Positions 1 through 64,000 of a DNA stretch of 64,000 bases are shown here, one piece after another. Both the position numbers and the translations under genes were made by a program. The notes beneath the pieces were generated by a model, which did no database searches, had not been told where the DNA came from, and worked only from the letters and a program-made list of their open reading frames with translations. This DNA is from a virus: positions 1 through 64,000 of IMG/VR virus record IMGVR_UViG_3300042197_004429. One strand, written 5' to 3'. Within the stretch, counting starts at the first letter, position 1, and every line of letters begins with the position of its first letter.

Positions 1-100
1 ACCAGAAACTAAGAAACCAGAAACTAAGAAACCAGAAACTAAGAAACCAGAAACTAAGAAACCAGAAACTAAGAAACCAGAAACTAAGAAACCAGAAACC
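1..100 (+). repeat. 15-bp tandem repeat ACCAGAAACTAAGAA, 6 full copies plus a partial copy (may continue upstream of the window)
   Basis: Directly visible perfect repeat with no spacers. Confidence 0.95.
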
Positions 101-106
101 GATTGA
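2..106 (+). CDS. C-terminal fragment of a protein ending in (PETKK)n-PETD
   Basis: Repeat is open in frame 2 and ends at TGA 104-106, 1 nt before the next ORF; 5' end lies outside the window. Confidence 0.6.
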   Translation, partial: PETKKPETKKPETKKPETKKPETKKPETKKPETD

Positions 107-107
107 G

Positions 108-575
108 TTGGCAGATATTTTTATGCAAAATGATTTTTGTTTTGTTTTTGATACAAATGAGCATCTTAAATACACAAAATTTATTTCTAGAGACTCAAAA
201 GAAATTAAAAAATCACTACATTTCCAACAAAATATTGTTGGCACTTTTGTGTATGCCCTTTGTGTTCACGATAGTTTAGATAAAAATAAAAAAATAGAAA
301 TTAAAAATAGTTTTGGAAATTGTTTGACCCCAGAGGTTTATGACACAGTTAGGGATTTGTTTTGCTTTGAGGGCATTGATATTTGTCATGTTGGGTTTGT
401 CCCAATAAGTTACAGGATAATGTCTCCCGAGTCAGATTGGGATTGTTATGTTCCTTTGCCTTTTTCTTTGATTAAAAAATACTTAAATAAAGAAGAAATT
501 AACAACTTTTCTAAATGGTCAAGCCAATATAAAGATCAACATTTTAAAATACAACTAATTCAATTTGTTGGTTAA
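108..575 (+). CDS. hypothetical protein (start may be ATG 123)
   Basis: ORF in a co-oriented gene string. Confidence 0.65.
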   Translation: MADIFMQNDFCFVFDTNEHLKYTKFISRDSKEIKKSLHFQQNIVGTFVYALCVHDSLDKNKKIEIKNSFGNCLTPEVYDTVRDLFCFEGIDICHVGFVPISYRIMSPESDWDCYVPLPFSLIKKYLNKEEINNFSKWSSQYKDQHFKIQLIQFVG

Positions 576-580
576 TCTTT

Positions 581-1129
581 ATGCAAAAATTTAGAAGCAC
601 GCCGGATCGAGATTCTAGATATATGGGATTGGCTTGGGGCATAGCTTCTTGTTCAAAAGATCCAAATACTCAAGTTGGCGCATATATCGTTTCGGATGAC
701 AATTATGTTTTGGGCGAAGGTTATAATGGCCCTCCAAGAAATATTAAAGATTTGGATGTAGTTTGGGACAGAGAACCAAATGAAAAAAATAATTTATGTA
801 AATATGATTTGATAGTTCATGCAGAAATTAATGCGATGAATAATATTTATTTGCAAAATATTAACCTAATAGACTCCACTCTTTATGTGACAGCCCTACC
901 TTGTCCTGCCTGTATGTTGCAGATTGTTAGCAAAAGCATAGGAAGAGTCGTTTATTTTGACTTCCAGTCAGGATCAAATTCAAGTTTACAAAATGCCGAT
1001 TGGCGTCAAAAAACTTTTGAAATAGCAAAACTTGGTGGTACTAAAATTGAAAAATTTAATGGCAGCATAGACTGGTTATCCGATTGGGTCATTAATTTGC
1101 AAAAAATAAAAATACTCTCTGGGCGGTAA
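581..1129 (+). CDS. dCMP deaminase
   Basis: SKDPNTQVGA, GYNG, HAEINA and PCPAC zinc-deaminase motifs. Confidence 0.92.
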   Translation: MQKFRSTPDRDSRYMGLAWGIASCSKDPNTQVGAYIVSDDNYVLGEGYNGPPRNIKDLDVVWDREPNEKNNLCKYDLIVHAEINAMNNIYLQNINLIDSTLYVTALPCPACMLQIVSKSIGRVVYFDFQSGSNSSLQNADWRQKTFEIAKLGGTKIEKFNGSIDWLSDWVINLQKIKILSGR

Positions 1130-1140
1130 ATAATAATATT

Positions 1141-2187
1141 ATGGCATTAAGATATAATTTAAAGACTGGAAGTTGTAATACATGTGGTTGTCAAGGTTCA
1201 AATTCACAAATAACACCAGATTTTTCTATAAAAAGACACGATACAAGACCTTCCTTTCGTGTTTCAATAGAAGATTGCAATGGACCTTTTGATTTTCGTG
1301 GATTAATTGTTGAAATCAACATGTGGTCATCCGCAAAACTGAAAGCAGACTTGAGCGAATCCACCGATTACTTCTCTGTTGCCGACAACATAGGATTTAA
1401 TCAGATTATGGTGGGAGATATCATTATAGTGGATCAAGTAAGATCACCAGAGAAGATGTTGGTTCTTGGTTTTGATGAAAAAAATAAATTTATTAAGGTT
1501 CAAAGATCTTATCATGGAACAGATGCTAACTCTTATAAAAAAGGAACAAAGATAAGAATTTTTAGAATAATGAACGAACAAGCTAGAGTAGAAATGGATT
1601 TTAAAGATGTTGAAAATGTCGATGGCACTCTTGAAAATGATGTTATTCAATCTTCTTTTTTAACATACGACTGGAAGCCAGAGGATACATGCCTTCCAGG
1701 GATTTACTACATGGAATTCAAAGTTTTAAAAATGATAGATGTTGTTTATTTTATTCCCGAAGGCGATTGGGTTGGCGAAGTTTTTAAAAATAACGAAGAC
1801 GGATTTTTCTACACAGGATCTATTAACTCCAACTCATCCGTTAAATTAGAATACAATCAAGTAGATGATAAGTATTTTTTAAAACAAATTCCCTGGAGTG
1901 GCGAGTTTCACATGCACTCAGATAATCAATACTATACCGGAGAAAACCATGACGACGGCTCCGTATTGTTGATAACAGATAAATCAGATAAAAGTAATTC
2001 TTATAACAATAATGGAATTTTAAATTCACAAAATGTTTCTATTATACCAAGTTTCACTAATCCTAGCATGACACCAGAAGATTTTGGTTGTTTTATAGGA
2101 GAAGGCGTTGAGTGGGTTAGAAGATTTCCTTCTAATAATGAAGGATTTATTGTTCAAATAGTCGATAGTTTTACTACAGAAGTCTAA
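1141..2187 (+). CDS. virion structural protein with a BppU-like N-terminal motif
   Basis: IKRHDTRPSFRV..ED resembles the IKxxDTxP start of baseplate upper proteins; TAAATA upstream. Confidence 0.5.
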   Translation: MALRYNLKTGSCNTCGCQGSNSQITPDFSIKRHDTRPSFRVSIEDCNGPFDFRGLIVEINMWSSAKLKADLSESTDYFSVADNIGFNQIMVGDIIIVDQVRSPEKMLVLGFDEKNKFIKVQRSYHGTDANSYKKGTKIRIFRIMNEQARVEMDFKDVENVDGTLENDVIQSSFLTYDWKPEDTCLPGIYYMEFKVLKMIDVVYFIPEGDWVGEVFKNNEDGFFYTGSINSNSSVKLEYNQVDDKYFLKQIPWSGEFHMHSDNQYYTGENHDDGSVLLITDKSDKSNSYNNNGILNSQNVSIIPSFTNPSMTPEDFGCFIGEGVEWVRRFPSNNEGFIVQIVDSFTTEV

Positions 2188-2206
2188 GAAAGGACATAAA
2201 GCCCTA

Positions 2207-2779
2207 ATGGCTATAAATGGTAATTTTGGTAGATACTCAAAGTTTGATGAAAACTCAAAAAAAGATTGGGTTAGATGTAATGAGCAAATTAGAATACCTC
2301 AAGTTTTAGTAATTCATGATGGAAAAAACTTAGGTGTGATGCAAAGTAGATCGGCCCTACAACTGGCCAGAAGTTTTGATTTAGATTTAGTTGAGGTTGC
2401 ACCAAACGCAAGACCCCCAGTTTGTCATATTATAGATTATGGCAAATATATGTATGATAAACAAAAGAAACAAAAAGAATCTAATAGCAAACAAAATCAA
2501 GTGAAGGAAAAAGAAATAGATTTTAGGTATGTGATAGCTGATGGAGATTTAAAAACAAAGTCTAATCAAATAAGAGTTTTCTTAACAAAGGGTCATAAAG
2601 TAAAATGTGTTTGTAAATTTAGACAGCGTGAAAATGCTCACAAAAATCAAGGCTTTGAAGTTTTCAAAAAACTTTTGGATTCTTTGAGCGATATAGCGGC
2701 AATTGAGTCTCCTCCAAAACTTGATGGAATGAATATAGTTTGTCGCCTAGAACCAATTAAAAACAAGTCAAAAGTATGA
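2207..2779 (+). CDS. infC: translation initiation factor IF-3
   Basis: NEQIR..V.VI...G..LG, DLVEVAPNARPPVCHIIDYGKYMY, KEI.FR..I...DL.TK, L.KGHKVK. Confidence 0.93.
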   Translation: MAINGNFGRYSKFDENSKKDWVRCNEQIRIPQVLVIHDGKNLGVMQSRSALQLARSFDLDLVEVAPNARPPVCHIIDYGKYMYDKQKKQKESNSKQNQVKEKEIDFRYVIADGDLKTKSNQIRVFLTKGHKVKCVCKFRQRENAHKNQGFEVFKKLLDSLSDIAAIESPPKLDGMNIVCRLEPIKNKSKV

Positions 2780-3621
2780 GATGCTTAGTTACAGGTGGGT
2801 CGGGCTTTATCGGCTCTCATCTTGTTGATAAATTAGTTTCTTTAAATCACGAAGTTGTTTCTTTGGATTGTTCTTTATGTAAATATGAGAATCCAAAAGC
2901 AACCTATAGATATGGCTTTGTTCAAAACATAGAATCTCTTCATTTTTTATATGATTTTGATTTTATTTTTCATTTAGCCGCTTTGCCAAGAATTCAACCT
3001 AGTTTTAAAGATACAATAAATGTTCATGATTCAAACGTCACAGGAACCTTTAAGATTTTAGAGTTTGCAAAAAAATCAAAATCTAGAGTAATATTTGCTG
3101 GATCCAGTTCTGTTTTGCACGACATTAATGCTAACCCCTATGCTTTTAGTAAAAGCATAGGGGAACAATATTGTGTTCTTTACAATAAAATTTTTCAAGT
3201 TCCTGTGGCTATTGCTAGATTTTTTAATGTTTATGGTCCCAGACAAATTGAAGATGGAGAATACGCCACCGTAGTTGGGATTTTTGAAAAGCAAAAAAAG
3301 CAAAATAAAAATTTGACTATAACGGGAAATGGCGAACAAAGGCGTGATTTTACCCATGTGGACGATATAGTATCCGGTCTTATTTGCATAATGAAAACGG
3401 ATTGGGATTTTGAAATTTTTAATTTAGGATCGGGTAAAAATTATTCTATTAATGAGATAGCTTCTTTTTTTGATTCGCCTATTGAATATATTGAATCAAG
3501 AAAAGGCGAAGCAAAAACAACACTTGCCGATATAGAAAATACTTGTAATAAAACTCAATGGAAGCCTGTTGTTGACATAGAAGAATATATTAAAAACAAA
3601 ATAATCAGATCAGATGTATAA
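2776..3621 (+). CDS. NAD-dependent nucleotide-sugar epimerase/dehydratase (extended SDR)
   Basis: VTGGSGFIGSHL, YAFSK (YxxxK), RFFNVYGP, RDFTHVDD. Confidence 0.92.
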   Translation: MRCLVTGGSGFIGSHLVDKLVSLNHEVVSLDCSLCKYENPKATYRYGFVQNIESLHFLYDFDFIFHLAALPRIQPSFKDTINVHDSNVTGTFKILEFAKKSKSRVIFAGSSSVLHDINANPYAFSKSIGEQYCVLYNKIFQVPVAIARFFNVYGPRQIEDGEYATVVGIFEKQKKQNKNLTITGNGEQRRDFTHVDDIVSGLICIMKTDWDFEIFNLGSGKNYSINEIASFFDSPIEYIESRKGEAKTTLADIENTCNKTQWKPVVDIEEYIKNKIIRSDV

Positions 3622-4216
3622 TCACAAAGATGGTGTAATATTAAGAAAAATTGAAAGAAGCGATCTCCAATATCTTTTAGATTTAAAAAAAGAAAGTTGG
3701 TGGGGAACTCATTCTACGCAAATAATTAACTTAAATGATCAAAATTATTGGTTTGACAATATTCCAAAAGATCAATTGTTTTTAATTGGAGAAGTCGGGG
3801 ATGAAAGAATAGGAGTGGCTTCTTTAACTAACATAGACAACACAAATAGATCCCTAAGCATATCAGGGTCTGTTGCTAAAAAACACAGGTCCAAATGGGC
3901 CTTTCCCTCTTTTTGTGCCGGTCTTGATTTTGCTTTTGAGATGTTTAGTGTTCATCGTGTAGAGGCAGAAGTCTTAGTTTACCATGCAACAGCCCAAAAG
4001 TTAGAAATTGAAAAATTAGGATTTGTTGTAGAAGGTAAAAAAAGAAAATCTATATTTAAATGTGGTAATTATTATGATTCTATTATATTGGGCATGCTTA
4101 GAGATGATTGGTTAAATAGCAAGCGTGTTAAGGATTATGGGGACAGTTGTAATTTAAACTTTAGCCCAACTAGATTTAAAAAATTGACCGACTATTTTGC
4201 CAAAAAATCAACCTGA
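3614..4216 (+). CDS. GNAT N-acetyltransferase (PseH/RimJ-like)
   Basis: LRKIERSDL start, LDFAFEMFSVHRVEAEV, LGFVVEG..RK, DSIILGML. Confidence 0.8.
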   Translation: MYNHKDGVILRKIERSDLQYLLDLKKESWWGTHSTQIINLNDQNYWFDNIPKDQLFLIGEVGDERIGVASLTNIDNTNRSLSISGSVAKKHRSKWAFPSFCAGLDFAFEMFSVHRVEAEVLVYHATAQKLEIEKLGFVVEGKKRKSIFKCGNYYDSIILGMLRDDWLNSKRVKDYGDSCNLNFSPTRFKKLTDYFAKKST

Positions 4217-5080
4217 TCTTCCTTCTTTTTTTATTATTTTTTTTGGCCATTCTCCTATGTTTGGTAAAAGATTTTTTCCAATAATATAATTGATAGTCTC
4301 TGGTGTGGACCAAAATTCTAATAAATTTGCTAAATCTTCTTTGTTTGGTTTTTTAATCATATTCAACCATGATTGACATACTTTTTTATAAAGATCCTCT
4401 AGCAAACCAAAATTATATAAATCGTACCATTTTTTCCAACGGTCGCAAATAGCGCCTCTCTTTAGCAAAGACTCGTGGCCTTCAACGGCTTTTTTAATAA
4501 ATTGAGAATACGATCTAATAGGATAGTGGTGTCTCCATATTGTATTGGCATAATGTACATTGTTTATTCCATCAAAACTATGATTACCGTGTTTGATCAC
4601 AATGTCCGGATCTGGTCTGTGTGCTACTTTGCATTCTCCCGGTAAATCATGAAAATTTTCAAAATCTAAATAATATCTCATTTTAATTTGATCAAATTCG
4701 CAACCAGCAGGGGGGTGCAAAAACATTCTTGGAGAACTCACATACTTCATCGGTAGATTTTTTAAATTATTTAATCCACACCAAAACTCATCGGCATCCA
4801 AATGAATAATCCAGTCGGGCTTCAACTTGCAAGCTAATCTTGCCATTTTTGTAACCCACTCCGACTGGTTGTGATCTTCTCCTTGTTCTTCTATAATTTC
4901 GCAAACTTCCGGATATGATTCTATTATATTTTTAGTTTTATCTTTTGATCTATTGTTTGTGATAATAAAATGTTTTACACCTTGGTTTATATGATGCTCT
5001 ATATTTTTACCTATAATATCTTCTTCATCTTTTGCCAATATTGTTGCTACTATTTTTAGATTAGAATTTAATTGAAACAT
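4208..5080 (-). CDS. glycosyltransferase family 2-like
   Basis: AKDEEDII..NIEHH..QGV, NNRSKDKT, WIIHLDADEF (DxD). Confidence 0.85.
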   Translation of the reverse strand: MFQLNSNLKIVATILAKDEEDIIGKNIEHHINQGVKHFIITNNRSKDKTKNIIESYPEVCEIIEEQGEDHNQSEWVTKMARLACKLKPDWIIHLDADEFWCGLNNLKNLPMKYVSSPRMFLHPPAGCEFDQIKMRYYLDFENFHDLPGECKVAHRPDPDIVIKHGNHSFDGINNVHYANTIWRHHYPIRSYSQFIKKAVEGHESLLKRGAICDRWKKWYDLYNFGLLEDLYKKVCQSWLNMIKKPNKEDLANLLEFWSTPETINYIIGKNLLPNIGEWPKKIIKKEGRSG

Positions 5081-5861
5081 GAAAAATAAATTAAAAATTT
5101 TAATATTGATGGTCTATTATAATAGACCAATTTTAGTAAAAAATGCTTTGAGAAGTATTTTAAAGTGTAATAATAACCATGAAAATTGGGTTCTCTTTTT
5201 TGGTGACGATGGTAGTCCAAATCCTGGAAGACCAATCGTAGAGGATATTCTAGCAGATTTTAAAAATCAAATTGTTTTTGCAAATTCAAATGCATCACCA
5301 GAACAAAAAATACAGGATGGTTTATCTATAGGCAAATATGCAAATCAAGCCATAAAAGAATCGGATGCGGATGTGGTTGTTACTCTTTGCGATGATGATG
5401 AGTTTTATCCTAATTATTTTTATAATTTAAATAATTTTTTTTTAAAGAATCAAGAAGTTCTTTATTGCTATTCAAACATTATAACATATAATCCTTTGTT
5501 TCAAAAAAGTGAGGATTCACATTCTTTATCTCATAAATACAATCAATACAAAAATCCTATCAACCCTGTTGGAAAATTGGATGCAACCCAAGTTGCTTGG
5601 AGATCCGATTGCTGCAAAAAATTTGATGCTTGGTTTGCAGAAACCACAAAATTTATACAAGGCAAACCATTAATTAAAGATACAGATCGCTCTTTTTTTG
5701 AAAATTTATATAATAAGTGTGGATTATGTTATCCAACTAATTTTATTTCCCAATTTAAAGGTATTCACGACTACCAGTTGCTTTGGCATAAGAATGCACA
5801 CAAAGAATCTCTTTTATCCTACTACAACAACTGTCAAAAACTATCTGGAGAATTATTTTGA
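5079..5861 (+). CDS. glycosyltransferase family 2
   Basis: YYNRP, GDDGS, LCDDDEF GT-A motifs. Confidence 0.8.
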   Translation: MKNKLKILILMVYYNRPILVKNALRSILKCNNNHENWVLFFGDDGSPNPGRPIVEDILADFKNQIVFANSNASPEQKIQDGLSIGKYANQAIKESDADVVVTLCDDDEFYPNYFYNLNNFFLKNQEVLYCYSNIITYNPLFQKSEDSHSLSHKYNQYKNPINPVGKLDATQVAWRSDCCKKFDAWFAETTKFIQGKPLIKDTDRSFFENLYNKCGLCYPTNFISQFKGIHDYQLLWHKNAHKESLLSYYNNCQKLSGELF

Positions 5862-6940
5862 AAAACTTATACGAAATTTTGGGTCTTGAAAAAAATGCTT
5901 CAGATGAGGATATTCGTAAGGCTTATCGAGATTTAGCAAAAAAATATCATCCCGATTTAAATCCAAACGACCCAGACTCAGCAGAAAATTTTAAACAAGT
6001 TTCTCGTGCTTTTGAAATTCTAAGCAATAAAAATTCAAGATTTAATTATGACAATTATGGTTCAATTGAAGGAAATGATTTTTTTGAAAGGGGCAAACCC
6101 TTCACCTCTGCTTTTGAGGATATGTTTGCTCAATTTTTTAATAATAGACCTCAGCAAGTTTCTAAAGGCGAGGATGTATTTTTAGAAGCCAATATAACTT
6201 TAAATCAAGTTTTAAATGGGGGAGATATAGATCTTTTGTATTATAGAAAAAATATTTGCGATAAGTGCAATGGCTTTGGTGGCGAAAGAATAAAGTGTAA
6301 ACATTGCAATGGAACCGGAGCCAGGGTAATTCAAGGAAGAGCAATGACAGTGCGAACTAGTTGTCAAGCGTGTGGAGGCACAGGAAGTGCTGTTGGAGAA
6401 CCTTGTTCTAATTGTGAAGGAGGATACACCAACGCAGAAGAACAAAAAATAAAATTCAAAATTTTTCCTGGAGTAGATAATCGAATGAGGTTTGTTCAAA
6501 AAGGTTTAGGAAATCCTCCAGTTGATTCTGATGGCGTTTTTGGCGATTTGTTTATCTCAATAAACGTTCAGAAGCATGAATATTTTGAAAGATTACCAAA
6601 AGGAGATGTTCTAATAAATTGGCCTGTTGGATACTCAGAACTTGTTTTGGGAACTCAAATAGAAGTTCCCACCCTAGAAGGAAGAGCCGCTGTTGTTATT
6701 CCTCCAAAATCAAAGCCTAATCAAAAGATGAGGCTAAAGAACCTCGGACTGCCCATATTTAATACCAGCGACACTATATACCAACGTGGCGATCAATACG
6801 TTAACCTTACGCTCCATACACCAAATGATTTGGGCGATAAAGAAAAAGAAATTTTTACTAAATTAATGGAGTTAGAAAACTCTTGTTTAAATACAAATAG
6901 ACAAGAAATTTTTAAAAAAATAGGAGAAAAAAATGGATGA
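5858..6940 (+). CDS. dnaJ: DnaJ chaperone (J domain, zinc finger, C-terminal domain)
   Basis: YEILG...KKYHPD J domain; four CxxCxG repeats; GDLFI, ELVLG..IEVPTLEG, RGDQYV. Confidence 0.93.
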   Translation: MKNLYEILGLEKNASDEDIRKAYRDLAKKYHPDLNPNDPDSAENFKQVSRAFEILSNKNSRFNYDNYGSIEGNDFFERGKPFTSAFEDMFAQFFNNRPQQVSKGEDVFLEANITLNQVLNGGDIDLLYYRKNICDKCNGFGGERIKCKHCNGTGARVIQGRAMTVRTSCQACGGTGSAVGEPCSNCEGGYTNAEEQKIKFKIFPGVDNRMRFVQKGLGNPPVDSDGVFGDLFISINVQKHEYFERLPKGDVLINWPVGYSELVLGTQIEVPTLEGRAAVVIPPKSKPNQKMRLKNLGLPIFNTSDTIYQRGDQYVNLTLHTPNDLGDKEKEIFTKLMELENSCLNTNRQEIFKKIGEKNG

Positions 6941-7262
6941 TTTAAAAAATAATAAAATATTTTTAATAGTTATTTCTTTGGTCACAATTAACTTGTTGGG
7001 TTTTGCTTTTAGTAAATTCGTAATCAACACCACGACAGAATGTGTTATTGAAAAGTTAAAACAAAATTATTCCCCATCTCCTTACGGCCCAGGTTTCGAC
7101 CCTGACAAAGTTAATTCAAATAGTTTGAAGGTTGACACTCAGGGTAATGAATTATATTCAAAAATTTCTTTCAAAAACGATCTTGTTCATGGATCTGCCG
7201 GTGTTTTTGAATCTTGGCAAAAAGATTGGGAGCAAGATCGTGGTTTTAATCTAGCACGATAG
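6933..7262 (+). CDS. hypothetical membrane-anchored protein
   Basis: N-terminal hydrophobic helix; overlaps the dnaJ stop. Confidence 0.65.
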   Translation: MDDLKNNKIFLIVISLVTINLLGFAFSKFVINTTTECVIEKLKQNYSPSPYGPGFDPDKVNSNSLKVDTQGNELYSKISFKNDLVHGSAGVFESWQKDWEQDRGFNLAR

Positions 7263-7665
7263 CTTTTTCTATTTTTGAAAAATTTTTAGAAAAATCATTA
7301 GAATTTCTTTGAAAAATTAAGGTTATTGTTTTACCCGCCTCTGGAATTCCTTTTATTTTTCGGAACTCCACCTCCGTAAACAGACACTCAGTCCCATCAG
7401 ATAATCGCATTTTTATTGGTGTTTTTTTAACGTCTAAAAATATTATTTTGGCAGTTTTTTCCATACTTGGAATTACTAAATCAACAGGCTCTTTTTGATT
7501 GTTTATGCTGTCGTTTCCTCTCCATGGTGAATAATCATAAGTGTTATTATTTGCTGATGATAAAAAACTTGAATAACTTTTGTTGTCAAAAATTTTATTT
7601 ATTTTTTGTTCTATATTTCCTAAGCCAAATTCTTCTTTAATTAAAAATTGTTTAAATTTAGGCAT
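7246..7665 (-). CDS. hypothetical protein with a capsid-targeting-like N-terminus
   Basis: Starts MPKFKQFLIKEE. Confidence 0.65.
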   Translation of the reverse strand: MPKFKQFLIKEEFGLGNIEQKINKIFDNKSYSSFLSSANNNTYDYSPWRGNDSINNQKEPVDLVIPSMEKTAKIIFLDVKKTPIKMRLSDGTECLFTEVEFRKIKGIPEAGKTITLIFQRNSNDFSKNFSKIEKAIVLD

Positions 7666-7701
7666 AACATTACTCTTATAACATAGGTAATATCAATATC
7701 T

Positions 7702-7995
7702 ATGTCTGGAAAAATAGAAATAAAAGAGTTGGTTTTTTTGACCCCAGCAAAATTAAAAATTGTTATTGATGGTCAAGAAAAAACTATGATGGTGAATGTG
7801 GATTTAGTTAATAAAAAAGTCTATTCCCAAACTGGTGATTCTTTTCACAGCGATCATATTTTTTCTTATTTAGATTCAATGTATATTCTTCCAGAAGATT
7901 TTTTCTCATCTTCGGAAGAGGTCAATGAAGAAGTGGCCGAAGCAGAGAAAACAGTTGATGAGATAATGAAACAAGACATAGGAGAAATAATATGA
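7702..7995 (+). CDS. hypothetical protein
   Basis: ORF coupled to the next gene (ATGA overlap). Confidence 0.65.
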   Translation: MSGKIEIKELVFLTPAKLKIVIDGQEKTMMVNVDLVNKKVYSQTGDSFHSDHIFSYLDSMYILPEDFFSSSEEVNEEVAEAEKTVDEIMKQDIGEII

Positions 7996-8288
7996 GCGAA
8001 GCCGGTTCCATAAAGGCTCAAGTTTACATTCCAGGCAAGTCTGGTGGAAAACTACAGAGACAGTTGACTTTGGATACTATAGTTAATTGGATCAAAGTAC
8101 AGGGTTTGGATGAGTACACAACTAATGGACTCATAGAATTAGCAAAAAGATATCCCACACAAGCTTTTCCTAGTTTTAGAAAAAATTTTAATTTAATGAT
8201 TGAAAGAGTAAGAGCAAAAAGAAAAAAAGAAATTAATGCTAATTGTGATTTAAAAGAAGAGAAATCTAAAGAATTGGATGATTTATGA
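7992..8288 (+). CDS. hypothetical protein
   Basis: ORF with overlapping start/stop on both sides. Confidence 0.65.
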   Translation: MSEAGSIKAQVYIPGKSGGKLQRQLTLDTIVNWIKVQGLDEYTTNGLIELAKRYPTQAFPSFRKNFNLMIERVRAKRKKEINANCDLKEEKSKELDDL

Positions 8289-8491
8289 ATGTTTCTATTT
8301 TGGTTAGTATAGCTCGCCAAGTTATGGGAGAATATGTTTTTGTTCGTGTTATAAAAGCCGATAAAAATAGTGAAAATTTATTTAAATTTTTAAGAGAAAA
8401 CGAACTTCCAAGAACAACCAAAATAGGCGAAATAGAGTGTTTTATAGAATATGGCGTAATAGAAAATATAGAAGTTGATGGCTTGAGCTAA
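8285..8491 (+). CDS. hypothetical protein
   Basis: ATGA-coupled ORF. Confidence 0.55.
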   Translation: MNVSILVSIARQVMGEYVFVRVIKADKNSENLFKFLRENELPRTTKIGEIECFIEYGVIENIEVDGLS

Positions 8492-8501
8492 CTTATATCC
8501 T

Positions 8502-8543
8502 TGCCACCAAAAAACCCAATTCCTTAGGGGTTGGATAGTTCAC
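8502..8543 (-). mobile_element. possible IS200/IS605-type end remnant (hairpin)
   Basis: Minus strand GTGAACTATCCAACCCCTAAGGAATTGGGTTTT resembles IS200/IS605 terminal hairpins; a similar sequence lies at 59716-59757. It could also act as a terminator between convergent genes. Confidence 0.3.
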
Positions 8544-9193
8544 TTTGTAACTATCATTAAATTTTTAATAGAGTGTTTGTCGGTGAGACCCCCCGTCTGC
8601 CCATAAAACCTTAATCTATATAAACTTATTTGATCATCAGGCGCATCAAATAAATCACAATCCTCCGTAAATAAACCAACAGATCCTCCGGTTAAGACTT
8701 GATCTATTGAAAAGTTTAAGTTTCTTTTTACATTATCTATTTCAAAAGAAACATTTCGATAATTGTTTTCTCTTAAAGAATTGTTGCTAAAAAATCTTCT
8801 TCCAGAGTTATCTCTATAAATTTTAATTCCTACCCCATCTCCGTTGTTGTATGTGTCTAAAAACATACGAATTCCATTTGAAAGATAAGAACCAGAACCC
8901 AGGAGAGGTCTTGCTGCAATTCTTGATAATTCAAACCCCAAACCATCGGCTCCGCTTCCTTCAAAAATTCTATAATCAAAAATTATTTTAAAATATCTAC
9001 TAGAACCAACTCTTACATTTAAAAACTCTGCTGATCCAAAAGAGTTTGATATATTTGGTGTTAAAATTAATTCATTATTTGATATTAAAGCATCCCCTGA
9101 CAACGATATATTGCTAAGATTAGAAAAATCGAAATTGTATATAGTATAATCAAAAGAAGTCGATACTATTTTGTGTACTAATCCTCCAAACAT
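8540..9193 (-). CDS. L-type (ConA-like) lectin domain protein, probable tail/receptor-binding component
   Basis: LSGDALISNNELILTP...GSA, YRIFEGSGADGLGF; start set at the TAATG overlap 9193. Confidence 0.6.
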   Translation of the reverse strand: MFGGLVHKIVSTSFDYTIYNFDFSNLSNISLSGDALISNNELILTPNISNSFGSAEFLNVRVGSSRYFKIIFDYRIFEGSGADGLGFELSRIAARPLLGSGSYLSNGIRMFLDTYNNGDGVGIKIYRDNSGRRFFSNNSLRENNYRNVSFEIDNVKRNLNFSIDQVLTGGSVGLFTEDCDLFDAPDDQISLYRLRFYGQTGGLTDKHSIKNLMIVTK

Positions 9194-9588
9194 TAATAAT
9201 TTTGTCCCCCTATAAAACCAAACCAATTTACGCCTTTGTTTATTGTTACAAAACTAAAAAAATCTTTTTTGTTTGTAAAAATTGTTATTACAGGTGCTGT
9301 ATTCGCTGGCCATTTAATACTACTTGGCCAAGAAATAGTTCTATTGGATCCAGATGTCGTTATCACCATAGTAAAGGCAACAACTATATTGTCTAAATTT
9401 GGAACATTTAATATATTTAAAGTATTAACATTTTGATCTAAATTAATCAAAAAAACATTGCCTTGATTTAGGTCTATACTGAGAATTCCGCTTGAAATAT
9501 TTACATTTGTGTGAATTTCTTTATAATTTGAAAAAATTGCATCGGTAACCTTATAATTTGGTAATGCTAGTTTGTTTTTTATTGTCAT
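9193..9588 (-). CDS. phage tail-fibre-associated beta domain protein
   Basis: IDLNQGNVF...RTISWPSSIKWPANTAP.IT...DFFSF...WFG pattern, common in phage fibre proteins. Confidence 0.65.
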   Translation of the reverse strand: MTIKNKLALPNYKVTDAIFSNYKEIHTNVNISSGILSIDLNQGNVFLINLDQNVNTLNILNVPNLDNIVVAFTMVITTSGSNRTISWPSSIKWPANTAPVITIFTNKKDFFSFVTINKGVNWFGFIGGQNY

Positions 9589-9914
9589 TATTTAGATTCT
9601 CTCCACTTTAACCATTCTTGAAAAGTTGGAAGAGATTTTTTGTATACTTCGTCTTTTTTGCAATCACAATCTCCTTCACAATCACAATCTTTTTCTTTCA
9701 TGGCTTTTTGTATAGCTTTTCCTCTTTTTTTCTCATAAGATGATAATTTCCCATCCCCATCCAGATCTGCTTTTTCTTTATTTATCTCGTGGTCGTCATT
9801 GTAATCATCTTTACTTTTTGATTTTTTATTTTTTTTACTGTTTAGAATAGCATTTTGTAATTTTTCGGGCAGTTTTCTTTGTGCCGGTGTGAGACCGTTA
9901 TTTGATTTTTTCAT
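9588..9914 (-). CDS. phage hypothetical protein
   Basis: ADLDGDGKLSSYEKKRGKAI motif; strong SD (GAGGAG); C-terminal TFQEWL motif. Confidence 0.7.
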   Translation of the reverse strand: MKKSNNGLTPAQRKLPEKLQNAILNSKKNKKSKSKDDYNDDHEINKEKADLDGDGKLSSYEKKRGKAIQKAMKEKDCDCEGDCDCKKDEVYKKSLPTFQEWLKWRESK

Positions 9915-9995
9915 AATATTTCTCCTCTTCTTAATTTATCTAGTTTTTTTTCGAAAAATTTTTCACACAAACTATCTTAAAAAGAGGTAAACTTT

Positions 9996-10727
9996 ATGAA
10001 TCAACCATTTAACCCTTTAGAATCACCTTCAGACAAGCCAACTTTAAGTTTTAACTTGAACGATGGGTCTAACGAACAAGTCTCTATCATTGTAGTTCAC
10101 CACAACAGACCTGAGTACTTAAATATATGCCTTCAGTCTATTCATGCAATGAGTAATCTTAATAATTATGAGGTAATAGTTGTTGATAATGCATCAGATC
10201 AAGAGACTCAAGAATATTTAGAAGTGCTTCAACAAGAGGGAATTAAGGTAATTAAAAATAAAACTAATGAATATTGGTCAAAAGCCGCAAATCAAGGTGT
10301 TGCCGTTGCTGATCCAAATTCAAAATATTTCATTTTCATGCACGCCGATACGGTTGTTTTAGACCCAGCTTGGATAGATGTTATGGTAAACCTGTCCGAA
10401 AGCAGGTCTGCCGGTGTTGTGGGGACAAGTCTTCATGCATATTATATTCAAAAGCAACAAGTTAATTTTGTTCAAGAATATTGTATGCTAATTAGTCGCC
10501 GTTGTTGGGAAGATATTGGACCATGGCCAGAAGAACTTCCACTTGTTGGCATGTCTTTCATTATGACTTTGCGGGCACAATATAAAGGCCACACGCCTCA
10601 AGCAATTGGCAATAATATTGTTCATCATTATAAAGCTTTTGGAATGGACCCAAGCGAATACGAGAGAATGTGTGAACAAGCTATGGGAATAGTCGGCAAA
10701 TTGATGGCCGCAGCACAAAAAAAATAA
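9996..10727 (+). CDS. glycosyltransferase family 2
   Basis: SIIVVHHN...CLQSI, VVDNAS, AANQG, FMHADT. Confidence 0.88.
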   Translation: MNQPFNPLESPSDKPTLSFNLNDGSNEQVSIIVVHHNRPEYLNICLQSIHAMSNLNNYEVIVVDNASDQETQEYLEVLQQEGIKVIKNKTNEYWSKAANQGVAVADPNSKYFIFMHADTVVLDPAWIDVMVNLSESRSAGVVGTSLHAYYIQKQQVNFVQEYCMLISRRCWEDIGPWPEELPLVGMSFIMTLRAQYKGHTPQAIGNNIVHHYKAFGMDPSEYERMCEQAMGIVGKLMAAAQKK

Positions 10728-10728
10728 T

Positions 10729-11865
10729 CTAAACGTTTGTTGCCCTTAAGGGCATTATTTGACGCCCAGATTTTCCTATAATTCCAATTTGATCATTGAT
10801 GTTAATTCTCGTAGCCCCACGAACAACCGACCCGTTAATTATAGTCTGATTAACTGCTGTGGTGTTTGGTATTAAATACCAGCCGTTACTTGCTTTTTGA
10901 ATTCTGAATTGAATATTTGAAAAGTATTGTGCCAACGGACCCAAAGATGAACCCAAAACAGGTTGGCCTATTTGTGTATCAATATTAATTGTCAAAGGTC
11001 TATTTCCGCCAGAAAGAACTAATGTTTTTGGTTGATAGTCTTGAGAAGCAGAGCCGACAGGTTGGGGAGCAGAACCAGCGGGCTGTTGCGTTTCTCCCCT
11101 TATGTAAGGAGACGCCACAGGATCAGACATTAAGAACTCTTGTTCTGTTTTTTGCCAATGGTTTGAACTAGCAAATTTTGGGGCAGGAGATCCGGGTTTA
11201 CTGACTAAAATCGCCGCCAATCTTAGAGATATAAGTTGTGTCTGACTGAGACTTACTCCGTGTCCTCCTTTAAAGTCTTGTCCTACGTCTGTGCTCAACC
11301 CTAAACGGGATATTTTTTGTCTTAATTCATCTATATTCTCTTCTCCAAGTTTTGATAAATAAACAATAAAGTTGTCTCTGCGTGTTTCAAAACCACCACC
11401 AAAAGCAGAAAACTTAAACTGCCTGACAAAATTTGAATTTTGTTTAATTATTTTTGCCAATTCCAATAATAAGTTTATTTTATCTGTTGGTATCTTTATG
11501 TGTATTTTATTTTTGGCACCATCTGGCTTGTATCCAGGTATTGCGAAAAAGTAGAAAGGATCAGTGGAATCCAAGGGGGTAAATCCCAATGATGCAATTT
11601 GTGAATTAAGAGATGCAATTTGACGGTCTAATTCAGGGTTTTGTTTTTCATTTCCTTTGTCGCCAGCGATATTGTTATAAAAAGTCTCTGACCATTTATG
11701 TCCCAAAATAGCGTGTCTATTTGTGTCAAAATTAGGAACTATCCCCGCACCGGACAAACTTTTTATTGCGGCCTGATATGTGGGTGCGGCTAAAATCAAT
11801 GAAGATAATCTTTTGAAGATATCTTCGGCACTCTCCATATTTTCTAACCAAAGTTTAAATCGCAT
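10729..11865 (-). CDS. putative phosphothreonine-lyase-like domain fused to a degenerate FHA-like domain; capsid-targeting-like N-terminus
   Basis: MRFKLWLE start; KIHI...FK...R..NFIVY...SLR pattern; C-terminal QFRI...GWYL.P.....NQTIING...I..NDQIGI. Confidence 0.5.
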   Translation of the reverse strand: MRFKLWLENMESAEDIFKRLSSLILAAPTYQAAIKSLSGAGIVPNFDTNRHAILGHKWSETFYNNIAGDKGNEKQNPELDRQIASLNSQIASLGFTPLDSTDPFYFFAIPGYKPDGAKNKIHIKIPTDKINLLLELAKIIKQNSNFVRQFKFSAFGGGFETRRDNFIVYLSKLGEENIDELRQKISRLGLSTDVGQDFKGGHGVSLSQTQLISLRLAAILVSKPGSPAPKFASSNHWQKTEQEFLMSDPVASPYIRGETQQPAGSAPQPVGSASQDYQPKTLVLSGGNRPLTINIDTQIGQPVLGSSLGPLAQYFSNIQFRIQKASNGWYLIPNTTAVNQTIINGSVVRGATRININDQIGIIGKSGRQIMPLRATNV

Positions 11866-12337
11866 TGTGCAAGATCCTTATGAAGGCCATCCACTCAGGG
11901 TTATTGTAAGTAGCATTTTTGTGTTTAGAGTAAAAATTAGCATAGCAGTGGCAAAAAATTTCTTCCGGTATTTGTTTTAATGAATCTTTTGCCTCAGGGT
12001 TTTCTTGTGTTTGTTTTTCAAAGTTTTTTTTAACAACTTGAGACCATTGATTTTTTATTTCTTTTGATAATCTTTCATACACAAGATGTGCTATCTCATG
12101 AAGAATTGTAAATTCTCTTGAAAAATTCCAAGGTGCCGCTATGGCTATTTCTTTTGAGTATTTGTCCATATAGCCAACGTGTTTGTCGTCTCCATTTAGT
12201 GTGTTTCCGGCATGAAATTTCCACTTATATCCTTTAACGAGATCTGAGTGTGCTTTTGGTAACTTAGAAAGAGTTTTTTGAATGTCCTCTTTTTCTTCTT
12301 CCATATTGTCTTGAAGAAATTTTTTAAAATTTAACAT
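11855..12337 (-). CDS. zincin-like metallopeptidase domain protein with a capsid-targeting-like N-terminus
   Basis: TILHEIAH (HExxH) plus downstream EEIF; starts MLNFKKFLQ. Confidence 0.6.
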   Translation of the reverse strand: MLNFKKFLQDNMEEEKEDIQKTLSKLPKAHSDLVKGYKWKFHAGNTLNGDDKHVGYMDKYSKEIAIAAPWNFSREFTILHEIAHLVYERLSKEIKNQWSQVVKKNFEKQTQENPEAKDSLKQIPEEIFCHCYANFYSKHKNATYNNPEWMAFIRILHNAI

Positions 12338-12368
12338 AAAAGTATTTAGTTTTTTCTATTATATTTTG

Positions 12369-12539
12369 TACAAACAAGTCTACTTTGGACTTTAAATTTA
12401 GCATTATCTTTTTTGTCGAAAAGAGGTTCATGTAATTTTCCATAAAATTACACATGCCACCAATGTTTGGTGCGAGGTTGCGAACCTAACCTGGATAGGC
12501 GGAAAGTCGGAAAAGAACAGCAATCTTTTCAAGTTTGTA
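12369..12539. ncRNA. candidate structured intergenic element
   Basis: Closing stem TACAAAC/GTTTGTA enclosing several hairpins in a 530-bp intergenic region. Confidence 0.25.
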
Positions 12540-12868
12540 TTTTAAAAAATCATTGAAAAAGTAAAGATTAAGGGTGGGGTGACAAAAATTGTCAATAAAT
12601 ATTATTAAAAGTTTCAATAATTAAATACTTTTTAGTTGTGGAGTATTTAATACAAATCCAAATTGGTTGAGACTCTTTTAAAAACAACTATCTTCTTTTC
12701 AATTGTCAAGGTTATGAAAACAGGGTTAAATTTAGGTTGTTAGATTAGCACTTGGTATCTGTTCAAATGAATTGTGATATTTTTTACCTTGTCAATTTAA
12801 TATTGGCAAGGTTTTTTTATTATTAATATTGGATTCTAAATACAATGTGCATTTTTGAAAGGAAATAA

Positions 12869-13582
12869 ATGGGATTTAAAAAAAGAAAATCTTCAAATTT
12901 AAAGATCGAAAAAAGTAAAAACTCTAAAAACGCTAAACAAATCAAAGTTCCGCAATCTAATTCAAATTTTCATATCGAATTTAAGAATAAAGTTCAAAGT
13001 GAAGCTTGGGCGGCTTTCCAGAAGTTCGATGTGCTTTTTTTGTTAGGTTCGGCAGGAACAGGAAAAACTTTTTTAGCTAGCGCTTTTGCAATAGAGCAAA
13101 TATTAAATAACAAAAGAAATAAAATTATTTTGACAAGACCTATCGTTGAAGCAGGAGAATCCTTGGGGTTTCTGCCTGGGGAATTCGCAGAAAAAGTTCA
13201 TCCTTATATGATACCTCTTTATGATTGTATGGATCAAATGGTTGGATCACATGGTCCTTGGAGAGAAAAAATAGATCAAGCTGTTGAGGTTGCCCCTATA
13301 GCTTTTATGCGAGGTCGTTCTTTTATAAATTCAATTTGCATATTTGACGAGGCCCAGAATGCTTCTTTGTTACAATTGAAATTATTTCTTACTCGTTTTG
13401 GAGAAAACAGCAAGATCATAATCACGGGGGATCCTACTCAAAGCGACATAGGTAATAAAGTTGCTTTAGTTGAAGTTGTTCAAAAATTAAGGGATTTAAA
13501 CGGAGTTGGAGTCATAGAGTTTAACAATGATTGCATAGTAAGACATCCATTAGTAGGAAAGATAATCGATAGACTAGGATAA
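12869..13582 (+). CDS. phoH: PhoH-like ATPase
   Basis: GSAGTGKT, RPIVEAGESLGFLPG, APIAFMRGRS, DEAQN, GDPTQSD, IVRHPLV. Confidence 0.95.
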   Translation: MGFKKRKSSNLKIEKSKNSKNAKQIKVPQSNSNFHIEFKNKVQSEAWAAFQKFDVLFLLGSAGTGKTFLASAFAIEQILNNKRNKIILTRPIVEAGESLGFLPGEFAEKVHPYMIPLYDCMDQMVGSHGPWREKIDQAVEVAPIAFMRGRSFINSICIFDEAQNASLLQLKLFLTRFGENSKIIITGDPTQSDIGNKVALVEVVQKLRDLNGVGVIEFNNDCIVRHPLVGKIIDRLG

Positions 13583-13584
13583 AA

Positions 13585-16500
13585 ATGTACACCTACGACG
13601 AAATATCATATGGCGGAATCACCTTAGCGGGAAATTCTATAGTTCTTTTTAATCCAACAAATATTGTAGAAGATGAAGAAGAGGTTATAGGGGGAATTCT
13701 TTGCGGAGGAACAGTTCCCTATAATTTAATTGCAGAACCCCAAAAAGAAGAACTTTTTGTGTTTGGTTGCAAAATTAATGGAATTTTTGGTAATAATCTA
13801 AGAATAGCCAACCTAACCAACCCTGCGGGGGTTAAGTTATTTGGCAATTGTTTTGTTGATTTATTCACAACCTTTTCTACTTCTCCGGGAATCAGGCTAT
13901 CTGGCTTTTCTGATTTTGGTCAAACAAGTCCTTTATTTTTGCCGACTGGTGGAGTTTCCTTAAAAATTAATCCTCAATTTAATTTTTTATTTAATATTCA
14001 AAAAGAAGGCGGTTGTTTAAACGCAACCGGTGAAAGTGTAATATCTAATTTTATTATTTTTGATGGTGGCGTAAAACTATTATCTTCTTATAATTATTTT
14101 TATAATGTAGAAGTTACTTATAATCTTCTTTCTCAAGGGTTTGCAAAATTATCCGGGAGTTTTTTAAATTCTACAGAAACCGAATTTTTTGTAGAAAGTA
14201 AAGGTGCAGTATCGGGTGGGTTATCTTTAATTAGATCTCGTTATTTAAATTTAACTCAAGGATCAATTGTTATTTCGGGTGAGTTTTTAGTTTTTGATAA
14301 TTTTGTTTCTCTTGGAGGTGTTGTTTGTTTTGTGTCTTCTAATTTCAACTCAATAATGAGAGAGGTTAGAGGTTTTGTTGTTGGTGGTTTGCTATTATCG
14401 GGTAAAAATTTACTAAATGTAAATAATAATTTTTTTGTTACCTCGTCTGGTTCATTATCAACCGAAGGATCTGGTTTTTATTTTATAAACGACACCTTGT
14501 TTGTTTCGGGCGGTGGTTTGTCTCTTAGATCAGACGGCACTTTAATAAATTTTAAATTTAATAAAGAGGTAGAGTTTAAATGGAATACAGATCTTAAATT
14601 AGAGAAAAAAGTTGACTTTTACTGGAATTTAGGTCAACAAATAATGTATTGGTATCGTGTTGTTGGCAAAGGGATTGTGGATCCTTGCATCCCACAAGAC
14701 GTTTGTTGTGGTAAAATTATAGTCAACTTGCACGCAAGATCCCTATCGGAGTTGTGTCAAAAATTAAGTAAAAGAAAATATAAATTTCCAATAGAGACAG
14801 TCGAGAGATTTAATAGACCTGCGGAGACTGTTGTTGTTGAAGAGCAAGAATCAAATGGCGTCAATTTAGATTGCAATAATCTTGTTGATGTTGAGTTGTG
14901 TTCGATCCCAGAGTGTGCGGATTTTTGCGTCGATCAGGACATCAGTTTAAAAACTGGTTTTTATTTTAAGGCTTGGGTGGTTTTTCAATCCACAGCATCA
15001 GGAAGCCTACAAACCTCAGGCGAATCTAGTTATGTTTTTATTAAAAAATTGCCTGATATTAAATTTAAGTCCGATGGAGAATTGTTTTTTGATGGTAACT
15101 TTATAATTGGAACAAATTCTTTTAGAGGTCGAGGTGGATGTGCGGTTGGTGGCAAGTCTAGGCTTAGACACAATCGTTGGTCTTATAATGGTGGTGTTTG
15201 GCCAAATAAAACTCCAAAAATTTATGCAAAAAAATCAATTAGTCTTAAACACACCTCCGCACAATCTCCTTGGCTTTTGCCAGAAAGAGCAATCTTAGAA
15301 GATAATTTATTCTCATCATCCGATATTAGTTTTAAAAAGACATCGGAACTTTTGGTTTTGACAAATTTTTCTTTTGACATACCCGAAAATAGTAAAGTTT
15401 TAAAGTTAGTTGTTAATGTTGATAGAGTTGCAACAAAAAGTGGCGTTAGAGATAAAGAATTGTTTTTAATTATAAACGACAAGGTGATATCAAACAATCT
15501 CGCTGTGACAAATATAGATTGGCCCTTATTGCAAACTACAAAATCTTATGGTTCGGAATGGAGGGGAGAAGACTTTGATAGATATGTTGATGACCCTTCT
15601 TTGATTAATTTAAATATTAACAACCAACCCGGAGAGGTTTTAGCAAATCTTTCACTTGAAGAAATAAAAAATTCTTCTTTTGGGGTTGCAATTAGAGTTC
15701 AGTCTGTTTTAAATATAAATCAAACTATTGCTAGAATTAATTCAATAAATATTGAGGTCGAATATGAAGATCCAAATGGTTCTACCATAAGAGTTTCTTC
15801 AAATAGTGGTGCTTTGGCTAAGTCCCCCGCTTATACATCTAAGTCCGTAGGAAAAATTTACTCCTACGGTTCTGCAAACGCTCGATATACAAAAAGAACA
15901 GTGTTTAAAGTTTCTTCTTTTGGAGCAAAAATAGGCGGCGATTCACTTAAAACTATTTTTGAAAACATTGGCGGAGGATGTTTATTATCTTCTTCTTCAA
16001 AGATAACTCCTTATTTGGAAAATCCAATTATAAATTTGAAACTTGGTGGAGAATCTTTTGTTTTACCCTGGTGGCATTCAATGAGCGGCGGATTAAAGAC
16101 ACGAGGCTCAGCATCCAGGTTCGAAAGATTCAAATATCAGGTTGTCGGCGGCATAAACATCGCTGGAGAGTCGTTTGTACCTAGAAAAATTTCTAAATAT
16201 TTTGCCGCTGGTGGGGTGAACCTTTTAGGTTCGGCAAGATCAAAAAAGCAGAATTGGAAGTGGATATCAGACGGTAATGCCGTGTTTGTTATAGGACAGG
16301 CTATAAACAAATCGGGAAATGTTGGTGTCCCAGACCAGATTTTTGATTTTTCTATGAATTTATTAAAGATGGATGTTTATTTTGCTGGTATAGACAAACA
16401 AGATGCCGAAGGCAATATTGATTTTTTCAATAAATGCGGCTGTTTTGATCTTTCTTCTACAATGACTTTGACTCATAATTTTGCAATTGATAATATTTTT

Positions 16501-17025
16501 GCTAAATTTTTAACGAGAAATAATTTTACTATTTCTAAAAATCTAGAGTTGAGGTACAATAAAACTAATGACTCTTGGCAAAACAATTTGCATTACAAGG
16601 GCATATCGGGTTTGGGCAATTACCCCGAATCGTGGAATGTGGTTTCTGAAATTTCTTGCTTGAATAATATAGGAGGAACTTTGTTGGGTTCTAAAGTTTG
16701 GAAAGTCGCTCTTCAATTTTCTAGAAATAATTTACTTACAGGGGATAGTTACGAGACTAGGATTGTTGTTGCTGTTTTACCAGATGATTATTGTTTGACA
16801 GCCGCCAATAGGCTTGAATTTGAAATAAACTATGATACCCAAAGCAATTTCGCTGTTTCAAACCCGGCAGCTACAATTTATCAAAATACAATCTATGATA
16901 ATATTGGAATTTTTAAGAATAGAGCCTGGATAGAATCTCCCGATTTGATTTTAAAGGTTACTCAATCTTTGGCAGAAACTAGTAGAAAAAGAGTTAGGAT
17001 GCCAACCTCAACGCTATCTGAATGA
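13585..17025 (+). CDS. large Gly-rich virion structural protein (1146 aa)
   Basis: Repeated GG-x-x-L-S-G motifs; shares a LTNFSFDIPE...FGVAI module with 28504-31269; Cys-rich insert. Confidence 0.6.
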   Translation: MYTYDEISYGGITLAGNSIVLFNPTNIVEDEEEVIGGILCGGTVPYNLIAEPQKEELFVFGCKINGIFGNNLRIANLTNPAGVKLFGNCFVDLFTTFSTSPGIRLSGFSDFGQTSPLFLPTGGVSLKINPQFNFLFNIQKEGGCLNATGESVISNFIIFDGGVKLLSSYNYFYNVEVTYNLLSQGFAKLSGSFLNSTETEFFVESKGAVSGGLSLIRSRYLNLTQGSIVISGEFLVFDNFVSLGGVVCFVSSNFNSIMREVRGFVVGGLLLSGKNLLNVNNNFFVTSSGSLSTEGSGFYFINDTLFVSGGGLSLRSDGTLINFKFNKEVEFKWNTDLKLEKKVDFYWNLGQQIMYWYRVVGKGIVDPCIPQDVCCGKIIVNLHARSLSELCQKLSKRKYKFPIETVERFNRPAETVVVEEQESNGVNLDCNNLVDVELCSIPECADFCVDQDISLKTGFYFKAWVVFQSTASGSLQTSGESSYVFIKKLPDIKFKSDGELFFDGNFIIGTNSFRGRGGCAVGGKSRLRHNRWSYNGGVWPNKTPKIYAKKSISLKHTSAQSPWLLPERAILEDNLFSSSDISFKKTSELLVLTNFSFDIPENSKVLKLVVNVDRVATKSGVRDKELFLIINDKVISNNLAVTNIDWPLLQTTKSYGSEWRGEDFDRYVDDPSLINLNINNQPGEVLANLSLEEIKNSSFGVAIRVQSVLNINQTIARINSINIEVEYEDPNGSTIRVSSNSGALAKSPAYTSKSVGKIYSYGSANARYTKRTVFKVSSFGAKIGGDSLKTIFENIGGGCLLSSSSKITPYLENPIINLKLGGESFVLPWWHSMSGGLKTRGSASRFERFKYQVVGGINIAGESFVPRKISKYFAAGGVNLLGSARSKKQNWKWISDGNAVFVIGQAINKSGNVGVPDQIFDFSMNLLKMDVYFAGIDKQDAEGNIDFFNKCGCFDLSSTMTLTHNFAIDNIFAKFLTRNNFTISKNLELRYNKTNDSWQNNLHYKGISGLGNYPESWNVVSEISCLNNIGGTLLGSKVWKVALQFSRNNLLTGDSYETRIVVAVLPDDYCLTAANRLEFEINYDTQSNFAVSNPAATIYQNTIYDNIGIFKNRAWIESPDLILKVTQSLAETSRKRVRMPTSTLSE

Positions 17026-17035
17026 AGGATGTATT

Positions 17036-17248
17036 ATGATTAATTATATTTGTCTTTTTTTGTCTTTTTTAAATTTACTTTTTTTAATAGCTATAGCTGG
17101 TTCTTTATCAAAAATTATTTCTTTTTTTAGAGATAATAATTTTAATCAAATAAAAACAAATAATAAAAATTTTGAATTAAACGATAAAGACAATTGGGAT
17201 GGCGTTAGAAGTTCTCAAAATTGGGATGGAGTTAAAAATCAAAACTAA
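17036..17248 (+). CDS. small membrane protein
   Basis: N-terminal TM helix; NWDGV duplicated. Confidence 0.6.
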   Translation: MINYICLFLSFLNLLFLIAIAGSLSKIISFFRDNNFNQIKTNNKNFELNDKDNWDGVRSSQNWDGVKNQN

Positions 17249-17297
17249 AGACTATACTATATTTAGATAATTAAATTTTACAATTTTTGGTGTTTAA

Positions 17298-18218
17298 ATG
17301 ATTTTAAAAAATTTTTTGTTTTTTGTGTTTTCTTTTTTATTCGCTGTAAACTCTTTAGCTGATGAAAAAATTATTAGGGTATTAAAGCCAAATGAAGTTT
17401 CAATAGAAGTTTCAAAATATCGTGGTGTTCCTAAAGAATTGGAAAATCTCGTTTGGAACAGGTGGACTAGTAAAAACTTTGTAGTATGTAGTTTGAATGA
17501 CCCTCAAGCTCAATATTTAAATAAACACTTAGAACTCGTTAAATCTTGGATGTTTTTACGTTGGGGTATGAAAGATATAGATTTTTCAACGACATGTAAA
17601 TTAATATGTGTTGATGATAAAGAATTGTTTAAAAAGTTATTTAATTTAGAAAATACAAAGGTTGAAATTCGCAGGGATGAAAACAAAAAAATAACAGAGA
17701 CAGTTATTTTTTTGTTAATAGACGGAACCCCATCACAAACAATACCAGTTCCTTTGACTCAAGTTTGTTTGGCAGAATTTTCTCAAAAATTTCAAGTTGA
17801 TTTTAAAACTTGGATTTATAAGAGTTTTTCTCATTTAAATGATTCTCTTATAAATATTAGAAAAAATTTAAATAAATTAGAAAATTATAATAATAATTCT
17901 TTAACATTAAAAGATTTAATTGATTTTGATATTGAAAAATATAATCAATTAAAAGATGAAGATAAAAAAACATTTGATTGTTATTCCATATATCTTTGTC
18001 TTATGCTAAGAAAAGAATTTGGAGAAGATATATTTTTAAATTTTATTCAAGAGTCTTCAAAAGAAAATTTTGAATACGCTGTTAAAAATGTTTTAAAATT
18101 TGATAATTTAGAACATTTTGATAAAACCTTTCAAAGATACCTAAAAGATTTATCAAACGATATAAAATTAGGAAAAACTCCAAATTACTACTTACAAATT
18201 AATTCCAAAGATAATTAA
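17298..18218 (+). CDS. secreted hypothetical protein
   Basis: Signal peptide ending AVNSLA. Confidence 0.65.
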   Translation: MILKNFLFFVFSFLFAVNSLADEKIIRVLKPNEVSIEVSKYRGVPKELENLVWNRWTSKNFVVCSLNDPQAQYLNKHLELVKSWMFLRWGMKDIDFSTTCKLICVDDKELFKKLFNLENTKVEIRRDENKKITETVIFLLIDGTPSQTIPVPLTQVCLAEFSQKFQVDFKTWIYKSFSHLNDSLINIRKNLNKLENYNNNSLTLKDLIDFDIEKYNQLKDEDKKTFDCYSIYLCLMLRKEFGEDIFLNFIQESSKENFEYAVKNVLKFDNLEHFDKTFQRYLKDLSNDIKLGKTPNYYLQINSKDN

Positions 18219-18430
18219 TTCTTTTTCATGGATTTTTTCATCATGGGTGTGTTTGTTGGATTTGAACCTCCAGATGAGGATCTTGGAGTTGAACCTCCTA
18301 AGGATCTTAAATTTTTGAAAGGCAAACCATCAGATGGCTTTTTGGCAAAAAAAGACACAGGAAACCCCATCAGCCCTTTGTCCGATGAACTTTGTTCTTC
18401 TTGAAAATCAATAAATTTCTTAAATCTCAT
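18215..18430 (-). CDS. small protein with a capsid-targeting-like N-terminus
   Basis: MRFKKFIDFQEE start; C-terminal MMKKSMKK. Confidence 0.65.
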   Translation of the reverse strand: MRFKKFIDFQEEQSSSDKGLMGFPVSFFAKKPSDGLPFKNLRSLGGSTPRSSSGGSNPTNTPMMKKSMKKN

Positions 18431-18444
18431 AATTATTATATACT

Positions 18445-18681
18445 ATGGACGAAATACAATTAGCTTTAAAAAAACGATATGATCATCTTGGTTCGCTTAT
18501 ATTTTATAGATCTTTAGATAAATCTTTGACAAATGGAGACCTTTTTGACATATTAGAAGATATGCCAAATAAATTTCCTGTTGTCTGGAATAACAAAAAA
18601 AGACGATGGGTTCATACAAATGATTTACTACAAGGTGATTTTTCAAAAAATATAAACACCGCCGAAAAAGACAACACATGA
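18445..18681 (+). CDS. hypothetical protein
   Basis: ORF coupled to the next gene. Confidence 0.6.
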   Translation: MDEIQLALKKRYDHLGSLIFYRSLDKSLTNGDLFDILEDMPNKFPVVWNNKKRRWVHTNDLLQGDFSKNINTAEKDNT

Positions 18682-19259
18682 AAATCTCTATAATTCAAGA
18701 ATATATTTCAAGAAATAAAATAAAAGTCCCAGTTGTTTGCTTCAAAAAAAAATCTTGCGTTATCTTGAAAAATAAGAAAGATGAAAGTTATAGAATTTTA
18801 TCTATAACTTGGAGAAATCAGGATTATCATCCAGGTTTTTATGATATAAATTATTATGAGCCAATTAAAAATGTATTGAATACAAAATTATTCAATACTT
18901 TATTTTCTGATATTTGGCACTACGAGGGGTATGAAGATAATCTATTAGATTTTTGCAAAACAATTAAACAAGAAAATTTTTATTGCGGATCTTATTCTCA
19001 ACAAATTTTTGATGCGTGGAAAATATTTTTAGATTTAGCTGGGATCGATTTGTGCAAAACTTATAATTTTGACTTTCAAAAGCAATTTTTTATTCTTCAA
19101 TCAATAAGATCATCTAAGGAAAAAAAACATCACTTTGATAGCCTGCAAATTTTATTAAGATCAAAAAAAACTTCATACTCCGATTTATGGTTCTATAGAA
19201 TAAAAAGTGTATTTTTAAATGTTAATTCGAAGTGGTTAGCAGATCTGCTTAAAAATTAG
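18678..19259 (+). CDS. hypothetical protein
   Basis: 193-aa ORF, ATGA overlap. Confidence 0.6.
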   Translation: MKISIIQEYISRNKIKVPVVCFKKKSCVILKNKKDESYRILSITWRNQDYHPGFYDINYYEPIKNVLNTKLFNTLFSDIWHYEGYEDNLLDFCKTIKQENFYCGSYSQQIFDAWKIFLDLAGIDLCKTYNFDFQKQFFILQSIRSSKEKKHHFDSLQILLRSKKTSYSDLWFYRIKSVFLNVNSKWLADLLKN

Positions 19260-20097
19260 ATTGAGTTGAATCTATAACGCAAATCCATTTTATTTGTTTG
19301 CCAGCAATTCCATTGACCACAACATCTATTGAACTTGTTAAATTATTTGCCACTATGTCAATGGCAGCGTTTTCTAAATTAGTATCATACCAATTTTCTA
19401 TAGATAAATTTCCAACCCGACTAACAACACCAGAACTGCTTCTTTTAAAGACGCCTTTTGCTATAAAACCAGCGGACTCGTCATCGGTATTATTGTATAA
19501 ACTAATTTGCGCTTTGATCGTCCATGTGTTTTTAGTAGAGATTTGCAAAATATTTAAACTATTAGGTTCATTCCCATCCAGAGTTAACAAGGATTGACTA
19601 GAATTTGTTGTGGTTCTTTGAAGAATATATTTTTTTGAATTAAAGTTATCATAATCAGATGGTAAGGTTTTATATCTGTAAGGAATTATTTTAAGTGTGT
19701 TGTTATTGAGTGGTAGGTTGTTGCCAGTTTTGTTTATTATTAGGTACTTGTATTTGCAAGGAGGAATAGTTATTTGTTTTAATGTTTGTCTTTGGGGATT
19801 AGTTGATGGCATAATATTAAACACGCCAACCAAAGATGAAGGCGAAGGATTTATAGAAGAGTTTCCATCTTCAAAATCCGTGTTGTTTATTGCAGATAAT
19901 AAATATAACTCAATAATTGAACCATATTTGGGAGTTTGAATATTAGTGTCCAAAAATAGTTCGACATCATTAAACAAGTATAAACCAGATGAGTTATTTA
20001 TTTCCTGACTAATACAGCCCAATTCCGGCTGAAGCGAACTCATTTCCGTACTCATCACAACAGAAGCATCCGCTGAATCCCATAAAATTGAAGCCAT
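19249..20097 (-). CDS. putative virion protein, paralog of 20106-20543 with an extra C-terminal domain
   Basis: Shared LYLFNDxELFL...PQRQT...PPxKYKY...NTLKI..YRYK module. Confidence 0.65.
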   Translation of the reverse strand: MASILWDSADASVVMSTEMSSLQPELGCISQEINNSSGLYLFNDVELFLDTNIQTPKYGSIIELYLLSAINNTDFEDGNSSINPSPSSLVGVFNIMPSTNPQRQTLKQITIPPCKYKYLIINKTGNNLPLNNNTLKIIPYRYKTLPSDYDNFNSKKYILQRTTTNSSQSLLTLDGNEPNSLNILQISTKNTWTIKAQISLYNNTDDESAGFIAKGVFKRSSSGVVSRVGNLSIENWYDTNLENAAIDIVANNLTSSIDVVVNGIAGKQIKWICVIDSTQSNF

Positions 20098-20105
20098 TTT
20101 TACCT

Positions 20106-20543
20106 TTAATTCTTATATCTGTATCCTAGTATTTTAAGTGTATTTCTATTATTTGACCAATAAATATTGGATTTATTTTTTATTGCATATTTATATTTCC
20201 TAGGGGGAACAACTAATTTTCTTATTGTTTGTCTTTGGGGAATTTCGGAACTTTTAAAAATAAAAGATCCAACTAAATTATTTATAGAAGGTTGCAAACC
20301 ATCCGAAACTCCACTTTCATAATTTATTCCATCTATTGATTGTATTAAAAAAATTTCTACAAAAAAATCTGAATTATTGGCAAGATCTACTCTTTCTAGA
20401 AACAATTCGATATCATTAAACAAATACAAGCCTAAACTATTGTTTATTTCATCACTAAGTGCGATTTGATTAGGTGCAAAATTATTTAATTCGCCCGATA
20501 AAATCGTTATAGGATCAAAATTTTCCCATTGAACGTTAGCCAT
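20106..20543 (-). CDS. putative virion protein, paralog of 19249-20097
   Basis: Same module; start set at ATG 20543 with GGAG SD. Confidence 0.65.
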   Translation of the reverse strand: MANVQWENFDPITILSGELNNFAPNQIALSDEINNSLGLYLFNDIELFLERVDLANNSDFFVEIFLIQSIDGINYESGVSDGLQPSINNLVGSFIFKSSEIPQRQTIRKLVVPPRKYKYAIKNKSNIYWSNNRNTLKILGYRYKN

Positions 20544-20640
20544 TTTTTCTCCAAAATAGTTATTGTTTTGGAGAAATATTTTCTTTACCAATTGTTTTTT
20601 CGTTGTAGAATGCTTTAAGACCCATTTTCAAGGAAGTTTT

Positions 20641-21531
20641 ATGGTTTTCGCAACTCTAAAATTCAACAGACTAAAGAAAAGTCAAAAAGACGCTGTTTTA
20701 GCCGAGGCGGAACAACGTTTAAAGAGAATATTTTTTCATGAAGACTTTGAAAAACGGGCAGAGGTTAAAAAAATTCTTGGACCTATGCCAAATCTTTCAA
20801 TTTTTTTAGATGAATTAAGATCGATAAGATCAAAGTATTGCTTTGCGGGAGATAATTTTCAATCCCGTATTTTTTACGAAAGTCCTTTGTTAACAAAAGA
20901 TCAAGAAATTCACTTGTTTAGGCAATACAATTTTTACAAATACAGAGCAAAAAAAAGATTAAATAAAAAAGAGATTAGCGATGCTCTCAGGGATCTTGTT
21001 TTAGCTGAAGGTGTTAGAAACACTATAGCCGCAGCAAACCTGAGATTGTGCATTCCTATTGTTAAAAAAATTGGAGAACCCCACAGAAATGAAGATCTAT
21101 TCTCAGAAAGCTGCGATTTAATTTTAAAATCTGTTGATTATTTTGACCCAAACAGGGGATTCAAGTTTTCTACTTATGCAACCTGGGTTCTTAAAAATAA
21201 TCTCTATAGAGCCTTAAAATCATGGCGTAATTTTGAAGAAAAAAATTCAACTCGCTTGAATGAATTCGACAACTTAGCAGTGGCTGATCATGATTTTGGA
21301 ATGGTTTTTAAACAAACAGATCGGTGTTTAGTTATTAAAAAAATGCTTGAGCGTTGTGATGAAAGAGAAAAAAAAGTTATAGAAAGACGATTTTTTGAAT
21401 CTAAAAAATTAATTGAAATAGCCACAGAGTTTGGACTTTCTAAAGAAAGAATTCGCCAAATTGAAACAAGAGCATTAGAAAAAATTAAGAAACATTGCGA
21501 ACGAATTGGTATTTCTTTTGATTGTTTTTGA
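20641..21531 (+). CDS. sigma-70 family RNA polymerase sigma factor
   Basis: ANLRL..IVKK, DLFSE...SVDYFDPNRGFKFSTYATW (region 2), EIATEFGLSKERIRQIETRALEKI (region 4); start ATG 20641 with SD. Confidence 0.92.
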   Translation: MVFATLKFNRLKKSQKDAVLAEAEQRLKRIFFHEDFEKRAEVKKILGPMPNLSIFLDELRSIRSKYCFAGDNFQSRIFYESPLLTKDQEIHLFRQYNFYKYRAKKRLNKKEISDALRDLVLAEGVRNTIAAANLRLCIPIVKKIGEPHRNEDLFSESCDLILKSVDYFDPNRGFKFSTYATWVLKNNLYRALKSWRNFEEKNSTRLNEFDNLAVADHDFGMVFKQTDRCLVIKKMLERCDEREKKVIERRFFESKKLIEIATEFGLSKERIRQIETRALEKIKKHCERIGISFDCF

Positions 21532-21547
21532 ACAAGGACACCACCAG

Positions 21548-21811
21548 ATGACAGTTTCAAGTAATTTGTTTAAATGTTTAAAGGTTTTACCCTCTGATTA
21601 TCAAGAATATGGTGGAGAAGTTAAAAGATGGGAACACAACGAAAAAGATTACCCTGATTGCTCAAGGGGTTGTAAGTTTTTTGTTGAACTTCATGAACCT
21701 TATAATTTTGATTGGGGCGTTTGTGCAAATCCAAATTCTCCAAGATCTGGTTTGTTAACTTGGGAACATCAGGCTGGTTTTGAGTGTTTTGAACAAGAAA
21801 AAGAAAATTAA
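21548..21811 (+). CDS. Cys/His-containing hypothetical protein
   Basis: DCSRGCKFF...DWGVCANPNSPRSGLLTWEHQ. Confidence 0.65.
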   Translation: MTVSSNLFKCLKVLPSDYQEYGGEVKRWEHNEKDYPDCSRGCKFFVELHEPYNFDWGVCANPNSPRSGLLTWEHQAGFECFEQEKEN

Positions 21812-21812
21812 T

Positions 21813-21839
21813 TTGACATTTTGAAAAAAATTGTATAAT
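21813..21839 (+). promoter_or_regulatory. sigma70-like promoter upstream of the Ro60 gene
   Basis: TTGACA-N15-TATAAT (short spacer). Confidence 0.5.
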
Positions 21840-21865
21840 GACAACTACCGAAAGGAAAAAATTAA

Positions 21866-23461
21866 ATGTCCAACAATAATATTTTTTCAACTAAAATTAA
21901 ACCTTCCGCAAACACAAAAAATAATGCTGGTGGCGATGCTTATGATTTTGATCCAAAGCATTGTTTGGCTCAAGTTGCTGCCACAAACACGTTTAATGGA
22001 ACCTTTTATGCAACCGCAGAGCAAAACTTTAATTTAGCTAAAGTAGCCGCATTGCGTTTAAAAAATGACCCAGAATTTATTGCAAAAGTAGCAATTTATT
22101 CTCGTGACAAGTCCTACATGAAAGACATGCCTTGCTTCCTAACGGTGTTGCTCTCGGACATTAGCAAGCCTTTGTTTCGCAAGGTTTTTCGTCGTGTAGT
22201 TGACAATGGAAAAATGCTTCGAAATGTTATTCAAATGGCTCGAAGTGGGGTCGTGACTGAGAAAAAAATTAATGTGTCGTCGGGAAGTTGGAGACACGCT
22301 ATACAAGAGTGGTTTAATACTCAAAGCCCATCTAGTATTTTCAAGGCTTCTATAGGTAATAATCCAACTATGCATGACATTTTAAGAATGTCTCATCCTA
22401 AACCAAACTCAATTGAAAAACAATCATTATTTGCCTACCTCTCTGGGAAAGAATTTGATCTTGAAAAACTTCCACATCAAGTTAGAAAACTTCAAGACTT
22501 CAAGTCTGGCAAAACAAAAGATGTCCCCGATGTTGATTTTAGGTTTTTAGATTCTTTGAACCTTGGTCAAAAAGAGTGGGAGATAATTGCCTCTCAATCT
22601 CCGTGGCAAATGATGAGAATGAATCTTTCAACCTTTGCTAGACACGGTGTTTTCAACAACGAAAAAGTTGTTGAGATTGTGGCAAACAAATTAAAAGACG
22701 AGGAATTGATCAAAAAATCTCGTGCTTTCCCATACCAATTGTTTGCCGCTTGGAGGCAGATTGAGAATCAAGATGTTCCACAAATAATCAAATCAGCACT
22801 GGAATCCGCAATGGAAATTGCAATAAGCAACGTTCCAGAAATTCCAGGCAAAGGTTTGGTTTGCGTTGACTGCTCTGGATCTATGGGTTCACCAATAACT
22901 GGTTTTAGACACCGCACAGGTAACTCAAGTGTTTCTTGTAGTGACGTTGCTGGATTATTAGCATCTGCCGTGTATAGAAAAAATAAAAGAGTTGAGGTTT
23001 GGACTTTTTCTGATAATGCTAATATGGTTAAATTGAACCCAGAAAATAATGTGTTAAAAAACACAGAGAAATTAAACCTTGCTGGAGGTGGCACAAATAT
23101 ATCGGCACCAATACATCGTTTTAATAAAGACTATAAAAACGCAGATTGGATTTTGTATGTATCGGATTATGAATCTTGGATTGATTCTTCTTCCACCAGT
23201 TACGACTACAACACTGGTTACGGCTATAAATCCACCAGTTTGTCTTATGAGTGGGATGTTTTCAAGAAGCGTAATAAAAATGCTAAATTAATTTGTTGCG
23301 ATTTGACTCCAAGAGATAATTCTCAAATTTGTACCAAAAAAGACGTTCTGCAAGTCGGAGGATTTTCGGATCAGGTTTTTGAAGTTATTTCCTCCTTTGT
23401 TTCTCAATCTAAAAATGAGGATCATTGGGTTGAAGAAATAAACAAAATATCCTTGGATTGA
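21866..23461 (+). CDS. rsr: Ro60/Rsr TROVE-vWA RNA-binding protein
   Basis: NNAGGDAY, TNTFNGTFY, MMRMNLSTFARHG, FPYQLFAAW, vWA MIDAS DCSGSM, GGGTN, SDYES. Confidence 0.92.
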   Translation: MSNNNIFSTKIKPSANTKNNAGGDAYDFDPKHCLAQVAATNTFNGTFYATAEQNFNLAKVAALRLKNDPEFIAKVAIYSRDKSYMKDMPCFLTVLLSDISKPLFRKVFRRVVDNGKMLRNVIQMARSGVVTEKKINVSSGSWRHAIQEWFNTQSPSSIFKASIGNNPTMHDILRMSHPKPNSIEKQSLFAYLSGKEFDLEKLPHQVRKLQDFKSGKTKDVPDVDFRFLDSLNLGQKEWEIIASQSPWQMMRMNLSTFARHGVFNNEKVVEIVANKLKDEELIKKSRAFPYQLFAAWRQIENQDVPQIIKSALESAMEIAISNVPEIPGKGLVCVDCSGSMGSPITGFRHRTGNSSVSCSDVAGLLASAVYRKNKRVEVWTFSDNANMVKLNPENNVLKNTEKLNLAGGGTNISAPIHRFNKDYKNADWILYVSDYESWIDSSSTSYDYNTGYGYKSTSLSYEWDVFKKRNKNAKLICCDLTPRDNSQICTKKDVLQVGGFSDQVFEVISSFVSQSKNEDHWVEEINKISLD

Positions 23462-23464
23462 ACA

Positions 23465-23492
23465 TTGACAATTTAAAAACTAGGTGTACAAT
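23465..23492 (+). promoter_or_regulatory. sigma70-like promoter for the ncRNA cluster
   Basis: TTGACA-N16-TACAAT, placing the start at about 23499, the first base of the tRNA-like RNA. Confidence 0.7.
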
Positions 23493-23498
23493 AAACTT

Positions 23499-23586
23499 AG
23501 ACAAGTAGCTCAACGGTAGAGTCCGTCATTGCAAGAAGGCTTGCGCCTTTGGACGGAGGTTGCAGGTTCAATTCCTGTCTTGTCTT
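23499..23586 (+). ncRNA. tRNA-like RNA with the anticodon loop replaced by a 24-nt element
   Basis: Acceptor AGACAAG/CTTGTCT, D arm GCTC-AACGGTA-GAGT, stem CCGTC/GACGG, T arm GCAGG-TTCAATT-CCTGT; no CCA. Confidence 0.8.
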
Positions 23587-23587
23587 T

Positions 23588-23655
23588 TAGCGGAATGCCG
23601 CTGTGGTCTACATCATTGCCAAAGAAAGATGACTATAGCAATAAATTGTCCGCTA
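23588..23655 (+). ncRNA. candidate Y RNA 1
   Basis: Outer stem TAGCGGA/TCCGCTA, conserved ATGCC internal loop, inner stem GCTGTGGT/ACTATAGC; T-run follows. Confidence 0.7.
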
Positions 23656-23666
23656 TTTTTTTAATT

Positions 23667-23729
23667 TGAGGAATGCCGAACAGGTCTACATCAAAAGGTT
23701 TAATGAACTTGTTCAAAACTTTGTCCTCA
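23667..23729 (+). ncRNA. candidate Y RNA 2
   Basis: Outer stem TGAGGA/TCCTCA, same ATGCC loop, inner stem GAACAGGT/ACTTGTTC; covaries with copy 1; T-run 23731-23740. Confidence 0.7.
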
Positions 23730-23752
23730 TTCTTTTTTTTCGGAGACAAATT

Positions 23753-24157
23753 GTGAAAAACAAAATTGCCCTTTTTGTGTCTTTAATTTTAGGTTTGTTT
23801 TTTGTTTTCATTATTTCTAGTGTGGAAAACAAAAAAACTAGCCCAACAATCGTTAAAAAAATTGAACAAGAAGATAATTTTCTCTCCGAAAAAAGTACAG
23901 AACTTGACGAGTCAAAAATTTACAAGATGGCTTATCAAAGAGGGTTTAATTCTTTTATGAGACGAGTGGGAAGGCCAGATCTTGTTAGTGATAATAATGA
24001 TAAAATTGAGATGTATACATCGAATATAATCGCAGAAGCATCAGCCGAGGAGAAGCAAAAGATAGAAGAGATATCAGCCAAGGCTTATGTTGATGGGTAT
24101 CATAAAGCCGGTGACTCGACTGTTTGTCCCAGATTCAAGGATTCAAGATATCATTAA
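23753..24157 (+). CDS. membrane-anchored hypothetical protein
   Basis: GTG start 23753 with GGAG SD, TM helix, internal repeat AYQRGF/AYVDGY. Confidence 0.6.
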   Translation: MKNKIALFVSLILGLFFVFIISSVENKKTSPTIVKKIEQEDNFLSEKSTELDESKIYKMAYQRGFNSFMRRVGRPDLVSDNNDKIEMYTSNIIAEASAEEKQKIEEISAKAYVDGYHKAGDSTVCPRFKDSRYH

Positions 24158-24870
24158 TCATTTGATGGCCTTGGAATGTAATTTTTTGGGTAAATACCCT
24201 GCGGATTGTTTTTGTCTATTATTGGTATTTTTTCCAGCAGAGTGGATGCCTTTCCGGGGAAAACATCATTTTTCCCATATATAACCATTATCCAGCCTCC
24301 CCATAATTTATTAAACTTGTCCATACTCCAAGTTTGTACCCTCAAACTTCTGTCGGAGTTGTCTATAATTTTTACAATTTTATTTTTTTCATCGTAGTGA
24401 CAAATCACTATCGCATGACCGGGAACGTCCATTAAAGCACCACGACCTTCCTCCATCGCACGTTTTAATAATTCTATAGCTTTAATTTTATTATTATATA
24501 CATTTTCAAATTTCACTCCAAAAGTATCTAATTTATAAGAAGCATCTTTGGGACCAGAGTAGCTTTTGCACCCCGGTCTGCTGGTTAAAGGATCCGGCTC
24601 TAAGAGTTCTTTTATTTCTCCCCAACGAGCCAAGCACTCCAAAGATGAAAAAACACACTGTATGCCTGTGTAATTTCTAACTCTGCACTCCATCGGTATG
24701 GGACATTGTACATCTTTTAGCTCATCTTCTTCTGGAGTTCCAGAGTCGTATTCTTGTGTGTAGGTTGTGCTATAGTTCAAATCCCAGACAGGTAATTGGG
24801 AAAAATTTTTTTCTTTTTGTGTACAACCAGAAACAAAAAACAAAAAGATTACGATTAAAATTTTTCTCAT
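24154..24870 (-). CDS. lipoprotein with a C39-like papain-fold cysteine peptidase domain
   Basis: Lipobox VSGC; QCVFSSLE (Cys), GHAIVI (His), IIDN (Asp); start ATG 24870 with GGAGG SD. Confidence 0.7.
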   Translation of the reverse strand: MRKILIVIFLFFVSGCTQKEKNFSQLPVWDLNYSTTYTQEYDSGTPEEDELKDVQCPIPMECRVRNYTGIQCVFSSLECLARWGEIKELLEPDPLTSRPGCKSYSGPKDASYKLDTFGVKFENVYNNKIKAIELLKRAMEEGRGALMDVPGHAIVICHYDEKNKIVKIIDNSDRSLRVQTWSMDKFNKLWGGWIMVIYGKNDVFPGKASTLLEKIPIIDKNNPQGIYPKNYIPRPSND

Positions 24871-24941
24871 TACAGCCTCCTTGCGTAATACTCTAATATT
24901 TAGTATTATCAATTAATCATATTTTAAAATGATACACGATT

Positions 24942-25919
24942 ATGTTTAAATCAATTACAAAAGAACAAGCAAGGAATCTCGTCTTGGAGATACTCAAGAA
25001 ATCGGGGAAGAGATTGGGTCAAGAACTACAGGGTGATAACGAAGAGTTCTTAGATCGCTTGCTGAGGCAATTTAAAACAAAAATTGCACGTTGTTCTTGG
25101 AAAAAATCACAACATTGGTGCAAGTGGGATAATGATGGTCCAATACTTATGCCCGACTTCACCAGAATATATTACACCAAAGGCAACACAGAGGTGCTTG
25201 TTCAAGAATTTGCCCCTCAAATTAGATTGTTAAAGTTCAAGGGTGATTTAGTCCTCAAATCAAATAATTTTGATCTAATCGAAAACAAATCTGATCTCGC
25301 TAAAGTTTTTAATTATTCTTTGTCTCTTCCTTATGTTGTTTTTATTTTTAAATTTGTAGATGGATTATTTGCGGAAGTTAAGTGTTCTTTTTTAGATAAG
25401 CCTCTTAAAAATCTACAAGAAAAACCATTAAAACCTTACTTGCCAAATATTGATTCTAACTTAAATGTGTGCCTCGGTTCAGGTTTTGATAAATCTATGT
25501 TGGAAAAAGGAAACGTAACCCAACAATCGGCTTTAGTTTTAAATTATTTTTGGAACTCGGTTTTTTCAAACGAATGGGCGGATCATTATTGGTATTATCG
25601 TTCTTATTTTCAAAAAGGCGATATTCGTTTATCAAACTTGGATTCCTGGCAGTCTAACTCTATGAACGATCCTCTTTTTGTAATAGATGGTGTTAATTGG
25701 GCATACAACTCGGAGTTTAATTATGGTGATACTATAGTTAAGATGTTTGATAATGATAAAAAGAATATAGCATTACAAGAAGAGTTATATCAAGAACTAT
25801 CCGAAGATTTTTTAAAAGAGGTTGTTAAAATAATTAATGAAAATATAGAAAACCTCAACAACAGACCCCCAGAAAATTTAGTTGATCAATTAGCTGATTA
25901 CCTCGTTTCTAACTCCTAA
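24942..25919 (+). CDS. prokaryotic E2 (ubiquitin-conjugating-like) family protein
   Basis: YSLSLPYVVF, PYLPNIDSNLNVCLG (E2 HPN..C-like signature, Cys177), FWNSVFS. Confidence 0.75.
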   Translation: MFKSITKEQARNLVLEILKKSGKRLGQELQGDNEEFLDRLLRQFKTKIARCSWKKSQHWCKWDNDGPILMPDFTRIYYTKGNTEVLVQEFAPQIRLLKFKGDLVLKSNNFDLIENKSDLAKVFNYSLSLPYVVFIFKFVDGLFAEVKCSFLDKPLKNLQEKPLKPYLPNIDSNLNVCLGSGFDKSMLEKGNVTQQSALVLNYFWNSVFSNEWADHYWYYRSYFQKGDIRLSNLDSWQSNSMNDPLFVIDGVNWAYNSEFNYGDTIVKMFDNDKKNIALQEELYQELSEDFLKEVVKIINENIENLNNRPPENLVDQLADYLVSNS

Positions 25920-25924
25920 TTAAA

Positions 25925-26839
25925 ATGAATAAAGACTGGACCCCAGACTTTCCTGTTTATGTCTATTATAAGGACATGAAACTTCCAGATAGCGGTAATT
26001 ATTTTGTGATTGCCGGTAATGGTTGCTGGATGCATAAAGACACAGGTTTGTGTAAGTGTTTCATACCAGTTGATAAAATTAGTTTTTTAGACGATCTTAA
26101 AACTGACATAAAACTAGAGATTGATTTGCCAAAAATACCTTTGGATTTGGTTTGGCAAATCAAACAATTTTTTAAAATTGTTTTTGATAATTATTCATCA
26201 GAATCTGAAATTAACTTATTATTTAATAAAAAAGAAAATAAGTTTAAGATTCACGTTCCACAACAGATTGTTAGTCATACTAGTGTTAAATATAAACGTT
26301 GGAGCGCAAATCAGGCAGAAGATTTAAAGGATTATTTATTTGTTGGCACTTTCCACTCTCATAGTGATTTTGACTCGTTTCACAGCCACACTGACGTTCA
26401 AGACGAGACACACTTAGATGGTGTTCATTTTACTTTTGGCAACAACGATAAGCAAGAATTTAGTATAACAGCAAGTATAGTTATAAATGGATTTAGAAAA
26501 GAAGTAGATCCTTTAAATTTTTTACAAGGAATTCAAAAGTCGGATCTTGAAGAAAGGTATATTTTTGTTAATCATAAAAATGAAAAACAAAATGAATTAT
26601 TGCAACAAGTTAACGATTGGTTAGAAAATGTAAAACCTTTAAATAATAATTATCTAAAAAAACAATACGCACACTGGAAAGAGGGTATGTTTTCTTCTAC
26701 TTTGAGAAATCATTTTGGCGATGGTCCTTTCGAGGTTTTATCAAAAAAAGAAGACAAAATATCATTAAAATTACCCGATGGTGGTGACTTTGAATTATCA
26801 AATAAACTTTTTGAAATAGGACCAAAAGATGGAAAATAA
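25925..26839 (+). CDS. JAB/JAMM metalloprotease (deubiquitinase-like)
   Basis: Upstream Glu (SESEI), VPQQIVS, exact HxHx7Sx2D motif HSHSDFDSFHSHTD, DGVHFTFG. Confidence 0.88.
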   Translation: MNKDWTPDFPVYVYYKDMKLPDSGNYFVIAGNGCWMHKDTGLCKCFIPVDKISFLDDLKTDIKLEIDLPKIPLDLVWQIKQFFKIVFDNYSSESEINLLFNKKENKFKIHVPQQIVSHTSVKYKRWSANQAEDLKDYLFVGTFHSHSDFDSFHSHTDVQDETHLDGVHFTFGNNDKQEFSITASIVINGFRKEVDPLNFLQGIQKSDLEERYIFVNHKNEKQNELLQQVNDWLENVKPLNNNYLKKQYAHWKEGMFSSTLRNHFGDGPFEVLSKKEDKISLKLPDGGDFELSNKLFEIGPKDGK

Positions 26840-27539
26840 TATAGAAAAAATTAAAATTATAGGCTTGGGGGGAATTGGCTCTTATCTTTTGGATCCAATC
26901 TCCAGGTATCTATCTCATTCCGAAAAACAATATGAGATAACTTTTATCGATGGCGATTTTTATGAAGAAAAAAATTTAGATAGACAAAACTTTAGTTTAT
27001 TTCAAAACAAAGCGAAGGATGCATTTGAGAGAATGCAAAGCGTTTTTAAAAAAATTCATTTTAAATATAAGCCTGAGTATGTGAATGAAGATAATGTGGT
27101 TTCTTTAATAAGAAATAATGATATAATATTTCTATGCGTAGATAATCACTCCACTAGAAAAACTGTGTCGGACAGGTGCAAAGAATTAGACAATGTTGTT
27201 TTAATAAGTGGGGGAAATGATTTAATAGATGGCAATGTTATAGTTTACACTAGAAAAAACTCAATCGATATCACACGATCTTTAACGGATTTGGATCCAA
27301 GAATATCCAATCCAAAAGATACTAATCCTTCAACTTTAAAAAACAATAGTGGTTGTCAAAACTCTGCACAGTCAGAGCCTCAATTGCTTTTTACAAACTT
27401 TGCTGTTGCTTCTATGATGTTAAATTGTTTTAGAAGATTTGAAAATAATGATGTTAATTTTCATCAAGTTTATATTGATATACAAACCTTAAGAACTAGA
27501 CCTTCACCAGAGGTAGAAATTGAAAAGAGGAATTTTTAA
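26829..27539 (+). CDS. ThiF/E1-like ubiquitin-activating enzyme
   Basis: GLGGIG, DGDFYEEKNLDRQ, CVDNHSTR, SGGN, putative catalytic Cys176 in SGCQ...Q...N; no CxxC Zn pairs. Confidence 0.88.
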   Translation: MENNIEKIKIIGLGGIGSYLLDPISRYLSHSEKQYEITFIDGDFYEEKNLDRQNFSLFQNKAKDAFERMQSVFKKIHFKYKPEYVNEDNVVSLIRNNDIIFLCVDNHSTRKTVSDRCKELDNVVLISGGNDLIDGNVIVYTRKNSIDITRSLTDLDPRISNPKDTNPSTLKNNSGCQNSAQSEPQLLFTNFAVASMMLNCFRRFENNDVNFHQVYIDIQTLRTRPSPEVEIEKRNF

Positions 27540-27859
27540 TGTCACAAGAAAGAATAATAGACCAAGGTGATTTAACAAACAAAAGAGATGTTTCGGACAT
27601 TTCAAAAGATAAAACAGAGATTGTTTTTTCTCAAGCAACAAAATCTGATTCTAAGGTAAGAGTTGTTCATGGGGCTAATCAAGAATATTTTGATTTAGCC
27701 GGAAAGACTGTTGGGTCTGTTAGAAAAAACTTAAGGGAAATTTTCAATATACCTAGCGATGCAGAAGCCCTCATCTCAGGAAATGCTGTTCCTGATGATT
27801 TTATTCTTGAAGGTGGTCAATCTCTTGAATTTTTAAAAGAAAGTGGAGTAAAGGGTTAG
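27539..27859 (+). CDS. ubiquitin-like (beta-grasp) protein ending in Gly
   Basis: VRVVHG...DLAGKTVGSVR..L..IFNIP....ALISG..V.DDFIL..GQSLEF.KESGVKG; TAATG-coupled to E1. Confidence 0.78.
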   Translation: MSQERIIDQGDLTNKRDVSDISKDKTEIVFSQATKSDSKVRVVHGANQEYFDLAGKTVGSVRKNLREIFNIPSDAEALISGNAVPDDFILEGGQSLEFLKESGVKG

Positions 27860-27863
27860 TGTT

Positions 27864-28484
27864 TTGAAAAAATGTGCTTCTTTTATTGAAACTAGAATTG
27901 GTGATAAATATATTGATTCTATAAACAATCACTTAAGACACTTGAGTGGTTGGGATTTTTTTATTTTAACTACAAAAAAATCTTGGAATAGTTTTTATAA
28001 TTGCTTAAATTTAAAATTTAAAAGTATTAATGAAATAAAAGATTCAAATGATTATAATAAAATGCTTACTAGTTTTGATTTTTGGAATTTTTTTGTGAAA
28101 AAAAAATATGATAGAGTTTTAATATGCCAACACGACGCTGGTTTGCTTTTGAATAATATTGATGATTATTTAGAGTATGATTATGTTGGATCTCCTTGGG
28201 ATTTTCAAGAACATGGCGGCAATGGCGGCTTGTCTTTAAGAAATCCCAAAGTTATGATGGAGATATGTTCCAATTTTTTATTTGATAAAAGTTATTTTAA
28301 TGAGGATATCTTTTTCTGTGATGTTATGCACAAAGAAAAAATAGGCAATCTTGCTCCACGAGAAGTTTGTAAAAAATTTTCTATGGAAGTAATACTAGAA
28401 TTAAACACGACAGGATATCACGGAATAGAAAAATATCACCACCCTGATGTTGTCGATAGAATAAAATCTCAAGAAGTTATTTAG
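27864..28484 (+). CDS. glycosyltransferase-like protein (DUF5672-like)
   Basis: LICQHDAG, YDYVGSPW, GGNGGLSLRN, NEDIFF. Confidence 0.75.
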   Translation: MKKCASFIETRIGDKYIDSINNHLRHLSGWDFFILTTKKSWNSFYNCLNLKFKSINEIKDSNDYNKMLTSFDFWNFFVKKKYDRVLICQHDAGLLLNNIDDYLEYDYVGSPWDFQEHGGNGGLSLRNPKVMMEICSNFLFDKSYFNEDIFFCDVMHKEKIGNLAPREVCKKFSMEVILELNTTGYHGIEKYHHPDVVDRIKSQEVI

Positions 28485-28503
28485 CCCTATAACCCCAACA
28501 CTG

Positions 28504-31269
28504 CTATTCGGTTGTTAATGTTGCTATTTGACGACTCATTTTTCTAATTGGTTGTTTTTTTGGAACGATGCCTTTTTGTCTATTTTTTATAATTTTTGGC
28601 ACATAAGCAAAATCACAAGGATCGCCTATATCGCACCAACCGCCATCAACTTGAGATCTCAAATCGTTAACTTCCTGTGGTTGTTCTTCTTTGAATTCTA
28701 TTAATTTAGATTTTTTAATTAATTGTGTTTTCAGAATATTATCGCTGGCTAAAGCATAGCCATAACTTGTTGTTCTTTTCAAGAAAGGTTTTAGGTTCTC
28801 GCTTCTGGCTCTTCCACCAGTTTTTGCAAATCCTGTAATTGGAGGAGGTCCATAAAATTGCGTTAAAGAATGAAAGCCTTTGCAGGTAACGCCTTTTGTT
28901 GGGAATATATTGAAATATATATTTTCTTTATTTTCTCCATTTAAACTTATGCCCCCTTCAATATAGGGTTGAATTCCTATTACAAAATTGCCTCCCACAA
29001 TAGAGGATCCCGAAATATCTTGATTGTATCTTGACTTTATGTCGATTAACCCACTGGCACTTATCCCAAAAGACTCTATGACAATGTTATACAGTGCAAC
29101 ATTCTCTGCCTGCGGAGAAACAAAACAACCGCCCGTCACACTCACAGACAAGGATTTTTCAGATTCCCCGGATGTTGTTACTCCCCCTGCAATATCGGAG
29201 TTGCAAATTAATTGATCGACAGCCGATCCACTGATTGAAGACCCACCTGAGGATACTTCGTTGTCGAACATTCCCACATTCGATGTGCCGCCCAATACCA
29301 AATCGGTATTATTTTTTGCCGATCCGCTTACCCAAACTAATCTTCTTTCTCCTCCTAAGAAGCCATTATCCAAAGAACTGTAGCTCAAAGGGCCAGGAGT
29401 TGAGAAGTTGGCACCGGGAGTGTTTCCGGCTGCAACCGTTACAGTAATCAGTCCAAAGCCAAATAAAGTTGAGCGGCCATTTTGTGGAGGCGTGCTTATA
29501 TTTCTAAATATTCTAAAGCCAGGCAAAGCTGTGTAACTTAACCTTCCTGGAAATTGTCCATTATAAAATGCAATTGGAAAAGACTCTGGAGCATTTAAAA
29601 TATATGTTCCAGATTGCAGTCCGTAGAAATTAGATTCACGATCATTGTTAAAAACATACTCAAGTTGACCATTTATTCCCGTTGGTCTTACACGAACCTC
29701 ATTAATCACGGGGTTGTTAGGATCTAGTGAGGGTCTTAGTAACGATATTTTTTGCCAATTTCCATTTAAAACTCTTCCATCAACGGCAGACCCTCCCAAA
29801 ATTAAATTGCCGTTGCCCGTTGATACTTCTAAATCCAATGCCGCCGATCCAGATAAGTTAATTCCATTTGTTGGCTCAAATGTCGGGTAAGACACAAGCG
29901 ACAAGCCTGACGCTATAAGTGATTTAGAAACGTCAACAGATACGTTGTTTGTTTGTTTGTTTTCAGCGTCTCCGTTTAAAACTAAACCACCGCTTCCAAA
30001 CTCAAAAATATTTTGAGTGTAAAAAACTGATATCTCCGCATAATCAACTAAACCAACTGAGTTGAGTGCTGGATCTCCTAAAACCTCTAAAACTATACCA
30101 AAATCTTGGTGATTAACTTCATTGTAGTTCCATGTTTTGCCCCAAGTATCTGTGTTTCCTCCATACTCATATGGAAAAAAAACAGAAGAGGATGTCCAAT
30201 TTCCATTTAATTTTTTGTTTGTTGGTACTATTTCTTTGGTTCCATTATTGTTCCAAACTAATCCAACAAAAGAGTCAGATACCTCTCCTGTTGGAGCGTA
30301 TTTTTTAATTTTAAGTGATATTCCAAGCACCACACTAAACTCAGGAATTTCTAATTTAAAATTAGATAAATATAAAAATGTACTTGAACCAACCGATGAA
30401 TTGAATGTTACTATAGCTGTCTGGAAGTCATTTGGCGAGAGTGATCCATTTAAGTTATTCCAACTAATAGCCCCACTTACCCCTGTTGGTAAATTGTTTG
30501 CTGTGTGTGCAAAATTTTTGATCGGATTAGACAATCTTCCAACGACATCAGACAAGCCGCCTGTTTTTAATCCGTAACCATCTACAATAAATTGGTTTAA
30601 ACGAACTGCCGACCCACCTAAAGCAACGCCCCCGGTTGCCAAAACGTCTTTTTGAACTCTGACTCCTGCTTCTCCTGATGCAAAGAATAAATTATCAGGA
30701 ACAATAAATCTTGTTATTCTTCTTTCTATCGCATCTCCGCCAAGAATCGCATCAGTGTTTGGTCCAACGCACGATGTTGAATAAACAAGATTATTTAATC
30801 CGCCTAAATAGCCATTATCGTATGATTGATAACTTAAAGGAGAATTTCCTATATTTGCTGTTATTGTTAAAGTTACTAATCCCCAGAAAAAGTCATATTT
30901 ATTGCCATCTAGAGCAGTCTTGTTCCCCTTAAAGTTTGTTCCTATGTAATTGACTCGCAGTCTCCCGTTATTTAAAAAAGCAATAGGGTTAGACTCTGGT
31001 ATGTTGAATTTATAAGTTCCTATAGCCAGTCCGTATTTCCCGAATTCTCCACCAAAAACATAAACATTTTCTCCATTTACGTTTTTTATTTCAACATTAT
31101 TTGTAACAACACTTGTCCCAGTTGTGGTTGGAGATTGTCTTAAACAAATAAGATCTTCAAGGTCTCCATTATAAATTGTTGAAATGTCCGAGGAGCCACC
31201 GTTAAATAAACCGCCAAATACGGATTCTGAGTACTCAGATTGTGCGGATAGATTAATTTCTTTGGCCAT
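28504..31269 (-). CDS. large Gly-rich virion structural protein (921 aa)
   Basis: Repeated L-GG-x-A motifs; two internal copies of a GTY....P.S.PIAF.N...PLSY.S.DNGYLGG module; CTAAATA upstream. Confidence 0.65.
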   Translation of the reverse strand: MAKEINLSAQSEYSESVFGGLFNGGSSDISTIYNGDLEDLICLRQSPTTTGTSVVTNNVEIKNVNGENVYVFGGEFGKYGLAIGTYKFNIPESNPIAFLNNGRLRVNYIGTNFKGNKTALDGNKYDFFWGLVTLTITANIGNSPLSYQSYDNGYLGGLNNLVYSTSCVGPNTDAILGGDAIERRITRFIVPDNLFFASGEAGVRVQKDVLATGGVALGGSAVRLNQFIVDGYGLKTGGLSDVVGRLSNPIKNFAHTANNLPTGVSGAISWNNLNGSLSPNDFQTAIVTFNSSVGSSTFLYLSNFKLEIPEFSVVLGISLKIKKYAPTGEVSDSFVGLVWNNNGTKEIVPTNKKLNGNWTSSSVFFPYEYGGNTDTWGKTWNYNEVNHQDFGIVLEVLGDPALNSVGLVDYAEISVFYTQNIFEFGSGGLVLNGDAENKQTNNVSVDVSKSLIASGLSLVSYPTFEPTNGINLSGSAALDLEVSTGNGNLILGGSAVDGRVLNGNWQKISLLRPSLDPNNPVINEVRVRPTGINGQLEYVFNNDRESNFYGLQSGTYILNAPESFPIAFYNGQFPGRLSYTALPGFRIFRNISTPPQNGRSTLFGFGLITVTVAAGNTPGANFSTPGPLSYSSLDNGFLGGERRLVWVSGSAKNNTDLVLGGTSNVGMFDNEVSSGGSSISGSAVDQLICNSDIAGGVTTSGESEKSLSVSVTGGCFVSPQAENVALYNIVIESFGISASGLIDIKSRYNQDISGSSIVGGNFVIGIQPYIEGGISLNGENKENIYFNIFPTKGVTCKGFHSLTQFYGPPPITGFAKTGGRARSENLKPFLKRTTSYGYALASDNILKTQLIKKSKLIEFKEEQPQEVNDLRSQVDGGWCDIGDPCDFAYVPKIIKNRQKGIVPKKQPIRKMSRQIATLTTE

Positions 31270-31323
31270 AAATATTATTTAGATTATTTTTTATAAAAAA
31301 CTAATATAATTTAAGAAAACAAA

Positions 31324-31396
31324 CAGGGCGTAGCGCAATTGGTAGCGTCCTTGCTTTGGGAGCAAGTGGTTGGAAGTTCGAGTCTTCTCGCCCTGA
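31324..31396 (+). tRNA. tRNA-Pro (TGG)
   Basis: CAGGGCG/CGCCCTG acceptor, CTTGC-TTTGGGA-GCAAG anticodon arm, GTTCGAGTC T loop; no CCA encoded. Confidence 0.92.
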
Positions 31397-31403
31397 GAAA
31401 CGA

Positions 31404-31437
31404 AAACGGCTAGTGTTTTTTAAAACACTAGCCGTTT
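31404..31437. terminator. perfect 16-bp inverted repeat, probable bidirectional terminator
   Basis: AAACGGCTAGTGTTTT-TT-AAAACACTAGCCGTTT between the convergent tRNA-Pro and a CDS; T-rich tail. Confidence 0.8.
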
Positions 31438-31461
31438 GTTTTTTAAAATTTAAAGATTTAA

Positions 31462-31686
31462 TTAACGAATGTTGGGATATGAGGATAATCCACCAATGTC
31501 GTCGGTGAATGTTCCACCATCTTTTACGTTGCCAACCATTTTTCTTCCGTTATTTGTAACAACGTGAACTCCGAACATGGTTCTTTGGAGCGAATTGCCG
31601 TTAGCGTCTCTGACGGTATCTAAAGATCCTTCAGAAGCCAATCCCACAGCGGTTGCTGGGGTTAAATCTACTGTATAAGTTGCCAT
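31462..31686 (-). CDS. small hypothetical protein (possible virion component)
   Basis: ATG 31686 with GGAG SD. Confidence 0.65.
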   Translation of the reverse strand: MATYTVDLTPATAVGLASEGSLDTVRDANGNSLQRTMFGVHVVTNNGRKMVGNVKDGGTFTDDIGGLSSYPNIR

Positions 31687-31752
31687 AATTTTTCTCCTTT
31701 GCAAAGAATGAAATCTACATATATTTATAATTTATAATTCAAAATTTAATGG

Positions 31753-32340
31753 ATGTATTTAATGATTATATCGTGTAGTTGGGATGATGGTACCCGCTCA
31801 GATAAAAAATTAGTCAAATTATTAAATGAACTTGGTATTAAATCAACTTTTTTCTTAGTTGGAAAACATTTCAACAAAGATTGGAAAGAACTTTACAAGG
31901 GTCATGAAGTTGGCAACCACACAATGAATCACGTTAATCTTTTGAAATGTAATTTCAAGGAGATTAGAAAAGAAATATCAGATTGTCAAAAATTGTTGGA
32001 AGACACCTTCCAGAAGAAGATAGTTGGTTTTTGTTATCCATTTGGCCACCGATCCGACCATATTGATAATATTGTTTTTGAACAAAATTTTATTTACACT
32101 AGAACAACACGAATTATTGATAAATTTAATCCAAAAAGAATAGAAAGCGAATCTTGTTTTGATGACCAAAATAAATTTTGGCAAACTTATTATAATAAAA
32201 ATAAATATTTTGTTTTTCATGGTCACTCCCAAAGGATTGTTGATCAATTAAATTTAAGAGAAAATCTTAAAAAATTAGTCGAAGATAAAAATATTTTTGT
32301 TACACATGATAAAATTATTCAACTTAGAAACACAATTTGA
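31753..32340 (+). CDS. polysaccharide deacetylase (NodB homology)
   Basis: SWDDG, STFF, HEVGNHTMNH, FCYPFG, FHGHS. Confidence 0.88.
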   Translation: MYLMIISCSWDDGTRSDKKLVKLLNELGIKSTFFLVGKHFNKDWKELYKGHEVGNHTMNHVNLLKCNFKEIRKEISDCQKLLEDTFQKKIVGFCYPFGHRSDHIDNIVFEQNFIYTRTTRIIDKFNPKRIESESCFDDQNKFWQTYYNKNKYFVFHGHSQRIVDQLNLRENLKKLVEDKNIFVTHDKIIQLRNTI

Positions 32341-32344
32341 TAAT

Positions 32345-32415
32345 GCGGGTGTGGTGTAGTAGCAACACGAAAGTTTTCCAAACTTTAGATTTCGGAGCGT
32401 AACCGAATACCCGCT
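32345..32415 (+). tRNA. tRNA-Gly (TCC) with atypical D and T loops
   Basis: GCGGGTG/TACCCGC, AAAGT-TTTCCAA-ACTTT, U73; D loop AGTAGCA, T loop AGCGTAA. Confidence 0.8.
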
Positions 32416-32433
32416 CTTTGGAGTAAATTAATA

Positions 32434-33264
32434 TTGATTAAAATCAATAAATTTGTTTATTGTGTTACCAATGGAGGTTTAAACGATGTTTTAAATCAAA
32501 TAATTTTGTGTTATGAATATTGCAAAAAACACAAAAGGCTATTAGTTGTCAATTGTAGCCACTCAAAAGTAAAAGAAGATATTGATAATTTTTTTGAATT
32601 TAAAAAAAACAAATTTATTTACAAAAAAGATTTAGATACATTCTTTAAAATTTCCGAAAAATTAACCAAATTTCCCGATTATAAAATTGATGAAAAATTA
32701 AAAAAAGAAATTTTTTTTGATATAAAAAGAAAATATAATGAAGATATTTTAATATTTTCTTTTTCTTCTTTTAAAAGACATTACTTCACTCATTCCAATG
32801 ATTTTTTTAAAAATTTTGAATTAAAAGAAGAAATCTTGGATGAATTAAAAAGTAGACTTCTAAAACTTCCAAAAGATTATATATCGGTACATATAAGAGA
32901 CACAGACCTGTCCTCTGATGTTTTTTCTTTTTTAAACAATAATATAAATAATTTTATTGATAAAAACATATTCCTATCATCAGATAATTTTGACACTATA
33001 GAATTTTTTAAAAATAGTGTAAAAGCAAAAATTTTTACATTTTCAAACATTCCCAAATTAGACAAACAAAAATCCAAGATGGGTCTTCATAGATTAAATT
33101 CTTTAAATAAGAGACAAATCATAATAGATAGCATTTTGGATTTAATAATTTTATCTTTGGGAAAACAATTATATTGTTCGTGTCACCATTCGGGTTTTTC
33201 AAGAAATGCTTCCGTTATGATGAAGGATGGCGATCTTGTTTTTAAATTTAATAACCTAAAATAG
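32434..33264 (+). CDS. fucosyltransferase-like GT-B protein (NodZ/alpha-1,2/1,6-FucT type)
   Basis: GGLND.LNQI; motif I SVHIRDTD, motif II IFLSSDN, motif III DLIILS...SGFS. Confidence 0.7.
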   Translation: MIKINKFVYCVTNGGLNDVLNQIILCYEYCKKHKRLLVVNCSHSKVKEDIDNFFEFKKNKFIYKKDLDTFFKISEKLTKFPDYKIDEKLKKEIFFDIKRKYNEDILIFSFSSFKRHYFTHSNDFFKNFELKEEILDELKSRLLKLPKDYISVHIRDTDLSSDVFSFLNNNINNFIDKNIFLSSDNFDTIEFFKNSVKAKIFTFSNIPKLDKQKSKMGLHRLNSLNKRQIIIDSILDLIILSLGKQLYCSCHHSGFSRNASVMMKDGDLVFKFNNLK

Positions 33265-33883
33265 ACAAAACATCAGCGGGTAGAATTTTATTAATATGAT
33301 TTAAATTATTTTTTGTCATATACTTTTCCCAAGTATAAGAAAAATCAGGATTTGTAAAATTGATTTTTTTTGATCCTAATTTTTTCATAATCTTCAATAA
33401 AATTTTATTATTTAAATTCATGTGTTGACTTATTTTTTTGCTTAAATTTTCAATGGAATCGGTTGTCCAGAAATTTTCTAATTTTACAAATAACGTACTT
33501 CTCTTTATTTTTATATCCTCATAAATTGCTAAAATTGTTTTTTTTCCTACGTTGCTTGCTTCATAATTTATTTGTTCTTCTAATGATTTTAAACTTGTTA
33601 TGTTTTCAAAATAACTTTTTTTGTTTTTAGATTTTTTGTGTAACCAATCCTCTTTGCCAGATAAATGATACCTTGCTCCTGACATTATTATTTCATAAGG
33701 ATGACGAATAATAGATAAACTTTTTCTTTGTTTTAAATCTTCTTGTTTCAAAGAATGAAAATTATTTGTGAATTGAATATCACAATTAGTCTCCTCGCAG
33801 TATTTTTCAAAAATGTTTTTAATTAAACAAGTCCCAGTTTTGTGATAACTTCCAACAATTGGACATTTTTCAATTTTAATCAT
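33248..33883 (-). CDS. sulfotransferase-like protein
   Basis: HKTGT (5'-PSB-like), IIRHPYE...SGARYH (3'-PB-like), VKLENF. Confidence 0.65.
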   Translation of the reverse strand: MIKIEKCPIVGSYHKTGTCLIKNIFEKYCEETNCDIQFTNNFHSLKQEDLKQRKSLSIIRHPYEIIMSGARYHLSGKEDWLHKKSKNKKSYFENITSLKSLEEQINYEASNVGKKTILAIYEDIKIKRSTLFVKLENFWTTDSIENLSKKISQHMNLNNKILLKIMKKLGSKKINFTNPDFSYTWEKYMTKNNLNHINKILPADVLSILGY

Positions 33884-33886
33884 AGT

Positions 33887-34291
33887 TTAATAGTAATGCG
33901 ACAAGTTCATAAAGTTTGTTATGTGACCTGTTGGTCTTATTCCTTCATTGTTATCATAAAGACCGGTATTGTGACCCGTTGGTCGTATGCCTTTTTGTTT
34001 TTCCCCAATTATATTAAAGTTTTTTGTTTGTGGTTGTTTTGAAAAACTTTTTAAGGTTTGTTTTTGATTTAAAATTTCTTTGATTTGTTTTTGTTGTTGC
34101 TTTAGAGGCAAAACTTGATTGTGGTATATTGGGGGCGACATCGGATCTTGTAAACCACCCAATGCCATATAAGGACTCACGACAGGTCTTCGGTAAACAT
34201 CAGAGAACGGTGGATTTGCTGGTTGTTGTGCAAAAGTTTTTGTTTCAAATATTAAAAAAAATAATAAAATTATTTTGGGTATTTTTTTCAT
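33887..34291 (-). CDS. secreted Gln-rich protein of planctomycete type
   Basis: Signal peptide; RRPVVSPYM...QQQ...RPTGH x2...FMNLSHYY. Confidence 0.65.
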   Translation of the reverse strand: MKKIPKIILLFFLIFETKTFAQQPANPPFSDVYRRPVVSPYMALGGLQDPMSPPIYHNQVLPLKQQQKQIKEILNQKQTLKSFSKQPQTKNFNIIGEKQKGIRPTGHNTGLYDNNEGIRPTGHITNFMNLSHYY

Positions 34292-34351
34292 GCGTCAATC
34301 CTTTGACTTAAATTTAAATTTATTTATACTTATTAAAACAAAGAGGTCTTT

Positions 34352-34561
34352 ATGTGGTGCTTAGAAACAATTGTTGAATTAAATCAAAAAGCCATGGAGG
34401 CTTATATAGAAGGCCGTCATTTAGCCGAAGCGTATAAAGACGTAGGCATAAATTCCGATATTCAAAATTCAAATTATATTTTTGATCAAAATGAATTAGA
34501 TGAAATTGCTTTAAATTTGAGGGAAAATGATGTACAAATTACTTCAAGCCGATGGATTTGA
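34352..34561 (+). CDS. hypothetical protein
   Basis: GAGG SD, TTGACT-N16-TATACT upstream. Confidence 0.6.
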   Translation: MWCLETIVELNQKAMEAYIEGRHLAEAYKDVGINSDIQNSNYIFDQNELDEIALNLRENDVQITSSRWI

Positions 34562-34799
34562 AGATGCTCTTCTCGGAATTGGCACCAAAAAAGGCTCAGA
34601 AGATTCTTTGGTATACGATTACGAACGATGTGTTGAAATTTTGATTGATCGTGAAGGAATGTCCCACGAAGAGGCAATTGAGTGGATGGAGTTTAATGTG
34701 GTAGACGCATACGTTGGACCAACTACCCCGATATTCGTACACACAGACCCAGAATACACAATTCAGTATATTCGGTCCCAAAACGACGACATTGCCTAG
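34527..34799 (+). CDS. phage hypothetical protein
   Basis: ADGFEDALLG...VYDYERCVEIL...EEA.EW.EFNV..AYVG..TPIF, a widespread phage motif; stop lies inside the tRNA-Cys. Confidence 0.75.
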   Translation: MMYKLLQADGFEDALLGIGTKKGSEDSLVYDYERCVEILIDREGMSHEEAIEWMEFNVVDAYVGPTTPIFVHTDPEYTIQYIRSQNDDIA

Positions 34800-34867
34800 C
34801 GGCGACGGCAACAGTTTGCAAAACTGTCGAGGAAACTCCATCGTGGGTTCGAGTCCCACTGTCGTCT
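34785..34867 (+). tRNA. tRNA-Cys (GCA) with a long variable arm
   Basis: GACGACA/TGTCGTC, ACAGT-TTGCAAA-ACTGT, 15-nt variable region with GAG-GAAA-CTC hairpin, GTGGG-TTCGAGT-CCCAC, U73. Confidence 0.85.
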
Positions 34868-34920
34868 TTTTTGCAACAAAATTACATATATAATTTTAAC
34901 ATTTAACAAATAGAATTTAT

Positions 34921-35190
34921 ATGAAAACTTTTCAGCAATTTTTAGAAATGCAAACACCCGTTGTTGGCGGCAGTCAACCAATACCGAGCCCTTTATCTTC
35001 GTATGATTCAACGGGTGCAAGATACACACCCGATCAAATGCCAGAAAAATACCAACAGTATAAAGAAGACATCAGAAGAGTTTGGGATTTTATACAAGCC
35101 CAATCGGTTTCTTTGAACAAGCCAGAACTTCAAAAAATATTTCACGAATTCATTAATTCTTTGAAGTCAGCCGGATTCACTGGTGCTTAA
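34921..35190 (+). CDS. small protein with a capsid-targeting-like N-terminus
   Basis: MKTFQQFLEMQ. Confidence 0.7.
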   Translation: MKTFQQFLEMQTPVVGGSQPIPSPLSSYDSTGARYTPDQMPEKYQQYKEDIRRVWDFIQAQSVSLNKPELQKIFHEFINSLKSAGFTGA

Positions 35191-35272
35191 TTTTTTGCAA
35201 AAAAAAATTTTGAATTTGTTGACTAGATTGCCCGCTTGGTTTAAAATACAAATTCAACCCAGAGAAAAAAGT

Positions 35273-35476
35273 ATGAACAATTTGCAAAAATTGAGAAATC
35301 AACTTGCCGAGCATGGTTATGAATGCACCATTGAAGAAACAAAAGGTTTATTTAAAATAGCAAAAAGGCTTAAATCAATGGCCAGAATGCCGAACGAAGA
35401 ACTGGCTATTATTTTGGATTTAGAAAATCCTCAACAACGACATATTTTCAATACAATTCAAACGATGAGAAGGTGA
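35273..35476 (+). CDS. hypothetical protein
   Basis: ATG 35273 preferred over TTG 35183. Confidence 0.5.
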   Translation: MNNLQKLRNQLAEHGYECTIEETKGLFKIAKRLKSMARMPNEELAIILDLENPQQRHIFNTIQTMRR

Positions 35477-35480
35477 TTTT

Positions 35481-36122
35481 GTGATCAAAAAATGGAAATT
35501 TTTTATTCTAATCGCTATTTTTTTATTTGTTTTTGCCTTTTCAAGTTTTAATATTTTTTTGGAAAAACACACTTTTAATGTTACTCAACAAAACGAATAT
35601 GTTTTAGATTGTGAGTTTGAAAAAGTTAAAAAAATTTTAGTAAGAACCGATGTTCTTGAAGAAATTATATCTTATGAGCAAGGCCGTTTATTGGATAAGA
35701 AATGGAATAAGTTAGTATTCTCATCTAATCGCCCTTTGATAGACGGCATAGACATAGATGCTCGTTGCGAGTTTTTAGTTTTAAAAAACGACCATTATTT
35801 GGGTGATTTAAAATTAAGATTTAAACAAGACACACATATCGATAAGTCCAAAATAGTCTCCCGCACAGAATTGATGGAACCTGTTGGGTTTATGAAAAAA
35901 CTACAGACCGAGATGCTTGTTTCAAAAAAAGAAAAACAAACTCAATTTTTTGTAAAGAATTCTATACAGTACGAAAGAACCGTGCCCAAAAGAATGGTAA
36001 AAGAAATTTATAACAATATTGAAAACTCTCTTAAAATTATGTTGGATAATAATCAAAAAGTAATCACAGATCTTGTTTCAAAATATTCCAACAAATCTTT
36101 TATAATATCGGCTGAAAAATGA
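35481..36122 (+). CDS. membrane-anchored hypothetical protein
   Basis: N-terminal TM helix. Confidence 0.65.
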   Translation: MIKKWKFFILIAIFLFVFAFSSFNIFLEKHTFNVTQQNEYVLDCEFEKVKKILVRTDVLEEIISYEQGRLLDKKWNKLVFSSNRPLIDGIDIDARCEFLVLKNDHYLGDLKLRFKQDTHIDKSKIVSRTELMEPVGFMKKLQTEMLVSKKEKQTQFFVKNSIQYERTVPKRMVKEIYNNIENSLKIMLDNNQKVITDLVSKYSNKSFIISAEK

Positions 36123-36718
36123 ACGGTGAAGAAGTTAATTTATTGATGACTCCAGAGTCTCGTGCTTCTTTGGATGAAAGTAAATCTAAAGATGAATTAT
36201 TGTTAAAGCTTCATGTTTTTGATGTTGCTTTTCATAATTTCGAAGCACTACAAGTAGCTTCGGGAGATATAATCGAAGGAGACAATTTTTCCTTTGTTCC
36301 TTTTCCTTGTGGTGCTTTTGCCGATTTATTGATTGAATCTTTTTTTATTTTAGGGCAAGATCGTTCTAAAAAATTTTTAGATGTTGGTTGTGGAATTGGC
36401 ACAAAAGTAGTTTTGGCTTGTTCTTTTTTTGATGCTTATGGAATTGATTATGATCAAAAGTATGTGGATAAGGCTCATCAAATAGGAATAAATCGTGTTG
36501 GATTTTGTGACGCCTTGAAATTTGATAAATATGAAAATTATGATTTAATATATTATTATAGACCAATATTTAACCCTGAAATTTATTATAATTTTGAGTA
36601 TTTAGTTCACAAAAGCATGAAGAAAGGAAGTTTGGTTGCTCCAATGTTTACAAATTATCCTTGGGATAAACAAGAAGACATTGAGAGATTAACTAAATTT
36701 TTGTATAGAAAAAAATGA
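36119..36718 (+). CDS. class I SAM-dependent methyltransferase
   Basis: FLDVGCGIG, YGIDYD, YDLIYYYRP. Confidence 0.8.
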   Translation: MNGEEVNLLMTPESRASLDESKSKDELLLKLHVFDVAFHNFEALQVASGDIIEGDNFSFVPFPCGAFADLLIESFFILGQDRSKKFLDVGCGIGTKVVLACSFFDAYGIDYDQKYVDKAHQIGINRVGFCDALKFDKYENYDLIYYYRPIFNPEIYYNFEYLVHKSMKKGSLVAPMFTNYPWDKQEDIERLTKFLYRKK

Positions 36719-37101
36719 TTAAGCAAGTAATTGTTATGCGATGCAAGTACCCTGACGGCAAGGGCGGCACAACTGGCCTAAGAAAAGGCAAAATGATTGC
36801 CCAAGCATGTCATGCTTCTATGTCTTTTATCACAAGAAGATTAGACAAAAATGAACCAATCACGCAAGTTCAAAAAGATTGGCTTGATAATAGTTTTACT
36901 AAGATATGTGTTGGCGTAGATACGGAACAAGAATTATTAGACGTTGCCGAAAAAGCGAAAAAAATGAATGTTGAATGCCATGTTATAACCGATAATGGAA
37001 AGACTGAGTTCGGTGGAGTTCCAACGAAAACCTGCTTGGCACTAGGACCAGACGCATCTGAAAAGATAGATGAGGTAACTGGCGATTTGAAACTATTATA
37101 A
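36715..37101 (+). CDS. pth2: peptidyl-tRNA hydrolase, Pth2 family
   Basis: KQVIVMR...KGK.IAQACHAS, KICV.V..E.EL, ITDNGKTEF...TCLALGP...IDEVTGDLKLL. Confidence 0.92.
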   Translation: MIKQVIVMRCKYPDGKGGTTGLRKGKMIAQACHASMSFITRRLDKNEPITQVQKDWLDNSFTKICVGVDTEQELLDVAEKAKKMNVECHVITDNGKTEFGGVPTKTCLALGPDASEKIDEVTGDLKLL

Positions 37102-37104
37102 TTC

Positions 37105-39336
37105 ATGTCCTCTAAGAATAAAAATTGGTTAAATTTTGCCAGTCAGTCTATGGCAAAATTGCTAAATGAAGATTTTGATCCTTCTATCTTTTTGGATCAC
37201 TTTAGGAAATGTTCTAAAAATTTAAAAATAGAGTTGGAAAGTTTGTTTGTGCAGGCAATTTTGCTCAAGCCCGACAAACCTTGGCCTTATTTTTTTTTGG
37301 CAGAAATAGCCGATAGTGTAGATGATAAATTATATCTTTATCGTGAATCGCTAAAGGTTAACAAGACAGACTATGCCAAAAAAATGATAGAAGGTCTGTC
37401 TGACTTAAATTTTGTCAATCTGCCAAATAAAATTACAAGTTATGAAAAATTTCCTTTATGTAAAAATGTTTTATATTTTTCTCCAGAGGCACCAGATTTT
37501 GATTGCAGTAGCGGCGGTAATAGACTTTATGAAATTTTAAAAATACTCGCAGATTCTAATTTTAACGTTTATTTTTTGTGCAATAATTCAAAAAACATTA
37601 AACATTTAAATTGTTTAAAAGATTTAAAAATTAATTGTTTTGAAGCAGATTTTTCTAAAAGAATTTTTATTCAAGATTATATCAAACAGTTCGATGAGGA
37701 GGATTTAAATTTTGAAGTTGCTATTTTTTCTTGGTACGATTCGGCTCATCAATACTTTGATTTTGTAAAAGAACAATACCCGGAAATAAAAACAATAATA
37801 GACACGGTTGATGTCCATTGGAAAAGAGAATTTAGAGGATTTGAAAAAGGAATTTTTGAACAAAAACAGGTTATTGAAAGAAAAAATATTGAAATTGAAG
37901 TTTATTCCAAGGCAGATGTTTTATTTGCTGTTACTCAAGAAGATGCTTTAGAATTGAAAAAAGAATTGGGAGAAGACGCCAATGTTAAAATATTATCTAA
38001 TATTCACAAATTAAAAAATAATGAAAAACTTGGGGAAGACATTGTTTTTATAGGTAATTATAATCACACTCCCAATGTTGATGCAGTAATTGATTGTATT
38101 GATATATTCCAACAATTCTCCAATACGGATTTTTATAAAAAACTCTCCAATAAACCCAAACTAAGAATAGCTGGTCCAAACTTAGAATTTAGCATTTTAG
38201 AAAAAGCACAAAATATTGAAAATGTTGTAGTTGAAGGACACGTTCATAATTTAAATGATTTTTATAAAAACACAAAGGTTCTAATGGCTCCTATAAATTG
38301 GGGAGCAGGAATCAAAGGAAAAATTTGTGACTCCTGCATTAGAGGAGTCCCGGTCATCACAACGGATATCGGCAACGAAGGAATAAATTTAGTAAACAAT
38401 GAAAGCGGTTTTATTGCTAATACTAAAGATGAGTTTTTAGAAAGATTAAAAAATGTTTATTCAATGCCTTTAGATCAATTAGAAACAATAGCAAAAAATG
38501 GACAAAATTTGATTGATTCTTTAGTTTCTCCAAATAAAGCCAAAAATATTCTTATTTCTAATTTAATTCCAAAAAATATAGTAATAAGCATTGTTATGTT
38601 TAACAAATTAGATATAATTAAAAATTGCTTAAATTCAATACTAAAAAACACACAATATTCAAATTATACAATAGCTCTAACCGACAACACCCTCAACCCA
38701 GACGTAGAGAATTACGTTTTAGAAGTTCAAAAATTACATAAAGAAAAAATATTATATTTCAAAAATCAATCAAATGAGTATTTTGTAGAATCTAATAACA
38801 AAATACTCAATCACCCAGATTTTGTTTCATCGGACATAGTTTTAGTAAATGATGACATAGAAATTACAAGCGAATGCTGGCTATCGTACCTATACTCCGC
38901 CGCCTACTCAGAATACGATGTTTGTGCCGTGGGAGGCAAGATTCTACATCCTGATAATAAAGTTGCTGAGTGTGGATCTGAGTTAAACAACGAAGGTTTA
39001 GGTGGTCACCACGGTTATGGATTGGACCCAAATATAGATTTTTTAAACAAACGCAGGCATGTGGGGTACTGCTCTGGTTGTTTATTGTATATGAGAAGAG
39101 ATGCCCTAGATCTATTTGGAGTTTTTGATAAAGATTTTGCTCCTATGTATTTTGAAGATAGCGAATGGCAATACCGGTGTCATGTTGGAGGATACAAGAC
39201 AATTTATGAACCAAGGTGTGTGGCAATCCATCATGAAGAAAAACAAGAAAATAAACCCATGAAGAAACACCAAAAGACCAACAGGATTAAATTTTTGGAA
39301 AAATATAAAGATATAGATATAGAAAAATATAATTAA
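37105..39336 (+). CDS. bifunctional glycosyltransferase (GT4-like plus GT2)
   Basis: PDFDCSSGG.RL, IGNYNHTPN.D, GAGIKGKI, GVPVITT.IGNEG; C-terminal VNDD, GCLLYMRR, YFEDSEW. Confidence 0.85.
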   Translation: MSSKNKNWLNFASQSMAKLLNEDFDPSIFLDHFRKCSKNLKIELESLFVQAILLKPDKPWPYFFLAEIADSVDDKLYLYRESLKVNKTDYAKKMIEGLSDLNFVNLPNKITSYEKFPLCKNVLYFSPEAPDFDCSSGGNRLYEILKILADSNFNVYFLCNNSKNIKHLNCLKDLKINCFEADFSKRIFIQDYIKQFDEEDLNFEVAIFSWYDSAHQYFDFVKEQYPEIKTIIDTVDVHWKREFRGFEKGIFEQKQVIERKNIEIEVYSKADVLFAVTQEDALELKKELGEDANVKILSNIHKLKNNEKLGEDIVFIGNYNHTPNVDAVIDCIDIFQQFSNTDFYKKLSNKPKLRIAGPNLEFSILEKAQNIENVVVEGHVHNLNDFYKNTKVLMAPINWGAGIKGKICDSCIRGVPVITTDIGNEGINLVNNESGFIANTKDEFLERLKNVYSMPLDQLETIAKNGQNLIDSLVSPNKAKNILISNLIPKNIVISIVMFNKLDIIKNCLNSILKNTQYSNYTIALTDNTLNPDVENYVLEVQKLHKEKILYFKNQSNEYFVESNNKILNHPDFVSSDIVLVNDDIEITSECWLSYLYSAAYSEYDVCAVGGKILHPDNKVAECGSELNNEGLGGHHGYGLDPNIDFLNKRRHVGYCSGCLLYMRRDALDLFGVFDKDFAPMYFEDSEWQYRCHVGGYKTIYEPRCVAIHHEEKQENKPMKKHQKTNRIKFLEKYKDIDIEKYN

Positions 39337-39337
39337 T

Positions 39338-40618
39338 ATGAAATCTTGTATACTAACGACATTTTATAATCCAACAAAATCAAAGAATAAAATAAAAAAT
39401 TTTTATTCTTTTTATGATTCTTTAAAAAAACAAAAACTTAATGACTTACTTTATGTTTGTGAAATTTCCCATGATGCACAATTTGAAATAAATGGTATTG
39501 ATAACTATCACCAAATAACTAATTCGGATTTTTTGTGGCATAAAGAATCAGCCATCAATTATCTTTTAACTAAAGTAAAAAATGATTTTGATGGTGTGAT
39601 ACTAGCCGATTGCGATATAAAAATAGATAATAACAATTGGTACGATAAAACAAATTTTTTTTTAAATGATTATGTTTGTTTGCAACCTTTTGAAAAAATA
39701 AATTACCTAAATTGGGATAATTCATTTGTGGAGTACACAGATAAATCCTTTTTTAATTTTTTAAGTTCGAGTTATTTCGTTGATCGTGGTAATCCTGGTG
39801 CTTTAATAGCGTATAGAAGGGACTATTTGGATTCTATCGGTGGTTTGTTTTCTAAATGTTTGATTGGGGGCGGAGACACTATCAACATAATTCCATTTTG
39901 TTATGATAAATTTTTTCAATTTAAATTTCTTGATAGAGTTTGCAAAGATATTAGATGTGAAATATTCGATTATTTTGATAAATGTTTATTAGCTATTAAA
40001 AAATTGAATAAAAAAAATTATATTTTTTTAGAAAACATTAACATTTTTCATATGTTTCATGGATTAATTAAACAAAGAAATTATGAAGAAAGATATAAAA
40101 TAATAAATGATTTAAATTTTAATGATTATTTTTTAATAAATAATCAAGGATTTTTTAACATAATTAAAAATTCAAAAAATTTAAATAATCAAATTTTAAA
40201 TTTTTACAAATCTAGAGATGATGACTTTTTTATTGAAAATAATACCCCGGTTATTGTTTCAACTTTAAACAAATTAAAAAAAGAACAAGAAGGATCCTGG
40301 CTGTGTGGTTGTGATAATTTTTATTTGTCTAATATTAAAAAAATAAAAATTAGTTTAAATAAATGTCATTTAAACTTAAATTATTTTGAAGTTTATTTAA
40401 ATAATCAAAAATTTCCTTTTGATTTTAAAAATCAAAAGGAAATAGAATTAGAATTTGAAGATCCCAAAACCATACAAATAAAATCTGATGGGTATGTTCC
40501 ATTTACAATAAAAGAAAGTGAAGATATAAGAAATCTTTCCTTTCTTATAAAAGATATAAAAATACAAACCAAGAACGACAACAGATACATAGATTATCCA
40601 TTAGAAGAAATTTTTTAA
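39338..40618 (+). CDS. glycosyltransferase-like protein
   Basis: FLWHKESAIN, LADCD (DxD), LQPF, GGGD. Confidence 0.6.
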   Translation: MKSCILTTFYNPTKSKNKIKNFYSFYDSLKKQKLNDLLYVCEISHDAQFEINGIDNYHQITNSDFLWHKESAINYLLTKVKNDFDGVILADCDIKIDNNNWYDKTNFFLNDYVCLQPFEKINYLNWDNSFVEYTDKSFFNFLSSSYFVDRGNPGALIAYRRDYLDSIGGLFSKCLIGGGDTINIIPFCYDKFFQFKFLDRVCKDIRCEIFDYFDKCLLAIKKLNKKNYIFLENINIFHMFHGLIKQRNYEERYKIINDLNFNDYFLINNQGFFNIIKNSKNLNNQILNFYKSRDDDFFIENNTPVIVSTLNKLKKEQEGSWLCGCDNFYLSNIKKIKISLNKCHLNLNYFEVYLNNQKFPFDFKNQKEIELEFEDPKTIQIKSDGYVPFTIKESEDIRNLSFLIKDIKIQTKNDNRYIDYPLEEIF

Positions 40619-40620
40619 AA

Positions 40621-41928
40621 ATGATTGGCAAATTAATATACGAAGCTGAGAAATTCTTAGACTCAACAGAAACTGGACCTGAGTTGGTTGAAAAATACGC
40701 TCGTACTATATGCACGGACTTGTTGTTTTTAAACGAACAATTAGTTTTACCTATTATTGAAAAAATGAAGCAAAACACTGTAGATTTTGCTAAAAAATAT
40801 AGCGGAATTTATAGAAATTTTAATGGCGATAAAATTTATACAAGAAATGAATTACAATTTAAAAAAAATTGGTTAATAGCAAAATACAATAATCAAGTTG
40901 AAAATTTCCAAACTAGCGGTAGCACAACGGGTCAAAGTTTTTCTTATTATGTTTGGAAAAATTATATTGATTTTATAGAAGATAAAAATCAATATGGAAT
41001 GATTTTAGATGAATATGATATTGATAGATCAACAAATACTAAGTTGAATATTTTGATTTTAAGCAGTCTTCCTTATAATCCTAAATTTGAAGGTTTTTAT
41101 CTTCAAGACGATCAAGGTTACCCTTATGCCATGCACTCACACAAATCTTTGAAATCTAATAGATTTTTTGTAAACTTTGATAGTTACACAAGCAAACCGA
41201 TTGATTGGCATAATAATTTATTTAAATTGATAGAATCTTTTAATTTTGATGTTATTTTAACAAATTCAGCAGTTCTCCATACTTTGGTTTATTATTGTAA
41301 AAAATTAAATTTCAACAAAAAATTATGCAGACTGATCAGCCATACGGGACAATTTTTAATAAGTGAAGATAAAAGTTTTTTGTTAGAAAACAAATATTTA
41401 GATTACTTTTGTGATCACATGAGGTGTTGGGATGGTGGGGCAACTTTCTTTGCTTGCAAATATGGAACTTATCATTTGATGGATAATCTTAGTTTTGTAG
41501 AAGAAGTTGATAATAAAATGACCTCGACAGATTATTTTTCATTACCTAGTCCTTTTATTAATTATTGGAATGGGGATTTGTGTTCTGTTGAAAAAAAATA
41601 CGATAGGTGCGAGTGCGGCAGACTGTTTAGAAAATTTAATATGATTGACAATAGACCATTTAATATCAAGGGACCAGATAAACTAAACGATATCAAAAAT
41701 AAAATTATAAATTTAGATTTTTCAAGCGATATTGATCAAATTGTTTTTGATGGTAAGAATGTCTTGGTTTATATCAAAAATAATTTAGATGATAGTCAAA
41801 TTAATCAATTAAAAAATATTCTAATCAATTTTAATATCGTTATACACAACAATTATTCGGTCAACAGCCCCCATCCAACCAATATAGCCAACCACCTCGA
41901 ACCTCCCCATCACAACCGCAACCCTTAG
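40621..41928 (+). CDS. adenylate-forming PaaK/CapK-like ligase
   Basis: TSGSTTG, DHMRCWDGG, TDYFSLPSPFINYWNGD, CECGR. Confidence 0.7.
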   Translation: MIGKLIYEAEKFLDSTETGPELVEKYARTICTDLLFLNEQLVLPIIEKMKQNTVDFAKKYSGIYRNFNGDKIYTRNELQFKKNWLIAKYNNQVENFQTSGSTTGQSFSYYVWKNYIDFIEDKNQYGMILDEYDIDRSTNTKLNILILSSLPYNPKFEGFYLQDDQGYPYAMHSHKSLKSNRFFVNFDSYTSKPIDWHNNLFKLIESFNFDVILTNSAVLHTLVYYCKKLNFNKKLCRLISHTGQFLISEDKSFLLENKYLDYFCDHMRCWDGGATFFACKYGTYHLMDNLSFVEEVDNKMTSTDYFSLPSPFINYWNGDLCSVEKKYDRCECGRLFRKFNMIDNRPFNIKGPDKLNDIKNKIINLDFSSDIDQIVFDGKNVLVYIKNNLDDSQINQLKNILINFNIVIHNNYSVNSPHPTNIANHLEPPHHNRNP

Positions 41929-42136
41929 TCTCCTCTAAATTTCCACCCCCGCAAGCACCGTGATCTAAATTAACTTGTCCATTCACACAAGGCGCTGTTC
42001 CGCATAAAAAATACTCGGGACTTCCCCCTATTAGCTGACCGTCGTTACGCACGTGCGACGCACACGCCCAAACACGAACTCGATACATTATCCTCACGGT
42101 ACAGTCTTCTTTTCTTAAAGTACTAAAAACAACCAT
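41861..42136 (-). CDS. small Cys/Gly-rich protein
   Basis: GAGG SD and TAAATA upstream; locally GC-rich; 8 Cys. Confidence 0.5.
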   Translation of the reverse strand: MVVFSTLRKEDCTVRIMYRVRVWACASHVRNDGQLIGGSPEYFLCGTAPCVNGQVNLDHGACGGGNLEETKGCGCDGEVRGGWLYWLDGGC

Positions 42137-43197
42137 TATGCCTCTTTATTTAATAATAATTTAGATTTATTTAAATCTTTTCCATTATCATAGTATTCTT
42201 TTAATCGAAATATTTGATCTAAATTATAGCCATTTGTTTCTTTGATCCAATCCTCGGGCAATATTTTTTTTCTTATTTCAATGCTGGGATTGTCAAAATG
42301 TCTTGTGAATTTAAAACGACTTGGTCGATTTTTAAGTGCATCATCTACTTTGTTTATGTCATTCACCGTCATGATAAAAACAACATTTTCATATGTGTTG
42401 TACACACCATCTAACCCGTTTAGTATAATATCAAATGTAAACTTTATTTGTTTGTTTTCTCCTCCTCCAAGTATACATTTTCGTCCATCAAAATAATTAT
42501 CAAAATCTTCAAATAAAACTATGCATTTTTTTGGAATTTGCGAAAACAATAAAAGTAGATCGTGATTTGTCCAATCAGGATTTAGTGTGAATATCATGAT
42601 CGGCAACCGGTATGTGGTTGCAAGATACTTTACCAAAGAAGTTTTACCGTTTCCTGGAGTTCCATATAAAAGTGCCGATGTTTTTTTTCTATCCCCAGCA
42701 ACGACCTCTATAACCTCTTTTTCAAAATCTTTCCAGAGGAACTCGTCTACTATTGGCGGTGGCGGTGTTTCTTTTAAAGATCCTATTTTGTCAACGCCGT
42801 ATGGCATCATCAACTCAACTGGGACACCAAAGTTGGTTAATTGTAGTTGTTTTAGATTTTCTTTTAGGAATTTTTTAATATTTTTATATTGCCATCGTAG
42901 GCAATATATCGTTGTTATATAATCCTTGCTACTGAAACCAGCCTGCATCAATCGTTCGTTGTGGTATATGTAAAACCAAGGAATTCCTCGAAAAAAACAA
43001 AAAGAAGAGTATTCGATTGGGTGCCGCTCCTCAGAAACAAATTCTTCGCTTAAAACAATTTGTCTTTGGTTTTTAAATAAATCAAATAAAGTCTTGAATG
43101 TGTTTTCTTCAATTCTTATTTCTATCAATATTAAATATTTAAAAACAGCCCAAGCCCCAAACCCCGATGCAATTATTGCTATAATGTTTGATAACAT
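42136..43197 (-). CDS. membrane-anchored AAA+ ATPase (BCS1-like)
   Basis: N-terminal TM, GTPGNGKT, VLFEDFD, LNGLDG, RPSRF. Confidence 0.85.
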   Translation of the reverse strand: MLSNIIAIIASGFGAWAVFKYLILIEIRIEENTFKTLFDLFKNQRQIVLSEEFVSEERHPIEYSSFCFFRGIPWFYIYHNERLMQAGFSSKDYITTIYCLRWQYKNIKKFLKENLKQLQLTNFGVPVELMMPYGVDKIGSLKETPPPPIVDEFLWKDFEKEVIEVVAGDRKKTSALLYGTPGNGKTSLVKYLATTYRLPIMIFTLNPDWTNHDLLLLFSQIPKKCIVLFEDFDNYFDGRKCILGGGENKQIKFTFDIILNGLDGVYNTYENVVFIMTVNDINKVDDALKNRPSRFKFTRHFDNPSIEIRKKILPEDWIKETNGYNLDQIFRLKEYYDNGKDLNKSKLLLNKEA

Positions 43198-43232
43198 TAT
43201 ATTATGTTAGCAAAATTTTAATTTTTTGTAAA

Positions 43233-43898
43233 CTACTTCCAACTTATTGGCTTACTACTTTTTTTACGTTTTGTTCCTTTTTTATTGCAAGCAGAAAGAG
43301 TTGGTCTACATGCCGGATAACTTCTTTCGGCTCCTTTGCCCGCCGTTTTTCTGCCACAGGGAACCAAATGACCTTTGCGGCTTTTCTTACAATCGACCCA
43401 GCCCTTTCCATTATTTCTATCAAACCACCCTTTGAGTCCACGTTCTTTTTCTAAATCGAATGTTCCTTCTTTATAAGAATTTTTTTTAAAATCTTCGGGC
43501 AAGGTGTGACCCAAAGCGACAGATTTTATTCTTGCGGCAAACAAAGATGGACTAACGCCTTCGGGTATTCTTTTGCCTATTGAATTTAATGCTTCTAAAA
43601 TTTCTTGCGAAGACATATTTGCCGCATCGATTCCCTTATACAAAAGAGCCATCGCTGTGCTTATTGCATCGCTGTATTGCTGTGGGCTTGCTAGGGTTTC
43701 ATCAATTTGAAATCCCTCTTCTTGCATGTGTTTTTTCTTTTTTTTCTTCGATTTGCCCCAATTTTTAGCACCAACTTTGCGGCATTTCACCAATGCCCCC
43801 GAACCGTAGGCACTAGGCCAGACCCGATACCTGCTTTTTACCTTGTGGTAACAAGCATCTTTTGCTTCATCTAATTGTAGCCACTCCTTAAATTTCAT
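43233..43898 (-). CDS. phage hypothetical protein (putative internal head protein)
   Basis: MKFKEWLQLDE start at the ATGA overlap; DACYHKVKSRY.VWPSAY and GL..WF...WVDC...PACRP modules. Confidence 0.75.
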   Translation of the reverse strand: MKFKEWLQLDEAKDACYHKVKSRYRVWPSAYGSGALVKCRKVGAKNWGKSKKKKKKHMQEEGFQIDETLASPQQYSDAISTAMALLYKGIDAANMSSQEILEALNSIGKRIPEGVSPSLFAARIKSVALGHTLPEDFKKNSYKEGTFDLEKERGLKGWFDRNNGKGWVDCKKSRKGHLVPCGRKTAGKGAERSYPACRPTLSACNKKGTKRKKSSKPISWK

Positions 43899-44113
43899 CC
43901 GAACATCCAATGCCAAAACATTAGCGTAAAAATTATTGTTCCTATAACCATGAGTGCTGACCCGCCAAAAAACCAAATTGCTAAAAAACTCAAAGCGATC
44001 ACAGTAAAAGGTTTTTGTTCTTTTGCTTTGCGAGTTAGATAAAAGTATCTTCCCAAGCAACCTAAGCCTAACAAACTTACCGCAATAGCGGTGATTAATA
44101 AATAGTTTTCCAT
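43895..44113 (-). CDS. small two-TM membrane protein
   Basis: Two hydrophobic helices, GAGG SD. Confidence 0.65.
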   Translation of the reverse strand: MENYLLITAIAVSLLGLGCLGRYFYLTRKAKEQKPFTVIALSFLAIWFFGGSALMVIGTIIFTLMFWHWMFG

Positions 44114-44120
44114 AAATCCT

Positions 44121-44384
44121 CTAGTGTTTTGTTACCTTAACCACCAAGTCTCCCGTTCCTTTGATTATTCGATGCCATTCATTTGCTTTTATGTGTATTT
44201 GTCCCTTTATTTCTTCGGGCAACTGATTGTCTCTTTGAAACAACCAGTTCGTTTTTGATAAAGGAACAACGGTTCTATCTTCTTTGTCTTTGTGCCATTT
44301 TAATTCGTGAGACTCAGTTTCCTCAGAAAATGTTCTTACAAATTCTTTTTTTGATATTTTTTTTTCTTGAAATGGCATTTTCAT
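44121..44384 (-). CDS. phage hypothetical protein (cupin-like)
   Basis: ELKWH.D.EDR...WLFQ.DN.LP...WHRIIKG. Confidence 0.7.
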   Translation of the reverse strand: MKMPFQEKKISKKEFVRTFSEETESHELKWHKDKEDRTVVPLSKTNWLFQRDNQLPEEIKGQIHIKANEWHRIIKGTGDLVVKVTKH

Positions 44385-44540
44385 ATTAATATATATATTG
44401 ATTGGTTCATTTTCGCTGCCTTTTAATTTGTAAATCGAAGAAGAATGGTGTCAGAATTTAAGAGGTTGCGTAAGTCAATGACTATTTGGTTTTCACCATT
44501 TCTCAAATACGAGATAACGAAATGAGCCGTATATACAATT

Positions 44541-45026
44541 ATGCAAACTTTTGAAGAATGGCTAATTACTAATCACCCAGAGTCGCTAGACGAAAACTGG
44601 CGTCAAACTATGGGTGCTTTAGCACTTGCTGGAGCATCTTTTTTGCCCGGAGCAAATGCCCAAGCGGCACCACCAACTGCCCCTAGAGTTGCGGCAACAC
44701 AGTCAGTGTCTCAAAATCAACAAGCAAGATTAGACGCCACGAAAAGAGTCTCCAGCGTTCATAGGTTTAAAAAGAATTGGGGTTCTAAATTTGGTCCACA
44801 ACAAGACCAAAAACTATTCGACACCATCATGAGACTACAAACAGAAAAAGATCACGATGACGTTTTAGCCAAAATAACCAAAGACCAACAAGATTTGATG
44901 CGTGGCACGGCACACCCAGATCCAAGTGTTCAACAATCAGAGGTAAGACAGATTTACAATTCTTTCGATTATCAATACATGGATTATATCAAAGCACTCA
45001 CAACAGCAAGTAAAAATAATCTTTGA
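44541..45026 (+). CDS. protein with a capsid-targeting-like leader followed by a signal-peptide-like segment
   Basis: MQTFEEWL...LDE then NWRQTMGALALAGASFLPGANAQA. Confidence 0.7.
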   Translation: MQTFEEWLITNHPESLDENWRQTMGALALAGASFLPGANAQAAPPTAPRVAATQSVSQNQQARLDATKRVSSVHRFKKNWGSKFGPQQDQKLFDTIMRLQTEKDHDDVLAKITKDQQDLMRGTAHPDPSVQQSEVRQIYNSFDYQYMDYIKALTTASKNNL

Positions 45027-45028
45027 AT

Positions 45029-45670
45029 TTACCAAGGGCGACTACTCTTAAGACCTAAAGATTTGGCATATCTCGCCACGTTGCACGACCAGTATCCTGG
45101 TGTGGTGCGATCTTTCTTTTCGTGACACTTGTGTCTTGCTCTAAAACTCTTCGCACGAGCGGGGCTATCATTTTTAATACTCAGTCCTGATGCTTTTGAA
45201 TCTCCAAATCGAACCATTTTAATTCTGCCACTAGGTGTTTTTACATAAACTTTAAACTTCTTTGGTCCACCGGGAGTTCTCATTGGTTTATTTAAAGGTG
45301 GGTTCTTCTTTTTGGGCTTTTTGGATTCATTTATATTTCTTGATTTGTCTAAAAATGGAGCATCTAAATAGATTGTTTTCCCATTATGTTCCATCGCCTC
45401 CCCAATGTCTGTTTCCAACAGATCTGCGTCTTGATCGTTGACTTCTATTAAATTTTTATTATAAAGTTCTCTAGTTTCATTGATTAGATCAAAATATGCT
45501 TTGCTATAAATTCGAAATACGTTTTCGCACAATGACAAATTGTTGTCTAAGTGATATTTTAAACCCTCGCTGACCTCCACATCGGCAACTAATCTCATTG
45601 GTGAAATTATTTTTTGTTCTTTTAATTTTACGAAGTTTGCAAAAGAATAATCTTTATTTGAATTTGTCAT
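45029..45670 (-). CDS. phage hypothetical protein (putative internal head protein)
   Basis: LNKP.RTPGGPKKFKVYV...FGD...RAKSFRARHKC...GYWSC. Confidence 0.75.
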   Translation of the reverse strand: MTNSNKDYSFANFVKLKEQKIISPMRLVADVEVSEGLKYHLDNNLSLCENVFRIYSKAYFDLINETRELYNKNLIEVNDQDADLLETDIGEAMEHNGKTIYLDAPFLDKSRNINESKKPKKKNPPLNKPMRTPGGPKKFKVYVKTPSGRIKMVRFGDSKASGLSIKNDSPARAKSFRARHKCHEKKDRTTPGYWSCNVARYAKSLGLKSSRPW

Positions 45671-45757
45671 GGTTATCCCAAATTTGTTTGGTTGTTGTTT
45701 TTTAACCTAAAAAAAGTTAAAATAGTTTTTGTTATTAATTTATTTATGCTGGCAAAA

Positions 45758-46660
45758 ATGAAAATACTTGTGACGGGAAGTTCGGGGTTGGTTGGAAGTG
45801 CATTTAAAAAAATTCGAAATGATTATGATTATGATTTCGTCTTTTTTTCTAGAAAAAATTGCGATCTTCTTCAATTTGATGATTCTTTAGAAAAAATTTC
45901 ACAACAGAAACCCGATTGCGTTATACATTTGGCGGCGGACGTTGGTGGTTTGTATAAAAATATTCAAAATAACGTTTCTATATTTGAAAACAATATTCTA
46001 ATGAATACAAATATAGTTCGTATATGTTATATTCTTAAATTAAAATTTATAGGATGTTTGTCAACGTGCGTTTTCCCAGACAGTGTTGATTACCCCATAA
46101 TGGAAGATTTTTTATTTGATGGTCCTCCTCATCATTCTAATTATGGCTATTCTTATGCCAAAAGAATGCTAGAAGTTCATTGCAGGTCTTACAGAGAGAG
46201 TTATGGTTGTGATTTTCGTTGTTTTATACCAACAAACATGTATGGCCCAAATGATAATTTTAATTTAGAACAAGCCCATGTCATACCGTCTCTCATTCAT
46301 CGTTGTTTTGTTGCCAAAAAAAATAATCAAAAATTTGTTGTTTTTGGAACGGGCAAACCATTAAGGCAATTTATGCATGCTGAGGATTTTGCTAGAATTG
46401 TGCTAAATGAGTTTAACAATGATAATAAAAATCCTAGAATAGTTTGTCCAAAAACAGAGAATAGCATTGGAGAAATTGCTTATTTGGTGGCCAATAATTT
46501 TGATTATAAAGATCAAATTATTTTTGATTCTACTAAATCGGATGGACAATTTAAAAAAACGGCTTTTTGTGATATAAATTATAATTTTAAAAAAATAGAA
46601 GACGGAATAAAAGAAACAGTGGATTGGTTTAATAAAAATTACCTAAATGCTCGAAAATAA
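45758..46660 (+). CDS. fcl: GDP-L-fucose synthase
   Basis: ILVTGSSGLVG, HLAADVGG, LSTCVFP, YSYAKR, PTNMYGPNDNF, HVIP.LI, GTGKPLRQF. Confidence 0.92.
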   Translation: MKILVTGSSGLVGSAFKKIRNDYDYDFVFFSRKNCDLLQFDDSLEKISQQKPDCVIHLAADVGGLYKNIQNNVSIFENNILMNTNIVRICYILKLKFIGCLSTCVFPDSVDYPIMEDFLFDGPPHHSNYGYSYAKRMLEVHCRSYRESYGCDFRCFIPTNMYGPNDNFNLEQAHVIPSLIHRCFVAKKNNQKFVVFGTGKPLRQFMHAEDFARIVLNEFNNDNKNPRIVCPKTENSIGEIAYLVANNFDYKDQIIFDSTKSDGQFKKTAFCDINYNFKKIEDGIKETVDWFNKNYLNARK

Positions 46661-46663
46661 AAT

Positions 46664-47191
46664 ATGAAAAAAATATTGATTAAAGAAATCAAAGATGCCT
46701 TCATTTTGGAAATAGAAAAACACGAAGATCATCGTGGGTTCTTCCAAGAAACTTTCTCTGTGTACAAATACATCACAGAATGTTGGCGACCAGCACAAAT
46801 AAACATAAGTTGTTCCAAAAAGCACGTTGTAAGAGGACTACACGTTGCTCCTTTTAGTAAACTTTGCACTTGTATTCGTGGAAAATTATTTGATGTTGTT
46901 GCAGATTGCAGAAAAAATTCTGATACTTTTGGTAATTGGTTTGGCATTTGGTTAGAAGAAAATTCAAATAAACAAGTTTATGTGCCAGCCGGATGCGCTC
47001 ATGGTTTTTACTCAGCACAAGATGACACAATCTTGTTATATCAACAAGATTTTCCATATACTCCAAGTATTGAAAAACAAATAAACTGGAAAGATTCTTT
47101 TTTTTCGATTCAATGGCCACACGCAGAAGAATACATCCTGTCTGAAAAAGACGCTAACGCTAGGAATTTTGATGATTTTGAGAAAAATTAA
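46664..47191 (+). CDS. rmlC: dTDP-4-dehydrorhamnose 3,5-epimerase
   Basis: DHRGFFQE, Q.N.S.S...V.RGLH, DCR.NS.TFG.W, VPAGCAHGF, LSEKD. Confidence 0.92.
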   Translation: MKKILIKEIKDAFILEIEKHEDHRGFFQETFSVYKYITECWRPAQINISCSKKHVVRGLHVAPFSKLCTCIRGKLFDVVADCRKNSDTFGNWFGIWLEENSNKQVYVPAGCAHGFYSAQDDTILLYQQDFPYTPSIEKQINWKDSFFSIQWPHAEEYILSEKDANARNFDDFEKN

Positions 47192-47633
47192 CCAATCAGA
47201 TCTGCATCAAATCAATTTGCTTGCAGATAGTGTGTATCCGGAGAACTATTTTGAGTCTTCTGAATCTTTTGGTTCTAAAATTGAAGGTTTCCCAGAAGGT
47301 TGTTTGGTTGCCGAAATTGAAAAACAAATAGTTGGATACGTGATTAGTTTTCCTTCGGTCATTAATTTTGTTGAGCCTTTAAATAAATTTTATAAACCAC
47401 AAAATAATTCAAATTGTCATTATATTCATGATCTTTGTGTGAATCCCGAATTTAGAAAAAAAGGTTTTGCCAATAGTTTTTTAAATATTTTATTCAAAAA
47501 ATTTCCAATCGATTTTGCACTTGTTGCCGTTATGGGTTCAAGTAATTTTTGGGAAAAATTCGGATTTGTTGTTGTTCAAGAAATCGACTACTATAACACT
47601 ACCTCACACTATATGGTTAGAAAATATGAGTAA
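47169..47633 (+). CDS. GNAT acetyltransferase
   Basis: YIHDLCVNPEFRKKGFA, FWEKFGF. Confidence 0.8.
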   Translation: MMILRKINQSDLHQINLLADSVYPENYFESSESFGSKIEGFPEGCLVAEIEKQIVGYVISFPSVINFVEPLNKFYKPQNNSNCHYIHDLCVNPEFRKKGFANSFLNILFKKFPIDFALVAVMGSSNFWEKFGFVVVQEIDYYNTTSHYMVRKYE

Positions 47634-47994
47634 AAACAATCAATGTTGTATATGCGGGCAATACATGGATTTAATCGTTCTTAGCCACAAAAACAAACCT
47701 TTTGTGGATGGAAATTGTTACCCAAAAATTTGTTTTGGTTGTTTTCAAGTTCCAAAACAATTTATAGATTCTTATGATGAAAACGGGTTGCTTGCTTCTC
47801 AGGAGGGTCCATTTTATAGTTATAAAGTTTTGCATTCTCCTCAAGAACTTGTTGATATAGGGTCTGCTGACAATTTGAAACAAGCAAAAATTTGCGTTCG
47901 TGCGGTAAAAGAATCAATCAAAAAATCTGATTTGAGCAAACTTAAAAAAACACAATTAAAAAAACCACAACCCGATTTTGAATTAAATGATTGA
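47626..47994 (+). CDS. hypothetical zinc-finger-like protein
   Basis: CCICG...CFGC; ATG 47626. Confidence 0.55.
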   Translation: MSKNNQCCICGQYMDLIVLSHKNKPFVDGNCYPKICFGCFQVPKQFIDSYDENGLLASQEGPFYSYKVLHSPQELVDIGSADNLKQAKICVRAVKESIKKSDLSKLKKTQLKKPQPDFELND

Positions 47995-48019
47995 CAAAAA
48001 AATTTTTAAATATTAAAAT
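47991..48019 (+). promoter_or_regulatory. sigma70-like promoter heading the small-gene array
   Basis: TTGACA-N17-TAAAAT. Confidence 0.55.
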
Positions 48020-48025
48020 TTCTAT

Positions 48026-48196
48026 ATGATAGAAACAGTTTTTATTGTAATTTGTTTGTTTCTTCTTTTTTTTGTATTTTTAATTAGTTTACTTTTTTGG
48101 GCGTTTCTATTTTTTGAATCATTAAAAAATTTTTGCGAAGCACATGAAGATAGAAAAAATAAAAAAAATAAAATTCACGGACGAAATAATTTGTGA
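48026..48196 (+). CDS. small membrane protein (not in the ORF track)
   Basis: 56 codons read manually, long hydrophobic stretch, directly after the promoter. Confidence 0.4.
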   Translation: MIETVFIVICLFLLFFVFLISLLFWAFLFFESLKNFCEAHEDRKNKKNKIHGRNNL

Positions 48197-48401
48197 TATT
48201 TGTGGTTCATCTTGTAAAGATGCAAATGTTGGAAATGAATATGCTTCTTTAGTTGCACACTGGGGTTATGCCTCTAGAAAAGATGAATCAAAATACGAAA
48301 TAGATTTTTGTGAAAATTGCTTTGATGAACTTGTAAAGCATTTGAAAAAAATTAGAATCGTCAAGCCATCACCAGACCCCTTAGAGCCAAAATTAAAATG
48401 A
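48144..48401 (+). CDS. hypothetical zinc-binding protein
   Basis: CDICG...WGY.S..D...DFCENC. Confidence 0.7.
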   Translation: MKIEKIKKIKFTDEIICDICGSSCKDANVGNEYASLVAHWGYASRKDESKYEIDFCENCFDELVKHLKKIRIVKPSPDPLEPKLK

Positions 48402-48679
48402 TGTTGAATAAAAGTACGTTTGAGACGGAAGACTCTTTTTTTGATCTTTTTTACAACCCCAATATTTCCAACCATTGTTTTTTGTTAAAAATACAAACTG
48501 ATTGGAACGATACTTCTTATGTGAATATAAGTTTAAACAAAAAAGAGTTTCATGGTTTGTCAAATTTTTTTAATAAATTTCTTGACTCTAATAAGAAACA
48601 AATTAAAACTATAAAAAGAGATCCATCTAGAAGTGTAAAACAAATTTCTTTAAGGAGAAAAAATGAAAAAAACTCGTGA
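48398..48679 (+). CDS. hypothetical protein
   Basis: Coupled ORF. Confidence 0.55.
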   Translation: MMLNKSTFETEDSFFDLFYNPNISNHCFLLKIQTDWNDTSYVNISLNKKEFHGLSNFFNKFLDSNKKQIKTIKRDPSRSVKQISLRRKNEKNS

Positions 48680-49283
48680 ACAAATCATTGAATCAATGTG
48701 TTCAACCTGGAGACATGACTACCATATCGTCAGATCTCCCGAAAATAAGTTTTCTGGTATGACAATTCAAGAACGTGAGTTTTTGTACAGTCAAATGGCT
48801 CAAGTTTTTGATAACGTAATTGCCAAAATTTTACTTGAATTAGAAGCAAAAAATCAAAATTTAGAGGAATATATCTTGAAATCATCAATAAACCAAAACT
48901 ACATCAAGCAAACAAAAACAGATACTTTCGATAAAAATTTTTACGAAGATTTATCAAAAAAGATTAGTCATAAAATAAAAGATGCCAATCAAAATTTTGC
49001 ACAAGTCAAAAATTCAATTAAGTGTGTTGAAAATGTTTTAGAATTTAAAAACAATAATAAAAAATATGATAATATTAAAGAAGAAATAGATTTAAAAAAT
49101 TTAAAAGTCGGTTCAAGGTTTTTGTATAAAACCCACCAGTATCTTAAAGATTTGAAAGAAGACGTTGTTGAAGAGTGGTCGCCTTCTAAAAATTACATAA
49201 AATTAAAAATTGCCGGTTGGGTTGATTTTGAACAATTTTCGAAGTATAATATTTTAGAAGTTTTGGAAAACTTAGAGAAATAA
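48663..49283 (+). CDS. hypothetical protein sharing a module with 57788-58420
   Basis: TREQII.SMC.T.RHDY...SGMT..ER..L...MAQ.FD. Confidence 0.7.
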   Translation: MKKTREQIIESMCSTWRHDYHIVRSPENKFSGMTIQEREFLYSQMAQVFDNVIAKILLELEAKNQNLEEYILKSSINQNYIKQTKTDTFDKNFYEDLSKKISHKIKDANQNFAQVKNSIKCVENVLEFKNNNKKYDNIKEEIDLKNLKVGSRFLYKTHQYLKDLKEDVVEEWSPSKNYIKLKIAGWVDFEQFSKYNILEVLENLEK

Positions 49284-49284
49284 A

Positions 49285-50034
49285 ATGTTTTATCGAAATC
49301 GCACTCATCATTGGTCATGCAGCAAATTTGCTGATTGGGTTCGTGGTGAATCTAAACCATTTGCATTAACTTTGGAAGAATGGGACGATTGGCGAGATGA
49401 ACAAAAATCTAAACGACCAATTCGTTTTTATATTGCAGAAACTTTGTTGACAAAAATTCAAGATGTAATTCTGTTTCCTCAGGATGTTTTTCGCAATGTT
49501 CGTTGTTATTTTCGCAATCGATTTCGAGATAAAACTCATTTCTTGAACACTGGTTTGAAGCCAGGAAATTATTATGATTTAGATCACAGAATTCTCCACG
49601 GTTTGTTTAATGAATTAACTAATTTTGTAGAATCCGATTTGGCGTGGATGAATCAGTTGTCTAAGAAACAAAAGCGTCTTCGTGAAAGATCGCCAAAAGA
49701 TGGAATTGAGTATTTGGAGTGGGCTTGTAATTTAACTTTTAATGAAGAAGATTATGGAATTAATAAAGATGATGAGTCGTATGGCAAGCCAACACCTCAA
49801 GCTGAATCTTCTAAAGAGATTTTAGAACTTTATAAATGGTGGAAAAATTACCCGAACCGCCCAGACCCTATGGACGCAAGTGGTTGGAGTGATGTTTGTG
49901 AAATCAAAAACCCCGATCCAGAATTGAAGCAACAATCTTTTCAAAGACTTAATCAAATTGAAGAACAACAAGATCAAGAAGAAACAGACATGTTGATACG
50001 TTTGATAAAAGTTAGGAAACATCTATGGACATGA
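49285..50034 (+). CDS. conserved phage hypothetical protein
   Basis: WSCSKFADW.RG, G..YDLD.RILHGLF, EI.ELY.WW...RPDP, LIRLIKVR..LWT. Confidence 0.75.
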   Translation: MFYRNRTHHWSCSKFADWVRGESKPFALTLEEWDDWRDEQKSKRPIRFYIAETLLTKIQDVILFPQDVFRNVRCYFRNRFRDKTHFLNTGLKPGNYYDLDHRILHGLFNELTNFVESDLAWMNQLSKKQKRLRERSPKDGIEYLEWACNLTFNEEDYGINKDDESYGKPTPQAESSKEILELYKWWKNYPNRPDPMDASGWSDVCEIKNPDPELKQQSFQRLNQIEEQQDQEETDMLIRLIKVRKHLWT

Positions 50035-50035
50035 A

Positions 50036-50386
50036 TTGGATAAGGGCTATAATTTCTATAGCCCTAGAGTGTTCAGTGTTTTTAATGTTGGCTTATTTAA
50101 TTTTTTACTTTTTCAAATTATGATCGATTTTTTTGGATATGACGTTGCAAATTCACCCGTTGATTTTTTTTCAAAATTACACTCTTGGCAAAACGAAGAA
50201 AAACCCGACGAACAAACAATAAACACAGCAGAGAGTTTTTTAAAACTGTGTGAAACTCAACCACATTCGATGATAGTTTTTGAGAGAATTATTGTTTTTG
50301 AGTGGTTGTATGACACAAGGTGGACTCAAGCCGAAATATCGGGAAAATTGATCACAACACTTACTTGCAAAAAATCATGTCAATAA
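50036..50386 (+). CDS. hypothetical protein
   Basis: ORF in the array; start uncertain. Confidence 0.5.
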   Translation: MDKGYNFYSPRVFSVFNVGLFNFLLFQIMIDFFGYDVANSPVDFFSKLHSWQNEEKPDEQTINTAESFLKLCETQPHSMIVFERIIVFEWLYDTRWTQAEISGKLITTLTCKKSCQ

Positions 50387-50658
50387 TTTTTAATAATTCA
50401 AAAATCAACCCTGGAACCGTGGTTGTTTTTGATGAAAAGTGTGTCAACCTATTTGTTTGGAAAAAAATGTCGGAAGAAGACCGAATCAAAAATTATGGAT
50501 TTTTAGGATATCGATCCGACAAAATTAAACGATTTGTTTTTCTTTGTGAAATTAAAAATGCCCCAGGACATTGTGTGTTAATTGATCTTGAAACACAACA
50601 AATATTAACGATGGTTCATACTAATTTGTTGAGAGAAGTTACAATTGAAGAGTTTTGA
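50377..50658 (+). CDS. hypothetical protein
   Basis: ATG 50377; FVFLCEI...PGHCVL. Confidence 0.6.
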   Translation: MSIIFNNSKINPGTVVVFDEKCVNLFVWKKMSEEDRIKNYGFLGYRSDKIKRFVFLCEIKNAPGHCVLIDLETQQILTMVHTNLLREVTIEEF

Positions 50659-51260
50659 TGTTAAAAATTAAAAAACAAAAACACAACTCTGTACTCATCA
50701 GTGCAGACTCTCAAGAAGAGTTAGCAGATTCTTTTATGAGATTTCAAGAATTTTATGAAAACCCCCACTGGGCTGATAAAATATTCACAGTAGGACAGGT
50801 GAAAAAATGGTACTCGGAAAAATACGGTGCTGATACATATCGATTTGATTGGCATGGATTTAATTTTCCAAGTTGCGTTTTAAAGCCGTTTAAAGAAGGT
50901 CTTTTTGATCCGCTGACTGAGAACGAACATAAAATATTAAATTTTTTAAAGTATAGAAATGATGATTTTTATGTGATTGGATCTAACACCGACGATGTTT
51001 TAAAACACGAACTTAATCACGCCCTGTATTACACAAACAAAAAATACAGGGAAGAAACAAATAACTTGATTGATTCTAATAAAAAGCAATTAAAAAATGT
51101 TTTTTCTCACATACTAAAATTAGGTTATCATAAAAAAGTTTTGTATGATGAAACACAAGCCTATTGTTTAGATGATGGTTATTTTGAAAAACACAAAATC
51201 AATTTGTCTCCAAATTTTGTTTCAAAGTTAAAAATATTAAACGAGAAATTTTCAAAATGA
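50655..51260 (+). CDS. hypothetical protein with an HExxH motif
   Basis: FMRFQEFYE, KHELNHALYY, DE.QAY. Confidence 0.65.
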   Translation: MMLKIKKQKHNSVLISADSQEELADSFMRFQEFYENPHWADKIFTVGQVKKWYSEKYGADTYRFDWHGFNFPSCVLKPFKEGLFDPLTENEHKILNFLKYRNDDFYVIGSNTDDVLKHELNHALYYTNKKYREETNNLIDSNKKQLKNVFSHILKLGYHKKVLYDETQAYCLDDGYFEKHKINLSPNFVSKLKILNEKFSK

Positions 51261-51336
51261 AATTTATTTTAGTTTTGTTGCCCTCTATCCTAATGATTCG
51301 AATGTTGTTAGATCATTACCTTCAAGAAAGATAATT

Positions 51337-51846
51337 ATGGAAAAACTATTTTACACAATAAAAAATTATTTAAACTCAGACGGTTCCTTGCTTTGCAAAG
51401 AGGTTATATCAAAATTAAACCAATTTCATATTGACATAACTTTTGATTTTTCTAATGTTGATGATATTGATGAAAATTGGGCCAAAGATGTTTTTGCTCC
51501 TTTAAGCGTCTATTTAAAGCCTAATCTTTTTCATCGCATTGATTTTATTAATTGTGATCTTAAAATTTTGGATAAAATTAAACAAATAAAAAAACAATAC
51601 TCAGGCGAAGATAGTGCGATAAAGATTCTAAGTGAGTGGTGTTCTAATAGTATTTTTCGTCCTTATGTTCATCATGATGTTGACTTTGATGCTTTAAAAA
51701 TTTATCTTAAAGATGAACCGGACTATGTTGATCGTGTCACAGACAACATAGAAGTAAGACGAAGTTTTGAAACAAACGAAATCACAGGTGTTCACGTTCT
51801 AAACTTTGGGAGAATTTCAAGTGACAACCAAGAATATTTTTCTTGA
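51337..51846 (+). CDS. hypothetical protein (STAS-like N-terminus possible)
   Basis: ITFDFSNV pattern; weak. Confidence 0.55.
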   Translation: MEKLFYTIKNYLNSDGSLLCKEVISKLNQFHIDITFDFSNVDDIDENWAKDVFAPLSVYLKPNLFHRIDFINCDLKILDKIKQIKKQYSGEDSAIKILSEWCSNSIFRPYVHHDVDFDALKIYLKDEPDYVDRVTDNIEVRRSFETNEITGVHVLNFGRISSDNQEYFS

Positions 51847-52081
51847 TATTGCTTCAAAAATTGATTTTGATGAAAAAGCCAAATCTTTGATTAATCTTTG
51901 GGAAGACGAACCTAAATCAATTCAAATTTTAGAAGTTTTAGACAAAAGCATATATTTTTCTTGGACAGGATCTCTTGGGATCCAATGTCTTCAAACTGCA
52001 TACGAATGTGCTTTGAAAAGGGAAGGCGTTTCTCATGATTACAATGCTAATCTTGCACTTTGGAGAGAACAACTAACATGA
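51806..52081 (+). CDS. hypothetical protein
   Basis: ORF in the array. Confidence 0.5.
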   Translation: MGEFQVTTKNIFLDIASKIDFDEKAKSLINLWEDEPKSIQILEVLDKSIYFSWTGSLGIQCLQTAYECALKREGVSHDYNANLALWREQLT

Positions 52082-52296
52082 GCTGGACTGATCAAAGACC
52101 GAAAGAAACGGGGTTTTACTGGTGCCGCCAACATGGACACACTCGTATGGTTGAGGTTTGGAAATATTCTCCAAAATATGACAAAGGCAACCTCTTTACA
52201 AATGAGGATGGTTGTTCTACAATTAATGATGAATTGTATTTAAATTCGTATTGGTACGGCCCAATTCAACCTCCCGATTTCGCAAACGAAACATGA
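52078..52296 (+). CDS. hypothetical protein
   Basis: MSWTDQRP.E.GFYW...W.GPI.PP. Confidence 0.6.
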   Translation: MSWTDQRPKETGFYWCRQHGHTRMVEVWKYSPKYDKGNLFTNEDGCSTINDELYLNSYWYGPIQPPDFANET

Positions 52297-52949
52297 AAGA
52301 TTTTTTTTACAAACCTTTAAAGATCGAAGATAAAGAAGACAATATTTTTTTTTGGTCCGATATGCATTTAGGTCATCGCTGTCAAAGCTGGACAGAACCT
52401 TTGTATGTTAAAAGAGGTTTTAAAACTTTAGAAGAACATGATGTTTCACTTGTGAAAAGGTGGAATGAGCGTGTTTCTCACAATTCTATTGTTTTTAATT
52501 TAGGCGACATGTTATTTGGTAACGATGGTTATCAAAGATTATTGAATTATTTTGAAATGCTAAATTTTAAAACTATGTATCTTTTGTTTGGCAACCACAC
52601 AGCGGGAACAAAACAAGTTTTTGAAAGTTTACAAGACACAAATTGTTATCAAGTAAATTCTGAGAAACAAGTTGTTTTTTGTCCAAATTACATCGAGGCT
52701 TTTGTAAATGGGGTTCCTTGTGCTTTGAGCCATTATGCAATTGCGTCATTTAATGGACAAAGCAAGGGTGGCTTTATGATTCATGGTCACTCTCACGGAA
52801 ATTTATACCAGTCAGAGTTGGGCAAAATTTTATACCAAGCAAGAATTATTGATGTGGGTGTAGAAAATTGTTCAACTCCAATTTCTTTTAGAGAAATTAA
52901 ACAAAAGTTCAGAAACCAACCTGTGAGTTTTGATCATCATGGATCTTGA
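52293..52949 (+). CDS. calcineurin-like metallophosphoesterase
   Basis: SDMHLGH, LGD, GNH, SHY, IHGHSHG, DVGVE. Confidence 0.88.
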   Translation: MKDFFYKPLKIEDKEDNIFFWSDMHLGHRCQSWTEPLYVKRGFKTLEEHDVSLVKRWNERVSHNSIVFNLGDMLFGNDGYQRLLNYFEMLNFKTMYLLFGNHTAGTKQVFESLQDTNCYQVNSEKQVVFCPNYIEAFVNGVPCALSHYAIASFNGQSKGGFMIHGHSHGNLYQSELGKILYQARIIDVGVENCSTPISFREIKQKFRNQPVSFDHHGS

Positions 52950-53697
52950 TTTGATAAGCAAATTATTCACTAGCTCTTTTTTAGCAACACTTGTTTCAAT
53001 TGTTTGTTGTTTGTTTGTTTTTTTAATTTTACTTGCGGTTGTTAATTGTTTTAGGTTGAATTACGGACGAGATGCTTATTGGGTCTTTTCTTGGTGTTTT
53101 TTTGTTTTAATTTTAAGTTGGTTTTTTAGTTTTGGTTTTTTTATGTCTTTAAAAAAAGAAACAAAAAGTGAAACAAAGGTGAAATTCCACAGTATTTTGT
53201 TTACTTCTACAGAGGTAAAAGGCAACTCTATTTTCACGCACATGGGAGGAAGACAGGAATTATTTGATGTAGAAAGAGTGGAACTAATGTGTATCGGCGG
53301 GGATTTGGACAATCCTAAATCCACATGGCAATTAAACGCTTGCGTATCTGATATTTGGTTTGTATCCTACAGTTTAAAGGGTCGGGTTGATGTTTGTTTA
53401 AATGCAGGACAACTAATCAACTATAATGACTGCCCCCCTTTAGAATGTGTATATTGGCAGGAACGCAAGGACTTGAGTTCCTCCGACAAAGCCGAGAACT
53501 ACTTCTGGCAGGAGTTCCACTCCGCAGACATTGCCTTCAAGAATAAAAAGCCTGTTTCGGTTTTGTACAGGCACATGCGGTTCAAGGATGGAGAGTGGAT
53601 CACTGTTGCGTCTTATAGTGCAAAATTTAGCGATACTCCATTGTTGGACAAGTATGACGGTTATCCGCCACAACCACTTGAGCAATCCGATGAATAA
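52930..53697 (+). CDS. membrane protein, hypothetical
   Basis: Two N-terminal TM helices. Confidence 0.6.
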   Translation: MIIMDLDLISKLFTSSFLATLVSIVCCLFVFLILLAVVNCFRLNYGRDAYWVFSWCFFVLILSWFFSFGFFMSLKKETKSETKVKFHSILFTSTEVKGNSIFTHMGGRQELFDVERVELMCIGGDLDNPKSTWQLNACVSDIWFVSYSLKGRVDVCLNAGQLINYNDCPPLECVYWQERKDLSSSDKAENYFWQEFHSADIAFKNKKPVSVLYRHMRFKDGEWITVASYSAKFSDTPLLDKYDGYPPQPLEQSDE

Positions 53698-53884
53698 CAT
53701 CTACAAAACCTGCTTTGGCGGACCTTTCCATGGCAAAACTTTTGCTCCTCATCCCGGCGAAACAACTCTCAGAATTGCAGTCTGGTCTGAAGGAAAATAT
53801 GCGGGGGACAGTTTGTATCGGGTTGAGGAAGATCATTTAAATTACATAGGTTTTGACAAAACAAACAATTGGCCGAAAAAATAA
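53690..53884 (+). CDS. hypothetical protein
   Basis: ATG 53690; CFGGPFHG. Confidence 0.55.
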   Translation: MNNIYKTCFGGPFHGKTFAPHPGETTLRIAVWSEGKYAGDSLYRVEEDHLNYIGFDKTNNWPKK

Positions 53885-54195
53885 TGAAAGAGTCAACTTT
53901 GCGAACATTTTGGTTTTTGTCTTGGATTGTCCAATTTGCCTTGATTTCGCTCGTTATTTTGGAATTGATTGATTCCAAACCGCCGTTCAAGGAAACCACT
54001 CCCGAGCCGCCCGTACTTAAACTTTCGGACTATCCAAAAACTGAAGAGCATTGTAAAATATGCCCCCAATGCCGGGCTAGATGGGATTTGATTGAAAAGA
54101 ATCAGATCACATGGGACAGCCCAGTTTGTTGCAACGAAGGGTTTGAAATTGGAATGCAAGAATTTAGGGAAAGACTTGGAAAAGAAAGAAATTAA
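53884..54195 (+). CDS. membrane-anchored hypothetical protein
   Basis: TM helix then CKICPQC...CC. Confidence 0.55.
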   Translation: MKESTLRTFWFLSWIVQFALISLVILELIDSKPPFKETTPEPPVLKLSDYPKTEEHCKICPQCRARWDLIEKNQITWDSPVCCNEGFEIGMQEFRERLGKERN

Positions 54196-54209
54196 ATAGG
54201 AGAAATAAA

Positions 54210-54585
54210 ATGTTTAAAAGAGGATTTGTTTTAGAATTATTCGGATTTATTCTTTTGTTTTTTTTTGTCGGTGATTATACTATTATTATTCGGGATAAAA
54301 TTTCATACCATTTTATCCAAAAACCACACGGGCAAAATAGAATATAAATTTCAGGATACCCTAGAATTTTGTGACAAAGACACAGACGAAATTGTTAAAA
54401 AATTAGATAATGTAGAATTTAGAGTGTTGGGGAAAGATACTTACATGTATGTGGTTAAAATGACAGTAGGACCATCACCAGAAGTTTTAATTATGAATCA
54501 ATTTCCTCCAAATACTTATTTAACATTTAGACAAACCACAGTTGAGGAAACGGAAAAGAAGGAAAAGAAAAAACATGTGGAATAA
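54210..54585 (+). pseudogene. membrane protein gene interrupted by a +1 frameshift in a T9 run
   Basis: ATG 54210 with AGGAG SD is out of frame with ORF 54265-54585; removing one T from 54258-54266 yields a continuous 124-aa protein with a TM N-terminus. Confidence 0.55.
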
Positions 54586-54916
54586 AAACATGAAAGAAAT
54601 GCCGATGGATACAAGGCTTTTACTTCTTTCCAAGCCGAAAACGAAAGAAAAGCGCAGATTTGTCGCCATTGCTGCTTTGGAAGAGTGGGGCGGCAAGAAA
54701 ATACTGATGTACCCCACTGGATACCCGGAGTTAATGCGACTCTGGGGGTGCAAGAAGGGAGACATTTCCGAATTCGAGGCTTGGATGTATTTTGATGAGA
54801 ACCCACTGGAATCCCGCACAGTCTCCAAGCCCGGTGCTGTTCTTGAGGTAAAGGCGGTTCCTATTCCGCCAAAAATTCAATCCAAGATGGCAGAAGCTAT
54901 AAGAGGAGAAAAATGA
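54575..54916 (+). CDS. hypothetical protein
   Basis: ORF coupled to its neighbours. Confidence 0.6.
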   Translation: MWNKNMKEMPMDTRLLLLSKPKTKEKRRFVAIAALEEWGGKKILMYPTGYPELMRLWGCKKGDISEFEAWMYFDENPLESRTVSKPGAVLEVKAVPIPPKIQSKMAEAIRGEK

Positions 54917-55182
54917 AATACAAACTAAAGAACATCCTAAACGGTGCAGTTTGGGCCGAAGATCATGTTGAGATTGAAATTTCGCCTGAAGAAGCCAATG
55001 ATCTTCGACAAGCTTTAAAAACTATTCAAAAACACAAAGAAGTTGCGATTAAAGCGTACAAATCACATAATGGATATAGTCCTGAACGTGATCATAAAGA
55101 TCCTACTCACTGGTGTGAGTTTGACTATTGTGTAAAAAATGATAAGATCATTGTTATCATAAGAAATGGCATGGCTGGCTAA
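54913..55182 (+). CDS. hypothetical protein
   Basis: ATGA overlap; 3' part is duplicated downstream. Confidence 0.65.
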   Translation: MKYKLKNILNGAVWAEDHVEIEISPEEANDLRQALKTIQKHKEVAIKAYKSHNGYSPERDHKDPTHWCEFDYCVKNDKIIVIIRNGMAG

Positions 55183-55196
55183 TGATTGAAAAAGGA
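55017..55196 (+). repeat. direct repeat copy 1 (~180 bp)
   Basis: Matches 55459-55637 with 5 substitutions and a 1-bp indel by manual alignment. Confidence 0.9.
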
Positions 55197-55532
55197 ACTA
55201 AATTAATGGGAGAAAGAATGATGGAAAGAAGAAAATTCGTAAAGTCACTGTTGCCTCTGGCGGCGCTGAAAATCAACATCGGCGACTTTGCCACATGCCA
55301 GAAGGGCGAGCTCGGTCTCATACTCTGGGAACACTCCGCCAAAGACAAGAGAACCAACAGGCCGTACATCCTATATCACGGAATCAACTTGAGTCACGAC
55401 AAGTTCGGCCTCAACTGGCAGAGCCGATATCCCACGAAGGTCAACAAGAACTATGTCAAAAAACTGTTCAAAAACACAAAGAAGTTGCGATTAAAGCATA
55501 CAAATCACATAATGGATATAGTCCTGAAGTGA
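55182..55532 (+). CDS. hypothetical protein between the direct repeats
   Basis: Starts in repeat 1; its C-terminus reads into repeat 2 in a different frame. Confidence 0.55.
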   Translation: MIEKGTKLMGERMMERRKFVKSLLPLAALKINIGDFATCQKGELGLILWEHSAKDKRTNRPYILYHGINLSHDKFGLNWQSRYPTKVNKNYVKKLFKNTKKLRLKHTNHIMDIVLK

Positions 55533-55637
55533 TCATAAAGATCCTAGTCACTGGTGTGAGTTTGACTATTGTGTAAAAAATGATAAGATCATTGTTATCA
55601 TCAGAAATGGCATGGCTGGCTAATGGTTGAAAAAGGA
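55459..55637 (+). repeat. direct repeat copy 2 (~180 bp)
   Basis: See copy 1. Confidence 0.9.
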
Positions 55638-55883
55638 TCAAAACTAAAAGCCAAATGTCCTGATTGTGACACTGGGTGCGAAAAATGTTCTGAGGGTTAC
55701 ACCGAGGTAACTTTTGGAACAGAGGATAGTGTTTTGTATTCTTTGATCTGCAAAGATTGTGGAACTAGTGTTGGTGGCGGTTTTTTGGATTCAAAAACAA
55801 TAAAAATTATAGATATTATCAATAAGGGTGCCATGTGTCCTTTTTGTGAAGGAAAAAACATTGAAAGAATTATTGAGGAGTAA
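55623..55883 (+). CDS. zinc-ribbon protein
   Basis: CPDC..GCEKC, CKDC, CPFC. Confidence 0.65.
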   Translation: MVEKGSKLKAKCPDCDTGCEKCSEGYTEVTFGTEDSVLYSLICKDCGTSVGGGFLDSKTIKIIDIINKGAMCPFCEGKNIERIIEE

Positions 55884-55886
55884 AAC

Positions 55887-56366
55887 ATGATAATCAAACC
55901 ACCAAGTAATATTGCCCTAAGAGATAATGAAAACACGGTTTTCTTGGCGGGCAGCATCGAAATGGGGTCTGCTATTGACTGGCAGTCTGATCTTGGGGAA
56001 TATTTCTCTAAGAAAGGTTATGTGGTATTTAATCCAAGACGAGATGATTGGGATAGCACATGGGAACAAAAATTTGAAAATCCTCAATTCTACCAACAAG
56101 TAAATTGGGAGTTAAATGCCCTAGATCAATCTTTTCACATAATAATGTATTTTGATCCTAAAACTAAAAGTCCAATTAGTCTTTTAGAGTTGGGATTGTA
56201 TGCCCACACTAGTAAACTATGGGTGATATGCCCAGAAGGTTTTTGGCGAAAAGGCAACGTGGACATTGTTTGCAACAGGTATAGAATTCCACTATTTACT
56301 AGTATTGAGGATTTTAAAAAGAAATGGGATACCTTTCCGAGTCTTGAGGAGCAGGGATTATTATGA
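55887..56366 (+). CDS. nucleoside 2-deoxyribosyltransferase-like protein
   Basis: VFLAGSIEMG, DWQ, FNPRRDDWD, QVNWEL, SPISLLELGL, RKGNV. Confidence 0.85.
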   Translation: MIIKPPSNIALRDNENTVFLAGSIEMGSAIDWQSDLGEYFSKKGYVVFNPRRDDWDSTWEQKFENPQFYQQVNWELNALDQSFHIIMYFDPKTKSPISLLELGLYAHTSKLWVICPEGFWRKGNVDIVCNRYRIPLFTSIEDFKKKWDTFPSLEEQGLL

Positions 56367-56560
56367 ACACTGACAACGCACAAAAAGACGGTTGGTGGAA
56401 TTGGACCATTAAAAAAGTTAGCACCACATGGAAGGACATTAGCAATTGTCTTCACGACAATTGTCCTTCTTGCGGCGGTACAGGAATAAGGAAAGATGGT
56501 TTGGGACCGTGCATTCACATGATGAGTTGTTCTTGTCCAAAATGTAGCCCCAGAATGTAG
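56363..56560 (+). CDS. small Cys-rich protein
   Basis: CPSCGGTG..DG..C.H..SCSCPKC. Confidence 0.65.
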   Translation: MNTDNAQKDGWWNWTIKKVSTTWKDISNCLHDNCPSCGGTGIRKDGLGPCIHMMSCSCPKCSPRM

Positions 56561-56592
56561 CCCCAGAATGCGCTAAAGGTTGTTTTTGTATT

Positions 56593-56808
56593 ATGCAAAA
56601 AGGCTGGACCTACAGAGTCGTTAAAAAAGGTGAACAATACGGTTTTTGGCTAGTTTTTGTTGACGAAAACGGCGATATTGTAAAAATAGACGAAAAACCT
56701 GAATCTGTCTATGCTTCAAGCATGGAAGGTTTAGAAGAAAAGTTTGACCTTATCAAAGATGCTTGGGAAAATCCCGTGATTGATTACAATACCGGAGAAG
56801 AGTTGTGA
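56593..56808 (+). CDS. hypothetical protein
   Basis: W.YRVVK...DA...PVID. Confidence 0.6.
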   Translation: MQKGWTYRVVKKGEQYGFWLVFVDENGDIVKIDEKPESVYASSMEGLEEKFDLIKDAWENPVIDYNTGEEL

Positions 56809-57104
56809 AAACTGTTGAATATTGCATTTGCGATGGTTGCAACAAACCAATAACTGATGAATTTGATGGATTAATTATACATGGTGGAATATACACCGCA
56901 GATCCTAAAGAAATGGGCGGACTAGTCGGGAATTATTTTGAGCCAGATACAAATGGAATGGTTGAATATAACAAAATTGCTAAAACAGTTTTGTGCATGA
57001 GTTGTTTTGATAAAACAATTTCAAAAGATAGATTTGTTTCTACTAATTACGCAGCGGATACTTTGCGAAAACTTGATGAATGGGAGCGTTGGGAAAGTCA
57101 ATGA
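56805..57104 (+). CDS. hypothetical zinc-binding protein
   Basis: CDGC...LC.SC. Confidence 0.6.
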   Translation: MKTVEYCICDGCNKPITDEFDGLIIHGGIYTADPKEMGGLVGNYFEPDTNGMVEYNKIAKTVLCMSCFDKTISKDRFVSTNYAADTLRKLDEWERWESQ

Positions 57105-57340
57105 AACAAGAAGTTTTTGAAAAATGGATAAACGAGATTGATTGGGCCCATGGAGCCGGTCTCTCATCTAGATTAGAGAGACGCAAGGAAACCGTTTTGG
57201 GAAAAATTAAAAAAGCAAAAACAGACGAGGAAATTCTAGAAATATGTTGTGGAATTTTTCGTTGTGGATACGAAAAACATTTTCAAGACAAATTAAGGAA
57301 AATCAAAAATGGATCAAATTCGCAAATTACCAGCGGTTGA
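57101..57340 (+). CDS. hypothetical protein
   Basis: ATGA-coupled start at 57101. Confidence 0.55.
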   Translation: MKQEVFEKWINEIDWAHGAGLSSRLERRKETVLGKIKKAKTDEEILEICCGIFRCGYEKHFQDKLRKIKNGSNSQITSG

Positions 57341-57791
57341 AGGTGGTCGAGTCGAAACCGGACCTGTTCAATTTGGAGATGATTGGCCGGGAATTTTTAT
57401 AAGGGGAGACAATGCGTTTGGTTACGCCATGGAATTGCAGAATGCTATGGCACAGATGCCAGAGTGCCTAGAAAAGATGCAAGTGAAGTGGCTTTGTGAA
57501 CTTCTGGCCGGGGCAGTTTTCAAACCCATCAAGCCACCAGAAAAGATCAAGGTTCCTACAATCGATGGCGAGGCCGAAGTGGAAGCCATGAGATTCACCG
57601 AAGAAAACAAGGATCAGGTCTACAACTGGGCGAGGTCAATTCAAAAGAATGTCTACCACGATTTCTCCGAAGACAACAAGCCCATATTGAGGATAACAAC
57701 AATTTTTGACGGGGAGATTATCTGCCGTCTTGGTGATTACTTGGTCAAAACAGACGATGAGCATACGTTAAATGTGGTGAAGGTAAATTGA
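57309..57791 (+). CDS. two-module hypothetical protein
   Basis: RVETGPVQFGDDWPG.FIRGDNA plus EAMRFT...C..GDYLVK. Confidence 0.65.
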   Translation: MDQIRKLPAVEGGRVETGPVQFGDDWPGIFIRGDNAFGYAMELQNAMAQMPECLEKMQVKWLCELLAGAVFKPIKPPEKIKVPTIDGEAEVEAMRFTEENKDQVYNWARSIQKNVYHDFSEDNKPILRITTIFDGEIICRLGDYLVKTDDEHTLNVVKVN

Positions 57792-58420
57792 ACATGAGTA
57801 AAGAAACAATTAGAGTATCTTTTACTTTTGATGCCGAAGGCGAACTTGATGAAGAACTTGAATTTCTTCATGCAAAAGCAAAGCATTCAAGAATTAAAAA
57901 ATTGGTTGAGGATCACATAAGAGAAAAAATAAAAGATCCTATGAATAACCCAGACTTTTTAAAGGATATGAAAGTCAATTTTTCTATTCCTAATTCAAGA
58001 ACAAGAGAGCAAATTATAACCAGTATGTGTTTTACTTATCGCCATGATTATGGGATTGTGAAAAATTCTCCTAGCATTAGCGGAATGACTGAGGAGGAAA
58101 GAAAATCCTTGTGGAAGCGAATGGCTCAAATATTTGATAGTGACATTGCTCCATATGTTGATTTGAAATGTTTTGGAGAACAACCTGCACAAGAAGAAGT
58201 TAATATCAAAGAAGAATTGTCTCGCTTAGATCGCAACAACTGGGATGATGTTTGTAAACTTGTGGATAAAATAGTATATGATATAATGCAAACATCAAAA
58301 ATGGCACCTTATTCATATATTGGCGATCAGGATGCTCTTGAAGGATTGATAAAAGACTATATGATAGACTTAATCAATCCAGATCTCTTAGATTTTGATT
58401 CAAAAAATAAAATTAATTAA
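57788..58420 (+). CDS. hypothetical protein sharing a module with 48663-49283
   Basis: TREQII.SMCFTYRHDY. Confidence 0.65.
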   Translation: MNMSKETIRVSFTFDAEGELDEELEFLHAKAKHSRIKKLVEDHIREKIKDPMNNPDFLKDMKVNFSIPNSRTREQIITSMCFTYRHDYGIVKNSPSISGMTEEERKSLWKRMAQIFDSDIAPYVDLKCFGEQPAQEEVNIKEELSRLDRNNWDDVCKLVDKIVYDIMQTSKMAPYSYIGDQDALEGLIKDYMIDLINPDLLDFDSKNKIN

Positions 58421-58428
58421 GGTTATTA

Positions 58429-58656
58429 ATGGAATCTCTTGCTTTGTTGGCAGCACTGATAATAATTTCTTTTTGGACTGTTGCGGGATTGTCTTTACTT
58501 TTTGCTTTTTTTAGACTAAGAATATTAAGTTTGATATTTGGTTGTCTTTCTCTCGCTGCGGGAGTTTGGTTAATTTTTATTTTGCCTCACGCTCCGCTTT
58601 TGGGTATAATTAATATTGCTTGTGGGTTGATAGGATTGCGAACTAAGAACAAATAA
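58429..58656 (+). CDS. small membrane protein
   Basis: Almost entirely hydrophobic. Confidence 0.65.
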   Translation: MESLALLAALIIISFWTVAGLSLLFAFFRLRILSLIFGCLSLAAGVWLIFILPHAPLLGIINIACGLIGLRTKNK

Positions 58657-58660
58657 CAAA

Positions 58661-59422
58661 ATGATAACCGACTACCACGTTGAAGTTGAAAAAGTTCCCA
58701 GTAAGCCGGGTTGCTGGGACGTTTTGAATGTTAAAATACTCAAGAGTAACCAACAAATAGGTGAATACCAAAGAAACTATCCAAGTTTATACAAAACTTT
58801 CTATCCTTTTGAACAAGATGGAAAAGAATATGCCTTATATTCTAAGGATTATACAGGTACTCGGGTGATGACTTTGCCCGATTGTGTAGACATTTGCGGT
58901 GAAGAGCGTGATGCTTATGGTTTTTGCCCAACTGAGTATTATGTTCCCCCTCAATTTAAAGGAAAATATGGATTTGTGGCTGGTTGTGTGTGGGGTGACG
59001 ATAGTGGTGGTGATAAACTTCAATTTCTTGATCTTGGCCAAATAACCAAAGGAATACTTAAGCGTGAAGACAAGTTTGGATATGTCGAATTAACAGAGGC
59101 TAATTTAAAAGATTGCATTGAAATTTATGATTATGATGATGAAGAAAAAGAACCAACTTGGATTGCTATAAAAGAATTTAAAAGATGCGCTCTACAAGAT
59201 ACAAAAGAAAACATATCCTGGAACCGTCTGCTTGAAGAATTGCCAATTGGTGAAGGGATGCTTAAATTGATGAAGCATCTTGAAAAGTATTGTAAAAAAT
59301 GCGGACTTTACTTAAAAAAGAGAACTTATTTTACTCAAAAAGTTAATGAAGATGGCTCAAAAGAAATGATTGAAAAAGAATTTGAAAATGACGAACTTGC
59401 TTGTAGGTGCAATAATGAATAA
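58661..59422 (+). CDS. hypothetical protein
   Basis: Y.RNY...TF.PF, FCPT.YYVP, GFVAGC.WGDDS. Confidence 0.7.
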   Translation: MITDYHVEVEKVPSKPGCWDVLNVKILKSNQQIGEYQRNYPSLYKTFYPFEQDGKEYALYSKDYTGTRVMTLPDCVDICGEERDAYGFCPTEYYVPPQFKGKYGFVAGCVWGDDSGGDKLQFLDLGQITKGILKREDKFGYVELTEANLKDCIEIYDYDDEEKEPTWIAIKEFKRCALQDTKENISWNRLLEELPIGEGMLKLMKHLEKYCKKCGLYLKKRTYFTQKVNEDGSKEMIEKEFENDELACRCNNE

Positions 59423-59669
59423 TGAATTAATTGAATTGACAAAAGAAATTATAGATTCGGCCAACCGTTATTATGAAGTTGAGAATCCAGACCGAGAAAC
59501 ACCAGTGATACTAGAAAATATAGTTCTTAACGCCTCCAGAATGCTCAAAATATTAACAAACAAAAAACACGGATGCGAAAACTGCACCTGTCCCACTCTA
59601 GATGGCTACAAAATAACAGGATCAAGTTGTCCAGTTCATGGGCTTCCGATATGTGATTCTTCTTTTTAG
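59415..59669 (+). CDS. hypothetical protein
   Basis: C-terminal CTCP...CPVHG. Confidence 0.6.
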   Translation: MNNELIELTKEIIDSANRYYEVENPDRETPVILENIVLNASRMLKILTNKKHGCENCTCPTLDGYKITGSSCPVHGLPICDSSF

Positions 59670-59697
59670 TTGATAAACTTTCTTTAGATTGTAGAAT
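59670..59697 (+). promoter_or_regulatory. sigma70-like promoter upstream of the HNH-helicase
   Basis: TTGATA-N16-TAGAAT. Confidence 0.4.
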
Positions 59698-59762
59698 AAT
59701 GATAGACTGCAATTTTATCTCCACCACTAGAAAACCCAGTCTTCTTTAGGGGTAAATAAAAT

Positions 59763-61916
59763 ATGAATTATAGAAGATTAAGAAGAACAAAAGATAGAGC
59801 AAGACTTTATTTGGATTTTGATGGTAAATGTGCTGAGTGTGGAGTTGATCTTCAAAAATGGCATGCCGACCATAAAATACCATTTAAGTTGACACGATGT
59901 ACAGAGTATGTTAATATGCAACCATTATGTCCTCCTTGTAATCTTAAGAAAGGCTCGAAAGTGTTAAGTCTTAAAAATAGAAGTTATTATGAATCATTAA
60001 ATCTTGGTTTGCATGTCGATATTGTTCCTTTCCGCATTGGGCAGAGAGGTGCATTTAATTGCATTGTCGAAAAGGTTATGGATAACTCTCAAACCATAAG
60101 CATTGTTCTTCCTACTCGTTATGGAAAGAGTGATGTGATGAGAGCAACAGCAATTGAGCTAATCGAAAGAGGAATCGCAGATTCTGCAATTCTTGCGGCT
60201 CCATGTCGATTTTTGCGGGATCAATTGTGTCGTAAGAAAAAAATTGACGAAATGGTTAATCGGTATACAATTGTAACAAGAAGTCGTCCCATTGCTTATG
60301 ACATAATGGAAAACTTTAGGCTGCCAATCTTTCAGAACGAAGAATATTTTGTTGCTCTCTGCACTCAAATGTTGGCGAATAAAGCAGATGAGATTTGTGG
60401 TTATATTCGATTACGAGTAAAAAAATCTGGGAAACCAGTTTTAGTTTATATTGATGAATCCCACACTTCTTCAGAAAAAAATGTATGGGGTGCTGTGGTG
60501 CCAAAAATTGTCGAAGCTGGTGGCATTGTCACTCTTTCCACAGCGACTCCGTATCGTGATAATGGACAAAAAATTCCCGGCTTCAAATGTGTTGTCGAAC
60601 CAAAACGTGAGCGATTACGTTATGTTCCAAGACAACATGAGGATCCAAGTAAATATTATCTTGATATTTACAAGGATTTAGAAGGAGAAATTAAATTGGA
60701 AGCCGATTATGAATATACATTTAAATCAGCTTGGGCAGAGGGAGATGTTCTTTGTAAAGTTGGTCTTCGTGAGTTTGATGTCATAGTGAAGATTCCTGAT
60801 GGAAATTCTAGTGATCCAGACAAAATGAAGGAATTAAAAATTTCTGAAATGACTCCAACTGAATGTAGTAAATATTTTAGCCGTGTGACTAGGGACACTA
60901 AAGTAATCAAACAAGGAGTCTTTGAACTTGTAAAAAGATTGAGAGAGTATCGGCTGTACGAGCCTCAGACGCAGGCAATCATTTTCTGTGGGAATGATAT
61001 TGACGAAGAAGATGATGGACACGCTAAGCAGATTGCCGCTGAAATAGGTTTTCAAGATACCTCTTTCAAGGTTATTATTGCTACATCTAAGCAAGATTCG
61101 GCTGATGAATTAATTAAGGATTTTGGGGACGGGAAAGGCGATATCCTGATTGTTAAACAGATGGCAAGTTTAGGGATGGATATTCCTCCAATTAAGATTG
61201 GTCTTGATCTATCCTCCGTCCGTACACTTGCTGCTTTTGTGCAAAGAATGATGAGAACTGCCACTATGTGGGGTAAAAATCAGACTGCTCATTTGATAAT
61301 GCCCTCTGATGTCAATGGGCAAGCATTATGGAAGGGATTTATTGAAGAAAATGGTGGAGCAATGACAAGTCATGAAACGACTAAACTTGACACCATAGAA
61401 AAGGATAAGCAAGATCGAGATCCAAGCAAGAAAACATTTGAAGTAGTAAGAACAGAAGATGCGATATTATCCGATTCATGTGGAGATGGAACATCTAGTA
61501 GCTCTGAGTATGATGACTTTGCCCTACCATTGATTCTTGCACTTCCGAAAATTCAAGCGGTTTATAGCGACCATGAACTGGTTAGTTATGGTAAAAAAAT
61601 TGGAAAAGATGCTCTTGGTCGTCTAACTCCTATCGCTAAGGTTCCTACACGAGATATTACCGAGCAGAGAATTCTACTGAAAAACAGGATAGAGAATCTT
61701 CGTAAAGAAATAGCATCTCAAAAATTTCACTATCGTAGCGACACAGAAAGTTGGAGAGCAGAGATGAGGAGTTGTCTTAATAAGGCTAAAAGAAAGTTTG
61801 GAATTGCATTGCAAACAAAGTTAGATAAAATTACCAAAATCGAAACGCTAAACCAAATTGTTGGATTTCTTGAGGAAGAAAAGAATAATGCAACAAAAGT
61901 AGTTGTGCAGGAGTAG
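59763..61916 (+). CDS. HNH endonuclease fused to an SF2 (ResIII-like) helicase/ATPase
   Basis: CAECG...WHADH.IP...QPLCPPCNLKK; PTRYGKS, YIDESH, SAT-like STAT, VKQMASLGMDIP, QRMMR. Confidence 0.8.
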   Translation: MNYRRLRRTKDRARLYLDFDGKCAECGVDLQKWHADHKIPFKLTRCTEYVNMQPLCPPCNLKKGSKVLSLKNRSYYESLNLGLHVDIVPFRIGQRGAFNCIVEKVMDNSQTISIVLPTRYGKSDVMRATAIELIERGIADSAILAAPCRFLRDQLCRKKKIDEMVNRYTIVTRSRPIAYDIMENFRLPIFQNEEYFVALCTQMLANKADEICGYIRLRVKKSGKPVLVYIDESHTSSEKNVWGAVVPKIVEAGGIVTLSTATPYRDNGQKIPGFKCVVEPKRERLRYVPRQHEDPSKYYLDIYKDLEGEIKLEADYEYTFKSAWAEGDVLCKVGLREFDVIVKIPDGNSSDPDKMKELKISEMTPTECSKYFSRVTRDTKVIKQGVFELVKRLREYRLYEPQTQAIIFCGNDIDEEDDGHAKQIAAEIGFQDTSFKVIIATSKQDSADELIKDFGDGKGDILIVKQMASLGMDIPPIKIGLDLSSVRTLAAFVQRMMRTATMWGKNQTAHLIMPSDVNGQALWKGFIEENGGAMTSHETTKLDTIEKDKQDRDPSKKTFEVVRTEDAILSDSCGDGTSSSSEYDDFALPLILALPKIQAVYSDHELVSYGKKIGKDALGRLTPIAKVPTRDITEQRILLKNRIENLRKEIASQKFHYRSDTESWRAEMRSCLNKAKRKFGIALQTKLDKITKIETLNQIVGFLEEEKNNATKVVVQE

Positions 61917-61917
61917 T

Positions 61918-62286
61918 TTGTTAGTTCAACGAGTTTATAAGACTGAAATCAGTCCAAATAACAAGCAGCGGACTCTCTTGATGAAAAATGCAGGAACGGC
62001 CCGCTTTGCTTACAATTGGACATTGAACCTCAAGAAAACTGCATTCGATAACAAAATCAAAATCCCTAATGCAATCGAGCTATTGACAGGAATTTAAATG
62101 CCTCTTACAATCTTGAGTCGTATAAAAACCATCAGTTTGACGGGAATAAACGCTCACGGAGAAGTAAGATCTGGTCTTGCGAGTAGCAAGATTAAATTGA
62201 CTTCGTAGAAATGAGAATAAAATATGAGATTATCAAATGGTAGCGATTTTGTCTCTACCTAGATTTCCATATATTTTTAGGAACGG
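61918..62286 (+). mobile_element. tnpB: miniature IS607-like element: internally deleted tnpB plus probable omegaRNA/right end
   Basis: YKTEISPN.KQ..LL...AG.ARFAYNW N-terminus joined out of frame to IDRNLNAS.NL; 3' region CGCTCACGGAGA...ACTTCGTAGAAATGAGA ending GGAACGG. Confidence 0.7.
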
Positions 62287-62309
62287 TTGGGTAACCCACA
62301 GGTTTTAAA

Positions 62310-62810
62310 ATGGAACGTAGATCAAAAGATGTTTTGGGAATGGTCAACTTTCCCATTGATTCTCAAGAATACTCAAGCACCAATGAAGGCGGAATGTTTG
62401 TTCAACTTTGGTGTTTTGAAGATGATAAGTTCTCTGATGAATCTGTTTATTATGGTTCCACATACAGCACGATGAGCGAAAGCCTCATTGGCACAGATAC
62501 AGAAGTGAACACAGATAATTTTCATGAAATTGAACAAGGCAAAAATTTTATGGATTGGGTACAAAGTTTTGCTCTTGAGGAACAATTGTTTCCTAATATT
62601 AAAAAAGAAGTTGACCATCAATATTTGTCAAAAGAACTCATTGCTTGTGTTACTTTAGGCTGCACAGGTTGGAGCGGCGCTAATAAAGACCATGATTATT
62701 GGCGATGTAAATACGAAGACCTTAATGAGGGTGGTAAATCAATTTATAATTCACTAAAATCAGCTTATCCCAAAGCGAAACTTGTTTTGGTGACTTGGCT
62801 TGACACTTAA
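62310..62810 (+). CDS. hypothetical protein
   Basis: 166-aa ORF. Confidence 0.65.
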   Translation: MERRSKDVLGMVNFPIDSQEYSSTNEGGMFVQLWCFEDDKFSDESVYYGSTYSTMSESLIGTDTEVNTDNFHEIEQGKNFMDWVQSFALEEQLFPNIKKEVDHQYLSKELIACVTLGCTGWSGANKDHDYWRCKYEDLNEGGKSIYNSLKSAYPKAKLVLVTWLDT

Positions 62811-62824
62811 ATCAGGAGATTTTT

Positions 62825-63517
62825 ATGGGAATGTTTGATTATGTAAAAGTAGAAGATCAAATTGATTTACCAAAACCCGAGTGTTTTGAATCTTTTGATA
62901 AAAATATTAAAGATTTTGAATTTCAAACTAAATCTTTAGAAAATTGTATGAATACTTATTTCTTGTCAAATGACAAACATCTTTACAAAGATGATTTTTA
63001 TGATGAGCAAGATGTTCGAAAACAAAGAAGACAATTAATAGATTTTCACGGAATAATTAAATTTGGAGCGTACCACCCAACAGACTTGGTTGACTATTCA
63101 GTCGAGTATGAAGCAAAATTTACAAATGGAATCTTAGAAGATATCAAACTGGTAGATTGTAAAGTTTATAATCATGAGTCTAGAAAATTAAAAAATGACG
63201 AAATCAAACAACAGCAGGATAGAAAAAGACAAAAATTTTCTTATAAATTAAGAAACTTAATTAGAAAATCTTTGTCTTTTTTTGGAATTCAAAACAATCT
63301 TGTTTTTACAACTCCAGAAGTTGTTTTCTTTGTTAATTCCGACACACCAGAACTAGTAAATTTTAAAAGAACCAAATATGGTTTATATATCGACAACATC
63401 GGAACGGGATTTTACTTTAGGAAAACAGACTATCTTTTTGAAGTTTGTTTTAAAATTTTAGGATTTGGTTTCAAATATAATTGGTACAAACCTGTTAGTT
63501 TTGAGGAATCAAAATGA
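62825..63517 (+). CDS. phage hypothetical protein
   Basis: MGMFDYV...FQTKSLEN.M..Y, EY.AKFT.G.L; AGGAG SD. Confidence 0.7.
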   Translation: MGMFDYVKVEDQIDLPKPECFESFDKNIKDFEFQTKSLENCMNTYFLSNDKHLYKDDFYDEQDVRKQRRQLIDFHGIIKFGAYHPTDLVDYSVEYEAKFTNGILEDIKLVDCKVYNHESRKLKNDEIKQQQDRKRQKFSYKLRNLIRKSLSFFGIQNNLVFTTPEVVFFVNSDTPELVNFKRTKYGLYIDNIGTGFYFRKTDYLFEVCFKILGFGFKYNWYKPVSFEESK

Positions 63518-63774
63518 AAGATTTTTTTCTAATACTATCTTATTATTTGGTTATTTTGTTATGTCTGGCTATCCTTGTTTACCCATTTGTTCTTGTGGCT
63601 ATGGCTGATCGCAAAAACCCAGCAGATTATCAAGAAGTTACGAGTAATTATCATTTGCCTCCAGAACTCAAAGGATGTAAAATTTTTGTGTTAGGTGGGC
63701 AATGGTCGGCCACAAATCCCTTGTGGGTTATCGTTCCTCCTCAAGGATTAGAACGACCTTTGATCATTGATTGA
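63514..63774 (+). CDS. membrane-anchored hypothetical protein
   Basis: N-terminal TM helix. Confidence 0.6.
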   Translation: MKDFFLILSYYLVILLCLAILVYPFVLVAMADRKNPADYQEVTSNYHLPPELKGCKIFVLGGQWSATNPLWVIVPPQGLERPLIID

Positions 63775-63789
63775 AGAAAGCTAATTTTG

Positions 63790-64000
63790 ATGAAGATACT
63801 CGCTGAAATCATAGCCGGAAGTCACCTGTATGGATTATCCACACCAGAATCGGATGTGGATAAGCGTGGTGTTTTTCTAAACACAGAGCCTGGAAAAATT
63901 TTAGGCTTAAATAGATTTGAAGTCTTAAAAAAATCAAACGAAGACACTGTTTATTTTGAGTTAGTTCATTATCTTCATGGTTTAAAAAAAACTAATACTC
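63790..64000 (+). CDS. DNA-pol-beta-superfamily nucleotidyltransferase (NrdC.11/RlaP-like), 5' part only
   Basis: Read manually: MKILAEIIAGSHLYGLSTPESDVDKRGVF (GS...DxD); runs off the window. Confidence 0.85.
   Translation, partial: MKILAEIIAGSHLYGLSTPESDVDKRGVFLNTEPGKILGLNRFEVLKKSNEDTVYFELVHYLHGLKKTNT

What the first reader, a model, noticed from the sequence alone, without database searches (positions are those of the whole stretch)
24942..27859. Complete phage-encoded ubiquitin-like conjugation operon: E2-JAB-E1-Ubl
Seen: four translationally coupled genes (5-nt gap, 11-nt overlap, TAATG overlap). They are an E2-like protein with LPNI....VC (Cys177), a JAB protease with an exact HxHx7Sx2D motif and a ~100-aa C-terminal extension, a minimal ThiF/E1 with GxGxxG, NLxRQ, DN..R and a candidate catalytic Cys176, and a beta-grasp Ubl ending ...SGVKG. 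Established: E1+Ubl alone serves sulfur transfer (ThiF/ThiS, MoeB/MoaD), whereas an E2 plus a JAB marks protein-conjugation systems. The bacterial Bil anti-phage system uses the same four components to attach a Ubl to phage structural proteins. No thiamine/Moco/thiolation genes are in this window. Inference: a virus carrying its own ubiquitylation machinery, to tag host proteins, modify its own virion/assembly proteins, exclude competing phages, or neutralise host Ubl defence (the JAB as eraser, the Ubl as decoy). I am not aware of a characterised phage-encoded full set.
Basis: partly seen in the sequence, partly recalled or inferred. Interest (0 to 1): 0.9.

Follow-up and report, generated by a model that had tools for sequence, protein, structure and literature searches.

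The report
Huge-phage ubiquitin-like conjugation operon
A giant T4-like phage carries four tightly packed genes that look like a complete kit for attaching a small ubiquitin-like tag to other proteins; the kit is a divergent, phage-specific branch of a cassette (PRTRC) long annotated on bacterial mobile elements, and nobody has established that cassette's function.

Summary
Four co-directional, coupled genes (24942-27859) encode an E2-like protein, a JAB/JAMM peptidase, a minimal ThiF-type E1 and a beta-grasp Ubl.

Evidence for each part:
- E1: Pfam ThiF at 70.6 bits, with an invariant Cys176.
- JAB: all JAMM residues are conserved (E93, H144, H146, S154, D157).
- Ubl: the model's top 50 listed PDB matches are ubiquitin-type beta-grasp folds (NEDD8, ubiquitin, SUMO, MoaD; one TGS domain). 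Gly106 is invariant, and 15 of 19 homologues carry variable tails after it.
- E2-like: no direct Pfam hit. It has a weak UBC-like fold (Z about 5) and invariant N169-x7-C177. It links by transitive homology to Pfam Prok-E2_D.

The cassette is not a Bil, Bub or CBASS member. NCBIfam places its JAB and E1 nearest PRTRC_A and PRTRC_ThiF, which I equate, by inference, with operon type 6d of Iyer et al. 2006. It lacks the other PRTRC proteins that I searched for.

Relatives sit in more than 40 metagenomic or viral loci, some on contigs of 239-459 kb. More distant relatives are in Victivallales, Chloroflexota and CPR assemblies. BLAST found no match for the E2-like or JAB protein in 50,697 GenBank phage records.

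Most likely it is a working E1-to-E2 thioester cascade in which the JAB matures and removes the tag. The target is unknown. I rate it a new variant of a known, uncharacterised kind.

The parts
24942..25919 (+). E2-like (UBC-fold) protein of 325 aa. The core spans about residues 62-270 and carries invariant N169-x7-C177-x-G179. Long helices flank it at 7-60 and 273-324. It is a divergent relative of Pfam Prok-E2_D / PRTRC protein B.
   Evidence: The protein itself has no Pfam, PADLOC or PHROG hit. The AF2 model has pLDDT 83. In the VIA re-alignment of Foldseek's hits, 46 of the top 50 rows are UBC E2 enzymes, with Z 4.5-5.4, rmsd 4-5 A (mostly) and 105-128 residues aligned, over model residues 67-250. 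hhalign to the upstream paralogue family gives probability 100%, E 6.8e-42. 16 of 21 paralogues hit Prok-E2_D, best E 3e-7. Distant relatives found with this protein's profile reach the Prok-E2_D cut-off: P0250 at 32.7 bits and P0317 at 25.0. The nearest ESM Atlas clusters carry Prok-E2_D.
25925..26839 (+). JAB/JAMM metallopeptidase of 304 aa. The PRTRC_A-like region spans about residues 20-190, with E93 and H144-x-H146-x7-S154-x2-D157. A poorly conserved C-terminal extension of about 110 aa follows.
   Evidence: Pfam Prok-JAB gives E 3.2e-5 at 24.2 bits against a cut-off of 25. NCBIfam PRTRC_A TIGR03735 gives E 1.9e-8 at 34 bits over profile positions 22-187 of 192. The motif residues are conserved in 31 homologues.
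26829..27539 (+). Minimal single-domain ThiF-type E1 adenylyltransferase of 236 aa. It has GLGGIG at 12-17 and D41, R52, K61 and D105. Invariant Cys176 lies in the loop just before the helix that follows the crossover region.
   Evidence: Pfam ThiF gives E 1.5e-19 at 70.6 bits. NCBIfam PRTRC_ThiF matches over its full length (13-240 of 245) at 51.9 bits, and MoeB partially at 52.8 bits. PDB sequence matches include MoeB 1jw9 at E 1e-5. There is no rhodanese domain and no CxxC zinc motif in the sequence.
27539..27859 (+). Ubiquitin-like protein of 106 aa. It has a conserved N-terminal MSQER motif, a variable low-confidence linker of about 30 aa (pLDDT under 50) that the model extends into a short helix, and a beta-grasp domain at 39-103. 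It ends G103-V-K105-G106 followed by a stop.
   Evidence: There is no significant Pfam or PDB sequence hit. In the AF2 model residues 41-100 average pLDDT about 90. All 50 listed Foldseek PDB matches are beta-grasp folds, 49 of them ubiquitin-type or MoaD (NEDD8, ubiquitin, SUMO, MoaD) and one a TGS domain; probability is 1.00 for all but one (0.99), with rmsd about 2-3 A over about 70 residues in the better rows. Among 19 homologues, 4 end at the Gly and 15 continue with unrelated tails of 1 to about 180 aa, including a GNAT fusion. The window reads ESGVKG*CFEKMCFFY* where the closest relative reads ESGVKGFEKMCFFY*.

Best explanation
This is a phage-borne, divergent member of the PRTRC / type 6d class of E2-JAB-E1-Ubl cassettes, and it most likely works as a real protein-tagging pathway.

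Inferred mechanism, by analogy with characterised E1/E2 systems:
- The E1 adenylates the C-terminal Gly106 of the Ubl and takes it onto Cys176 as a thioester.
- The Ubl passes to Cys177 of the E2-like protein.
- The E2 transfers it to lysines of target proteins without a separate E3. Its helical arms and, in most relatives, a second E2-like paralogue are candidate target-recognition or oligomerisation parts.
- The JAB peptidase cuts precursor tails off after the conserved Gly, and probably also removes the tag from targets.

Shown here: the four folds and families, conservation of all catalytic residues, and the precursor tails. Inferred: the thioester chemistry, conjugation to proteins, and the dual role of the JAB. 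The target is unknown. Because relatives sit on ICEs, plasmids, prophages and huge phages, I think a role in conflict between mobile elements and hosts, or between rival elements, is more likely than housekeeping.
For: - All four components are identified independently.
- Catalytic residues are invariant or nearly so across 19-31 homologues each.
- The spacing N169-x7-C177 equals that from the Asn of the HPN motif to the catalytic Cys in classical E2s. The classical spacing is from my knowledge of UBC enzymes; the alignment is.
- Variable tails after an invariant terminal Gly are the hallmark of Ubl precursors that a protease matures. The closest relative has an 8-aa tail where the window has a stop, and the tail codons persist after that stop. 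One relative fuses a GNAT enzyme behind the Gly.
- The four genes travel together in more than 40 phage-type loci and in bacterial assemblies, with the gene order shuffled in Chloroflexota (Ubl-E2-JAB-E1). That argues for a functional unit rather than mere synteny.
- There is no rhodanese domain on the E1 and no sulfur-transfer gene in the operon.
Against: - There is no biochemical evidence for this cassette, and I found none for any PRTRC / 6d cassette in the searched literature.
- The E2 fold match is only moderate: Z about 5 with rmsd 4-5 A, and Foldseek E of 0.1-0.4.
- The protein itself fails every direct Pfam E2 model.
- It lacks the conserved histidine that Iyer et al. noted in 6d E2s.
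- The Ubl ends in KG rather than GG.
- Bub systems show that E1/E2 look-alikes can use unexpected chemistry, namely oxyesters (PMC11601596). The assumed thioester steps could therefore be wrong in detail.
- No target and no E3 is evident.
Confidence: 0.65

Rival explanations
1. Sulfur-carrier system. The E1 adenylates the Ubl, which is then thiocarboxylated, as with ThiS, MoaD or TtuB, and donates sulfur for a cofactor or for tRNA or DNA thiolation. On this reading the E2-like protein is an accessory.
For: By sequence the E1 is as close to MoeB and ThiF as to anything else. The Ubl gives faint ThiS and TGS hints, and MoaD appears among its fold matches. The phage carries its own tRNAs.
Against: A conserved E2-like protein with an invariant Cys is always present. 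There is no rhodanese domain, cysteine desulfurase or thiolase partner in the operon. The Ubl ends in KG, not the GG of the known sulfur carriers (my knowledge). Long C-terminal fusions such as the GNAT point to a ubiquitin-style precursor.
Confidence: 0.07
2. Counter-defence kit. Its main job is to neutralise host Ubl-based immunity such as Bil or Type II CBASS. The JAB would strip host tags from phage proteins, and the Ubl, E1 and E2 would act as decoys or competitors.
For: Host Bil tags phage tail proteins (10.1101/2023.09.04.556158). A phage would benefit from an eraser, and the JAB active site is intact.
Against: Erasing a tag needs only a peptidase, yet the E1, the E2 catalytic Cys and the Ubl terminal Gly are all strictly conserved. 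There is no sequence similarity to Bil or CBASS components beyond the generic ThiF fold. Relatives also occur on bacterial chromosomes.
Confidence: 0.08
3. The Ubl is conjugated to something other than a protein, such as a lipid (as with Atg8-PE) or another small nucleophile.
For: Relatives in CPR assemblies have an E2-like domain behind an N-terminal region with several hydrophobic, membrane-like segments. No E3 or protein target is evident.
Against: The window's E2-like protein has no hydrophobic segments. Every characterised bacterial E1/E2 system conjugates to proteins (PMC11601603, PMC11601596).
Confidence: 0.08
4. The E2-like protein is a non-catalytic UEV/RWD-like adaptor. The E1 alone would conjugate or merely activate the Ubl, as with archaeal SAMPs.
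For: The fold match is weak. There is no direct Pfam E2 hit, and the classical histidine is missing.
Against: N169 and C177 are invariant in the protein family, in its paralogue and in distant relatives. Inactive E2 folds typically lose the Cys (Iyer et al. 2006, PMC1779556).
Confidence: 0.08

Closest known systems
PRTRC system (ParB-Related, ThiF-Related Cassette; TIGR03734-03742), which I equate with operon type 6d of Iyer, Burroughs and Aravind 2006 (PMC1779556). It is found on ICEs, plasmids, genomic islands and a Phocaeicola prophage, and its function is unknown.
   Same: It has the same four core families. The JAB matches PRTRC_A. The E1 matches PRTRC_ThiF over its full length. The E2-like protein belongs to the Prok-E2_D / PRTRC_B superfamily by transitive homology. 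There is a small Ubl with a terminal Gly. Both live on mobile elements.
   Different: All scores are far below the NCBIfam cut-offs (34 against 101.8, and 52 against 144.75). No PRTRC_C or PRTRC_E match and no adjacent ParB was found. Proteins D and F were not searched for. The Ubl belongs to a different sequence family. The E2 carries long helical arms and lacks the conserved His. The E1 tree separates canonical PRTRC from the phage-type group by a long, fully supported branch.
Bil (BilABCD) anti-phage system, Types I and II
   Same: The parts list is the same: Ubl, E2, JAB deubiquitinase and E1, as four separate genes with no E3. In Bil the Ubl is conjugated through its terminal Gly, and some homologues carry short tails after that Gly (10.1101/2023.09.04.556158).
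   Different: [quoted passage not shown] Here the E1 is a 27-kDa single domain. Type I Bil Ubls have two beta-grasp domains. PADLOC 2.0.0 (2023) gave no match to any defence-system model for the E2, JAB or Ubl. Bil is bacterial and acts against phages, whereas this cassette is in a phage.
Bub (6E / DUF6527) operons
   Same: They also combine an E1, an E2, a Ubl and a JAB-type peptidase, and some Ubls have N-terminal extensions (PMC11601596, PMC11601603).
   Different: Bub proteins are fusions (Ubl-E2, JAB-E1 or E2-E1). They lack catalytic cysteines, work through oxyesters, and include the DUF6527 serine protease. Here the genes are separate and the cysteines are invariant. I did not search for DUF6527.
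Type II CBASS Cap2/Cap3
   Same: E1 and E2 chemistry is paired with a JAB peptidase. The window E1 gives weak PADLOC hits to the E1 part of the Cap2-type E1-E2 fusion models.
   Different: Cap2 is an E2-E1 fusion that conjugates the CD-NTase itself. It has no free Ubl, and no CD-NTase is present here.
Lambda/T1 tail-assembly proteins TAPI (Ubl) and TAPK (JAB plus NlpC/P60)
   Same: This is the only previously described phage pairing of a Ubl that has a terminal Gly with a JAB peptidase (PMC1779556).
   Different: It has no E1 or E2, lies in a tail gene cluster, and shows no sequence relation detected here.

Membership tests
UBC/E2 superfamily | UBC fold: a beta-meander followed by a loop bearing the catalytic Cys, then helices | tested here: inconclusive
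   In the VIA second look, 46 of 50 rows are E2 enzymes, but at Z 4.5-5.4 and rmsd 4-5 A. Foldseek gives E 0.1-0.4. The order of secondary-structure elements fits, with two extra strands.
UBC/E2 superfamily | Conserved catalytic Cys about 8 residues after a conserved Asn | tested here: met
   N169 and C177 are invariant in 28 sequences. The equivalent residues are N180/C188 in the paralogue and N179/C187 in 40 distant relatives.
Pfam Prok-E2_D (PF14460) | Score at or above the gathering cut-off of 25 bits | tested here: not met
   The window protein and its 27 close homologues give no hit. Membership of the wider superfamily rests on transitive links only.
JAMM/JAB metallopeptidase | E ... HxHx7Sx2D zinc and catalytic motif | tested here: met
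   E93, H144, H146, S154 and D157 are conserved. Pfam Prok-JAB scores 24.2 bits, just under its cut-off of 25.
ThiF/MoeB/E1 adenylyltransferase | Pfam ThiF above its cut-off, a nucleotide-binding Gly-rich loop, and the Arg and Asp of the adenylation site | tested here: met
   70.6 bits against a cut-off of 28.1. G12, G14, G15, R52 and D105 are invariant.
Ubiquitin-like beta-grasp modifier | Beta-grasp fold with a C-terminal Gly exposed or released by processing | tested here: met
   All 50 listed fold matches are beta-grasp folds, 49 of them ubiquitin-type or MoaD and one a TGS domain, with probability 1.00 for all but one (0.99). G106 is invariant and tails after it are variable.
PRTRC system (NCBIfam TIGR03734-03742) | Proteins A, B and ThiF scoring above the equivalog cut-offs | tested here: not met
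   The JAB scores 34.1 against 101.8 and the E1 scores 51.9 against 144.75. The E2-like protein gives no PRTRC_B hit.
PRTRC system (NCBIfam TIGR03734-03742) | A ParB-family partner and proteins C and E in the cassette | tested here: not met
   No PRTRC_C or PRTRC_E was found in the 177-kb record. The only ParB-like hit is a weak N-terminal match about 75 kb away. The record is an estimated 74% complete. Proteins D and F were not searched for.
Bil (BilABCD) | E1 with the IAD-AAD-CYS architecture (about 53 kDa) | tested here: not met
   The E1 is 236 aa (27.3 kDa) with a single ThiF domain. The Bil architecture is from PMC11601596 and the size from 10.1101/2023.09.04.556158.
Bub (6E) | Fused Ubl-E2 and JAB-E1 (or E2-E1), no catalytic cysteines, and the DUF6527 protease | tested here: not met
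   The genes are separate, with invariant C176 (E1) and C177 (E2). DUF6527 itself was not searched for.
ThiS/MoaD sulfur-carrier pathway | A thiocarboxylate forms on the Ubl, with a sulfur donor (rhodanese or cysteine desulfurase) and an acceptor enzyme | not testable with these tools
   No such domain is on the E1 and no such gene is in the operon. The chemistry needs an experiment.

The most novel reading that the evidence does not exclude
Huge T4-like phages of environmental bacteria run their own complete ubiquitin-like conjugation pathway (E1, E2, deconjugase and a processed Ubl) during infection, tagging host, rival-phage or their own proteins. That would make it the first self-contained protein-tagging system of a bacterial virus, and it would give the long-enigmatic PRTRC cassettes of plasmids, ICEs and prophages a function.
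Probability: 0.5. Interest if true: 0.8.

Novelty: new variant of a known kind. Interest (0 to 1): 0.66.

Why it matters
Bacterial ubiquitin-like conjugation has so far been shown only as host immunity against phages (CBASS, Bil, Bub). This is the reverse case: a large clade of phage-encoded cassettes with all catalytic parts intact.
- An exhaustive profile search finds 1012 cluster representatives of the E2-like family at E 0.001 or better.
- Hundreds of E1 clusters are close relatives.
- The nearest ESM Atlas clusters are mostly viral.

The cassette also links the uncharacterised PRTRC / 6d cassettes of mobile elements to huge phages. That suggests a function common to invading DNA. The system is small, consisting of four genes of 11-38 kDa that are predicted to be soluble, so it should be easy to reconstitute. 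The naturally varying precursor tails offer ready-made substrates for the peptidase.

Tried and rejected
- Direct family assignment of the E2-like protein failed. There was no Pfam, PADLOC, PHROG or NCBIfam hit, and no PDB sequence hit with the single sequence or with profiles A1 and A4.
- The whole-model VIA wide search was dominated by coiled coils because of the long terminal helices, so it said nothing about the core.
- Profile searches of the Ubl against PDB sequences and Pfam gave only sub-threshold beta-grasp hints.
- I first read the 570-790-aa relatives as fusions of two E2 domains. A domain table for the three CPR/MAG forms showed one E2-like domain behind an unrelated N-terminal region, hydrophobic and membrane-like in the two forms over 700 aa, so I dropped that idea.
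- I looked for a diversity-generating retroelement next to the Victivallales copies, because a reverse transcriptase lies upstream and a preprint reports DGR targeting of PRTRC protein B. I found only a repeated intergenic element of about 60 nt, with no template/variable repeat pair.
- The conserved neighbours p252 and p921 are not linked to the bacterial cassettes. I treat them as phage-lineage synteny, not as parts of the system.
- The genome-contig scan with profile A1 found nothing. Alignment A4 was too diverse to scan with. The scan with the paralogue profile A3 succeeded.
- The search for PDB entry 9egc in the literature was uninformative.
Full report
**What is there.** The window is the first 64 kb of an IMG/VR virus record of 177 kb, estimated 74% complete. 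Its sister record shares this operon at 91-97% protein identity. That record is 459 kb, 91% complete, and encodes a T4-type major capsid protein gp23 at 289 bits. The source is therefore a huge T4-like phage.

Four co-directional ORFs occupy 24942-27859. A fifth gene, DUF5672, follows after 4 nt. It is present only in the window and its sister record, so I do not count it as part of the system.

**E1.** ORF 26829-27539 (236 aa, 27 kDa) is a ThiF-family adenylyltransferase, with Pfam ThiF at 70.6 bits. In 23 homologues the following are invariant:
- the Gly-rich loop residues G12, G14 and G15;
- D41, R52, Q53, K61, D105, N106 and R110;
- Cys176.

Cys176 lies in a loop just before the helix that follows the crossover region. 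That is roughly where ThiF Cys184 and MoeB Cys187 lie; the comparison rests on my knowledge of those proteins plus the offset of the MoeB alignment. The protein has no rhodanese domain and no CxxC zinc motif.

**JAB.** ORF 25925-26839 (304 aa) scores 24.2 bits on Pfam Prok-JAB, just under the cut-off of 25. It carries the full JAMM signature, E93 and H144-x-H146-x7-S154-x2-D157, conserved in 31 homologues. The last 110 or so residues are a poorly conserved extension.

**Ubl.** ORF 27539-27859 (106 aa) has no significant sequence hit. An AlphaFold2 model built on 19 homologues gives a confident domain: residues 41-100 average pLDDT about 90, with beta-beta-alpha-beta-beta-beta order. All 50 listed Foldseek PDB matches are beta-grasp folds. 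Forty-nine are ubiquitin-type proteins or MoaD (NEDD8, archaeal and eukaryotic ubiquitin, SUMO, MoaD) and one is a TGS domain. Probability is 1.00 for all but one row (0.99).

The strongest functional clue is the C-terminus. G103, K105 and G106 are invariant. What follows them is not conserved:
- 4 of 19 proteins stop at the Gly;
- 15 continue with unrelated tails of 1 to about 180 residues;
- one relative has a complete GNAT acetyltransferase fused behind the Gly.

The window reads ESGVKG-stop-CFEKMCFFY-stop, where the closest relative reads ESGVKGFEKMCFFY-stop. So the tail is dispensable, and its coding sequence still sits behind the window's stop codon. This is the pattern expected of ubiquitin-type precursors that a peptidase matures.

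**E2-like protein.** It gave no direct hit in Pfam, PADLOC, PHROGs, NCBIfam or PDB sequences. Four independent lines nevertheless point the same way.

1. *Motif.* N169, C177 and G179 are invariant in 28 homologues of 36-59% identity. The Asn-to-Cys spacing of 8 equals that of the HPN...Cys signature of classical E2s (my knowledge).
2. *Fold.* The AF2 model has pLDDT 83, and over 90 across the core. It shows a beta-sheet, then a long loop bearing N169 and C177, then helices.
   - Foldseek places many E2s among its best PDB matches, but weakly, at E 0.1-0.4.
   - On re-alignment of Foldseek's list, 46 of the top 50 rows are UBC enzymes, at Z 4.5-5.4 and rmsd 4-5 A (mostly) over 105-128 residues, covering model residues 67-250.
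   - This is moderate evidence, not decisive.
3. *Transitive homology.*
   - 21 of 28 related loci with enough upstream sequence have a paralogue directly upstream.
   - The two families align at hhalign probability 100%, E 6.8e-42. The paralogue keeps the Asn and Cys.
   - 16 of 21 paralogues hit Pfam Prok-E2_D, best E 3e-7.
   - An exhaustive profile search with the window's own family finds 1012 cluster representatives. Some of them pass the Prok-E2_D cut-off, for example P0250 at 32.7 bits.
4. *Language-model neighbours.* The nearest ESM Atlas clusters carry Prok-E2_D and are mostly viral.

I conclude that this is a divergent E2-superfamily protein with an intact active-site Cys. Long N- and C-terminal helices flank the core.

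**Which family of systems.** NCBIfam places the JAB nearest PRTRC protein A (E 1.9e-8, nearly the whole profile). It places the E1 nearest PRTRC_ThiF over its full length. Bacterial relatives found with the paralogue profile show a gradient:
- A Nostocaceae locus has an E1 that passes the PRTRC_ThiF cut-off (147 bits), a canonical Prok-E2_D (148 bits) and sub-cut-off PRTRC_A and PRTRC_B matches, so I take it for a canonical PRTRC.
- Victivallales chromosomal copies, Chloroflexota copies (gene order Ubl-E2-JAB-E1) and CPR-assembly copies are intermediate.
- In each of those groups homologues of all four phage proteins were found, though a few truncated or broken loci show only three.

Among 14 control genomes, Prok-E2_D and PRTRC_E ring only in Bacteroides thetaiotaomicron, and PRTRC_C passes its cut-off only there. 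That species is listed for operon type 6d by Iyer et al. 2006 (PMC1779556, section 14 and Table 1). The 6d type comprises a Ubl, a JAB, an E1-like protein, an E2-like protein and an alpha-helical protein. I therefore equate Prok-E2_D / PRTRC with type 6d; this is an inference.

The window's cassette fails PRTRC membership on scores. I found no PRTRC_C or PRTRC_E, and no adjacent ParB; I did not search for proteins D and F. On an E1 tree a long, fully supported branch separates canonical PRTRC from a group that holds the phage-type clade. The CPR copies are the nearest sisters of that clade (the phage clade itself has only moderate support).

The cassette is not Bil, whose E1 is a multidomain protein of about 53 kDa (PMC11601596; 10.1101/2023.09.04.556158). 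It is not Bub, which has fused proteins, no catalytic cysteines and a DUF6527 protease (PMC11601596). It is not CBASS Cap2/Cap3.

**How it probably works.** The following points are shown here:
- the four folds and families;
- conservation of every residue needed for adenylation, for two thioester steps and for zinc-dependent peptide cleavage;
- the precursor tails;
- co-inheritance of the four genes even where their order differs.

The following points are inferred from characterised E1/E2 systems. The E1 adenylates Gly106 and loads it on Cys176. The tag moves to E2 Cys177 and from there to target lysines, with no E3. The JAB trims precursors and likely reverses conjugation.

The target is unknown. 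The relatives live on ICEs, plasmids and genomic islands (PMC3318190), on a Phocaeicola prophage, and on huge phages. In that prophage PRTRC protein B is a mutational hotspot that its authors attribute to a diversity-generating retroelement (10.64898/2026.10.01.756045). If the E2 surface is deliberately diversified there, it is probably the part that recognises targets. I favour a role in conflicts between mobile elements and hosts, or between rival elements. This last step is speculation.

**Rivals.** Four alternatives remain open; none of them fits the evidence as well.
- *Sulfur carrier.* An invariant-Cys E2 is always present, no sulfur donor is encoded nearby, and the Ubl has a KG terminus and ubiquitin-style fusions. 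All of these argue against it.
- *Pure counter-defence eraser.* It does not explain why the E1, the E2 Cys and the Ubl Gly are strictly conserved.
- *Non-protein target.* Membrane-anchored E2 forms in CPR assemblies hint at this, but the window protein is predicted to be soluble.
- *Inactive, UEV-like E2.* The invariant Cys across all branches argues against it.

**Novelty.** The class has been known by bioinformatics since 2006 and catalogued as PRTRC. I found no experimental work on it in the searched library.

Phage-borne examples exist only as annotations. Bacillus jumbo phage vB_BauM_KLEB27-3 has gp194 (ThiF), gp195 (with a PRTRC_A note) and gp196, which scores weakly on my paralogue model; I found no Ubl there. 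The Phocaeicola prophage preprint is the other case.

BLAST found no match for the window's E2-like protein, its paralogue family or its JAB among 50,697 GenBank phage records. Literature searches found no description of such a system in huge phages.

I therefore rate it a new variant of a known but uncharacterised kind: a large, phage-specific clade with a four-gene core, its own Ubl family and a remodelled E2.

**Limits.**
- Nothing here is biochemical.
- The E2 fold evidence is moderate.
- The contigs assigned to CPR bacteria may themselves be phage or prophage DNA.

Noticed in passing
window 24154-24912 (-): A divergently transcribed neighbour of 252 aa. It has a lipoprotein-type signal (a Cys after L-x-G/S in most homologues) and invariant Cys (GIQCVF), His (PGHA) and Asp/Asn (DNSD) residues, which suggests a secreted papain-like cysteine peptidase. 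It gave no Pfam or PHROG hit. It is conserved next to the operon in 13 phage-type loci but absent next to the bacterial cassettes.
   Followed up: partly
window 28504-31269 (-): A 921-aa Gly/Ser/Asn-rich protein converging on the 3' end of the operon. It is conserved at that position in 12 related loci, and the homologue in L003 carries CHRD domains. It may be a structural or fibre protein. No link to the Ubl system was shown.
   Followed up: partly
window 27539-27556 and alignment A2: The Ubl begins with a nearly invariant MSQER(M/I) peptide (M1 and Q3 are invariant). A variable, low-confidence linker of about 30 aa follows, before the beta-grasp. The purpose of the conserved N-terminal peptide is unexplained; it could be a docking or targeting signal.
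   Followed up: no
window 27864-28484 (+): A DUF5672 protein (Pfam 103.8 bits) starts 4 nt after the Ubl stop. It is found at this position only in the window and its sister record.
   Followed up: partly
window 21866-23586: A Ro60/TROVE-vWA protein (PHROG 850, E 2.6e-44) is followed by an 88-nt tRNA-Ala-like gene. A Ro60 homologue lies a few kb upstream of the operon in many related loci.
   Followed up: no
L034 9579-10436: In one relative the Ubl is fused through its conserved G-x-K-G to a GNAT acetyltransferase domain (Pfam Acetyltransf_1, E 3.5e-11). This resembles a ubiquitin-fusion precursor.
   Followed up: partly
L003 1173-3911: A 912-aa protein in a 239-kb viral contig carries major-vault-protein Shoulder and Vault_3 repeat domains (Pfam E 1.7e-18).
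   Followed up: no
L058 and L059 (Victivallales chromosome), about 7650-11400: A conserved element of about 60 nt (core GTAATGTTTCATACTCCGCAAACAAGTTTGCT) recurs before the E2 gene, before the E1 gene (L058 only) and after the Ubl gene. A small reverse transcriptase and a DUF6908 protein lie just upstream, and a DUF1232 protein lies downstream.
   Followed up: partly
L046 5778-8129 and L047 2593-4731 (CPR assemblies): The E2-like domain sits at the C-terminal half of 712-783-aa proteins. Their N-terminal 350-400 residues contain several hydrophobic, membrane-like segments.
   Followed up: partly
L071 (Bacillus phage vB_BauM_KLEB27-3, record positions 167647-170695): This cultured jumbo phage has gp196 (a weak match to the E2 paralogue model), gp195 (annotated with a PRTRC_A domain) and gp194 (ThiF) in a row. 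No Ubl was detected.
   Followed up: partly
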